64,000 nucleotides of DNA from Marsupella aquatica. Taxonomy: Eukaryota > Plantae > Marchantiophyta. This document shows, in pieces, positions 1 to 64,000 of this stretch. The stretch lies in assembly GCA_973895155.1 (NCBI GenBank), contig OZ316898.1, forward strand, positions 10,506,286 to 10,570,285. Direction: 5' to 3'. Each line of letters begins with the position of its first letter. Position 1 is the stretch's first letter. Made by a program: the position numbers and the translations under genes. The notes under the pieces are model-generated. The model worked only from the letters and a program-made list of their open reading frames with translations, was not told where the DNA came from and searched no databases.

Positions 1-1165
1 ACGATGAAGCAAGCCGAAAAGGGTGTGGATACCCTCAAAAAGCAGATTTCAGAGTTGCGTGGCCAGGTGAGTGCTTACGAGACAAGGGCCAAGAGAGCCG
101 ACGCCCTGAGTCTAGGGAAGAAGAAGAAGCCCTGTCCACCCGGTGTTACTCCTGTTGCTTCGCCAGAGATGTTGGCCAAGGCCATTGATGCAGTGGTCAT
201 CGAAGTAACCAAGACTTACGGGCCAATGTTGGAAGCGGCCAAGAAGGACAAGGAGAAGTGCAAGAGCCTGGAGAATAAGTTGAAGTCAACCCGCAAAACA
301 CTAAGGAACGCAACATCTGGCCAGGGAACCACTGGTATGCCACCTAGGTCGGTGACCCCGGGAACTCCCATGGCCATGGGCCAGGTCTTGCCACTGGAAT
401 TGCGGGGTGATGAGGAGACAACATTGTGGAAGGACATCATCGGTCACGGGTACATCAGGGCTTGGCAGGATTTGGCGGCATTATGGAAGCAAGGAACCTC
501 GGGCCAAACGTCGGGAAGGGCCACCCCGGGGAAGAGTAGGGGAGGAGGTGTTGCATCTACCCAGGGGGGTAGTGAGGCCAGTGATGACTCTCGGGGATGG
601 AGCCCTGGCACCGTAAGTGAGTCCGAGGAGGATTAGTAGTGGTATGGATGTTGACCATACGGAGGTTGGTTTTGGGCACATGTCCAACTGGCCAAATCTT
701 GGGCTTATTGGAAGGAGCTCGTCGAGCTGAATCTAACGATGTAAGACACGCCTCAATCGGAGTTAAAATGAGAGAGATACGGACCGGAGTGTTTTGGTGA
801 AGAATTGGGGTCCGACGCCATACGGACGTCCGTACGGCCTTCAGGAGAGTGACCCGGTCAAGTCAGGGCATGTGGCCATGGCCAGGGTACCTCAATTTGA
901 GGTCGTGATGGGGGGCCGGGACCGTACGGACTATTTGGACGCGACGGTGGCCAGGGTAGAGTTTGGGACTCGGTAGGCCATATCTCGGGCGTCTGATGTC
1001 CGTTTTGGGAGCCGTTTTCAGGGTTACGATCAGGATGGCCGTGGCTACTCATGAAATTTCTCAGGACCAGAATTCGATCAATTTCTACTTTCGGCTATTT
1101 CCATGGCCAGGGTAGTGGGAGGCGTTGGCCACCACGTAGCAGGGAGGTAGGCCATGGCCTACTCA
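1..1165 (+). mobile_element. Truncated fragment of a retroelement-associated repeat, same family as 32165-37708
   Basis: GC-rich block ending abruptly at ~1165. Its ORF is clearly homologous to ORF 34784-35467 (TKTYGPxLEAAKKDKEKCKxLExKLK, TGMPPR). The right boundary is approximate. Confidence 0.6.
4..636 (+). CDS. C-terminal part of a TE-associated coiled-coil protein of unknown function (probably 5'-truncated by the window edge)
   Basis: 210-aa ORF, paralogous to 34784-35435 plus 36724-36904 (shared LWxDxIxxGYI and SxQTSGRxTPGK). Confidence 0.55.
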   Translation: MKQAEKGVDTLKKQISELRGQVSAYETRAKRADALSLGKKKKPCPPGVTPVASPEMLAKAIDAVVIEVTKTYGPMLEAAKKDKEKCKSLENKLKSTRKTLRNATSGQGTTGMPPRSVTPGTPMAMGQVLPLELRGDEETTLWKDIIGHGYIRAWQDLAALWKQGTSGQTSGRATPGKSRGGGVASTQGGSEASDDSRGWSPGTVSESEED

Positions 1166-1954
1166 TATAGGACTTAGTCTAGTTTTTGATAAACATACCT
1201 ATTTTGCTTTCAAAATTTTGTTTCTTAACCAACGCATCTACCGCACAAGACATTGATCGTCCAATGTTAGACACTTACAAATGTATCAATGGTACATGTA
1301 AAATGCAACTAAGGTTTGACTCAATAGATTGTGACTTTGCAACATAGGATACTGATGTAGACACCCTTTAGACAACCCTTTAGACAACCTGTAGGTGACC
1401 TATCTCTTATTCATGAGCGCAAGATGTTGGGCATTACTTCCAACAATCTCCAAAGGGGCATATATAATTTCCCTTTGGGCTCTAAATTGGGCTACATAGA
1501 TTTTGGTACCCTCCATGCTCACACATACATACTTGCAAAATGAACATAATTTAAGGTAGGAGAATTTATTATTTCTAAGACTTTACAATCATGCAAAATG
1601 TGTTTGGAGAAAGCTTTCCATGATTAAGGTTAAATGTACTTTTTCATCATGCAACACATGATGGTCGACATAAATCTTCAAAATATACAATAGCAATTGA
1701 AAGAAATATATATGGGAAAGATCAGAGCTAAGTACCATAAGTACAGCAGATATGAACATAAATTGTCTCCAATAATTATCATGAGAGTACCCTGTCACAA
1801 GACAACCATGATATAAAGTTAGTCTCCAAACACGCAAGATTAGTTTTTGTAATGCAAAGGTGAAACTGCAAAAACCTTTTTAAAAATTGGAATTGAGTGA
1901 AAATAAAAAGTTACCTGTTCATGTGTCCATGCACTACACATGTGAATAACCTTA

Positions 1955-2104
1955 CTATGCATTTTGTAAGGTTACATATTCCACCAAATTCTGGTGTTCT
2001 CGAGGTGATAAAACATAGTATTTCCGTTGCATGTTGAATTCAAGGGTGATTGTCTGGATTACAGTAGATAAAGGAACCCAACACTTATCCCGACCATCAT
2101 ACTT
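1955..2104 (-). pseudogene. C-terminal ~50 codons of the P-like transposase gene, displaced by the CACTA insertion
   Basis: Removing 2105-12114 and one CTT joins ...SKKTSKWK to YDGRDKCWVPLSTVIQTITLEFNMQRKYYVLSPREHQNLVEYVTLQNA* in frame (TAG at 1955-1957). Confidence 0.75.
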
Positions 2105-2140
2105 CACTAGAAGAATCCGAGGTGAACTGAGACCGCAATA

Positions 2141-2460
2141 TGTGACTCATTTTGGCTCATGTGACTTCATTGTGACTCAACGTGACTTGACCCACGCTGT
2201 GACCCTTGGAGTTGCAAAAGTTGAGACCAAAAAATGGAAGTCACTATTGATACTGGGCTTTGCAACTTGCTTGATACCCATTTGTGACTGATCTGTGACT
2301 TTATTGTGGAGTCTAGCCTTGTTTCTACGTGACTGCAATATGACTTCAGCGAGTCACATAGTAAGTCACATACATGACTTACCCGCATTCAACAACGACT
2401 AGCGTGTGACCATTTAGTGTCACAGGAGAGACCAATGGAGACCCTGGCCCGCGTCACACA
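2141..2460. repeat. CACTA subterminal repeats (GTGAC/GTCAC in both orientations)
   Basis: More than ten (T)GTGAC(T) / GTCAC motifs immediately inside the left TIR, as expected for TnpA-binding subterminal repeats. Confidence 0.75.
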
Positions 2461-2958
2461 ACAAAACCATTTGGGACTCTATATACTCATGTTTATAACT
2501 AATAAGGTTCACATGCAAGTTATAACCATGACTAATGAACAGAGAGGGACAGTTCATAAGGAGAGAGAGCACTCCACATTACAATACATAGAAACTGATG
2601 TTCTAACTTTAGAAATATAACACATTGAATACAAGAAATGAACATAGCATGAATGACATCCACATGAAACAAAGCATCATATAAGCAGATCCTACATAAA
2701 ACATTCATAAGAATTAAACACAATCACAATCTTGCTAAAAAATGAAGATCATTTAAATTCCAATGGAATAGTTTACAATGTGATCAATGTAATTCAGACA
2801 AAACAGGAACTCATAATTGATGACTGCAGGATGAGATAACTGAAAGCACATGCATGATACTATGAATCTCCAAGAGGACATGATTCTTGTACTGCTTCTT
2901 GACATCTAAAATCTACATGACATGACTCACACTACAAACAAATAATGGCATGACATTG

Positions 2959-5900
2959 TTATGGATCCTCTATGAACTTGCTTGGCCATAATACCAAAGA
3001 ACCTGCAGCATCTCCAAGTGTCTTTTGAGGAGGATCATCATTTGTGTTTGGAATGGGAAGGACAACTTTAGGTTTCACTAGTAATGTGACTAACACTACT
3101 GAATAACTTGGGGGAATCCTCTTGCCATGGAACGTTGTGGAACCAACCTGCACTCTGCCAAATCCTACTCGTGTTCCACTCTCATCAATAGCTAACAAGC
3201 CACTTTGTCCCTCAGCATTAGGTGCTTTCCCCACTTCCACTTTAGATCTTTCTGCCAGCACTGTTCTTGGAGGTTTGTATGAAACCTTTGACGTGGCTTT
3301 GCTCCCACCAGCAGACTTGCTTCGTGTGCGCATGCTTCCTCTCTTCACAGTAGTGAAGCTAGGCTCAGTAGGTTCCTCTATTAGGACTGTCACAGTAGCA
3401 GGTTCATCACCTGGGAGTGTCATACCAACTAACTCTTTGGTTGGATTTATCTCAACAAGAGGCACACCTATCATTGAGAATGATACATTCTGCAAATCAT
3501 TTATCTCTGCAATGGAGTCAAGATCTACATAGCATGAATCTGGCTCAATGGTATCCTTGTCATGCTTGCTGATATCCTCATTTGCCCCAACATTGATATC
3601 ATCCACTCCCTTGCCAATGTCATCCTTATCCAAACATGGTTGACTGCCCTCTGTCAAACAAGTTGCTTGTACAAACTGCAACTTTGTTGCCTCTAAATTA
3701 CAGCGAGTATTTGCCAGGTTCTCATATTTCTTCTCTGTAGCACCTGTCTTATTCTCTATGGACACAACAACCACAATATATGTTACTAAAAATAACACAT
3801 TCAACAAACAATGTCAATTCAAACTATACATTTAATAATCATATCCCACACAGTTGTAAAGGCCTTACCTTCAAGCCTACATGTCGTTGGCATGCCAGAA
3901 GAGTGCATCGACTTTGCCACCTCAAGTGGTGATGGTGGAACTCCTGCAGAATTGGAATCAATTTTATCTCTCACCGACACAACAGCTTCCATTAATGTCT
4001 TGAAGTTCACATGGAACAAGTCAGTCAATGAATTCAAACGTTCATTGATCTCTGGAAGACATGTTTCGACAGCCTTCAAACGACCACTTATCTCTGTAAG
4101 TAAAGATCCACCTCCCTACATGACACATGGGTATAGGTTCAATCACTCCATATGAAATGTTGGGCAATATATGCACAATCAATGTTATATACAGTGTACA
4201 CCTGAAATTCAACGCAGGTCATTCAATTACCAATCAGAACTCATATAACTTACATGCTTGGAGGATTCAGATACACCCTCTTGAGCTCGGGTGTTCACAA
4301 TTTTGGCCCTCAACTCTTCTTTTGAAGGGCTTTGCCCCAATTGGGGTTTCTGCACATGCATGGCAAACACAAGTTATCGATCAATATTCAGGGAATGTAC
4401 ACTAAAAAACAAAGTTTACATGTATGGGTTTACACTAAAAAACAGTACATAGTGTAGCATAAATTACATAGCTAGGCCATTCATTCTTACCAAACGTTTA
4501 GCTGTCGGTGCAGTGCCGGTCCTTCCTGTCAGATTAGGGTTCTGAACACTCAACCTGGCCTCGGTCATCTGTGAACTCTTCTTTTTTGAAGCATCTGTTA
4601 CAAAATAAGCTACTAACCTTGCCCACACTTTATCATCACAACTGGCTGGTGGAGGCATATCTGGCTTCTCCCCACCTTCCTTCCAAGCCTTATGCATTCT
4701 CCACCTCTCTTGCTTGATGATTTTACCTGCTGTACTCTCTAGGCAACCTATGTCCACGCCATCATCACTGCCCACATAATTCCATTTGCCAGCAACATTT
4801 TCACATACAGTCTTCCAATCTTTTGGATGCTGTTTTTTAAAATTAATAACACTCACATCTAACCAACGCAATACTTCAGCTTTCAAATTAGCATGCCATC
4901 GGTTCTTGCGAGGACACTCAGCATCCACCCATTGTCTCTCATTCAACTTTACGTTCCCTTTCTTTGTCACCTCCCCTCGTGCACTGCTCTCGGTAGTACT
5001 GGGCGTTGTATTGGCCACCCCTTCATTCACCCTACCTGGGGTTCTGAAGCCACCTGGGAAAATACAATGCCATTCATGCTTGAGAACTACATACAGCAGA
5101 ATGGATGACGGCAACATTCAATGCTTCACTTCAAGAAGAATTCTTCAAACATACATACCTGTAGCTCTGCCTGTAGATGCCTGTGCAGGGACTGCACTCT
5201 GAAATTGTTGCGACCCTGGACCACCTGTCCAGCCTAGTACAGGGGCCGAATGATGTCACTTTCTAGGTATGTGTGTGCAAACATATGTACTGAAAACTAA
5301 GTACAAACTGTAGGAAAACAACTGAACATTCACCGACATACCTGTCCCCCTTCCGTGCTGCATCTGCATAGGGGCATTAGTGAATACTTGAGTCGATGGT
5401 TCGACTGTCCAACCTACACACATACATTTTCTATCATTATACATGTGCAGAATCCCCCCCCACGTGAATGGACTCCAGATATAATGGGTTCTTCCATTGC
5501 TGACAAGATCAGACATTACCTGCCCCTCTTCCAACGTTTGTAGGTACTGTATTTTGATATCCTTGCCAATTACCTTCACCACCTTCCCAACCTTGTTCAT
5601 TCCACGACCCACCACCATCCTCCCAACCTGGTTCAACCCATGTTTGTCCTTGTGGACATTGGAACTGATCATTACTAGCATTTGCCCAATCAGGTTGGGC
5701 AGAATCTGCATGCAATGGTAGGTGGACAAAATTTCATGTTGTCTGAATCCAATACATCCCAAACAATGTCAAAAATTGATATGCAGTCTGAAATTCAGGA
5801 GTGTCATGCCTTCACAAAGAACTGGCATATAGATATATACTCACATCCCCATGGTTGAGGTGGACGTCCAAACCCACGAGACTGTGGGTTTGGACCTGCT

Positions 5901-6461
5901 CTGCCTCTACCATGGGCATAACCTAGAGCTTGCCCCCTGCCATAGTATTGGGCACCAGCCTGGGATCTACCACTACTACCACCTTGCCAACCTTGATCAA
6001 AGGTCAGCCCCCCCTGCTGGTATGGTGCATGCACAGGCTTTGAAGGCAAAACAGAACTGGCAGGACGCTGCATCACATCACCAACTACAATGTCAGGAAC
6101 TAAGCAAGGTACATATGTGTAGTACTGAACATATGAAACCTCCAAATAAGAGTTTTTAACTCAAAACCTTGTTGGGAAAACTACTTACCTGTTTCTTTTG
6201 GGGCTGCTCTGCAATGTATTCATCTTCATAACCCCCATCCTCATCCATTTCCTCTGGAAAATACTCATCATCTGCATCTTCTTGTCTAGTGTCTGCACCC
6301 ACCTGTGCAGCATCCATGTCATCTCCACATTCTGCCATTGTAGGTACCACCTTCTTGCTCAACCTTTCACTCCGACGCACACGCCCAGAGATAGTGTTGG
6401 ACACCCTTCTTGCATACTCCTTTCGTTTCTTTGAAAATTCTGTGGTTCTGCAACATTCCAA
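2959..6461 (-). CDS. CACTA TnpA-like multi-exon gene (Ptta/En/Spm-type domain plus Tnp1/En/Spm-like C-terminal domain); possibly disrupted, 5' end uncertain
   Basis: 4464-5053 reads PPPASCDDKVWARLVAYF...KKSSQMTEARLSVQNPNLTGRTG, typical of plant En/Spm Ptta-like proteins. 2959-3200 reads VGFGRV...HGKRIPPSYSVVLV...LPIP...TLGDAAGSLVLWP, typical of the Tnp1-like domain. Small GT-AG exons lie at ~6090-5845, 5705-5520 and 5413-5342. Confidence 0.7.
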
Positions 6462-7039
6462 TATGAAAATACAATCACAATTTCAGTGCCACATTGAACT
6501 ATTCATGTCACACAAACTCACTGCAGGATCATATTAGGATCCCCAGGAATCCCGCCATCTTGCATTGCATCATTCATTTGATCATCAAGCGACTGCGGTG
6601 ATTCTTGTAGCAAGTGGCGAACCTCCTCTCTTTTTCTGCATCAACAATGTTTTAGTCAGGCACCAAAACGCATTGACTCTGATTCAAGACTGTACACGTA
6701 TCTACTGTGATTGCAAAGACACCCTTTGGCCAAATGCTGATGGTCAAGAGAAAACCATCTGCACTAAGAGCTGAATAGTCAAGCATATGGAAGCCCCCAA
6801 ATTCCGAAACGACAAGACCCATGGGGGTGAAGAATTTACAAAGCCGGCATGGAAGTAAAAGATTTCAGACAGACAAGATATCTGAAGGAGAACTCTTTGG
6901 GAGAAACAATTACATCCATCGTAAAATACACCAAGATTGAAGAAAGACAAGCTGAATAGGCAGATTACAGGAATGTAAAAATTCACATCAAAAAAGGAAT
7001 AATATGCGGCTGGCTATAACAACCAAAATAAGATCTCCT

Positions 7040-7272
7040 GACCTCCAGAAGTCAAGGGATTAGCATTTTGGGCCACATTTTCCTTTAGAAATATCTACAG
7101 CTTGGTTATACACTACATTAGTGTGCGTACAGCTTTGTAGACAGGTGACCTCCAGAAGTCAAGGGATTAGCATTTGGGCCACAGTTTCCTTTAGAAATAT
7201 CTACAGCTTGGTTATACACTACATTAGTGTGCGTACAGCTTGGTTATACACTACATTAGTGTGCATACAGCT
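7040..7272. repeat. Tandem duplication (~108-bp spacing x2, plus an extra ~32-bp subunit)
   Basis: GACCTCCAGAAGTCAAGGGATTAGCATTT...GGTTATACACTACATTAGTGTGCGTACAGCT occurs twice and its last part a third time. Confidence 0.85.
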
Positions 7273-8887
7273 AGACCGGTTTGTCAATCCTATGAATGCT
7301 TTGAAGCTTCATGCCTTCCACTACTTCTAGGAGACTCTTGCAACTTCCACCATCCTGTTGAGCATCGTGTTCGGCAAGGACCGCATTTGTTGTCTGAAAT
7401 TTTTGCAGAATTGCACAACTAGACCAACCTGTGATGGCAAAAGGGCTGTGTGCGCGAAGAGTGTCTAAGCAGGGCACGTTCTTTTCTTCGTCAACCACAG
7501 CACCAGGTGGTCCACCATCATTGTACAACATTCTGGCGGCCCTTGGATCATACAGTTCTGGGTATAGTTATGGTCGCATGCAAAGATCCTGGACCCCTGG
7601 CGTTGAAAGAGAGAGTGAGAGAGATCCGATTGCGCCCTTACGGCATTCTTTCATTTCGTTCCTTCGGTGCCTAATCGATTATCCCACTGCCGCCCACCCA
7701 TCAACGTGACACCAATAATTTTCTCACATCATTGCTGCACTGATTCACAACACTATGCTATAACTACAGAGGGGGAGACGACAGACGGAAGCAATCAAGA
7801 GCACCTGGGGGACCGTGGTGTCTCTCTCACCATAGTAACCGAGCTTCCAATCCTGCAGCGTGTTTGGACAAATATACTAAACAGAGGTAGTCATGTTTTC
7901 ATTAATTTGGATGAAAAGGCTCTAGAGCAGCAACCAAATAAGATTAACGGAGCGTCTTCATTGTAAAGATTCTTTCCGTCCTCCAACATAGCACTCATCT
8001 ATACGTTAAAGAAGAAAGAACAACGAGAATTTCAGTGAGGTGAAATAGGAGGACAAGGATCCATAGGCAAGTTTGCAAAAGGCCTTTGCCACCGTCACAC
8101 CATCCTTCTTAACTTCACGATAACCAAAACTTTGCTCTGTAACCACATTTTGACCTTGGAAAAGAGTTACAGATTCACAAAGCAATGAGTGACTGGTACA
8201 AGGATGTCACGCACCTACGACACACCTAGACATAATTTTATGAGGGACGGACAATAATTACGTTAAGCAGATGTCTTCTACACCTTTGGGCCCATGGTAA
8301 CCTTCTCAGCATTCGGTAATTCATCAACACCTTGGAGTGTAAGAGCCCTCGAATTGCCTCGACTCCAAACCTGGTATCCTTTGATCCATAAATTTGCACC
8401 AGTTTCGACCTGCTGCATTCTCAACTCTGAATCAGACCAACACAAGAGCATCTGTCTGGTAACTGCGTTAAGGACAAACACTCGGGTCAACTGCTACGAT
8501 CTAAAAACATAGTACAGATGGACGGAGAGTTACAATTCACCTCCAACGTTGTAATTCGAGAGTACGAGGTTGTGAACACTACTTCTTCACATGCTTCCTA
8601 GTTAGTACAGTACGACTATTTCTGCTAGCGACTCTACAATCTGCCGGATGGATAAAATCTACCGGCAGTGGATGGAATCTTTGGAATTGGGAACTGAATA
8701 GTCGAATCTATCCAGGACCAATTCAATAGTGAACTATTCGGACAGGAGGGTCCGTAGTGCACATAGATACTGGAGTAACCTCACTTCTCATCGCACTGTT
8801 GAACGAATCGAGAAGCATAAAATTGCCAACTTCAAGAGAAAAAACACACGACCTACTTCATGGTTGACTGAAAGAAAAGCCACCCAC

Positions 8888-9000
8888 CTGCCTGGCCGCA
8901 ATTTGAGTGTAGCGGAGAAATTTGTGAATGTTCCTGTACTCTCTGGAGACAAGGATTCACCTCGCATCCAATTATCAAACGACCCCATCACTGTGACGTC
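8888..9000 (-). pseudogene. Captured single exon of a PTST1-like CBM48 (starch-targeting) gene inside the CACTA element
   Basis: AG-GT-bounded 113-nt exon encoding DVTVMGSFDNWMRGESLSPESTGTFTNFSATLKLRPGR, matching the CBM48 motif V.VMGSFDGW..GE.LSPE.TG....FS..L.LRPGR of plant PTST1. Flanking exons were not found. Confidence 0.7.
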
Positions 9001-11433
9001 CTGGCAAACAAAAGCATTAGTATAGAGAGAAGGAAAAGAACGACAACAAAAACCAAGATCAGATCTAATTTCAACAGGGAACCTGTCAAATACTACTCAA
9101 TACAATAAGGGCCAACTCGCATGTGTGCGTCCTCAAAAATGCGGCCCTTGGCCTACGCAAAAAACAACCCTTGATCATCAGAAGCAAGCAAGGCATGCGA
9201 TGGATCAAGAAGTCAATGCAGCTGCCCCCGGTGAATTTCTGTGATTCCCTCCGCCCTCGTGCACTTCATTGTGGTTGCACCCCATAGTTAAATTATTGTT
9301 GAGAAAACTGTTGCATGCCAATCTGAAGAACACGAAAACAATTTTGCCTTTGCAGCTCTTTACGAGTAGTCATTCTGAGCTGGGACAGGGCAGAAAGGAC
9401 ACGCAAACACATTGTCGTCATTCGTTAATGCCAGGATCTCATATTCGAGGTAAGGTAAATACAGAGTGTTCATGCATGAACCTGCATCTTGGCAGCTCAG
9501 TCTTGACATTGTACTTGACAATCGGACGTCTTAGAGAATTGAGATATCTCTTAGGACAATTGAAACTCAGGCACTCTCTTCAGTACTATCGAATCCAAGA
9601 TGCGAAAATGGATACTGAGACGACAGCTCAAAGCAACTTTGAAGCAACATCAAAAACCTTGGGATAAGGCTACCACCGGAGGACCCCAGGTTCTGGATAG
9701 TCACTTCCAGAAAGCAAGTGGGTTCCAAGATCATGGAACGCCGTTGTGTGGAAGCCTACACACATGTGTTCGCTATCACCCAAGGCAAAGCCAAAGGATC
9801 TTGCTTGAAACTCTTTCTCAAGATGTTCAAAATCATTGTTCTCTGCCACGGGTGACTCTTCAGAGCCCTGAAATTATTCGATAGTCACGCCTACTACGAT
9901 TACCGCCTCATCAATGAGCTAGAAGCAAATCTTTTGCAAGATGAAGCAGGTCGAGGAAGGATCAGCAACTTAGTTGGAGAATCGAAAACTCCAGCTATAA
10001 AACACATATTCCCGGGTGATCGCTACACCAGCGAACGTTCACAAACACGTCCTAAAGTATCACAATATTGTCACCAATCCTCACTTCCTTATAGAATACA
10101 ACGATTTCTCCGTGGATTATTTGGTGCATAGTGACACGAGGGGAAGAAATGATGAAGAAGAAAAATATGTTTTCAAAGGCCTAACTCTGTAAATCCAAGC
10201 TCCCAGTTCGCAAATCCATCTTATTCCACTACGTACCGTGACCAAAATCTCATACCCTAAAAAGATGCCCTGCAGCTCCCATACACTACTTTGTCCCAAA
10301 ATACAGATCCCGGCTCTTACACAAACCTCAAGAAAAGATAAACCCAGGACCTGATCACCTCTTCCGCTTACTACGACCGTGTCCCAGCAGGGATTCCAAA
10401 GACGAAGACAAAAGAAAATGCACTACGAGATGGGGTGAATAATCGACTGACAGCCAAGAATAGAAGAGCAAACAAAGAAAACCCACCTTGCAACACTCAC
10501 AAAATGCTGTCGCAGGCTCTACATTGTCGCAGCCCGCTGACTGCCCGTATCATGAATTGCGCATGAAGCACTACTGTAAAACTGCAAAACCAGCAACTTA
10601 ACTCGGACGACGGGCTGAATGACAGTTACTTTCCAAAGCTCTCGTTGTCTTTGCACGCCCTCACACCACTCAACTGTTGAAGGGCCACGCAGCAAAAACC
10701 TACTTTTCCATAGCGATTGAAGCTCATAGTCTAATGCTTTAATCTACGTCCTAAGTGAAAGTTTGCAAATCGAGCAAGGCGACCCTGTTTGAATATTGGC
10801 GACCATCAGGCTCCACCCCTCCTTTCTCGCTACCATTCCCCCATGTGATGGTTAAGCTTCTCAGGACACAATCAATCGCACAAATGTAGCTTAAAGCAGG
10901 ACCTCACTAAGCACACTATCGGTTAGGACCTTACAGACATAGAGGTGACATAGAGATAGATAGGTCAACGCAACCTTACTTGGGCCGATGCAGCATGTCT
11001 CTTGACAATGTGAAGCAGTGTAGCATTCCTCCGCCTAGCTCGCAGTGATCCTCCGCCTTGCTTGTAGTAACCAGCCTCCGCCTACCTAGCTTGCACTGTC
11101 ACGGCTGCAACTTTTTGTGCAATGACTTGGCCCTCCTGCCAACTGTGAGCTCCCAAAAGTATGTCGAGCAGATGTACACTCAAGCTCGACCTCGCAGAGC
11201 TCAACTCCAAGTCGGCAGCTCTCACTTGAAACTCAATAGCAGCTTAGCTCACCAGCAGGTTGAAAAGCGACAATGGACTCCCCTCAAAACTGATTGGCAG
11301 ACCTCCACACTGACGCTCGTAGCAGGCCAATCCTAAACACATTTGCACCCTAAAGTCCAATCGCGCTCAAACACTTTCATTGCCCCCTACAGGAAGTTCG
11401 CAAAGAGTGCAGCTGGAATGAAGGTCGTCGACT

Positions 11434-11542
11434 CCCAATTTCCCTCGCAAAACCAACCTCCGCGGCACACTGACCCTGAACACTTAGGGCACGGGCCCCA
11501 ATTTCTCTCGCAAAACCAACCTCCAAGGTACACTGACCCTGA
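11434..11542. repeat. Direct repeat of ~46 bp at 63-bp spacing
   Basis: CCCAATTTCxCTCGCAAAACCAACCTCCxxGGxACACTGACCCTGA occurs twice. Confidence 0.8.
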
Positions 11543-12114
11543 GGGAAAGTAGTACCCCTCACATGTGGGCAGCCATCGAGTGACTTAGCAAACAGGTTGG
11601 TTTGGACATAAAAGAACAAATGCAAATGACTTAGCAAAAAGTTCAATGTGGGGAGAGTGCATTTTGGTCAAGAACAAGGCCAAATATAGTCAGGTATGAC
11701 CCCACATTATAAGTGAAAGTACCCACCATTTTGATGAAAACCCCCATATTTATACCCATTTAGATTTGGACTTATTGAACCATGAGTGTGCAATATGTAG
11801 TTGCACCGGGAGTTGCACATTAGGGATTGGCATCCGAAATTGGCTAATGGGGTATGCATGCTGACGGAATTTTAAAAAATGATGTCCAATGCACTATTGT
11901 GGAGTAACTAACATAACTTACCTATTTCTTACTTACCAGTGTTACAATAGCGACATTGGATAAAGTTGTAAGCATGACTTCCCACAGCCTCACCAAAACT
12001 TAGTTGGTATGATGTAACTAACATGACACCCACAAACTTGGAGTCGCATATTTATGAAGGTCTTGCACAAGTCACATAGGGGAGGGTCTCAGAATGGGTG
12101 GTTTTCTTCTAGTG

Positions 12115-15100
12115 CTTCCACTTGCTGGTCTTCTTGGATTCTAAAATTGAAGTATACCATAATGCTAACAACCAAGTCTCACCAGTTCCTGGATTCTCCA
12201 TATCCAGGATATCATTTTGCTTTTAAAACTTGCTTCGCACCTTTCTCTTGATCATTTGAACCCTGCCAATTTCAAAATAAGCTTCACCTTGGGATTTTTT
12301 GTCACGACATCACTTGGACCTCCACCATGTCGACTTTGTACTGAAGCTATGACACTATTAGTTCCATGTCCATCTTCCCTTTCAAATAGTACAGCGATAT
12401 CATGTCCAGGGACAATGGTCTTCACATTTGGATCTGTACGCAATCTATTCAATTCCTCCTCACTATAATATTGGTTTCCCGCTGCCTTTACTCTTTGAAG
12501 TCGGTCTTTTGACAAGAAGACATTGTCATTGAGTTGAGATACGAGCCTAGCCTTCCATATGTACTCACCAGGCCTTCCTGGCAAGGGAACTTGGGGGTTG
12601 ATTCTATTTCCTAAAACTGTAGAAAATGAAGGTGGGACCATAGTATCTTGCATCTCATGCATGATATGTCGAACCTCCAAAATATTTTGACGCTCTTCAA
12701 CTACAACATTAGTTGCTATTGAGTTTAGTAAATCACTCAGAACTCTCCAGATCCAACTCAATATCATCTTCCTCTATCATGGAGGCCTTAGAAATATCTC
12801 CATTGCTATGCACCACCATATCATCATTATCCCCGATTTCAAGAATTGAAACTGCTAACTCACTCAAGTTCTTTTGGAGAACTTCTTCAAAATCCCATGG
12901 TTGCTTAAACCAACGAGCCTTTGAAGCATGGCAATGAGTCGATGGAGCCATGTCCAGCACCCGTAATAGTTTTTGTGCCTCATTCAAACCCTCCTTAAGT
13001 GCATCTATCACGTGGACCTTATCATCTGGAATCTCAGAAAAATCAGCAAGATTTGGAGCAGGTATTGTTTGCACTCCATGTTTATCCATTGGCACCGGAT
13101 GAAGGTCCTCCCACACAGTTCTCATCTTTGCATGCGTTCTTGGAAAGACAACACCACCCTTCATGGATTCAATTTCAGCTAGTCGATTCAAAGAACCGGC
13201 TGCTCGCATTAGATCCCCAAAATCATATGCTCGCTCCACACCAGACATCCCGCCAACTTTTGAAAAGAAGATCTCACATACATCGCTACCTGTTCGTGAG
13301 AAAGGTATTGGCATTGACAAGTACTTGTCCCTGAAGAGCTTCACCAACAACACCGCAAAGTGACATGACATAACAACATCAATAAAACATTGGTTGCTAA
13401 TGAAGTCAACTGATAGAGTTGGAGTACTGGTCCCATGCTCTCCATGTTCAATATGAAGTTTCCATAGCTTCAGAAACCACATCACCTTAGATGCCTTCAC
13501 TATCCTGTCTCGAATGGAGTCAATAGGAGAGGCAAAAATATCTACGTAATCAGCTACAATCTCTAGATACAACTCTGTACCTTGGGTCCTTTCTGGATGG
13601 CTCTCATTCTTCATTTGAGCAAGGCCGCTGAAACCTTTTTGCTACACAACTTTTGGGCACTTTCAAAGTTTTGGCGATCTCTTCTCTCAACGTCTCCTTG
13701 ATTCAAACCAGTAGAATCAATCTTTTTGTTGTTGAATAGTTTTTGAATGTGCTCCATCCGCACCAAATAAGAACCCAACCACAATACACGACAAGTGCTG
13801 TCTAATGGTGAAATCAATTTTTTCACGTTGTGAATCCAATCTTGGTCATGTAATCCATTGACCATACCTGTTGAATCTTCCATGATGGCTCCAAGCTTAA
13901 AACCTTCCCAATCAATGCGAAATTCTCTTGAAGGATTTGGGTCCCTTCTGTAGTAATCCGCCAATTGTTCAGATCGCCATCTACTATCTCCATCTGAAGC
14001 ATGTCCAATTATAGGACCAACTAAATCTAAACAATTTTCACTCCACAATTTCTCTACTCTACTCCACTGTGCACGAATATCTTGTGCTATAAGTGTATTA
14101 CAACTTCCCATTGCAACTAATAGGAATGGCGGAAGTGACATATGCATGGGATTGGCCATCAAAACACGGGCGTAGTTTGCTTTCACTCCATTTTTAAATG
14201 AATCATTTATTTTGTTATATCCAGTCTCACCAGAACCGACCAGTACTTTAAAATCATGAATACATTTATGACATTATGATGTGCCACAAAATCCCATTAA
14301 AGTGTCATTGGTGCTGACCCACCTACATAAAGTACCACAATGTTTCAATCAATGATTTATAATCTTGCAATACAATTGGAAAATGGAGGAAAGTGTCATG
14401 CCGATGTAAATATTAAGCTGTAATGTCATGATTGCTTACCTTATCATTTTCCGAATTGATGTCTCATCTTCTGCAATAATAACGGGAACTGGTCCATGGA
14501 TCCCCAACTTCAGTTTTAGTTGTGCATACGTCTCAGCAAGATGTTTAAATTGATTACTACTCTCGCCAACTACATACTGGAACCCCCTCTTACTATCACG
14601 TTTGGTTGTGGAAATACTTGGGCCAGCAAGGTTATGAGTCAGGAAATTGGAAATGGCTGGCCCAGCCCTTAACTTCACCACCTCCCACATAATTTTGGTA
14701 TTTTCTGAAAAACGTATGCCTTGCTTTTTTCGAGGTAGATTTTGTGCAACATCAGACATAAAGTCCCACAAAGCCTCCTTCCCTCCCCATAAGCCATCCC
14801 TCCATGAATTGATAATGCGTCGACAAAACAATGTCACATCCGCCCGATTTGCTGATTCTGTTTGTATCCCTACAAAACTCTTTTTCTCTGCCTTGCACCT
14901 CATCAATTTTACTTTCAGCATCCAATTCTCTTTTCTAAGATTTCTATAAACTCTATTTTTTTCTTTCACTACAATTGATAACTCCACTGTTGTCAAGAAC
15001 TCCAACCGCCTACCTAGCCCTGTGTCTCGGCCACCATGTTTCTCATGAGCCACATGGTTTCTCAAAACTTGGCCGCGCCAATCTTTTTCCTGAGGTATGG

Positions 15101-16605
15101 TTTGACACACATCACAACAGAAGTCTGAGAAGCTGAATCCACTTGTGTTCACACGCTTGCAATTGACATGTCTAAAACAACCATCAACCATCTTTGTGCT
15201 TGATTCAAAATGAAGCACTGCTTGAGTATGTGGTTATGAATACCATGTAACCCCTTTCTTCTGGTCTAGCAAAATGGGTTTAGAGTCACATCCTTCATTC
15301 TTTATAATGACACTATGGCGCCAAATATCCCAACACAACATTGATGCATCGATAGTACCTGTGCTTGAGCTCCCACCACTTGGTCTACTGGAATCCGTCA
15401 TAAAAAAGGCTTTGGTTCTTGGTTGCTTTTGGCCTATTGCTTTTGATTGCCAACCAGGGCGCCCTAGAGCTTTGGAGTTGAGTGAAGTCTTGGCAATTTC
15501 GGCATCATGAATTTCTTTCTTTCTTTTGACATGACGAATCCCCTTCATATGCTGGTCCAATGTGGAAGCAAGATTATTTGTCTTTGGACAAAGCAAGCAT
15601 GTTGAATGACAAATGTTGCACCTCCACTTATAGTCTCGCCCAGACACCTTCTCATTCTCCAAATCACCATCAATGACAAAAACCTCAACCCCTTCCTCAA
15701 GATTTGCATCTTGTATCAACTTCATATTATCCAACAAAAATTTTCTTGAATGGGCAATTGCCAAAGCCACAACATCAGCTCTCTCTTCTACCTCTTGGGC
15801 ACTCTTCTTTTGTCTGCATTTGCGATCATACTCGGCCCGATGTAACTTGGTTGCAATATGTTGCTTCCAAAAATTTGATGTAGTGTTAGAGTACTGATCA
15901 ACCTTCCCTATGTCAATCCATTTTTCACATTCTTGGCACCATATCTTTGCAATTGCATGGTCTTCCTCATCCCATGTTTCAACCCACCAGAGATGGTCAC
16001 CCTTTCCATCTATCTCAAGCTTGTCAACAATCCCACGAGTTGCCCTCTCCCAATTGGCTTTTTGATCATCCATCATGATCTTACTTCTCATCCTTGGAGG
16101 ACCTCCCAACTCTGGAGGAATAGTGCGATCGAGAGTAGTTGGGACCTTAACTATCACTGGATTTGTTATAGGAGTAGAGGCATTGTCATCTCCAAAAGTA
16201 TCTTCAATCCCGTAATCTTGTAAATCATCATCCATCTGCATTGGTACCTCTAAGAACAAGTCTTCCATTGAAGGTCCACTAGAATTTGGTTGAGATTCTA
16301 GTCGAGCTCTCTTTGGGGAGTTCTCTGTATGTTGAAGTGCAAAAATGATGATCTCTGAACCAGATAGTATGTTTGCTTTCTCCCACTTTCGATTGAAAGG
16401 TCTCTTCAATTTCTCATTCCAAAAATCAAACTCAAAATCTAAAAGGTTCATGCCTTCAAGATATGATTGGATGCTACTCAATTGCCCAACTGTAGGACCA
16501 TCCTTCAAAGATATAGGAGAGATGAACTCTTTCTCTTCTCCACGACAATCAACTTGAAAGAGTTGCCAATCAACAAACTCCATCCTTAATTGTTTGTAAG
16601 TGTCC
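12115..16605 (-). pseudogene. Zinc-finger region and P-element-superfamily-like transposase core
   Basis: Motifs in P-transposase order: RFSENTK...GPAISNFL...GPSISTTKR (HTH-like), IIAEDETSI (D at 14466-68), DTLMGFCG, ANYARVLM, ASDGDSR (D at 13992-94), DQDWIHNVKKL (DxxH), DRQNFESAQKLCSKKVSAAL, TQGTELYL...YVDIF, RTGSDVCEIFFSKVGG (E at 13273-75). Upstream C2H2-type fingers: CQEC...HIATKLH and CNIC...HMKGIRH. Confidence 0.75.
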
Positions 16606-16822
16606 CTGCAACTGTAGTCAAATACAACTTAGAGTCATACTCAATAGTCTTTGTACACCCTTATCATCATTCTAGCTATAATAGATGTCCACAAGGTCTA
16701 AGTAGTACAATTTTCATTTAATATTCACTTGATACATTTCAAATCCCCAAATTTAGTATTCATCCAATCATCCATAAATAATAGCTCATAAGAAAATGAT
16801 TCATGCACAAATATGAAAAAGT

Positions 16823-17013
16823 TGTTGTAATATATGGATAATCCTTAAAGGAGACCTTAAAGGATATGATTAGAGAATCCAAAGGGTATGCTTAGGAATA
16901 ACTACCCTAACCATATTGTATAGAAAAGACTCCTCCATTTTGAGTCATCTTCTACTTATTTGATTGATCAAAGAAGGATGATCATAATTTCATAGTATTT
17001 TTGAGTTATAACA
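16823..17013 (+). repeat. 5' LTR of the copia element
   Basis: TGTTGTAATA...GTTATAACA; 189/191 identical to the 3' LTR. Confidence 0.95.
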
Positions 17014-17025
17014 CGTTATCAGCAC
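17014..17025 (+). promoter_or_regulatory. Primer-binding site (Bianca-type CGTTATCAGCAC)
   Basis: Lies immediately 3' of the 5' LTR; motif recalled as typical of Bianca/Sto-4-like copia elements. Confidence 0.65.
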
Positions 17026-17166
17026 CTTCGCCTCCATTCCTGAGCAAATGCAAACTCCCTTCTCGATAGTGGGAGTATATTTTTTTTCATGGGGATTTTG
17101 ATTTCAACACAATCCCTAATATCAGAGAGACACGGAGACAGCAGTTGACATTTTTTTGCCAAATTC

Positions 17167-20100
17167 TTGACTAAAACACGCAAGGATCAACGACAACGCC
17201 GCAATACAGCCACAAAGCTCGAAGAAAGATACAGAGCATCCAGTACTTCCAAGTATTCCATAAAATTTACTGCCATGGAAAAATTACAATTCCCTATCCT
17301 CAAAATCGACGGGTCTAACTACCTCTCTTGGTCACAGAATGCCGAAATTGTGCTAAATGCTAAGGGAATTGGAGACACAATTCTCGCTGATCACCATGGC
17401 AATCTACAGACAAAAGCTCAAGCAATATTTATCCTCCGGCACCATTTGGACTCCGATCTACAAACTCAGTACCTGGACGAATATAACCCTCGAGCTCTAT
17501 GGGATGCATTAAACAGACGCTATGACCATTTAAGATTGATCTCTCTCCCATCCGCACGCAATGATTGGATACATTTACGTGTACTTGACCATCCAACTAT
17601 TGCTAGTTATAATAGTGCGTTATTCCGCATCACCTCTCAATTGAAGGTATGCAGACACCCAATATCTGAATCCGATCAAATAGAGAAAACGTTGTCTACT
17701 TTCCCTGCAGCAAGCATGATACTATCTCAGCAATACAGACAAATGCACTTCACCGAGTATGCTGATCTAATCGCAGTCATGCTACTGGCGGAAAAGAATG
17801 ATTTATTACTCATCAGCAACACAAAGTTGAGACCACCAGGCACAATCCCTAGAGCAGAGTCTCAATACATGGCTACGCCTTTGCAGGCGCAACACAAATA
17901 CAAGGGCAAGAGCCGGTTTACTGAAAACCAGGGTAATCGACTACAAAGATTCAGAAACACCCAATTTACAAAACGACGCCAAAATAATTATACGAGGCCT
18001 TCATACCAACCTCGTAAGAATTCGTGGACTCAAGCCTCCCGGACTTCCACTACTAAATGTTTTCGATGTGGAGGCACAGGCCACATTGAAAGAGACTGTC
18101 GGGTACAAAACCATCTGGTCAAATTATACCAAGCAAGCCTAGCAACAACAAATACCACGATGGTCAATAACTACTTGGAAATTGATGAAGATCTTTCCAA
18201 ATATACGAATATCACACCATTAACAGAGGCCAACCTGGTCATAGATACACACTCTGAACCTTCTCTCACAGACTATAATATGTGCATACTGGATAGCGGC
18301 ACATCTCATACCATATTGAAGGACAAATGATATTTCCAACAGATATTTCCCTCCACCCGCCCAATCACCACTATCACAGGCATCAATGCATTAGAAGAAG
18401 GCCACGGCCCTGCAAAGTTACTCCTCCCTAACAACACTATAATCGAAATAAAATCCGCTATTTATGCCCCAGGGGCCACAAGAAACCTATTAAGTTTTCA
18501 TGATATCAGGAAAAATGGCTACCATATTCGATCTGCACCAGGCAATGAAGATAACTCCTTACAGATCTTCACAGAAGATGGAAATAATTCCCGCATCCAC
18601 GAGATTCTACCTTATCACCCACCTGGACTATATGTTGCACCAATACAGAGTTTCCAAACAAATATTCTAAACACAACAATCACAGAGTTGTGGCATTGTC
18701 GCCTGGGCCACCCAGGCACCTCAATGTATCAACGCATCCTACAGGATACCAGAGGTATTCCTCCAACAGTCCGCCCAAATTCCATGAAATCGCCCTGCCT
18801 CGCATGTGCACAAGGCAAACTACAAATCAGACCGTCAGTACCCAAGACTGTGAATCAAATCCCGGCTTTTCTGGAACAACTAAATGTGGACGTATATGGA
18901 CCTATCGAACCACCAAGTGGTCCCTTCCACTTTTTCCTAGTCATGATTTGTTCCTCAACCAAATGGTCCCAAGTATCCTTGATATCTACCCGCAATCTGG
19001 TGATTGCCCGCCTTCTTACACAAATATTTAGACTACGGACACAATTCCCTAATTCGCCTATCAAAAGGATTCGAATTGATAATACAGGCGAATTCACATC
19101 ACCCATTTTTAATGACCTATGCACTACACTTGGAATAACAGTACAATATTCAGTGGCTTATGTTCACTTCCAAAACAGAACGGCAGAGTCCTTCATCAAA
19201 AATATCCAGATGATATCATGCCCATTATTAATGAATACCCAGCTCCCGCTAACTACCTGGGGACATGCTGTCCTACACAGTGCTGCTCTATTAAAATACA
19301 GGCCATCCGTCTTCAACAAATATACACCACATCATTTGGCTTACGGTAACATTCCTGACGTATCACACCTCAAAATCTTTGGCTGCTTAGTCATGGTACC
19401 CATATTGGGACCCAAGAGGACCAAGATGGGACCTCAAAGACACACAAAGGTATATACATTGGTTTTGACTCTCCTTCTATAATTAGATATCTAGAACCAA
19501 CAACTGCAGACACCTTTAGAGCTCGCTACAATGATTGTCAATTCCGAGAAGATATATTTCCTACCCTTAGCACAGTGAACCTCCCAGTTACGCCTAAGCC
19601 AACTCAACTACAATGGCAAACACAAAATCCCTTCTGGAATGATCCAAGAACACCATTAGCAAACGATGAGGTCAAAAGGATACTACACCTTCACCAAATT
19701 ATGGAAAAATTGCCAGATGCGTTCAATGACGCGGCACAGATGACGAAATCACATATTGAAGCAGCCAACGTCCCTGCACGTATAACCATTGATGAACAAT
19801 TAGCTAATCATGTACCACCCAAAACAAAGAGAGGACGTCCTCCTGGTTCTAAGAACAAACCAGCAAGCAATAAACGTCCTCCTACCACACTACTTACCAT
19901 GACATCAAACGTACCACAGTAGAATGAATATGAAGAAATCTCCCTCAACTATACAGTCACTGGAAATATATGGAATCGACAGGATACAAAAACGAATGAC
20001 TGTTTTGCACTGATGATATCATAGACCATCTCTTCAGAGTTAGCCGATCCTTGCATAGTTCGTGAAGCTCAACAACGCGAGGACTGGCCCTTATGGAATA

Positions 20101-21869
20101 AAGCAATAAATTCAGAGCTCGATTCCTTGATTTCTCGCCAAGTATTTGGTCAAATTAGTCACCCAACATCTGCTCAACATCTAACAGGATATAGAATTAT
20201 CCTGGTCACAAAAAGGAATGCTCAAGGAGAAATCATCCGACATAAGGCACGTTTAGTTGCCAAGGGATATACACAGATATGGGGACAGGACTATGATCTA
20301 ACATATTCTCCAGTCATGGACACCATTACCTATCGTTACTTAATTGCTTTCTCTTTGGTTCACAGACTAACTTTACATCTCTTGGATGTCGTGACAGCAT
20401 ATCTTTATGGCACCTTAGACACAGATATATACATGCAGACTCCACCTGAACTCATTCAGAGAGTTCATTTCCATATTCAGGGGGAGAGAACTTTGCCATT
20501 ATCTCCCGATCTAAAAGCGGGCATTACACAGATAGTGCCCACAGCTCTGCAATTAACATTGATGAATCAAGCATTAGAACTTGAATCAGATCGAACTGGC
20601 CATATAAGCACAACAACCCAAGCTGTTTCTATGAAACAAATAGAGCTACATGCTATATCAGTGCACAGACAGATCAGCAGAAAGAAACCTCAAAGTAAAC
20701 TTGTTGTACAAGTCCTCCGCTCAATATACGGCCTTAAACAGAGCGGACGGATATGGTACCAACGCTTTAAAGCGGAAATGCTAGCACTTGGGTTTGTTAA
20801 CAATGAAATAGCTCCTTGCTTATTTATTAAGCATATCGAACAAGAATTTGTCATCCTGGCGATTTACGTTGATGACATCAGTATATTCGAAACTCCAAAG
20901 ATTACTTCGAATACGATCTCATCTCTCAAGAATATATTTCAGATGAAAGATATCGGTGAACCTTCTTACTGTCTGGGTATACAGATAGAAATTTTACCTG
21001 GTGGGATCTTCATTCATCAATCTACATACGCTCGCAAAGTGTTAAAACAATTTAACATGGATAAATCTTACCCAGTGACCACACTGATGGACCTTCGCTC
21101 TATTGATCCTACAAAAGACATCTTTCATAAGAAAACGGATTCAGAAGTAACGCTCGGACCAGAGAAACCATACCTCTCTGCAATTGGGGCCCTCATGTAT
21201 CTTGCTAATGAGACGCGACCAGATATAGCTTTCGCAGTCAGTATGCTCGCTCGACACAGCTCTCAGCCAACCATTCGCCATTGGAATGGCATAAAGCAAA
21301 TTTTCAGGTATTTACAAGGCACAATCAATATGGGACTATACTACTCTAACACAAGCGCTAATGAACTTGTTGGTTATGCTGATGCAGGCTACTTATCCGA
21401 CCCTGATGATTCCAAATCTCAAACCGGATACGTGTTTCTGCAAGGAGGGACGGCAATCTCCTGGAAGAGCACTAAGCAGACACTTACCACAACTTCTTCA
21501 AATCACGCTGAAGTCATTGCCCTATACGAAGCTTGTCGCAAATGCATCTGGCTTCGCCAATTACTTGACCACATTCATACATCAGCCGGATCCCCCCCAC
21601 TAACAGCACCAACAACAATTTACGAAGACAACCGACCCTGCGTGAATCAAATCAGCATGGGATTCATCAAGGGTGACCGCATTAAACACATCGCCCCGAA
21701 ATTCTTTTACACCGCCGAACAACATGGCGATCAAGTAAACGTCGTCTGGATCCCTTCGAACGAAAACCATGCCGACATATTCACAAAGCCGCTACCCCGA
21801 CACTTACATAACGCACATTGTGAAGGAATAGGTCTACGTCGACTTTCCACACTCAAAGATCCGCCCTAA
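17167..21869 (+). pseudogene. Copia gag-pol polyprotein, disrupted
   Basis: Gag GSNYLSW...IFILRHHL, zinc knuckle CFRCGGTGHIERDC, protease ILDSGTSHT, integrase WHCRLGHPG/RIRIDNTGEF, RT YGLKQSGRIW/YVDD, RNase H GYADAGY/ADIFTKPL. In-frame TGA at 18328, frameshift at ~19445, TAG at 19920 and ~20022. Confidence 0.93.
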
Positions 21870-22148
21870 ACATGAAGAAACCAACCAGTATTCCATTCGA
21901 GACATACACTTAGACATCCTATCGTATTAGGATTTCCATACATTAGGTCACAAATACACTTACAATTAACCTGATAACTTTTGATCTATACATGTAAGTG
22001 GTAACACTCTTTTCCCGAGAAGAAAGCAGCGGGTTTTTAATGAGGTTACACCTGATGATCAAATGCTACAAAGAGGTTAATATAGGATTCCCCTAATATT
22101 ACTCATTAAGATTGCAAACAATTATCAATTTTAGCAATCTAGGGGGAG

Positions 22149-22339
22149 TGTTGTAATATATGGATAATCCTTAAAGGAGACCTTAAAGGATATGATTAGA
22201 GAATCCAAAGGGTATGCTTAGGAATAACTACCCTAACCATATTGTATAGAAGAGACTCCTCCATTTTGAGTCATCTTCTACTTATTCGATTGATCAAAGA
22301 AGGATGATCATAATTTCATAGTATTTTTGAGTTATAACA
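22149..22339 (+). repeat. 3' LTR of the copia element
   Basis: Follows the PPT AGGGGGAG and is followed by the TSD AAAGT. Confidence 0.95.
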
Positions 22340-22347
22340 AAAGTTAC

Positions 22348-23446
22348 TTATATGTGTACTTTGTGTTTCAAGTCAAGGAGGTTCCTCTAAATTGAGTGTT
22401 GTCACTTCAATGCATCCTCAAAACTACAATTTAGTCCTCTATGTTGTCTGGACGGGGCCACAGATCCACATGATTACGGCGAGGGGTCTTGTACTTCTCT
22501 ACAATGGCATGAGTAGGACAATAGGCATATTTCCATGTGTGACCCCTATCCTGGACTGTGAAATGACCAACCTCTGGTAGACAAGTGAGATGCCATGCTT
22601 TGGGGCACCTTCTACACTGAACAAGATGTGTAAAGTCCTCTCCTGGGAGATTACAAGAAAACAAGCATGTCGATTACATTCAAAACTAGAAGGATTCCTC
22701 CGGATCCTGTCAACAAATCCAATCCGAGCCGCATGGTCCAATTTCTTCTCAAAAAAACGTAAGTGGAAGAATGCATAACAGTCTTCCCTAGCACATTGGA
22801 AGATGTTTTTCCTATGTCCATCATTCCGCTCACTGTATCCCATCTCCCCACATATCATGCACTGATGCTTGGAAAGCAAACAGTTGTTGCAATCGAATCC
22901 ATTCATATTCTTTATGACAGCATACCCACATGTCAAGGTCACACATTGGGAAACTTGGCCATCTGCCAAACAATGATGAATATGTCACTTGCATTTTCCC
23001 TCACAATACACCAAATCTCCTCCATCATCACATATGACACAAATAGGAGGCTCCAATACACAAACCTCAGCTGATGTAAATGCATCAATGATAGGGGCAT
23101 ACTTGCCAGTGCCTCTCAAAATCAGTTCTTCAGGATCATGTGTTGCCAAAGGTGTCACTGACTTAGAGAATGTTGTATGAGGGGTTTTAGGTATTTTAGG
23201 AGGTGGTACTCCTTCCAAAGGAGGTGATGGTGGGGAAGGTGGTTCCGTCGTCAAAGAATCTGGCACCATAGTGGGTTCTGTGAACAAAGGTTCTATTCTT
23301 ACAGGCTCACCTTCCTGAATAGTGCGACAATTTTTTTTAGGATGTGCTGAAAATGGTACATCTATGTCCACCCATATTGATGGGGATGATGGTCCTGCAT
23401 TATCCATGTCTACAACTGTTGAACCCAAAAAAATCCAAATTTATTC
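22348..23446 (-). pseudogene. Exon encoding a Pro-rich linker and an EDM2/NSD-type atypical PHD-finger array
   Basis: CVICDDGGDLVYCEGKC...CNNCLLSKHQCMICG...FQCAREDCYAFFH...FECNRHAC...CRRCPKAWHLTCLP...YCPTHAIVEKYKTPRRNHV follows the EDM2 PHD module order. Stop at 22985, frameshift at ~22660, stops at 22431/22407/22368. Confidence 0.85.
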
Positions 23447-23515
23447 CTGCAATCACATACAAACATGCATGTGCATTCCATTTCAAATCATAAATAACAA
23501 ATAAAATCCAATACA

Positions 23516-23670
23516 TACAATCCAAATCAATTTCAAACAAAATTCAAATATATCCAATACAATCCAGATCAATTCCAGACAAAATTCTAATAAATTCAAT
23601 ACAATCCAAATCAATTCCAAACAAAATTCTAATATATCCAATATAATCCAAATCAATTCCAAACAATTTC
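23516..23670. repeat. 42-bp minisatellite, ~3.7 copies
   Basis: Unit approximately AATACAATCCAAATCAATTCCAAACAAAATTCTAATATATCC. Confidence 0.85.
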
Positions 23671-23827
23671 CATGTTTCCAATTCAATTCAAAACAAATTA
23701 TAATCCATTCAATTCCAAATAGTTCAAAAATTGTGAGTCATTAATGGTATGCTTACACTATTTGATGTGTGCCCTATCATTATTTTAGAGTTTTTGTTCT
23801 AAAATAGGTGCACTCCCTCTAAATTCT

Positions 23828-24304
23828 TCATATCTTCAAATATTTCTTTGGCACAAATTCTCTTGCTGCAAGTCTACGAGCTACCAGTGTCTTCCATGCA
23901 TCCTCGTCCATTTCAGCCTTCTTTTTTTCCCAATCTCTTTGAATCTGTACACAACTAGGGTGCAGCAAGAAGCCAAACACGTCTACTATATCAGAATGCT
24001 TCAAGCATTTTGATATCCAATCATATGAAACAATGAGGATTTTCTTAGCTACTTTCTCAAGTACATTCAACTTGCCAAAGAATTGACAATGACAATTTTT
24101 CCAGCTTGCTGGAACCACATGTGTGGTTTCTGTTCTAATCTTGGAGGATTTTGTCCCACCATAGTGTAGAAGCCTTTTTGAAAGAATATTGAGTCTTGTT
24201 TTAGAGATCTTTTCTCCATCAATAAAACAACAATGGATATCCTCAAACATATGTCGAGGACCAATGTCGTGACGTTCATTGAATTTTTTTTTCAAATCCT
24301 CCAT
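23828..24304 (-). CDS. BRCT-domain ORF (DNA polymerase X/lambda-like BRCT); probably part of the same transposon
   Basis: Uninterrupted 158-aa ORF with F..I.F.......RLNIL.KRL..YGG.......THVV......IVSYDWISKCLK (BRCT GG, THVV and W..C motifs). Same strand as, and ~400 bp upstream of, the PHD exon. Confidence 0.7.
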   Translation of the reverse strand: MEDLKKKFNERHDIGPRHMFEDIHCCFIDGEKISKTRLNILSKRLLHYGGTKSSKIRTETTHVVPASWKNCHCQFFGKLNVLEKVAKKILIVSYDWISKCLKHSDIVDVFGFLLHPSCVQIQRDWEKKKAEMDEDAWKTLVARRLAAREFVPKKYLKI

Positions 24305-25889
24305 GATTAGTGTTTATCCTCTAGCTATACACTGCAAAAGTGTGGTAGTGTGAAGTGAGACAAGGCTAAAATTGGTGCAATGACAAAAAGTTATGAAACA
24401 ACCTTCATTCTCAACTTCAACAATGAATAAAGTATTCAAACGCTAATCACAGTTTACAAGAGAAAAAAAGCCTTTAAAGACATTCAATTATGACTTGTTC
24501 AAGATCAATTGAAAAGCAATTTCATAGAGAGATCTTCCACCCTTCGAGATATTATCTAGACGTATAACACAATTTATGCAACTTTCTCACCATCCTACCA
24601 AGTGCCACTAAGACGAGCAGATTTCCAATAGCATCATTGAGTTGATAAATTATTGTGATTTCAATAGACTTGCTTCATTGAAAAAAGTGAGTTAGGCTAC
24701 TTAAAGCTAAGGAAAAAGTTGATAGATAAATTCAATTAGGATACTAGAAGGATTCAGGTAAATGTTGGTTGTATTTTCCTTGAATTTAGAAAGAAGAAAA
24801 GCAAGCCAATATTTAGCAACAATGAGCCAAAATGGAACGTAGTAAGAAGGTAGTTGCTTTGTAGAAATTGCAATGCATCAAAGAATAAACACACCATAGT
24901 TGAGAAGAACAAAAATTGAACTACTAACAGCAGTCACAACAATTTTAACAAGACCAAATTCATCAATTACATGCCTAAAAACTTTTCTCCTAGAACAATT
25001 CAAGCCAAGCTAATTGGTAGAGCCTACGGAGTATCCTTCCCAGTTCAAAGACTACTAAATGAAGCAGTCGATGCTTAAAATACGACTAGCTTGGCTACCA
25101 ATCCTCCTTGCAATCCTCTCATTCAAAATATAATTGCTAAATTGATGAGAGGAAAGAAAACTTAGAGAGAAAGCAAGAAGCAAATAGGTACGCATCCTCT
25201 AATCTGAATGTGAAAAGAGAGCAGAAATGGAAAAAAATGACATTGAAAAGAACATGAAAATGAGTCATTAATTGTGCTCTAATATCCATTGTGCCAACAA
25301 AATAAATATATCAAATCTTCACCATAAAATCACAAAAACATGACCCATGTGGAGTGACAACAATATCCAACCAATCCAAGACCTCTCAATATTTGGATCT
25401 TAAATTACTCACTTTCAATCTTCAAACACAAATTGAATTATTTACTGTACACACATTTTACAGCACACAATCACCAAATTCCACATGCAATGACAAATGT
25501 ATAGAATGAGATACTAATGATTGTGAACCTATAGTATGGCTATCAATGAAAAATTGCTACCAGACTTCTTGTATTTTAGAAGTATTAAAAGTCAAAGTAA
25601 ATCCATCTACAGTATGTCTTTTAGCAAAAATTATTATCAGAAAAACAAGTCACGTTGCACAGGTCAAGAAGACTATTGTGCAGATAAGAGATTCTTTGAG
25701 AAAACTCTTATTTGATTCCAAACATTCACAACAAGTAGCTTTGGTAACCGCGCAAGATTTTTTGATTATACAAAAAGCAGTTACAGTTCACAATAACCAA
25801 GTAATAGAGCAAGTAAGAACAAATAACAAACGAAAGGCCTAGCTCATGCAATGTTTAAAAGGTATGACATGTGTGGCCAAAAAGTACAG

Positions 25890-26810
25890 TGCATGACATA
25901 CGTGAGATTTTACTGACAAGCCATCATAAAAAACAAGTGAAATAACTAAATAAGAGCTTTGTGTACGTACCTAGGTCTTAAAAGTAAAGTTGTACAGTAG
26001 TACTAAGATGGTTGTGCAAGCTTCAGCCTCTTCACCTTTTTGTCTTCTCTGTCCCGCAATGTGCACAATCTCTTCGTCTTTTCTTCGAGCGCCTTGCTCG
26101 CTCCTTCCAGCGCCTTGCTCACTCTTTCCAGCGCCTTGCTCAGATGTGCAGAGTCTCTCCCTTTCTTTTCTCTTGTCCAACGTCTTACTTTCAAAGCTAT
26201 TGGCAAAGGTGTGCATGCCATGCGTGAGATTCTTCTGACAAACCAGTGAAATAAGAGCTTTACAGTACGTACTTGGGTTTTAAAAGCAAAGTTGCACTAT
26301 TTTACTAAGCTGATAAAAAATATGCATACCATGCGAGAGATTCCCTTCACAAGCCTCCAAAAACCATCACTGAAAAAAGACCTATGTGTTACGTACCTGC
26401 GTCTCTTCACATTCTTTTCTCCTCGATTCTATTCTTCTCAGTTCCACGATGTGCACAATCACATTCTTTTCCTTGGTCCCACAATGTGCACAATCACTAT
26501 TTCTTTACCTCGGTCCCACGATGTGCAAAGTCTTTCCACTCTTTCAACAACTTGTTCACTCTAAAAGGCTAAGCTCATTCCCTCATATATTCCCACTTTA
26601 CTCCATAGCTCTTTCACCCGACATATTTTTTTTCTGCAGGAAACATTTTGGCGCCTAAACCGCCTCCACTCTTTGACCATATCACTTTAGGGTGCTATTG
26701 AACATTACCCTAATATGAATATTTTAACTTTGGTGCATGAAACGCCTCCACTCTTTGCCCATATCATTTTAGGGTGCTATCAAAACATTATCCTAAAATG
26801 AATATTTAAT
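25890..26810. repeat. Cluster of diverged local duplications (21-bp x3; ~100-bp and ~68-bp duplicates)
   Basis: GCGCCTTGCTC(G/A)CTC(C/T)TTCCA x3 near 26089-26141; CGTGAGATT...AAATAAGAGCTTT...AAAGTTG twice; CGCCTCCACTCTTTG...GGGTGCTAT...TGAATATTT twice (~26661, ~26743). Confidence 0.7.
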
Positions 26811-29800
26811 ATTACTCATGCCTACCAAAGCTTGCCCTAAGGTTGACATTATGTCATTATATGAAGTATTCCTATATACATTTAAATAGATTTATTATGT
26901 ATTTTTTCAAAGACATTTTATATATGGACTAATAGGATAATGCCACATGGACCAATAAAATTGTGACATCTGTCATGTAATATGTTTTGGAAAATACACC
27001 TATTTTGTAAATTACTTTTTCCTAAAATGAAAAACAATGAAGTATCCTATTTTACTTTATAAATTCATCCAATGGCATAAAAACACATTCTTTTGCATCT
27101 TATGCTTTTTAAAAATTTAGCTAATTTTTATCAAAAGTACCTATTTTGGATCGCATGTGGTTCCTAAAGTTTTTGATAGTCGACCCCCCGAGGACAAAAG
27201 TACAACAAAACATGACACTCTCTATGAATAACTTAACCCAAACAACCCTAAAATGTTATCATCTCGATCTTTGTTTTTCTTTCTTTTTGCAACATTCATT
27301 TTTGGAGGTCAACATTAGAACTTTGCTTGAATTTTTTGTTGATACCACAATGAATGATCCAAATAAAAAAGGAGTCAACACCCCCTCTTGGGCTAACGAT
27401 GGATTTTCTTAACTTTTTCAAACAACACAATTGAGTGTCCAAATTTAATTTTTCTCCGGAATTATTGAAGATCGTTTGAGAGAAACATTGAAAGATATCC
27501 AGATTGGTAAGTCTAATGATGAAATCAATGAGAGGGTCATAATGAAGAGTGCAATTGTGATGGAAAAGATCATGCGGACTGATAGACATGTTTCACGGAA
27601 TTTGTATGATATAAGGAAAAAATTGATGGTAGGAAACACTGTAATCAACACTGCATTAACTGTGACTTCTATGTCTACTCCAACAAACTCTACAGATATT
27701 GAATGTATTAATCCTAGGAGCCCATATAATAACCCTCATTATTGCCAGTGAAACTATATCTTTGGGTGGAGTGTAACCAAGGTAAAGTCCACCAAGGCTC
27801 ATTCATGAAATTCACAAGTTGCTTCTTTGGCAAGTATGGTTGGTGAGATGAAGGAAGGTTAAGAAGGAAGATGCGAGAGTTGTACGTTAATGGATGCAAA
27901 ATTTGTTACAAAAAGTTTATTTTTCAAAAAGATCAAAATTAACAACCTAAAAAGAGCCAAGAATCTAGGATGCATGTTGGAGGAGGCTTATGTATTTGCA
28001 TTATGATAAATAATTCAATCTAATAAAATAAATATGTGACTTGTGTGAATTATTTTTATCTTTTATACATGATCTTAGGTAATCCTCAGCCCATGTTGCT
28101 TCATAATTGTTCCAAATTTATTTTCCTTCCATCATTTTCCTGGAATCATTTAATTTTCGTTAAAATAAATTTGATATCAAAGTTAAAGTTTGAAAAAACT
28201 CTTTGAATTTGTATTTTTGCGTATCATATCTTTTCATTAATTGATACCATTTTTTTTTCATATTCTTGATTTTTCATTCAATTTTGATTCAGTATCTTGC
28301 ATGTATTTTGTTTTATGTTCTCACACTAGCAACACTTATGCCTTTAGTGTATATTGGCTCACCAAAATTATGGATGATGAAGTTATCTATTCCAATATAT
28401 CTAAAATTGTCCAATAAATATTCATGGTACTCATAAATATATTAAAATATTTTTTTCAATTTTTGAAACAAATTCATTTATTGTAAAGTGTTTATGTCAT
28501 AAAATAAATCTGGATAGTCCCAGTCTAGATAAATGAACAAACCATGATGATTAATAATAATTATATTATTTAAATAATATTTTAATTTTTAATCTATCAT
28601 ATTTTATATTTTTATCTTATTTTTCAGATATGCATATTAACATTATTATATTTACATGTGATATTTTTTTATCGTATTTACAAATGAGATAAATATTGTA
28701 GAATGAAAAAAAATTTGGAAAATCATTGAAGATTGTCAACAATATATTGCTGTGCATTTTTTTTTTTGTCATATAAATCTAAAAATTATCAATAATATAA
28801 TTGTGATTATGAACTATATTTATAAATATGTGTATAAGAGATTCAATGTAGTTTTAGTTTGATTGTCACGAATTGATGATACATAAAAAATAGACATCAC
28901 TTATCAAAACTACAAGATAATTATTATATTTTAATTTTTTTTAGTTAATTATTAATTTTAAATATTACAATAGTTAAAAGTTTATTAAAAAAATACAATT
29001 ATTATCTTTTTTTATTTTAGTATTTGCTAAATTTTACTAATATTTTTTATGTTTATCTTATCTATTGAAGTATGTTGACACATTTTCAAATTTTATTTAC
29101 ATTTGGAATAGCTTAATATTGTTTGATTATTTATTTATCTTAAGAATATGCAAAATATTATTTTTAGTAAGAATGTTACAATTGAAGAGATCTTGCAACG
29201 AATGATATCAACCATATTAACAAAATAGATTGCAATAAATGTTAGTGATCCAAGGACACGATAACATAAATACCATAAGTTTACACTTTATTCCAATTAA
29301 AACAAAAACAAAAAAAATGAATTGTTTGTATGAATATGATAAGAGGCTACGAATATTTTACTGAACGTTTATATTTGACTCATATAGATATGATTGGATC
29401 TTCACTAAGCACTAAAAAATTTGAGTTTATATGTTATTTATTTTAATTTTTTTTATTATGTTTTAATAAATTTTTATTGTGTAGGTGAAAAAGAACATCA
29501 ACGAATGCAATTATTTCTTCATCATATTAAAGGAGTTATTGGATATGACAACTTAAAAATAGTTGATAACGTAATTTTACAAGTTTCACTTTAAAAATGA
29601 CACATCACATGCGATAAAATATAAGATCATTTTATTGGTTCAAATCAAAAATTAATTTATTTTTTTTGAAGAATAATAGGATTTTTTAAATCCAATTTTA
29701 AGATTTATAAGAACATCAAGGTCTTTATAACCAATTTTTTAGATTATTTCAAGATTATTCTAATTTTAGAGAGATTAAAATATTTTTTATTTATATGTTA

Positions 29801-32800
29801 GGGAATCAAAGATCTAAAAACGTTACAGGTGATGGAAATACATTCATGTAGTGAACCCTCGACGTAATCATGCCTAGTTTTAAGGAGACAACAATTAAAT
29901 TAGGACTCTTGAAAAATGATATCAAGACTATTGATGGTTTGGAAGAATGTTCAAAGATTTGGATTGGACGTGCAATGTATCAACTTTTTGTAATCATTCT
30001 TCTCTAGAACACACCTACACGCCCTTAAGAGTTATTGGATCAATTTATAACATCAATGATTGAGGATCTATTGTATTTGAGATGTAAAGTGTTCTTTTTT
30101 AGACATATCAAATTTTTTTCTTATGAGTACATTTTTACTAATATTTTATTTATTTTACAAACTAACATTGATCAACTATATTGTACCTGTAAAAATTTTG
30201 AACATATGATATTCCTTAGCATGCTATACTCAATGATGCATTGTTGGAAATTGACCGTTACTTACAAGATTATAACAAAAGATTGTCTCATTATTTTTAC
30301 ATGTATCAAACAAATTTTATTTGCAATGAAGAAGCTAATTCTCATTTGAAGTTAGAGGAACTCTTTTATGATTGTGTAGTGCTACGTGCATGTGCACTAG
30401 AGGGAGAAGTCAAGCTAATTGATGGACAAAATTTAATTTGGCAGCAAGTGAATGATGTTTGTGAGATTATATTGCAGGTGAATCTCCTCGTGTAATTACA
30501 TACATGATGATATTTTCTATTTTCACATGTCTAACTCATGGATTTTAATTCATCTAGGAGCATCTATTCTTTATTGATGGACCACTGAAACCAGAAAGAC
30601 ATTTTTATATAATCTTCTACTGGCAAGGGTTAGATGTGATGGGCATATCACTCTTGTTGTGGCATCATCGGGGATTACAGTCTTATTACTACAAGGAGGT
30701 CACACGACATATTTATATTTTAGGATTTCACTCATTGTTCACAAAAACTCTACTTACAAGTAAGAAATTAAAATTATATTGATAGTCAGATTGAATTCAT
30801 GAAAGGTACTAATATGTGGAATTTTAAGCTATTGGTTTAGAGGATATTGCATGAATTTTGTTTTTTCATAATTATTTTTGTGATGATTGTGTGCAGGCTC
30901 ATAGTAATGTAGAGTGAAACGACACGCTTGATCCAATCCACATTATTGATCATATGGGATGAAGCACCTATGACTCATAGACATGCCTTTTGAGGCTGTT
31001 AGTCGGAAACTTCAAGATAACATTAAGTGTAAACTTATTGTTTGAAGGAAAATTGATGATTTTTGGTGGTGATTATTGCCAAGTGCTTCCTGTTGTTTGG
31101 CATGGAGATCAAGCGGCCATCATTCGAGCCACTTTCAAAAGATATTTTATATATGGTCAAAGGTGAAAGTGATGAGGCTAACTTGTGAAAATATGAGAGT
31201 CAAAACACTAGAAGGTATGTTTTGTTATCAATCATTGTTTCATATGTATATTTTATACTTAGTGTGTTATATTTATAATACTTGTAACATTACATTTTCA
31301 CTCCTTAGTTTTTGGAATGTTAATTTATTCTAGCACTAACTTCTCAATGTTGGAATAAGGAAAATTATACTACCTCATAATTTAATTTTTGACAAAATTT
31401 GGATTTTCTATAGGACAAGAGGCGCTTGAGCGACAAGGCTTTAGTAATTGATTACTAGCAATTGGAGATGAGACTTTACCAACAAAGCCTAATTTGGGTG
31501 ATGATGTCATTTATTTATTGCATGATCTAATAATGCCAACTGATCATCTTAGTGACCTCATTGTTGAGATCTATGGCTTAGATCCAGTGAGCTTAAAAAA
31601 TGCTAACTTTTTGAAAGATATAGCTATCTTAACCACCACAAACAAATATGTTGATAAGGTCAATAAGGAGGTGGTGTGTGGCTTTCCTCGAGAGGTAAAA
31701 TCCCTTACCACTAGCAACATGAAGAACTTTCAATGTTGTCCTTGAAGGAAAAAAAATTCAATGATTCAAGTTAGTAATTTTTTTATCATTTTCATCCATG
31801 AGTTTTTGCAGGAACATGAGATTTTGAGTGCATATTCAATTCCCAATGAAGCAACTGCCTTCATGTATCCCACCGAGTTCCTCAACACATTGTTACCATC
31901 AGGGTTACCTCCACATAAGTTGACCCTTAAGATTGGTGCACCAATCATGTTTTTGAGAAACATGAATGGGTCAAAAGGACAAGCCAATGACACTTGCTTG
32001 ATAGTTTGTGATTTTTGGCGTCACATCATAGATGCATAAATTATCATAGGGAAGAACATCGGAGATCGTGTTTTTATTCCATGCATTCCTCTTATTGTGT
32101 CTGACTCGGGGTTATCATGCAATCTTTGACAATTTTAGTTCATATCCGTGCTGCCTTTGGTATGTGTGACGGGGTCCCCATCCCCGAAGACCCACGTTAG
32201 TCGGTTACCAAGAGTTTTTTAATGTAAATAGGCTGGATGTAAATATGTTATTTCCAATATATATATATATATATAATTTAGCATAACAAAGTTAATTAGG
32301 CTATTATGAGCTCATGGGGCATGGGGTCGGAGCCCTTGAAGTTGGGTAGTAACTCATTTTTTATTTTTTATTTTTCCCTTAGTGGTTTCCAGGCTTCCCA
32401 TTCCGGGCTGGGGAGGGAATCAAACTGGGCATCTTAAGGGGGTATCACAAATAAATTGTCGGAGACCCAGACAATTTATTTTTTATTTGCAGCCCCAACT
32501 AACGAAGGAGAGAGGCTAGCTGGGAAGAACCCTGGCTATGTACCCTGTCATTTAGGACCCAGTTTTGGTTTAGGAGTTGAGAGTGTTTTGAGGGGTTTAA
32601 AACACCATTATTCTGGGCCAAATAGGGGAGCAAAGGGGGGCCATAGCGAGCCCCAAAAGATGCAGCTGGGCGAGAGTATGTAAATGGGAGGGGGATTTTG
32701 GGAAGGCAGATGCCAGGCCGGAGAGAGGGGCAACAAGAAGGTGAAGGGGGATTAAGACCCCCGATCCTAGGAGCAGGCCAAGGAAGGGGGGAGAGAAAAA

Positions 32801-33230
32801 AAATCAAATTTCCCAATCCTAGGGGGAGGCCTTGGAAGCCAGGAGAAGCCACATAGGGCCTCGCGCCATTGGGAAGGAGGGGATTAAAATCCCCCAAACT
32901 TGAGCAGGCAAGTACAAGGGACAAGTAAAGGGGGATGTTTAATCTCCCCCTCCCAGGTGGCGAGCCAGGAGGAGCCGCATGGGGTTGGGCGTGTTTTAAG
33001 GTGAGAATAAAATTGGTTTTATGAAGGACTCCCGACTAGGCATGAAGTTGGGGACATTTTTTGAATAAGTCATTTTTGTTCTCTTTTTGGGAAGGCTGGG
33101 GCTGGGCGCCAAGCTTGAGGTGTTTTGTAAAACAAAGGAAGGGAGGACGAGCCAACGCGTCTCCCTACATACACAAAGCATCGGAAAGAAAACAAAGACG
33201 AGAGTGGCTGGGCACGTTTTAAGGGATAAT

Positions 33231-33361
33231 GTGCTCTGAAAAATGAGATACTTTGTCATTTATCACGGGAGTAGTTGATGCTCTGAAAAATGTGACACTT
33301 CGTCATGGGAGTAGTTGATGCTCTTAAAAATGTGACACTTCGTCATGGAAGTAGTTGGTGC
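33231..33361. repeat. 40-bp tandem repeat, ~3 copies
   Basis: GGGAGTAGTTGATGCTCTxAAAAATGTGACACTTCGTCAT repeated. Confidence 0.8.
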
Positions 33362-33750
33362 ATGACCCGAAGCCATGGTAGTCGCTACACTTGGAGAGGG
33401 GTTTGACTTGGAAAGGGGAGTGACCAAAGGGATACTATGTTGTGAGCCTACTTAAACCCTCCGCTTTTCTTATCATTCTTCACTCTTCATTCTCTATTGG
33501 GCATGAGTTCTTTAGCAAGACTCCTCCTCTTTTAGCACTACTAAATTCTGGAATAATGGAAGGGAGTTAGGAATTCTGGACAACAATCCTTGGGGTAATT
33601 GAGTTGTGAGAAGAGTGACCGAGTAGGTACGTGGGCTGTTGAGTGAACCTTGGCTATACCAAGCTAAAGTTGGGGGGCTGTTCGGGCCTTGTGGTTGTGG
33701 GGAAAGATTATGGAAGCACTCTTAAGACTGGACGATCCTAAGAGGAGTGG

Positions 33751-36700
33751 ATGAGGGATAGGCCTGAGTTTTCAACTGCACATATACAGGGGTACCGGGC
33801 GGCTTACCGGGAGTACTTTGCCTCACTCGTGGCTAGGGAGAGAGAAATCAAATGGAAGACGTGGGCCATGACCACCGAGGAGGAAACGAGTAGGGCACCC
33901 AAGAGTTTCAAGAGTCCATACCCGAAGACCACCACCAGAATCTTTGAGGGGAGTGGAGAGTTGTTTAGAGCCACCGGGCTTATGGATTTGGTGAGACTAG
34001 ATATCAAGTGCCATATTGGGAAGAGTTGGGACGTCGAGGCAGAAATGGAGGCCCGGTTTGGGGGACTATACTATCGTTGCCTCAACAACACTTTTAGTCA
34101 CTCCGACATTGTTGGATTCATAATGCTTTCCAACCAAGATTTCACCTTTTATCCCATGGGGCTACCTTTTAAACTAGTCACCCTGGACCAATTAGCTGAG
34201 TCGATGAGGGGAGCCAATGTCGGTGACCAACATTCCCCTCACCTCCTTCAAGGAACTAGCGTACAAGGGGTTCATAGGGAAGGTGCACCAGCGGATCCTT
34301 AATCGACCACAATCGGGTTTCATCATGAGAGAGCACCTGGCCATCGCAATGGACGCTAAGGGCCACCTGGAGCATGCATATGATTGGTGGGCATATAGTG
34401 TGAGGAAGGCCTTGGTTGTGGATCCCCGGAGTCTCCAGCTAGGCGGAATCATTCATGTGATTGGGTCCTTCATCTTGGCCAGGGCTGAGGGACTCATACC
34501 TAGTCCCCCGCCTCCACCAGAAAAGGGGAAAGTGTTGCCTTCCTTTGCAACTAAAGTGAAAAGGATTGCTACCACAGTCATTGAAAGAATGGCCCAGAGA
34601 GCACCTACAATGTCAACATCCACAATTACCACAAATGCGTTAGATGAGGAGGAGGATGACAAGGAGTATACATTGGAGTGGCTAGAGGGCCTGGTCAACA
34701 ATCCAGAGGAGGCCATTGAGTATGACATTCTGGAGGTATACTTGGCTGAACTATGAGAGTTTTGTACGGGTATCCACACGGGGTTGATGCTATGGCAGAC
34801 TACGAAAGAAGACCTTGACCAGACCAATTATACCAAGATTGCAGCGTTGGAGGAGGTCATCTCGTTGAATAAGGTCAACGAGGAGGTTACTCACTTGCAA
34901 GGAGTATTGGCCACCAAGACCAAGGAAGCAAAAGAGGTTGTGACCTTGAAGGGGGAAGTAGTAAGCCTGAAGAAATCATTGGGGGAAAGCAAGACCCTCA
35001 AGAAGCAGATTTTGGACCTCCATAGCCAAGTAAGCGCTTATGAAACTAGAAACAAGAGGGTTGAGGATTTAAGCCTTGGAAAGAGGAAGGACCCTTGTCC
35101 ACCCAGTGCTACCCCTACGGTTGCCTCGGAAATAGAAATTTCACAGGAAGCATTAAACTTTGCAGTCAGCACTGTGGTCATAGAGTTTACCAAAACTTAT
35201 GGACCCCTGTTGGAAGCTGCCAAGAAGGACAAGGAGAAGTGCAAAAACCTGGAGAGCAAACTGAAGGTGGCCTGTAAGATGTTACGAGATGCACTAGCTA
35301 CTCATGGTCCCACCGGTATGCCACCAAGGTTGGTCAAACCCATGTCACATTTGGCCAGCGGCCAAAGCTTACCCGTAGAGTTGCGATCACCGGAGGAGGC
35401 CGCCTTGTGGAGAGACACTATCAACCAGGGGTACACCCTGGGCCCTCACTCTTACTATATTAAGTGAACCCCCCTGAGAACAGACACCCCCCGTGTACCC
35501 CTTCTTAATATTTTTGTTCACAAAAAAAAATCCCTTGTTAATGTAAAAACATTATTTTTTCCTATAAAAATTTATCCTTTTGTAAATTATAACAGAGTTT
35601 TTCAAGGAATTAAAAAACCCTTGAATTTTTAAAAATTGTAAATATCATACTGAAACATAAAAGATTCTATTTTGCATAGGGGAATATTATGTTACGCTGA
35701 TGTTCACGGTACATATTTTATATAGATCATAACAAAATTAGTACTAAAGATTAGTTCTTCCTAGAGTATATGACTATAACTTAGGCAACTTGTAGACCTC
35801 ATAGAAATAAACTGAACTAGTACAAAGGCATTATTATGCTATGCATATATCCTTGGAGGAATAATTGTATATATACTACTTATGTAAACTCCAATTGCTA
35901 AATTATTCTATCTTGACTAAGAATGGTATGACATCAACCATTAACACCAAATGATAAGTAGAGTTTTTGGCAACTTCTTTCATGCAACCTGATACATCAA
36001 ACCACACATTAATCATATATATTCTAGACACAAAGTACTAATAATACAAAAAATGACTACTGAAAATTGTGGAGAGTAATACCATCAAATCTCCTTTGGC
36101 TGAAATTGTTACTTAGACATGATGGGTAATTTTCCTGCCATCTCTGCAATCAAACAACTGTGAGCACCGGGTACCCCCCCCAACCCAATGATCAAGGAGT
36201 ACACCACCCCACACACAAACACACCTGGCCTCATACCTGGCCATTTGATTTGAGGGAATTTAAAAGTAATCTTGTTTGTCTATGTGGGATTGATTCATGG
36301 GTCCCCATCAATCCCAGAACCCCAAACGAGTTGGGCCCCCAAAATCCTGGCCCAACATTTACTTAACTCCCAACTTAACACATGCGGGTAAACAAGTCTA
36401 CCATGCAAGCCCATGAAACCAAACTTGCCTTAAGAGGATAAATAATTAAATGTCTGATTTACTATATGGACATGTGTGCCAATGAAGTGATGACATGTGT
36501 GCCACCATATAGTGACACATGTCCTTGGCAGTTTAGGTACCCTTGCCTAAGATTAATGTGACATGTATTTGATAATAGCCTTATTACTAATATTGTGATG
36601 AATGTATATACATGGATGTTGCCTACTTTAAAAAATATTATAAAAATTAGTTTGCATTACATTAAAAATACCCTTGCGTTGTTCGCACGTCCTCCCTGCA

Positions 36701-36904
36701 TTAGTAACGCTGAGGGCCCAGGGGGGGTACATCACTACATGAAAGGCTTTGACCATTTTTTGATAGAAAAGAAGTTCGAGTCAGACTTCTGGGAGGACTA
36801 CTCCGGGGAAGAAGGGGGTGAGCGAGGTGACATCAGTTTAGTGAGGCAGTGAGGATGTCAGTGGCCACTCCGAGAAAGAAGGTAGTGATCAGTCGGAGGA
36901 GTAG
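33751..36904 (+). pseudogene. Disrupted TE accessory ORF (unknown N-terminal domain plus coiled coil), split by a TIR element
   Basis: Consecutive ORFs 33751-34302, 34217-34756 and 34784-35435 resume at 36724 (GYITT*KAL...SQTSGRTTPGK); homologous to 4-636. Confidence 0.65.
35436..36723. mobile_element. Non-autonomous TIR DNA element (MITE-like, 1288 bp) with 8-bp TSD
   Basis: Perfect 13-bp TIRs CCCTGGGCCCTCA / TGAGGGCCCAGGG, extending imperfectly to ~22 bp; TSD GGGGTACA (35428-35, 36724-31); AT-rich non-coding interior. Confidence 0.9.
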
Positions 36905-38915
36905 GGTAGGGAATATTTAGTTGTTGGAAGACGCCGATGAAGGCACCATTGGCATTCACTAAGGAAAGAGAATTTTAAACATGTGTGTGCCGCATATTCT
37001 AGGTTAGAGGTGTTAAGATTAGCGACGCCGTCACAGAAGTAGCAGTGGCCCTTTGCCCTTGGGTGCTTTGGTGTTTTGGTTTTCCGCTACTTAACAGCAA
37101 CCCCTGGTAAGTGCAGAAAAGGGGACTCAGTCTAGAGTGGATTTGAAGTGTTAGCTTGCAGTATAGAGCGGGAAGTCATTTGGAGTAGGGAGGTGAGGAG
37201 TACTCATCGTCCTAATGAGGCAAGAGTTGAGTAGACGGGAGGAGACCGGGTTGCTCATACGATGTGTTACGTTGTTCACCAAAAGCTATGGATTTAGTAT
37301 GACTCTTTGAATTTTATTGTGTGTTATGATTTCTTTTTCCTTCATAGTTGTGTCCTTCTCGTAGCCGTATTGGTGTGCTTTTGTGAAAGAACCCCCCAAG
37401 CGGATTTTTAAGAGAAGTTTGCAAGGTCTGGTCGGCCTTGTGAGCTAGGGAGTGGTGACAACACTTCATTAGAGACCGAGAGGAAGGGAGAGGGTGTAGT
37501 CCATGGGACTTGATCAAAAGCGAGGAAGGGAAAAATAGTCGACAGACTTGATCAAAAAATGCATTTCTGGGAGCGGAAACAAATCTACTCCTTTCCGGTG
37601 TGAGGAAGTCTAAATAGCGTCCCTCCACGTCCCCGTGATACGATTAAAACGGTATTTGTTGTGAAACAGTGAAAATATACGTGGTTATCGTTTGATAAAC
37701 AGACGACAATATGACCATCAATAAGTCTCAAAGTCAAACCTTGGCAAAAATTGGGATATTTCTACCAAACCTGGTTTTCTCGCATGATCAATTATATGTG
37801 GCATTGTCTAGGGTTGGTGCTCAGAGTGGCATTTGCATTATGATCGCAAGGAATGCATATCCTGATACGGATGACCTTTACACAAGGAATGTTGTGTACT
37901 GTGAGATTTTGAGATGACTGCATGATGATGGGAGGTTGCCTATCCATTAAGCTCCTGGTTAAACTAGCAGGAGCCCATGCATTGACATAACAACTTCTCT
38001 ACTTTGAGGTTCAATAATCAATTCTTTTGACATTTAAGAGGTAAATCTTTCTTCTTCATTCATTTCAATTTAATGCTAACTTGACCCTAGATCTTTCAAT
38101 GGCATGAACCTTCTTAGTACTTGGAATCATTTAAGGAGCTTTGTATTGCTTAGTCCACTCTCTTTACATTCCATCATTCTACAATCATGCGTCGTATTGC
38201 ATTTGATTTCATCCTGTGACCTTCCTTTGTGACCTTCCTTTTGGCTTCTCATTCTGGGTGTTTTTGCAGTAGTTAATTTTGGTTGCTTGGCCGGTTCCAC
38301 GCTCCAAGCAACTCGTGCACTTCTAGATCTTCCAAGCAGAATGTGTACTCTAAAATGGACTAATTCATGGTGACTATCATATGGTACTATTGTTGTATGT
38401 CATGTTGACATCTACAAGCCATATAACATACCTTATGTTCAAATTTCCACCATTTGAATAAAATTATGGTTTTCCCTCACTTAAACCATTTTGCCATCAA
38501 GTTTTGCCATTTGATGGAAAAATTTCTCAAGTGGGGTTTCCCTTTGCCTTTTCATACACTACTCTTATTATTGTCCTAAGTTTTTTTTGTCTTTGACACT
38601 TTTTTGTCTTTATTTCTATCGATGTTCAAAGAACAGGTAGTAGGAGCTAGTAAACAAAAAAAATAGGCTCCTTAAAGCCTTCTAGTGAGTGTAATAGACT
38701 TGACTTTTGAGATTTTCTTTACAGAGATGGTCAACACCGAGTTATAACACTAACAAAACCCACTTGGGTCGAAGATGCTCTTACTAGGAAGGTGGCTCTT
38801 CTTTCGGGGCCTAGGTTTGACAACCCCAAGTAAGATTCCCGTAGTTGGTTGGTCCTTCCTGGTTAGGGTTCTGGAGTTCTCCGGGGACGTGCCTGTCTGT
38901 TTAGCCCAGTTCTCA

Positions 38916-39150
38916 CTCTGGTCTCTCTCGAAGGGAAGAAGAGAGAGAGCCCTCTTTCCAAACATTTACAAACCACGAGAGAAAAGGTTTCTCTCTGGTC
39001 TCTCGAGAAGAGAAGAGAAGAGAAGAGAGAGCCCTCTTTCCAAACATTTACGAACCACGAGAAAAAAGGTTTCTCTCTCTGGTCTCTCGAAGGGAAGAGG
39101 AGAGAGAGCCCTCTTTCCAAACATTTAGAAACCACGAGAGAAAAGGTTTT
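38916..39150. repeat. ~78-bp tandem repeat x3 upstream of the gamma-CAL gene, GA-rich
   Basis: CTCTGGTCTCTC...GAGAGAGCCCTCTTTCCAAACATTTA..AACCACGAGA.AAAAGGTTT three times. Confidence 0.85.
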
Positions 39151-39235
39151 CGACAGGAAAGGGAAGCGAAGAAAACGGAAGTAAAGGACTGAAAGAGAGG
39201 TGAGGTGAGGTGAGGAGAGGAGAGGAGAGGAGAGG

Positions 39236-40030
39236 ATGGCGGGGGCACTTGCGCGGCAGCGCGGAACGCAGTTGGTGCGGAATGTCATGCGAGGAGGAGC
39301 TGTTTCGTGCATATCAGCGTCGGGATCATCCTCATTTGCATCAACTCAGGTACCAATTCTTTCGATCCAGGGTGTTCAAGTTCGAGATGTGTCTTCATCT
39401 TCGCATCATGTGGCGTGGAAATATGGAGGGCAGAGGAGCATTTTGCCCTTTGCCACCACCCTCGTGCCGGATGTGGCCGTAGATGCTTGGGTTGCCCCGA
39501 ACGCCGTGCTTGCCGGACAGGTAATCGTGCAGGATAAGGCCTCAATTTGGTATGGGGTTGTGGTGAGAGGCGATTTGAATCGCATTAAGGTTGGACCGTG
39601 GTCGAGTGTGGGGGACAAGTCTGTGCTTCACGCTGCAGTGTCTTCCACGACAGGGATCTCTGCCGAAACTGATATTGGAAAGTTTGTGACGATCGGGGCC
39701 TACTGTACTCTCAGATCCTGTGTTGTAGAAGATGCAGTTGTCATTGGACAGCGGTGTGTCATCATGGAGGGGAGCATAATTGAGAAGAATGCGATTCTGG
39801 CCTCTGGCAGCGTCGTGCCACCTGGCCGTCGGATACCGGCAGGAGAGGTTTGGGCAGGTAACCCCGCACGATTCGTGAGGATGGTCACCAACGATGAGAT
39901 TGCGTTGATTCCTAAACTGGCCGAAGACATCCTCGAGATTGCTCAGACCCACTCGGAGGAATTTTTGCCATATTCTACAGCTTATTTGGAGCTGGAGAAA
40001 TTATTTCGCTCCAGCAAAGTAGCTCTGTAA
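39236..40030 (+). CDS. CAL: Gamma carbonic anhydrase-like protein, mitochondrial complex I subunit (intronless)
   Basis: 264-aa ORF with a transit-peptide-like N-terminus, W.Y.GQR.I.P, VAVDAWVAPN.VLAGQV, RGDLNRI.VG, hexapeptide repeats and EFLPYSTAYLE.EK, characteristic of plant gamma-CAL. Confidence 0.93.
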   Translation: MAGALARQRGTQLVRNVMRGGAVSCISASGSSSFASTQVPILSIQGVQVRDVSSSSHHVAWKYGGQRSILPFATTLVPDVAVDAWVAPNAVLAGQVIVQDKASIWYGVVVRGDLNRIKVGPWSSVGDKSVLHAAVSSTTGISAETDIGKFVTIGAYCTLRSCVVEDAVVIGQRCVIMEGSIIEKNAILASGSVVPPGRRIPAGEVWAGNPARFVRMVTNDEIALIPKLAEDILEIAQTHSEEFLPYSTAYLELEKLFRSSKVAL

Positions 40031-41883
40031 TCATTCCCCAGATGGGACGAGGATTGGTCACGATCAGTGGGGGCAATTTCAAGGGGAAGCGGACTTCTTT
40101 AAACTTTGCCGTGTCTAAAGCTTTATTCAATGCCCGTGTCGACCGAGTTGATGTGGTTGCTTTCGTATTTGCTCTCAACAAGCCTTGCCATTGGCTTTAG
40201 CCGATAAAGGACAAGAATAGTCGAGGTAGGCCAATTTGCGAACTTATCTGTTTGGAGGTTTGCCAGTGGCCAATGCCACGGATTTGCTTTCTTTGCCCAG
40301 AGAGAGCTGGCAGCGGATACTGATAGGATTTCCTCTCTAATAAATGGTTGGAGCTATGTACTTTAGATTCAAAATGTTATTAAACACTGTGAAGCACATT
40401 TGCAACGCAAAACATCTTACACAAAGTTTAGTGTGATAGCAGAAGTACTTTTTGCATCGCAACAAAATGCTTGGTTTAGTGATCATAGTCTTTGTTGCCA
40501 ATACCATGATTGGTACCGAGTCGGAGCTCTGGCCTTATGCCTGTTCACTTCGTCACTTTGTTTGATGGTCAGTTGACTTAACTAGAAAGTTTGTTATTAC
40601 GCTTAGAAAAGTGCTCTATTGCGAGTTCATCCGCATGTGTGATGTCTAGGGACACTAGATGCTTCCATATAGTTTAGAATAATGTATTCCCCTGGTCAAT
40701 ATCTCTCTGGGGATTTCTGAAATTGTGTGAAAGGTCAAAAGCTAACTTTGTCGTTTATTTCTGAATGTGAATATCATGGTGTCTGATTTCAACTTTGGCC
40801 AGTTCTTGTGAGTTTTGGCTGTCCAGATCTACTGGACCTTGTCCTTTTGCATGTTTTCCTTTGAGTCGACTGTTCTTTTCTAAACAGGACTGATGTGGTT
40901 CGAGTAATGTTCATAGTTGTCAATGGCATAGCAATTTGGACCTGTTGAAGGAACAGTATCACTTTGATTTTCTATCATGCAGAGAGAAGTAAGTTTCATC
41001 TTCTTTCTTTCCCGGAGTCATTTGAAGTCTTTTACTCACTGTAGTGTACGCGTTCTTCGTTTGTTGAAATTTAGGGTTTATCTAAAATTTATTGTAGATT
41101 GAGGAGCTAGAGGTTTTCCTGTTCAGCATAGAATTGAGATTTGTGGCCAGAAATGAGAACTCTTGCATCTTGTTGTGACAGGTCCTCTCAGTGGTTGGTC
41201 TGCTACGAGATGCGGTCGATCCTATGGTTTGACTCCTACGCAGATATTGGAGGTTGAGCTCCACATATCCAAGGAATAAAGAACGCAGGAGAGCTCCACT
41301 GGTACACGAGGATCTTTATGAGATAAAAATTGCCCCTTGTGTTGGAATCTAGATACCACATGCTTTGCTATAGTGCTGATCCCTTTGAAGATTTTGCCCC
41401 CAACTAAGTGTTAAAATTAATGACGTAAGAGTTATGGAGAGAAATGGTGCAGTGCGGATAGATTAAGCAGTTCCTTGAGGCCGTGGCTTCATTAATATAG
41501 AAGTCCAACATCAATGTACCAGGAATGGGCCAAACTTCAATCAGATTGTTGAACTTGCCTTTTACTAAAACGATAAACAAATAATGCTGATCCTGAGGAA
41601 ACTCTTCCGTGGGTGGAAAGGCTTGGGACTTGCCAACGAAGAAAAGCTCCTCTGGTACCTCTGGTAAACGTGTGCACACCTCTACTAGGTATTTGGCTCT
41701 GAAACCCATCTGGTATCGACATCAGTATTTTAAGGCCTTACATGTTAGTTCATGAAACATCTCTGCCTGCATTCCATCAGAACGATGAAGAATCCAAAGA
41801 GAATGAGCAAGCCCTTCACGTTTTTGCATACCCCACCATCTCTGCTATGGCCAGCTCTTGGGCATGCTCCTGCTTTCTTGCCT

Positions 41884-42026
41884 TCCTAGGCTCCAGAAGT
41901 GGGACCGACAGTGCCCAGGGACCAGCAGTGTTTTTAGGTGGTAAAAATTGGCGGCCACTCTTGCCTTCGTAGGCTCCAGAAGTTCCTAGGCTGCAGAAGT
42001 GGGACCGACAGTGCCCAAGAACCAGC
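41884..42026. repeat. Diverged direct repeat (~42 bp at ~100-bp spacing)
   Basis: TCCTAGGCT(C/G)CAGAAGTGGGACCGACAGTGCCCA(G/A)(G/A)ACCAGCA twice, plus a partial copy. Confidence 0.75.
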
Positions 42027-42952
42027 ATATGATGGTAAGCCTTTGAGGTTAGGGAGATCTATGAAAGTATATGAAAGTATATGCAATAAATGCCTAGCAT
42101 TTCTCCTTCACACAAGGTGACACTTGCCACCCTGGACAAAGAAGAAAAACTTTGCCCCGGAACCTGGCCATTGAGCTTCAACACCTGCAATAAATCCTGG
42201 TGACTGTCATGGGACTTTTTGACGATTGTGTTTTGGCAATTGGCTGGGGAACCTTAATGGATCCTCCACGGGACTGTACACATGGGAGCCAAAGTGGCTA
42301 GCTACTATACATGATAAATGTGTCAATAGCACATACCAGTGGTATTGCTGCCCTGCACATAGAACAATGCCCCATAGGTATCTTTCCTTTCACCTCCTTG
42401 TCACCCCTAACCCTGTTCGATCAAAGGGGGCTGGACACTGGAGGAACAGTTCCTGCCTCCACACCATTTGTGACAAGGGGTGAATGTAAAGCCACTATAA
42501 TTAGGAGGGCATTTCCATTTACCTCATTTTCCTCCCAGTACCTCCTAGTAGCCAAGAGGTTGCAAAGAAGGTGAGAGGCGGAAGTGTACAACTAACACTA
42601 CCCTTTTTTGCAAGAACTGGGGTAGGGGGTGATTAGAAGGTACCACTAGAAATATAGAAGGGGAAGTGTCCAAGACTTCTCCCTTTTTCACATTTCTATA
42701 GTGAGACTTTGTTCCACAATTACAGGAAAAAATATACTAAAAATAGTGAAACATGGTGGATCCAGGTTTTGTCATGAAGAGCCACACTCTAAAAAGAAAC
42801 AAAACAACCCTCTGAAAAGAAACAAGAGGGGTTTGATGGAAAGATGCCCTAAGGTTATTGTATAGGAAGGGGTAGTGCTAGACCAGAATCTCATCCTACC
42901 TCTCATTTTCCAGTAAACTAGAACATCCTCCCCATGGAACCAGCTGTTTTTT

Positions 42953-43130
42953 AGTGGTGAAAATTAGCTTGATTCCACTTCTTCAACTCGTTTTGGAATG
43001 TTTTGGAGAAGTGGAATCAAGCCAATTTTGCCAGATTTTCAAAATTTTGCCAAAAATTGGCTAGGTTGTCTCTAGTGGTGAAATTAGCTAGATTCCACCT
43101 CTCCAACACCACTTTTGGCAAAATTGGCTA
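42953..43130. repeat. Mixed inverted/direct repeats, possible MITE remnant
   Basis: AAAATTAGCTTGATTCCACTTC pairs with GAAGTGGAATCAAGCCAATTTT; direct copy TAGTGGTGAAAATTAGCTAGATTCCAC at ~43074. Confidence 0.55.
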
Positions 43131-43395
43131 CGTTGGGTGACTCCCATTAGCCAGTTTCCCATCTAGCCATATCACTAGCCAAACTCTATGAGGGGTAGTC
43201 AGGCGGGAGATTTGAGGTTACAAATTTATCTAAGAAAATTACAGTAGATAAGAAATATTGGTAGCATCTTCTCCCTCACAAGGTGACATTCGCCACAGTG
43301 GTGGAAAAGGGAAAACCTTACGCTGCATGGAACCCATTCCTTCCTTTACTCAACTATGAAAATAAGAAGCAGTTGAACCACAGCACAATGCTTCG

Positions 43396-43404
43396 AAACC
43401 CTAA
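43396..43404 (+). promoter_or_regulatory. Telo-box (AAACCCTAA) upstream of the mtACP gene
   Basis: Exact motif ~290 bp upstream of the ATG. Common in plant housekeeping promoters but short enough to occur by chance. Confidence 0.3.
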
Positions 43405-43691
43405 TCACTCTGTGACTCCCACTGACTCGTCTATTCTGCCCTAAATTTTGGAACCTTTGTCGAAGAATTTGCAGAGAGTGCGAACGGAAGGTATCGTACT
43501 GCAATTCGGGCAGGTGTTCCAGTCAATCGATCGACAGGAAGTGGGAAGCGAGCGCCATAAGGGCATCGGCCTATGCTCGTCAACGAACTGGGAATATCTA
43601 TTGAACCTGAGAAATTAAAAATCGTAGCTGAGTGAGTGACTTTTGGAGTTTCAGGAGCCGGAGGAGGAGAGGAAAGGAGAGGGGGGCAATC

Positions 43692-45107
43692 ATGCAGGCT
43701 GCATTGCACTCGTCCGCTGCGGCCCTGCGTTCCTCGTTCCTGCTGCAGCACCTGCGAGTGAGTGTGAGCCCAAGCAGCAGCAGGCCGGCCTTGAGAGTGC
43801 CAGCGCTCTTCACCAACGGCTTTGCTGCTGACTCCACATCCTCGAGCGATGGCATCTATCTGGACAAGTCGGTCGTCGCCGATCGGGTCCTGGAAGTCGT
43901 CAAGAAGCTTGAGAAAGTAGACCCTGCGAAGGTGGGTTGGATGTTTGTTTGGTTGGGCATTTCGTTTTTGAGGTTGTCGTGTGGATGGGTGCTCGTTGTG
44001 AGGTTCCTTGATGTTTCAGTCAATAATTTGGAATTCTCTACGTTCAGTATGTTGAGTTACAGCGTCAGTCTTGGGACGAAGCTCTTGCAAGTACGAGGGT
44101 TGTGTTTTTTTTCAAGCAATTCTGGCACGTCTGCTGAGTGTCCCCTCGGTTGAATCTGGGCGTGTGGGTTCCAGAAAGATGGTTGGTCAGGGCTAGGGTT
44201 TCGGACATTTTGTTGAATGCTCTTCCTGTGTGCAGTGTAGCATGGATTTCTTTGCCATGCTTAGCTTTGACTTTACAGAGATTAATACCACTTTCAAAAT
44301 CTATCTCCTTCAAAGTTCCTGATTATCCTCGGACTTCTGTACTTCTCAGCATCCCTCCGAAATTATTTTGTCATCCGCCGCCATTTCCGCCCCTTCATCA
44401 CGGCCAGAAGAAATCGTCTACCGGGTTTTACACATCATTTTTTCGAATTTTCTATCAAAGTGCACGCTGGTTTGAGGACGAGATTTGGTCTACAGGACCG
44501 GAAATACTGACATAGAACTGCAAGCCGTATGTCCAATTGCGTCTGAGAAGACTTTTAGCTCTTGAGCTGGGTCAGTCTGACTATATTCTGTCGGGCCTGA
44601 TTGGCCAGCATTTCTGCCGAAACGTTTGAAAAGGCACTGCTCGTATTGGGATTATCTCGAGTTACATGTCAGGATTATCGTGTAGCAGTGGAATTTGCTC
44701 TTCACATTGACCTCGCTCTTCACATTGACTGTTAAGCGAAATATTTGGTGGGGTCTCTTTGCGTACGATTCAATCAACGAACCTGTAATTTTGGAATGGG
44801 TCTGCTTTCCTATCGATTAGTTACGATCGATCAGTATTACCGTACTTCAGTAGATGATGGCATGTATGGGTTAAGTACCCTAGTGATTTGAAAAACATTA
44901 GTGTATCTGATGAGGGTTTTGTGCTTACAGGTAAACCCTAAGGCTCATTTCCAAAACGATCTTGGGCTCGACAGCCTTGACACTGTAGAGCTGGTCATGG
45001 CTTTGGAGGAGGAGTTCCACATGGAGGTGCCTGACAGCGAAGCCGACAAGATTTATTCATGTGCCGACGCAATTGAATATATCGCGTCACATCCTCGAGC
45101 GAAGTAG
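43692..45107 (+). CDS. mtACP: Mitochondrial acyl carrier protein (complex I SDAP/NDUFAB1 type); exons 43692-43931 and 44931-45107; 138 aa
   Basis: Transit peptide, then [24 protein letters not shown]|[38 protein letters not shown] (phosphopantetheine DSL site); phase-0 GT-AG intron. Confidence 0.95.
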
Positions 45108-47885
45108 ATTCAGCGAGTGATTTACGGCAGGGCTTCTTGTTTTACTCAATTAATAATATCTGTCGATTGACGGTATCGAACGGATTCATTGAAAGACTCC
45201 GCCTCAGCGACAATCCAACCAGGCTCATGCTGCATGGATCCAGGCGACAACCTTCGAGAGATACATGAAATGTTTGATCTCTGATGATATCTCTAAAGCT
45301 AGATGCTGGTCACGAAACAATCCCCTTAGACAGGCAGTATGTATAAAGGACTTTGTAATTTGCGTTGCAAAGTCCGGAACTCCACAATCTGTTCAAGCCA
45401 GGTAGATTTTCTTAATGCATTGTGGTGCGATGTTTGCAGTGGATTTGTAGGCAAGTTTGTCATCACATTCGTCCTCGAAGTGTAAGTGACGAGTCTGGCT
45501 CAATTTTGGGCTGTGCTTCTGGGGATTGCTGGGGCCTGGTCAGATTTTCGTCTCTGTCGCTGGAGTACTAGTGAAAGGTCGTCCTCCCTGATAGCATTTG
45601 CCTGCCAGTCCTATGTCACAGAGTCCGGAGATATCGCACCAACTGGATCGATAAGGCGAAAATGAATCTGAGGATATCGCTCCTCGATCGTGCTTCTTGC
45701 CCCGGATGGGCCATTCTCCTTGCGAAATTGCATCAGCCTTCTGGCGTACTTGGGGAGAGAGGAATGGTTGAGCCCATCGAAATGAAAGTTCTGGTTTAAT
45801 GGATGCATTTCCACGTTCAGTTTGTGTGATATAGTCTTGTTGTGAGGAGTTTACCCTATCATGGTGTCGGGTTTTGGAGCGTCCTCTTGACACAGAACAT
45901 TGGCTGGTAGTTCTTTCGAGAATTGTTCTACTGGTTGTCAACTTTGGCTTTGAAGCTCTCGCTGAAATGAACTTCCGGGTGGAATGAAAATTGCCCTCTT
46001 TGTCTCTGTAGGGACCTCAAGGAGTGAGGTGTAATGCTAGCTTGGGTTCAGAAGAAATTTGCCTGGCCGAGTTTTCCCAATGGTGTATCGAATGTCCTTG
46101 TGATATAGTAGTATCAAATAACGGGTTGAGGAATCTGGTTGATGTCATCTAAACTGCAATCAAATGTCCATCCTTCGATGAGATTTCTGAGTGATGGGGC
46201 TTTTGTGGTTGTCATGAAATTTGCCTAGCCGACATGGATCCCTCTTCCCTAGGATGGCCCAGTTTTTGTGGACCCAGTTTTCATTTAGTGGTGGTTAAAG
46301 CTACTCAAGTGGAATTGGGTTCGGAGTCATCCAAAACTGCAATCTTTTACCAAATTTTGCAGTAGTGCCCAAAATCAGAGCATTTGTGGTGGTGCCGCTC
46401 ATACCGATCAGTTTAGTTCTCATGACCTGAAGAGATCGACTCAGCCTTTAGTTTTGTTTCAAATTCTGGGATTGCATCGTTCCCGCAATTCCGTCCGACG
46501 TCCAAAGACTGAAAAAGCATCATGTTAAATGCCCTCCCTTTGAATAATCGAAACCTTGTTTGGACTCCATTGTTACTGACAAGCTTTTCTGCCCACTGCA
46601 AGTTTTGTAAAGCTCCAAACCCTTTTCGCTGATTGGACTCCGACCAATCCAGAAGTTGTTTCTACGCCACTCAAGAACTGCGCCGATCGGAACTTGAGAG
46701 ATTTTTTCCCTCACTTCAAAACCTCCTTCAGTTCACGAATTTCAATGGTATCCCTGGGATGAGTTATCCCAGCCGAGAGTGTCGACATAAATGGACAGCA
46801 CTTTCTTCCAGGACAACGAGAAATAATGGACACTCTGCCTTAGCTGTACTCTTTATATGAAGTGATTTAAGCATCAAGTTTCATGGCCAGAAAATAAACT
46901 AATGGTCCTAATTCTTTGGAAAGAATGTGGACCATCACATTCTATGGAAAGAATGTGATGGTAACGAGATCGTTATTGAAACCATTTTGACGCAAGAAAG
47001 TTGCTTCGTCACTCAGCTTATCAATCTGCCAGTGCTAGTCAGCTATTCTCCCGAAGCGGAAGGCAATTTTACAAATTCGTAAAGTTTCACCAATGTTATG
47101 TGTGCACAATATGAATCGACGATTGTTCATGTTCCAATTCATGAAGTATTTCCCTTCCCTTCATACGCGACTCCACGAGCTGGGGACGAACAACACTCCA
47201 TACTCATCCAAAGCACGTTCACTGGTCCCGAAGATCTGGGAAAAAGGTTTGGACGAGGAGCAGCTCCTCGGGCATATTCTATGCCACGCAACGTCCTCTG
47301 TCGTCGGAGATTTCGGACTCGCGCCTCTTGACATCTAAACTCCCTCCCTTTCTGCTCAATCAGTGACTTGTACCATCGTCGTTCGTCTAATGACTCTACA
47401 GTAGTTTCTCTGTAACTCCACCAAAACTCACGAGACCGTTTGTAAACCGGAGAGACCAGTAATGTCTGTATGGGCTTCGCTCTTGCGCTCGTGAGCACTG
47501 AATAGCAGAGGCGGATGAAAGGAGAGCCCCCAAACGTAGCAAATGGCTCCGCGGCGGCTGCTGCCACCTCTGACCAGACGCGTAAGGGCAGTTGGCACTG
47601 TCTGCTGCATTTTCCCAATTTTCCCCGCTTCTTCCTCCATAAGGGTATCTTCACATTCAGATCACTGAGGCGAGGTGATGTTTTCGCCCAATGAAGTTGA
47701 TGAGCAGCGATTCCGATGTCTCGCTAGTGTGCTAACGGCGGGGCCTCCTCGTCTGCAGAGCGGTCTCCCCACGCTGGAACCTTGATATTATTGGGGAAGA
47801 AGGGCTGGCGAAGTCTCACGCCAGGATTGAGCTCTAGGAGTCTTCAATTTCGCTGGTACTGTCTGGTCCAGTCCAAGGAATCAAG

Positions 47886-50800
47886 ATGGGGAGACAGCAG
47901 CAATTCCAGGTTCTCAAGGGAGTTGTGAGGCAAACTCTTCTTCGCCGTTTTCACACCTCCCCCATCTCGTCCCATCCTCACCGAGAACGACCATCACCTC
48001 CACCATCACCTTTACCGGTAGCGGCAGCGGCAGGAGCAGGAGTGGAATCGGAGAACGGGATACGACGGCTCTCGGACATAATTTTGTGTTTCAGGACTTC
48101 TCCTTCTCGGGACTTCTTAAACCCTAATAATGTTTTTCTAGACTCCTCCTCGCGGTCAATTATCGAGAAGTACTTTTCCACACCACTGGAGCATAATGCG
48201 CCATCAAAGGACGATGGATTTACCTCTCTGGATCTATTTCCTCACCAATCATCACCATCGTTTTCCGGTGGTGTACCTTTTCTGCACCCTCATCGCGATT
48301 GTCCAGCCACAAATTCATCGACAGATAATTATTGGGGCTCTGCTCTTACCTGCTGGCCTAGTGCACTTAGACAGTCGAGAATGCTTGCGGGAAGGATATT
48401 ATTCTTGCCGTCTAGATCAGCAGCAGCAGCAGGAGGAGGAGGAGCATCGCGGGGATTCGCGAGCTCTTCAAATAACTCGAACAATGTGGAGAAGGCCGAT
48501 GAAGTCCTTGGACATGTGGGAGGAGTGGGGAGAGAAGGGCAAGGTGGAGACGAAGGAGTGAGCGCAAGTGTGAGTGGCAGAGAAAAAGAAGTAGTAGTGA
48601 AGAAGCGGAGGAAGAGGAAAAGTTTAATTCGGGAGGTGGAAGCATTGCAGTCGGAGTCATCAACAGTAGAAGATCCTGCGAGGAGAGCCGTTTCAGACTT
48701 CAGGGAAGGTGGTAAACCCCGGGCCGAGGATTCGGTTTCCCCTTCCGATGACAATGTAGTCCTTAAACCCCTGCGACCTGGGACGAGAAAACGAACTAAG
48801 GGAACCGCAGAGGAGAAAATCTTGCGAGCCTTCAACGAGAAAGCAGAGGTCCCGGCAGATGCTCTCCACTCGCAGACTTCCAAGGTCACAAAACCCTCGC
48901 CTGCATTGGAGGCAGCTGAAACAAAGCCACTTGAACTTCCTGCATGTTCGAAGGCGCCGGAGCTCGTTCAGGGAAGTTCCTCTGTCTCACCTAGTCCCAG
49001 TGGATCTATCCAGCGAGGTCTTCCAAGTCAACACGATTCGAAGGACACCGCTCTTCTTCGAAATGGGCAAGTGAAATCCAGCTCTGGGCCTGACAGTGTT
49101 CTTGGAGTTGGGAGGACACCAAAAATGAAACCAGCGTTCCCACGGTCTCCTGTCAGTGCCGGGCAAGTAGAAGAAGTGCTGCGGAAGGATACCTTGAATT
49201 CTGAAGTAGTTGAGGCTCCGGCAGTAAGTGCTGCTGTGAGCACAGATAAAATCAAGATTGCGGAAAGCAACAGTAAAAAGAGGAGTATTGATGATTCAGC
49301 GCGATTTAAAGAGACAAATGTAGCAGTCAGCTCGTCCAGTGAGAAACAACATGAAGCAGATGGAGCGGAATTCGCAAACCCTCAAGCTGTGTATCGCACA
49401 CTCGTTGAGAGCAAAGGCGGGAGGCCCTATCAGAATGAGGAGAAGGTCCGATTGAACAACATTTTCTACCGTTTCGCTGTCTCCGGGTATGCATATATCT
49501 ACATATAGTTTCGTTGACCTTGATGTAGCAAGAAGCTCTCTGGTCCCTATTTCCGGTTGTTGACTTATAATTGCACTTTCGATCGTCAGAGTCTCGTTAC
49601 GTCTTCCTGCATGGCCTTCATCAGGTCATTCTAGCTTCATCTCTAGTAGCCCAAATATGGCATTGTTGGCCCAAAAGAACGACGAATTGCCAGAAAGGGT
49701 CCCAACTGTCAATCCCACGTAGTAATGGTCAGCACTGAAAGCAAAACCACATTTACGACGAATTGATTTTTGACATGTGATCGTATTGCAATTGGAGTGT
49801 AGTTCAGAAACCAGAACTGAAACAAGTCTTGGTTTCAGACATGTGATGGTTTTACTCGCATGGCAATGCAGAACCCAGAACTGAAACAAATCTTAGAGGT
49901 ACCCTTGTGGTTTCCCTTTTCACCTAGGGAAGCTATTTTGGGGGGTCTCGTAATGAGAAATAATTCCAAGTGGGGGGACCTAGATTATCAGAAGTCTACG
50001 ATAATGCTGTTTTAAAATGAGAGATTTCCATTTAGGTGGCAGTTTGAAGTGACTTAATATACAGCAAACAACTGTTCTAGTGTCGTCCTCAAAATTTCAA
50101 GGCTTTTCCTTTCGCTGCTTTCTGCTTAATGCAGTGAAGCAGTTGTTTTATGATAGGAATTCCTGGTCCGGGTCGCAACTGATGAGGCTTCGCAACTGAT
50201 GAGGCTTTTCTTTGTGCAGATGGGTGTCGGACCAAGCGTTGTCACTTTATATCAACTCCAAGTTCTTCCCTAGTGCGGTTTCTAGGTTCCGTAAATTTTT
50301 CATGCACAAATCCTCACATGAGTTGCGGTCATATGCTACTGCAAAAGGTGCTACCAATGAGGCCCTTCAATTTTTGTTCCCAATCTTTGCAGAGTTCTGC
50401 ATCCATGAGTTTCCGAATGAAATCACTCGTTACCGGGAACTCGTGAATACAGCAGACATGACGAAGCCTGATGCCTGGTGAGTAAACTGCGAGGCTCTCG
50501 AATAGCTTGGATGTCTTGCCTAGGAGAGCAAATGGCAACTGTGGGACCTGAGCACCAGATTTTTGGATATTTATTCCACTCGTTAGCATTGAATGACGAG
50601 AGATTGCATCGCAGGTATCCTTTTGCGCGGGCAATCAAACGCAAGGTGGTCTACCACAAGGGTCCAACAAATAGTGGGAAAACTTATAATGCTCTGAAAA
50701 GGTTCATGGAGGCATCTTCTGGGATTTACTGTAGTCCCCTTCGGCTTCTAGCCATGGAGGTAAATTTTTACTGTCCTCTGGGTGAAACTGGTTCTACATT

Positions 50801-53800
50801 GCGTTTTAAAGGACTGTGCTAAATGGAAGACATGTCCTCTTGTCGTGTATTGAAGAAACACAAATAAAAAAGTATTGCTGTTTCAGCGCCTCCTTTTCTT
50901 AGCAACTGGATATGATAGTTCAGCTTACCTGCATAAAGTGATCCCTGTGGTTGACTTGCGTGCTTTCAACTTTCAACGATATAATAAGGCGTTCCTGACT
51001 GCAATGACATGGCAGGTCTTCGATACTGTAAATATGCAAGGGGTTTACTGTAACTTGCACACTGGGCAAGAAAAGAAAGACGTACCATTCGCCAATCATC
51101 TTGCATGTACGGTAGAAATGTGCTATCTATATCGCCAGTGGGAAGTGGCTGTCATTGATGAAATCCAGGTAAATCGTCCTTTCATAGGTCATACTGAAAT
51201 ATGCATGGATTGTACTTTAGATGGAGTGAAGGGTACGAGTGCAGAAGAATATTCCAAGTTGTTACATAAACCCTTTGCAGCCGAGCAGGTTTCTTTGTGT
51301 AACTACTAGAAGGACCTTTCCTGAGAAGCACTGTTCTTTCAGTGACGTAGGTCGAAGTTTCACCATCTAGCAAACCTGACAGTCTCGTTGTTTAAACCAA
51401 ATTGTCGCAGATGATGAGTGATGAGTACCGAGGATGGGCCTGGACAAGGGCATTTTTGGGATTGCAGGCGGATGAGATACATGTGTGCGGAGACCCCAGT
51501 GCTCTGCCACTGATTCGCAATCTTTGTAGTGGGACAGGTGATGAATTAGTGGAGTATGAATATGAGAGATTCATGCCACTGAAGGTCGAAGAGGTAAGAA
51601 CCTTCCTCTAAATTTATATGGCTTGTGCAGTTGCCCCAAGCTTCTTGTGCCATTTCCCTTTTCTAGTCGGTTATTTTCTCTTGTTGGACTGGTACCATGA
51701 TAAGACAATTCCTCATTGACCTTCTCTCGTACAGAACCATGTAACCGAAGCTTAGATTTTCGATACGAGGTGAAGAAGGAATACGATATGTGCCGTCTCG
51801 TTAAACAAATGAAAGGAACTCCACAGTACTAAACTTTTCCGTAGAGTTCTGATATTGCCTCTGCTAACCTCCTTTCTGTTTTCCTGCAATTGTTGCAGGA
51901 GTCGTTAAGAGGAGACTTCAGGAACATTGAAGCTGGAGACTGTGTTGTGGCCTTTTCAAGGAGAGACATATTTGATATAAAGGTAGCTTCACCGCTGACA
52001 CCAGAGTACTGCTGTCTCACTTTCGTGTGGTTTCAAAGTATGATTTTGTTCTCAAGATTTAATAAATCTGCGATATTGTTTCCAGGCAACGACCTGGAAA
52101 TGCGTTGCCTGGAAATGCTGTAGATTATCTGATCGTAAAGGAGGAATCTTGATGAATTGTTTCTAACGATGGCCCATTTCTTTTGATATTGATTACAGCG
52201 GGAAGTGGAGCTAGCTTCAAAGCATCGCTGCTGTGTGGTTTATGGAGCGCTTCCTCCAGAAACTAGAACCCAGCAGGCAAAGCTTTTTAATGAACTAGAC
52301 AATGGCTATAATGTGCTTGTGGCAAGTGATGCAATTGGCATGGGCCTGAATCTTAATATACGCCGCGTAGTTTTCTTCTCTCTTGACAAGTTTGACGGAG
52401 ACTCAAAAAAGCCAGTTCCACCAGCTCAGGTAAAAGATTGTTGAAGAGTAGTTATTCTGACTTAACCCATGGACCACATCATTGTATCTGTAGAAGTTGT
52501 CGTTATATTATAGAATTCAGATTTTATACTTGAGACTTGTCTTTCTATCAATTCTTTGTGTTCAATAAAATTTCATCCTATAGTCTGCCAAAGTACACGC
52601 AAAGAAGTTGCTGATGGTGGTCTTGGCACTGCAGGTGAAACAAATTGCTGGTAGAGCTGGACGCCGTGGTAGTTTGTATCCTGAAGGTGTAACAACAACG
52701 TTCTTTTCGCAAGATTTGGCTTACCTTGGCGCCTCTATGCAACAGGACTTCGAGCCAGCCGCAGCTGCAGGCCTCTTCCCTGTCTACGAACAGGTTTGCC
52801 CGTCATATTATCATCTGGATTGTTAGTCACATACCTCTGGTGACACTAAACAATTCGCAAACTTTTCAGGGTGGAGCATGTGGAGTGAGGTTGTGTAATA
52901 GTTTTATCACTATGGATCAAGTTCAAGGCTTTATTAAGACACTGATTTGAAGTGCTGTTTGACAGGTGGAGCTCTTTGCCAGCCAACTCCCAAATGAAAC
53001 GTTTGCCAAACTTTTAGAAAGGTGTGTTCTTATGTGTAGAAGTGGTGCATCAATTTGTCCTAACATTCATGCCACACCACTTTGGCGGGACTGCTGTACT
53101 TTGCTTAAAAAATTGCTTGTGTCTAATCAGGGAGAGTCTTTAAAGGAACAGACAAAGATAATCTGCAGAGTTTCAAATGTGTTTCTTACTCGGTGGAGGC
53201 AAACTTAACATTTGATTAAGAGCTTCGTGTTCGTTTGCCTCCACCGAGTAAAAGGCCTCGTGCGTTCCCTTTTGCAAGCAGCAGCGTCCCACTCGTTTGA
53301 GATGGTTCTAAATCAAGAGAAATAATTGCAGGTTTTCTGAGACTTGCAAGCTCGATGGTGCTTTTTTCCTTTGTCGCTATGACAATCTCAAGGTATCTGC
53401 TTTGCGTAGCTCGTTCAGTGTTGAATTTTTTATGAACAAGGAGTCAATTAAATCAGAGCCAGGAAAGAAACTGTGTTGTCAGTTGCTCTTGGGACTGATA
53501 TATCATTTGAAGGTTCTTGGAGGTGTTCCTGAAATGTTTTCGGTATACCAACGTTTAATGACTCTCTGATCTTTCTTTTCTGTAGAGGGTGGCGAACATG
53601 CTGGAGAGGGTGAAAGGATTGTCGTTGGAGGATCGATTTAACTTTTGTTTTGCCCCAGTAAATGTGCGGGATCCTCAATCAATGGGCGCATTGCACCGTT
53701 ACGCAACAGCATTTAGCCAAAAAATTCCTGTGCATGTTGAAATGGGCGTTCCCTCAAGCTCTGCTAGAGATGAATTCGAGCTCCTTGATCTTGAAGCACG

Positions 53801-54370
53801 ACATCAGGTGAACATGAAACTTGCTCCGTCCTGTTCCAGTACTGAGATCTTTCAAGTATAATTCTTGTAGTATTTAAAATCTCAGCATCGCCTAACTCTT
53901 TGTGGAAGTAGTCCCATCCATTGAAGAAAATTTGCTGCAGTACATGTATGTGTATTCTTTGAATTTTCTGTGACCCCGTGGCATATTATTTATATGTTAT
54001 TCTCAATAGTTATGACTTGAACCATTTTCCGTAGTTGCTACTGAATCCAGTTGGTCTAGTTTACGAATAGAAGATGACGGCATTTGTTCGTTTATGTTGT
54101 CAGGTCCTCTCCATGTATCTGTGGTTAAGTCAGCATTTCCCTGGAGATCTCTTCCCACAAAAGGAGCAGGCTGGAGAGATGGCATCACAAATTGCAGTTC
54201 TTCTCGGCCAATCCTTGGTGCAATCTTCGCGAAGGTGGTCTAAGCGTAAGTTGAATCAACAGCAACACAGAGGTAGGCCTTTCGTGAACATGGGACGGTC
54301 AAACAGTAGGCAACGGGACAGCTGGAGAGATGACAGACCCAAATCAGCTGAAAATTTTGTTCAAGCGTAG
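47886..54370 (+). CDS. SUV3: Mitochondrial ATP-dependent RNA helicase SUV3-like; 12 exons (47886-49486, 50220-50477, 50615-50759, 51016-51168, 51411-51593, 51899-51982, 52199-52429, 52635-52793, 52966-53021, 53332-53392, 53586-53807, 54104-54370)
   Basis: WYPFAR...[67 protein letters not shown]; all junctions GT-AG and in frame. Confidence 0.94.
53186..53251. repeat. Perfect 19-bp inverted repeat (28-nt loop) in SUV3 intron 9
   Basis: TTACTCGGTGGAGGCAAAC (53186-53204) / GTTTGCCTCCACCGAGTAA (53233-53251). Confidence 0.85.
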
Positions 54371-57300
54371 TTTTTGTACCAAAATGGTGAAGCAGTTAAC
54401 ACTGCTTGAGCCATTATTGACGCAGTACTGAACCGGTCAAGACTAGTTCAGCAATAGTTATTCTAGAAGTGGTTAATTACTGATAATGTGGTCCAAGGTT
54501 GGGGTCGCTTCAGGTGATCTCAATGGCATGACTAAATTTTGGTTACTGTAGCTGCACACGGCGAGTTCCATCAATGAAGGTCACGAGATGACCCCAGATG
54601 AGTCAACGGAATTGTGTTTCTGTTGCTGAGATAGGTCATTAGTTTTGTTCGAGGTGACGAGTGGACATTTACCACAACATTCTTTGTAAGTTTTATATTG
54701 TCTGAACATGTACCTAGGGATGTATCTCCTTAAGGTGAGCATTATTTTAGTGCCATCCCCTGGGTTTTTCCTTCCTAAACTTGATGCCTTAATAGCACTC
54801 GAAGTCATCCGGAGTACTCCTTTTATTGGAGATATCTTAGTGATTAATGAGAGGCATTGAGCGGCTAAGCTCTTGGAAACTCTCCCCTAATTCAGGAATG
54901 ACATCCATATGTAATAATTCTGGCAAAGAGGATTAGTTAGCAAAAGGAACTCGCTTGAGCATTTCTGTTTAGTGAAGTGCTTTTCTTAGAAGCAGTATGA
55001 TAGAAAAGAGAGAAGTCTTGTCCGGGTATATGGCACTAAATGCACTTATCTCCGAATAAAACAATGACAAGGATCTGTTGGAATCTATGTGGAGTCATAT
55101 TCTTGTTAGCATATCGTGGATGCTCCTCAGTTAGCACGATTGAAATATTTTCCTCTATGTGGAGAATTCAGCAAGCCTAATATACGAGGTCCTCAGTTTT
55201 CCGTATCTGAAACTGGGCAAGTTTTTAGCAATTAGCTGATTGATTCAATTCTCTGACTGGCAAATAACTGCAGTACATGAGCTTTCCAACTGACGGCTTG
55301 ATGGGAAATGGAAAATGTGAACGTGAAATGCATTGTTAGTGATGTCTCTAATTGCAACAGTCGAAGACAAATATGAGCCCCACCAGGACACTGGTTTCTA
55401 AAATAGTTCTTGAAATTTTATCAGGTCAAAGAAGAAAGAAACCTAAAAATTTCAAGTGGTTCCCAAAGAAGTAGGAAGACGACCTTGCAAAAGGAAACTA
55501 TCATGGTAATACTCATCATTTAGACGGCTCAATTCCTAAAACACACTGTTCATTGCTGGGTAGGTCAGCTTTAAGATAGTTCTAAACTCTGGAGTGGTTG
55601 TGCCAAAGAGAGATCCCAGAACATTGTGGAGATTGATAGTTACTGGCAGTCAATGTGGACTCTGGAGTAACAGCCTTGATGGATCGGACAGGAACAACAG
55701 TGTATGATGACAGTGAGTTGCTTTGCCGGATTAAACTTTGACGGCAATTTTACTTCAGCAATGGATTTTACGGGACTGGACATTTTAAGGATTGCTGTTT
55801 CAATCGCTTTTACATACGAGTCTTCTTAAGATGAACAAAGCAACGAAATCCTGACATTGGTTTCTGGAAGATCAATCAGTGGAAAGATCCAAGAAGAGTG
55901 CATACATGTCACCCGTCCAGTGTCATCAAACAATCGTTTGCCCTATTCTATACCTATGACAAACAAGTGGCCTGCATAACGAGAGTACAAAGACTGTAGT
56001 TGTACAAGTGAAAGGAAACAGGATAGTTGCACAAATATTCCTTCAGTCACTGTTGTCCGCGAAATTGGAATGATTCAGGATGTTTTTAAAGATCAATCGC
56101 CAATGCTGTGAACATGACATATCAACTCAAGGAGACACTACATAATTTCAAGGCTATACTAGTCAATACTGTTTCCACTAAGAGGTGATCGTTTAAGGGG
56201 GTTGATCATCCATTGCAACTATTATCAACAAAGACGGTGAAACCTAATTCCAGCTGCTACAGTAGTCTCCACTGACAGGTTCATTTGTGGTCGGACCCAG
56301 GGTGTTGATCGATGAATCCATGCAGATTAGGATTGCTCAGTTGAGCTGAGATATGTCCTAAGCTAGCGCAAGCAGGTTACACGATCGTCATGGGCATTGT
56401 TTCATCACTGGACTTACAATTCCTCTCCATTGGTGTGAGGCTAGTTTTCTTTTCTCTGTCGTTCTTAGAGAGTGTTGCGCAGTACAGTGGTTCTCTGATT
56501 TGAACAATAGACAGAAACATGATCCAATTTTGGGGTTCGCATTCTGTGACCCAAGTACAGTAGAGTTTAGTAATTTCGGATGGGTTTGCTATCATGATTG
56601 TATTATTTTCTTGTGGGGGAATGTTGAATCCACCCAAGTATTGTTTTCACCCCACTCTGAGATATTCCAACATTGAAAGATTGACAGAAAATTTTATCGA
56701 AGGGTTGTGACACTTGTGGATTCTGTGTGGAGCTCGGTTAATTTATTTTGCTCTAGTGCTGAGGCTCTAATGGCTGTAAATTGCCCTAGATCTTAAGATC
56801 TGAAGGTTATCCACTAGATTTGAGAAAAACATCTACTGAGGTAAAAGATCCAGAGTGTTGAGAGGTTTCACTCAGCACTCAGACCACCTCCTTGCGTGTG
56901 AGCAAAAGGGGAAAAAATGTTTCAAACAACGAAAGTCTTCAATTCGATGCTGTCAAACACGTTAGAAGTTTTGTTGCGACATCAGTTACTGTAAATCGGC
57001 CATAAGGACTTTCCCTTCAATTCTGGAGTTCAGCGTCTCTTCTGTAGCGAGAGCTTCTTCAGCAGCATTATTGGTCGACAAGGTGGTGAAGTGAGCTTCA
57101 GGGCTTCAAGTGGCTCAACAGCAGCTTCACTTTGATATTTACATACATGCAAATCCACAGCTCTTTTGAGCTTGAACTTTGATTGAAATTGTGCAGGTTC
57201 AGTTTTTGCAAAACCAGCAAATAACGCAGCACTAAGTGAATAGGGTAACATGCATGGTGCTCCTGCAGGAATCTTGGGATAGCCTGACTTGGAATTTACC

Positions 57301-59408
57301 CGATGACAAATGCAACATTCAACGACCAAATTCGCCTAAACCCTCCTCCACCTTAAACCTCTGCAGCAAGCCTCGAAAGATTTGTAACGTCACTATCTTT
57401 ATGAACAATTTCCTGGAAATGCAGAGTACCGTTTTGGAAGGTCTTCCATACACCTTAAGTACCAGTTTCCTCCGCGAAATACATGAATCTCGGGACACTG
57501 TTGCAGACCTCGTCCCGGTCCTGCCTTCTGAACAGTTTCCCAGAATCCTTTCGGACATCCTCTAAAGCTTATCCCGATCTTGTCCATTTTCAGTCGACGT
57601 GCAGCTAACATCCAACTGGCAGCAGAGCGATTAAATTGAGAGGGTCCTCTCCCACCGTTCAAGCAGGTGTTATATGACTCTTCACATCCTCCACAGACCA
57701 TGTCACAATTCCTTGTTCCACTGGGAGTGCGGCTTTTCGCTGTGCGCCATGGTAGACACTAGCGAAGTCTGTGCACACCTCGGAGAACTCCCTGGAGACG
57801 GGAAATCAGTAAAATTCCTCCAGTAGAGCCCTCGGTGAGCTCGGGAACAGCAGATGGATTCCTGTTTGCGGCTCTCGGCTGAGGTTTCAGCTTTTTTAGC
57901 ATGATTTTGGTTTCATAAGCTCTAGCAAACACAATGTTGTTCTAGGACGGCTGAAGAATTTCTTCACTTCACCGTCCACACTTGATTGCATGCCGTTGTA
58001 GCGTGGGTTTACAAGATCACGGTCTTTCTGCTTCACAGTCACTGCTAGACTAGACTGTAGAATCGTTAAAATGAAGCGGATTTGCCTCCCCAACCATGAA
58101 GGCGGGTTCAAACGACGTTAGTGTCCAGAGCACTGCAATATATCGAATTGAGCCATTAGAACCAGCCTACAGAGAGCACCTACAGCTCACTCTCCTGCTT
58201 GACTCTGAACTACTGTAGCACTCATAAACTCCTGTCTGGTACTAACTGGTAGCCTTGGGCGTAGCTGTTCCGACTCTTCCCCAGAAGCTTCATGTGCGAA
58301 TTTTCCACAGTAGATGGTATGGACTGGTGCGCATCGGCAACGTTGCCGCAGCCTTGTCCCCAAAAGCTGTTTTTGCTATGGTTTATAGGAGATGAAAAGC
58401 TTTAGGAACCTCGGACACGTAAAAGGACACTTTGCTTTATGGCAATTTCCACATGCCTTGGAATGCAGGTCACCCTCCCCTGACTGTGGCTGCCAACGAG
58501 TGTACACTTTTTTCGGTTCAATGTTCATGTAAGCTTGAACTTTCTTCCAACAGAAAAAAAGTATGCCTGTCATCTGTCTACTGTCATATGTCCTAGTTTC
58601 TGGACTGTGCCGGTTTTAATCGCTACTTTAATTCAAAGAACTGTAGATGATCTAATTTTCTGATACGAGCTAGTGGCAACAGTTTGTTCAGAGGTTCGTA
58701 ATGGGATTCTGTGAATCAACTATCGCGGAGTAGTGTCGGATGGCTTTCCCACCCTTTGCTTTTCAGGTCAACTGACTTCGATCCTATCAACCGAGATATA
58801 GAAGTTTGGAAAATGAGTATTATCATTTAAAGTAACGACCGTACACTAGAAATGTCTACAACTCCCAGGCAAAGCAATTGTGCCAAGCTCGATTGCCAAA
58901 TTTGGACATATTTCAAACTTAGAATAGCCGCCACTCATGCGCAAGAATAAACCTCCACATGGCAACATATTGTAAATCACGGGTAAGAACTAAGAAACCA
59001 CACAAGACGAAGAATGTATCCACCCCCTCCCCCAACAACTGGAATAGATGTAAAAGGAACCCAAACAGCAACCTTGTGCTTTATTTCCCAATGACACCAG
59101 TGGGGAATCCATTTGGATCCAGTTTTCTCCTTTGATCCAATGAAAGAATATTAACTCTACATCGTATGCTCCCACTCTCCTGCTCAACTACTAGCCGCTC
59201 TGCACTCAAATTTACAGGAGAAAGCTACGTTCCTTTGGCCACTACTCTATACTGAATATGCCTCGGGGGAGATCTGGCCTAAAGGAAAAGGGAAGACAAA
59301 ATTCGAAACACAACAGACAGAATGCCATGCGTCCTCTCTCGTTACGAATAAGCTACCTAAATTTGCCGCCCAAGGACCTATGCAGATTCCGCTCGGTACA
59401 GAAAGTCG

Positions 59409-62400
59409 TTAAGCAAAACCAAATCCTTCAGCAATGTGCACTTCTGCTATTGCATAAAGACGGGTATGCATGATTTCATAAGTAGGATATGGAGGTAGAA
59501 CAAGTTGATAAAAACACGTATGCGCAGTTGGCAGCCAACTTGTGTCTGTGTGTGCTCTGTGTATGTGGAATTTGGAAGACAGGCCAGTAAACCCCTCTGC
59601 AGGTAGATGAGTGACTGATGTCGAGAAAAACAGTAATCTTCTTCGCTGCTCTGGTGTCATGGACTCCACTACCTGCAGTAAAGATTCTTAGAGAATTAGG
59701 AAAATTTGCCGGACGTCAAATTCACGTCGGCACGATTGTCTGAGAAATCGACCCTCAACAAATAAATAAATTACTCCCAGCTTGGGCTAGACATTATATC
59801 TTGCAGTAACTATTTGATCACACGCATTGATAACATGCACAGAAAATGCAGTCCTATTTGTTCTTCGTTTACCCCTCCCCTCAGTATAGATTTGTTGACG
59901 ACAGAGAGGAACAATCGATTACTATGAATTCAAGCATTTCCCTAGCTGAAGTGTGATCGCAAGAAACCAGCAGCGAAAAGTATTTCAAGGGTAGGTTAGC
60001 AATGACCAGAAATCACACCTGCCAAAACCATATGATTTGATCATCAGTGACCATGTAGTCATGGTACTCTGTGTGCATTTTCCAGTCATCGAGACAGATA
60101 TTCCGATCTTTCCCGTATAGTAACAAATCCAGATCTTCAGGATCAAGAGCACAGAGAAATTGCTGATGTGAAGCACTCACTAACAAATCGGAAAACCCTT
60201 GGGAGAAATACTTAATCTGATCAGCAACAGAAGCAACCAGCCGCCGGTGGACCAGTAATTCCACAAATTGCCTTCGGTTCTCACTATTGACAACCATGTC
60301 TCTCCCCCCTTGGCACAGCTCGAGCGTCTTCCGAGTCCCAAGCTCTTCCACTTCGCTGACAAATGTAAGTCCCAAGGCATCTGAATCTATGGTTTCTGGG
60401 TCCATCTCCAATATTTTCTTGCAGCTCTCGTAAAGCACAGGATCTGCATCCTTCGCATCTTCCCAAGATATAGGAAGACCAGCCAACTGCTTAAAAAAGG
60501 TAATAGCAAACACAACATCCACTTGAACTCTGTGCATAAGAGCTAAGGCTATCACCCGTCCGCAGAACTGGAAGTACATAAGGTGGCCAGGATTTACACC
60601 TGAAGCTGCATATGAACAAAACCAGTGGTACAATAAGATGTCTGATAGAATACACTGATCACCGAACTCAATTAAACAAGTCCTCGGTTGTAGCCTTGAC
60701 ATTAGTGCCACGGATCTACTTACTCGAAATATGTTCAAACAAGCAGACTGGAGGAAGAGAGATTGCAAAGCAAACAAACAAAGCCGAGCAAAATCCGATC
60801 AGCGGAATAATGAAATGAAACCTTCTCCAGGGTGCAATTAATTTGTATCCAATTCACGATCAAGCCAGTAATAACTTTCCAAGACATTGAAGGCTACAAA
60901 AGTTGGAAAAATACCAGGATTGGGGAAAAACCTCCTTCGATCCTTAGGACAAGGCAGAAACAGCGCATTTTGGCAGTTAAATATTTCTCTGCATATCATA
61001 GAGAACCATTCGCGCAAGACCCCAGGTCCTGTGGCCTCCTCTGTTGAAAATTCTACTGATATACCCCCTTGAAGAGCGTCACGATCAACATAGGCCAGCA
61101 TCTCAAAAGACTCGGTGAGAAGCTGTGAGCGGTGAACAATTATCTCTTGCCGTTCATCATGATCATCCTGGGGTTCTGGCAGCATGCCCATAACCAGCCG
61201 TCGCTTTGATTCAAAGTCCAGAAGACTCTTATGCTCAAGCAGCCAGAAATCATCATCTTGCCATCTCGACTGTCTGATTAACATATTCAAGGCTATAGAG
61301 CGCTTGCCGAGCACTTTCAACAAGTCATCCATAGCACCGTCGTAAAGCTTTGCGATGGCGTGTAAACCCTTCAGTACGACCAAGAATGGAGCCCATCCCA
61401 GAGGCCTTTCCCTATCTTCTAAGCTTACTGTACCAGGACCTTCTAGTGCTTTCTCAGCAACTTCTTCCACCGCTTTTAAACAGTTATCTATCTCTTCGAG
61501 CAGCTCCAAGAACAGAGTACGAAGCCAACCATGCGTTCCAATTTCGACGCCCATACCCCGAGGAGAGCTCGCGGTACTTTCGGCCTGAATGCCTGCTGAA
61601 TGGCCATCGAAAACATCCACAAATCCTAACGAGAGCAACATACCGTCATTCTTGGAGTATCTTAGACCCGGCGCGTCGTTACCTCTCCCGCTTAATGTTG
61701 ATCCCGACAGATCGATTCCTTTGCAAACTTCCATTGCCTTGCAGAGAGGAATCACGAAGGCCGTGAAGTCTTTAGCTTCTTTCATATAGGATGCGAAATT
61801 TATGGTGGCCTCCTTCGTTGTGTACGCCTTTGCAATCCATTGGAGATCCGCAGACAGACGCAAGGAGAGTTCGTTCACAAAGGGGGAAAAATCATGAACG
61901 ATGCTATCAGCCTTGGCCTCGTAGAAATAAGGGCTCCCATGCGCGATACCCACGGTATCTAACAGGCGAGCAAGGGCATTCCGACACGAGGAGTATAGAC
62001 TGTGATTAGGCGCACTCTTAGAAAGCAACTTGCAGAAATCTAGTAGCACGGAGGCACAATGGCAGTGGATCTGGGCGGGGAGATACTCATCGTTTGCCTG
62101 AAGAAAGTGGGCAATTGATTCCTCTGCACACTCACGATTGCTGTCGCTTTGAGACAGTAAGAGCATCACGAGTGCGGAGCTCGCTCCAGCCAGCTGAAAC
62201 ACCTGCATATGTTCTGATACGGGCACAGACTTGGACGCCATCTTCAAAAACTCCTGCACTGATGCCCGCACGGTGTCTTGCAAATGCATCAGCTTCACGT
62301 GTGGAATCCGTGAATCGCCTATTGCACACATCCGCCGTATGGTGGCAACCAGGTCATTTATGAGCTGCCATGAGTGGGGAAGAGCTGTGCTACGCATCCG

Positions 62401-63891
62401 TGCCACCAAGTTCAGCGTGGCATCATTTACGACATTACAAGATACTAGAGTCTGATCATGCTGCAGTTGTCGCCCACCAAAGATCAGCCTCTGCTCCGAG
62501 ACGGGAAGACCAGTTTTCCGTAAGATTTGCTGATGCACAGACTCGATGCTATCGGATGCGCTGGCGTGAAGCACAATAGTGCGGCCCGCAATATACGTCC
62601 GCACAAAGAATTGCAGCCGAGCAGGGTTTGCAGGTGGGTCCACTATCATCGAGCGAGAACTACTGCAAGAGGCTTCTGCACTAATGTCTCCGTTTCTCGT
62701 ATTCGCGCTAGCAGCTGCCAGAGTGGATGCATTGCCGCTTCCCACAGACTCCGGACTTGCCGCTGCTCCTATTACTGCAGTGTGGTTGCTACTACCGAAT
62801 CGTCTATTCAACCCCTCTTCGTGGCCGAAAACGGGGAACGAGTCTGTTCTGCTGCTATCCCTTTCTCGTGCTCGCACCCCATCCAGCTCAGCTTCCTTGG
62901 ACAATTCCCCATCTTTACTACCAACGGCAGGAGCGGATTCCTCATCTGCTACGCCACGTCTTCCGGTGCTACCATCGGATAGTATTCCACTTCTTCCAGT
63001 GCTTCCGGCTTCGGATAATACCACCGAATCGCCCCCCGAGGAAACCACACCGGCGAAATTAGCCACTGCTATTCCAACGAGGCTAGGAGTCGGCGTGTCG
63101 CCAGGCACGGTAAGACCAATGGACTCCACCTGAGGAGGTGAAGAGAACGTCGAGCTGCCTAGGCTTCTACCAGCAGCACTAATCATCATCGGGGTCCCGT
63201 CGGTGGTGCTAACACCCACGACATCTTCCAATCTATCATCGGTGATAGCCTTAGTGACACTCTCAACGGCAGCCTTGTTCCATCCTGGCTCTTCTTCCCA
63301 CATTGCATCTGCATCTACAGCCTCGTTACCAACTTCTTCTCTCATCTCGGTCTCTCCATCCAGAGCCTGCGCTTCCCCGGAAACGCACATCCCTCCGTCG
63401 TAGCGCTCCCGGCCGCTCGACTCCGCTATGCTCTCGCGGCTGGCCCCTTCAAGCACCTCCACGTCCCGGGCCTGTGCCGACTCACGGCGGGCGCGCACCT
63501 GCGAATTGGCAGAAGCGGAGGACTCCGCGAGGCCAATCTCGAGCTCTTCCAACTTTCTTTTGCTGGAGGCAGTCCTCGACACCGCCGGAGGAGTGGTAGG
63601 AGCCATCCGGGCTGCCGTCATGAAGCCTCCTGTGCGCTCTCCTCTCTCTGCCACCGCAGCAGCGACTACCATGCCCAGCTCGGCGGGAACCACAATCAGT
63701 GGAGGCTGCTGCAAGACGGCGACTCCTCTCTCGTGTTGTATATCATCCATCATCGCACCTGCAGCGTTCGTCTCCGAATCGGCAGGTGCCGCGGCAACAG
63801 AGTTGGTCCTCCTACCAGAACTGAGGCGGGCTTGTAGCTGAATGCGCCTGAGTAGTCCGCGAATGGACAGAACAATGATCGACAGAACCAT
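59409..63891 (-). CDS. UPL5: HECT E3 ubiquitin ligase UPL5-like (ubiquitin-like domain plus HECT); exons 63891-60915, 60605-60019, 59672-59409; start codon uncertain
   Basis: UBL LQFFVR...EQRLIFGGRQL...ATLNLVARMRST; HECT RSQLL.ESF, EEATGPGVLREWF, FFPNP|AS, LPTAHTCF (catalytic Cys), terminal GFGFA; three in-frame GT-AG exons. Confidence 0.94.
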
Positions 63892-64000
63892 CTATCTCTG
63901 CAAGACTAGCCTTCGCGGTTACTACAACCTCCATCCTCTCCATACCAGCCCCACGCTACATCTGCAACCACTCCTGACCTGTTGCCTAATTATCTCCAAT

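Follow-up and report, generated by a model that had tools for sequence, protein, structure and literature searches.

A dead transposon gene, probably of the P superfamily, with separate upstream PHD and BRCT reading frames in the liverwort Marsupella aquatica

The transposases of P elements and THAP9 typically carry an N-terminal THAP (C2CH) DNA-binding domain, which is also found in Kolobok, and the P superfamily is further characterized by TIRs, a 7-8 bp TSD and a GTP cofactor bound by the insertion domain of the enzyme. Here we describe a locus in a 64,000-nucleotide stretch of the M. aquatica genome (hereinafter, the window) that probably holds one dead cut-and-paste transposon gene of the P superfamily (TNP/THAP9-like fold), with PHD (23407-22431) and BRCT (24304-23828) ORFs that are located upstream as separate reading frames and are not exons of the transposase. 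The features of the locus are as follows.

1955-2104, minus strand: last 49 codons and stop TAG of the predicted BAH-like C-terminal domain, distal to CACTA (translation KYDGRDKCWV...LQNA-stop)
2105-12114, no strand: nested CACTA-type DNA transposon of ~10 kb, termini CACTAGAAGAA, 3-bp TSD CTT
12115-12773, minus strand: linker and first part of the conserved, predicted BAH/Tudor-like C-terminal domain (YIWKARL, DIAVLFE, GRVQMI)
12736-13641, minus strand: C-terminal half of the core; SDVCEIFF holds the third catalytic residue, and a frameshift sets this piece apart from its neighbours
13614-14273, minus strand: central part of the core, comprising the second Asp (in SDGD), the motifs DWIH..K and DRQN..A..L.S, and the start of the insertion domain
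14274-14438, minus strand: short stretch following AEDETSIRKMIR that is probably an intron, with its counterpart in the Calypogeia relative L001 located at the corresponding site
14439-15233, minus strand: N-terminal Cys/His cluster (CFRHVNC...CCDVC) and helical HTH-like region; AEDET (14474-14460) supplies the first catalytic Asp
15237-16583, minus strand: subfamily-specific N-terminal extension from ATG 16583, collinear in L001, L006, L008 and the fern protein P0032
16584-16822, minus strand: upstream leader of the transposase ORF, with the proposed acceptor AG/G 16606/16605 located 22 nt before the ATG
16823-22339, plus strand: nested Ty1/copia LTR retrotransposon, 191-nt LTRs, 5-bp TSD AAAGT
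22345-22430, minus strand: non-coding stretch after the PHD stop, where the proposed donor AA/GT (22348/22347) and a further two in-frame stops are located
22431-23407, minus strand: decayed NSD/EDM2-type triple PHD ORF, recognized by Pfam profiles
23515-23666, no strand: 42-nt unit repeated 3.6 times in tandem, lying between the ORFs for BRCT and PHD
23828-24304, minus strand: intact single-domain BRCT ORF of 158 codons (Pfam BRCT 21.6 bits, cut-off 21.3)

The initial annotation invoked copia and CACTA insertions delimited by exact TSDs, and the duplicated AAAGT and CTT copies bear this out. The insertion at 16823-22339, which sits in the upstream leader of the transposase, displays the paired LTRs (16823-17013 and 22149-22339, 191 nt each and 99% identical), the 5-bp TSD (16818-16822 and 22340-22344) and the gag-integrase-RT order of Ty1/copia elements, with gag, integrase and RVT_2 matched by ORFs inside it. 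This insertion is also seen in public-run contigs, one of which (X4) covers 16450-16850. The insertion at 2105-12114 has the CACTA termini and 3-bp TSD (CTT at 2102-2104 and 12115-12117) of CACTA/En-Spm elements; its transposase domains are matched below threshold only (Transposase_24 for the ORF at 4464-5117, E 1.6e-4). Together, the two elements break up a decayed minus-strand gene. With an additional LTR-like segment at 1-1002, the region is a nest of insertions.

The transposase gene extends from ATG 16583 to the TAG stop at 1955-1957. Comparison of the leader upstream of this ATG with the relatives detected no similarity, and the N-terminal extension, which contains two C2H2-type fingers (15941-15840 and 15626-15531), is parted from the next transposase piece by a stop at 15234-15236. 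The motif series reported previously was located in full and in the described order: AEDET (14474-14460), SDGD (13997-13986), DWIH (13841-13830), DRQN (13679-13668) and SDVCEIFF (13287-13264). The D, D, E triad accordingly appears in the expected order (AEDET, SDGD, SDVCE), a match at the motif level only, by motif order and conservation; across 50 relatives, the catalytic E (E650 in P0038, an intact relative) never varies, and D(2)H..KK hardly does. A stop directly after KMIR in both the window copy and Calypogeia L001 makes a short intron at 14274-14438 probable. The piece at 12115-12773 contains one frameshift near 12290 and one stop at 12223-12225, and the distal piece at 1955-2104 yields tblastn matches to Calypogeia L001 and Riccia L004-L006. 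In silico excision of CACTA restores ...TSKWK/YDGRDKCWV... in frame, the Calypogeia counterpart being ...NSKWKYDCVDRCFV... Two stops, three frameshifts and a CACTA element in the C-terminal domain inactivate this copy, which had already been proposed to be dead.

The family includes 2,001 database proteins at E<=1e-3 and 1,060 at E<=1e-10, from sources that include Riccia sorocarpa, Calypogeia fissa and the fern Adiantum nelumboides, and L001, L006 and L008 are collinear in the order ZF-N-M-C-T. Riccia L004 and L006 have DNA in common only over ~6 kb, a single-gene unit that starts ~850 nt ahead of the ATG and extends ~470 nt past the stop codon. No close paralogue (80% or more) was found.

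The fold was examined on an AF2 model of P0038 (pLDDT 86.5). Foldseek matched this model to the Drosophila P transposase (6PE2/6P5A; E 9e-11, TMt 0.65-0.69), and VIA-align superimposed 410 of 456 residues at Z 24.3 (model 184-685 on chain 133-566), a match that takes in the HTH, the RNase H core and, judging by fold coverage, the P-type insertion domain. The order of motifs (D, D, D(2)H..K, E) is shared with P transposase and THAP9 as well, and the D-to-D and D-to-E spacings are similar in size. Furthermore, all ten of the ten best named ESM-Atlas look-alikes belong to PF21787/PF21788/PF21789 (TNP/THAP9) clusters, with scores of 0.91-0.96. Unlike these similarities of fold, sequence identity is ~14%, and neither the window pieces nor the relatives match PF21787, PF21788, PF21789 or PF12017 above the gathering score. 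The window pieces give not even a sub-threshold match; sub-threshold signals in the relatives come from PF12017 Tnp_P_element (2 of 50 members, E 6.4e-5) and PF21787 TNP-like_RNaseH_N (E 0.002).

Membership of the core in some other D-D-E superfamily that has a large insertion domain (Transib/RAG, hAT or Kolobok) is very improbable. The runner-up folds for the P0038 model are HzTransib (Z 12), RAG1 (~10) and Hermes (7.7), and Transib and RAG1 do match over ~370 residues (Z 9-12); the P families of Pfam stay below threshold, and the comparison does not extend to Kolobok, for which two fold searches returned no solved structure. Nevertheless, the Z score of the P transposase is twice as high, with 410 of the 456 residues covered, the Atlas look-alikes are uniformly TNP/THAP9, and the recurrent Pfam hints are to P families only. 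The comparison of the core with P transposase that the initial annotation had called for, made on the P0038 model, returned P as the best match, with the non-P folds lower.

A profile search of the window pieces and the 50 relatives detected no THAP domain, and the Cys/His spacing of the transposase cluster is unlike the THAP pattern C-x2-4-C-x35-53-C-x2-H. Where P transposase and THAP9 have THAP, the window family has this Cys/His cluster and, in the subfamily, the two C2H2-type fingers; it further differs from them in an extra conserved C-terminal domain, predicted to be BAH/Tudor-like, and in its hosts, which are liverworts and ferns. The claim of a THAP-less P-superfamily-like transposase is therefore upheld by the Z score of 24.3 against 12 for the next family, the Atlas look-alikes and the lack of a detectable THAP. 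With respect to the ends of the element, inverted repeats between the flanks of the window copy are no better than chance and no 8-bp TSD was defined; inspection of the Riccia L004 and L006 boundaries revealed neither a TIR nor a TSD clearly. With no such ends defined in the window copy or in the Riccia copies, mobility of the P-element type is inferred from the protein.

The PHD ORF, with a possible start at ATG 23407, the CVICDDGG motif at 23041-23018 and its own TAA stop at 22431-22433, is decayed by a stop at 22985-22987 and a frameshift near 22660. Its fingers are arranged in the NSD order: PF23011 PHD-1st_NSD at 14 bits (sub-threshold, shortened by the stop), PF22908 PHD_NSD at 31.5 bits and PF23004 PHDvar_NSD at 35.4 bits, the latter two above the Pfam cut-offs. 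Against PDB sequences, the PHD pieces match generic PHDs only, at E 0.05 or more. The BRCT ORF shares the strand of the PHD ORF and directly precedes it. Neither the PHD pieces nor the BRCT ORF retrieved a homologue, and no F-box or Cys-rich ORF was seen with this cassette.

The initial annotation regarded the PHD array as the first coding exon, spliced from 22348 to 16605, so that the scattered ORFs would form one gene of ~1,850-1,900 codons and encode a single ~1,900-residue PHD-zinc-finger-transposase protein that reads chromatin. The splice dinucleotides AA/GT (22348/22347) and AG/G (16606/16605) are present as described and their phases are compatible; the PHD and the transposase share a strand, only ~325 nt separate the PHD stop from ATG 16583 once copia is removed, and accessory domains (SAP, C1 and Tudor) are fused in other branches of the family. 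However, the phase match is no better than chance, at about 1 in 3, and the PHD frame closes at its own stop. Counting this stop, the final 28 codons ahead of the proposed donor contain three in-frame stops, compared with 2 lesions in ~325 PHD codons and 5 in ~1,550 transposase codons. In the relatives from Calypogeia, Riccia and a JGI plant contig, the ORF starts at the counterpart of ATG 16583; in L001 and L006, the two checked for this, an in-frame stop comes 7-13 codons earlier, and tblastn and a Cys-cluster scan of the available 3-10 kb upstream of the relatives detected neither PHD nor BRCT. The initial annotation had called for a search for intact copies with PHD and DDE in one ORF; the window transposase pieces contain no PHD, and none of 50 long family members carries one. 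The fused protein is thus highly unlikely, and the PHD as a transposase exon is ruled against by its own stop, the two additional stops and the PHD-less relatives. A splice donor may lie upstream of the PHD stop; given the in-window stops and the relatives without PHD or BRCT, the PHD ORF is most likely stand-alone. In sum, the insertions, motifs, splice dinucleotides and C-terminal frame of the earlier description hold, whereas its single-gene structure does not.

The PHD and BRCT ORFs together most likely represent a stand-alone accessory cassette, for which two placements deserve consideration. These ORFs might be accessory genes that the P-like element carries in the interval from its 5' terminus to the transposase, which we regard as a real possibility, if somewhat short of an even chance. 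The order and common orientation of BRCT, PHD and transposase, the short spacers, the similar decay of cassette and transposase, and the lack of another transposase in positions 24300-64000 of the window are all compatible with this placement; against it, the cassette is missing in the Riccia, Calypogeia and JGI contig relatives, the Riccia unit of ~6 kb has a single gene, no TIR encloses cassette and transposase together, and the linkage comes without a paralogue of 80% or more for comparison. Alternatively, and this too can be put forward only tentatively, the cassette could derive from another element, for instance as the 5' portion of a former CACTA, and the P-like transposon could have landed alongside it, making the adjacency coincidental. 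Such an origin would fit a nest of insertions and transposase relatives that never have the cassette, but the cassette here has neither a CACTA terminus nor a CACTA transposase, the CACTAC at 24350 has only 6 nt in common with any partner, and both the shared strand and the close spacing would have to be coincidence.

In contrast to the PHD, the C-terminal domain is fused to the transposase and conserved in many relatives. A model of the Calypogeia domain (L001:10667-11284, pLDDT 80) matched BAH domains in 15 of the top 20 structural matches, the rest being chromo-barrel or PWWP; these matches have Z 5.4-7.0 over 69-96 residues, with a best Foldseek E of 0.03, and according to the warning of the tool, Z below 8 may reflect a common arrangement. 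In another branch, P0080 has a Pfam Tudor domain at the same end. On this basis, the domain is a candidate BAH/Tudor-like beta-barrel.

Two described systems offer parallels. In chromoviruses, where the Ty3/gypsy integrase carries a chromodomain, a C-terminal Royal-family/BAH-like reader fold is likewise fused to a mobile-element enzyme as a plausible chromatin tether; the enzyme there is a retrotransposon integrase rather than a P-type transposase, and the reader function of the present barrel is suggested by fold matches of Z 7 or less. RAG1/RAG2 and ProtoRAG/Transib resemble the locus in concept only, as a D-D-E recombinase combined with a PHD histone reader from a separate neighbouring gene. 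They stand outside the P superfamily (Z 10-12 only), and RAG2 has a kelch-PHD architecture, whereas the PHD here is an NSD-type triple array.

Collectively, these observations point to a P-superfamily lineage of liverworts and at least one fern that is not recognized by Pfam. The encoded protein would comprise, in order, an N-terminal arm with two C2H2-type fingers, the Cys/His cluster, an HTH-like region, an RNase-H-type D-D-E core with a P-type insertion domain, and the BAH/Tudor-like barrel. If the protein worked like the Drosophila P transposase, its zinc-finger/HTH arm would recognize the ends of the element, and the D-D-E core would carry out DNA cleavage and rejoining. The earlier proposal of a chromatin-reading transposon fails with respect to the PHD fusion and survives in another form, with a separate upstream PHD ORF and a fused C-terminal BAH/Tudor-like domain that could tether the enzyme to nucleosomes.

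The minus-strand open pieces of this locus are strung from 1955 to about 24300 and are split by two nested transposons. One, a Ty1/copia element with ORFs matching copia gag, integrase and RVT_2, occupies 16823-22339 and has long terminal repeats (LTRs) of 191 nt that are 99% identical, with the 5-bp duplication AAAGT on both sides. The other, a CACTA-type element, occupies 2105-12114; its termini are CACTAGAAGAA, and the duplication at its two sides is CTT, 3 bp long. Removal of the CACTA element together with one copy of the duplication joins ...TSKWK to YDGRDKCWV... in frame, and the restored junction equals the sequence found in the liverwort Calypogeia, ...NSKWKYDCVDRCFV.... The initial annotation was therefore right about both insertions, about the duplications that flank them and about the end of the gene (1955-1957). 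The BRCT, PHD and transposase parts are arranged in that order, all on one strand:

24304-23828, minus strand: BRCT ORF, single BRCT domain
23440-22988, 22984-22502 and 22673-22434, minus strand: PHD pieces, triple PHD array
16628-15237, minus strand: zinc-finger arm, with the ATG at 16583 and two C2H2-type fingers
15233-14439, minus strand: transposase piece N, with AEDET
14273-13614, minus strand: transposase piece M, with SDGD, DWIH and DRQN
13641-12736, minus strand: transposase piece C, with SDVCEIFF
12773-12115 and 2104-1958, minus strand: tail, the C-terminal domain

From the ATG at 16583 to its stop, the transposase gene contains in-frame stops at 15234-15236 and 12223-12225, plus three frameshifts. 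The stop-bounded gap 14438-14274 matches the position of a gap in the Calypogeia locus L001 (8805-8890), and in both copies a stop directly after ...KMIR is followed by the short gap. Given that the Calypogeia copy has its gap at the same place, this segment is probably an intron, and comparison of the liverwort copies suggests a conserved phase-0 intron within the catalytic core. Homology searches used single stop-free pieces, the only joined sequence being the transposon-excised genomic DNA compared with L001 by local blastn. A domesticated host gene was ruled out, as Riccia holds many decayed copies and the window copy itself is dead.

No Pfam match was obtained for the transposase core pieces of the window, and neither sequence nor profile searches matched the core to PDB sequences. 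The 302-residue piece C finds 23 proteins, including those of Riccia sorocarpa and Calypogeia fissa, and the family profile retrieves 2,001 representatives at E<=1e-3 (1,060 at E<=1e-10); the fern Adiantum nelumboides supplies one family representative. For an intact relative of 823 residues, P0038, an AlphaFold model based on 94 family sequences reached a mean pLDDT of 86.5 and a pTM of 0.78. A Foldseek search with this model ranked the Drosophila P element transposase first (6PE2, E 9e-11; 6P5A, E 2.3e-10; TM on target 0.65-0.69), with RAG1 next at 1e-4. VIA-align matched 410 residues of the model to P transposase at Z 24.3 (model 184-685 to chain 133-566), spanning nearly all of the solved chain, insertion domain included, whereas the other folds scored Z 12.0 (HzTransib), about 10 (RAG1) and 7.7 (Hermes). 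In the ESM Atlas, the ten best named look-alikes all carry the TNP-like RNase H and GBD families (scores 0.91-0.96), and the look-alike clusters are annotated as P transposase or THAP9. The only Pfam families that recur below threshold among 50 long family members are Tnp_P_element (two members, E 6.4e-5) and TNP-like_RNaseH_N (E 0.002), and in the alignment of these members the SDVCE glutamate is invariant and the D(2)H..KK motif nearly so. A THAP domain is absent from the window pieces and from all 50 long family proteins. The fold matches, Atlas look-alikes, sub-threshold Pfam families and motif conservation thus support the reading of the window protein as a THAP-less P-like transposase, with catalytic residues assigned by motif match. 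The P/THAP9 transposases are the closest known system, sharing with the window family the fold, motif order and insertion domain; they differ in possessing sequence-level Pfam membership and the THAP domain, both missing from the window family, and no ends in common have so far been found.

The initial annotation had further proposed that the PHD pieces form the first coding exon of this transposase, spliced from 22348 to 16605. The PHD array itself is genuine. Two of its fingers score above the Pfam cut-offs, PHD_NSD at 31.5 bits and PHDvar_NSD at 35.4 bits, with a truncated PHD-1st_NSD ahead of both, and both splice motifs are present in the sequence. However, the PHD frame closes at a TAA at 22431-22433, soon after the last finger, and two further stops lie ahead of the proposed donor, giving three in the last 28 codons; the end of the frame reads ...RPDNIED, stop, IVVLRMH, stop, SDNTQFRGTSLT, stop, NTKYTY. 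Compared with the sparse lesions of the PHD pieces (two per about 325 codons) and of the transposase (five per about 1,550), this density makes the 'TKYTYK' stretch look non-coding. The order zinc-finger arm, N, M, C and tail is common to Calypogeia L001, the Riccia loci L002-L006 and a plant contig from JGI metagenomes (L008). The ATG that opens the gene in L001 and L006 is equivalent to that at 16583; an in-frame stop precedes it by 7-13 codons, and the sequence ahead of it shows no similarity to 'DTYKQLR'. Upstream of the related loci, neither the PHD nor the BRCT pieces had a tblastn match (E up to 0.1) and a cysteine-cluster scan revealed nothing PHD-like, over about 10 kb of DNA in L002 and L003 and 3-8 kb in L001, L006 and L008. 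A PHD was likewise found in none of the 50 long family proteins; the accessory domains of other family branches (SAP, C1 and Tudor) are at positions other than that of the PHD. The sole positive evidence for the fusion is the compatible phase of the GT..AG pair, a one-in-three event. With a stop of its own in the PHD frame and relatives that open at the ATG without any PHD upstream, a fusion of the PHD to the transposase is not supported by the sequence comparisons, and we regard a PHD first exon as very improbable. What stands of the initial annotation is therefore the insertions with their duplications, the gene end, the splice motifs and the P-like core, but not the PHD as part of the gene.

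The BRCT and PHD ORFs might instead be cargo of the P-like element, a reading to which we give a little less than an even chance: no other transposase was found when 24300-64000 was searched, but a convincing terminal repeat was not found either. That the cassette is a remnant of a neighbouring element, for which the same absence of a second transposase is unfavourable, is tenable at somewhat below an even chance. Word-based searches produced no homologues for either the BRCT ORF or the PHD piece, the latter had no match in the Atlas search, two metagenome scans with PHD pieces returned zero relatives, and by exact look-up neither the BRCT ORF nor the 449-aa ORF is recorded. The BRCT ORF (23828-24304, minus strand; 158 codons) is fully intact from ATG to stop amid decayed surroundings. 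The spacer between the BRCT ORF and the PHD ORF contains a 42-nt tandem repeat (23515-23666; 3.6 copies, 90% matches), a 21-nt repeat is present at 26083-26142, and the region 28001-30000, upstream of the cassette, is very AT-rich (GC 0.20-0.23).

As to the ends of the element, comparison of the 3' flank with the upstream regions gave inverted matches of only 10-15 nt, which is chance level, and no terminal inverted repeat (TIR) was found at the boundaries of the Riccia copies L004 and L006. The DNA common to these two copies extends only some 850 nt upstream of the ATG and some 470 nt downstream of the stop and makes up a one-gene unit of about 6 kb, which also tells against the fusion. CACTAC at 1932 and CACTAC at 24350 were considered as termini and rejected, the common stretch being just 6 nt. 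Five DNA-type public sequencing runs contain the locus; aligned to 16450-22449, their contigs comprise a single one from each run on the flank and one that extends into the LTR. Since a single contig per run covers the transposase-side flank 16450-16822, no paralogue of it (at least 80%) was seen; among the joints listed there is none from 16822 to 22345. These contigs have no bearing on splicing or linkage.

Elsewhere in the window, positions 1-1000 are GC-rich (0.56). The minus-strand region 60013-63891 resembles a host gene: a 1,017-codon ORF carrying a ubiquitin domain precedes an ORF with a HECT domain (E 1.5e-43), and the two probably represent exons of a single HECT ubiquitin ligase. 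On the plus strand are a hexapeptide-repeat ORF similar to dynactin subunit 5 (39236-40030) and a 540-codon ORF with no Pfam match (47886-49508).

The tail that is split by the CACTA element is conserved across the family. Its Calypogeia version was modelled (pLDDT 80), and the top structural matches are mostly BAH domains (including DNMT1 BAH1, ORC1b, EBS, AIPP3, ZMET2, ASH1L, TNRC18 and PBRM1), interspersed with chromo-barrel and PWWP domains, and Tudor domains come just below (Z 5.4-7.0 over 69-96 residues; best Foldseek E 0.03). The model is suggestive, not proof, of a BAH/Tudor-like fold; if the BAH-like assignment holds, the chromatin-reading part of the transposase would be C-terminal and truly fused. 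Among related proteins from ENA assemblies, P0080 has a PTM/DIR17-like Tudor at the C-terminus, whereas P0100 and P0099 have a SAP and a C1 domain, respectively, where the catalytic-core match ends or immediately beyond it (the SAP overlaps its last ~20 residues). These different domains suggest that accessory domains have been repeatedly swapped at this end in the family. In Riccia sorocarpa L005, an 819-nt segment with the BAH-like domain is duplicated (5638-6456 and 11381-12199; 99.4% identity, about 5.7 kb apart), either by recent segmental duplication or as a second truncated copy.

Textbooks treat P-type transposons as animal elements, and we know of no standard land-plant transposon catalogue that includes them. 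Outside animals they are known patchily, so that a plant P-type lineage extends a known kind and does not add a new one. When 1,007 plant genomes were screened with Pfam transposase models, including that for P, all active elements fell into seven other superfamilies (PMC12973397), and P-type MITEs have been reported only from 'lower plants', by TIR and target site duplication (PMC3964958). In the literature we found no account of this lineage, nor of any PHD-bearing P-type element. Plant annotation pipelines probably miss the P-like family because it is undetected by Pfam, although its relatives in the databases number more than 2,000. With its conserved, putatively BAH/Tudor-like C-terminal domain, it would offer a concrete example, open to testing, of a cut-and-paste transposase that incorporates a chromatin-reader fold. 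A broader scenario, which we consider rather unlikely, is a land-plant P-type lineage in which other zinc fingers replaced THAP, a BAH/Tudor-like nucleosome reader became permanently fused at the C-terminus, and PHD (and BRCT) accessory genes, shared with unrelated CACTA elements, were gained in Marsupella aquatica. If true, liverwort transposon superfamilies would have converged on chromatin readers of their own, for targeting or for escape from silencing.
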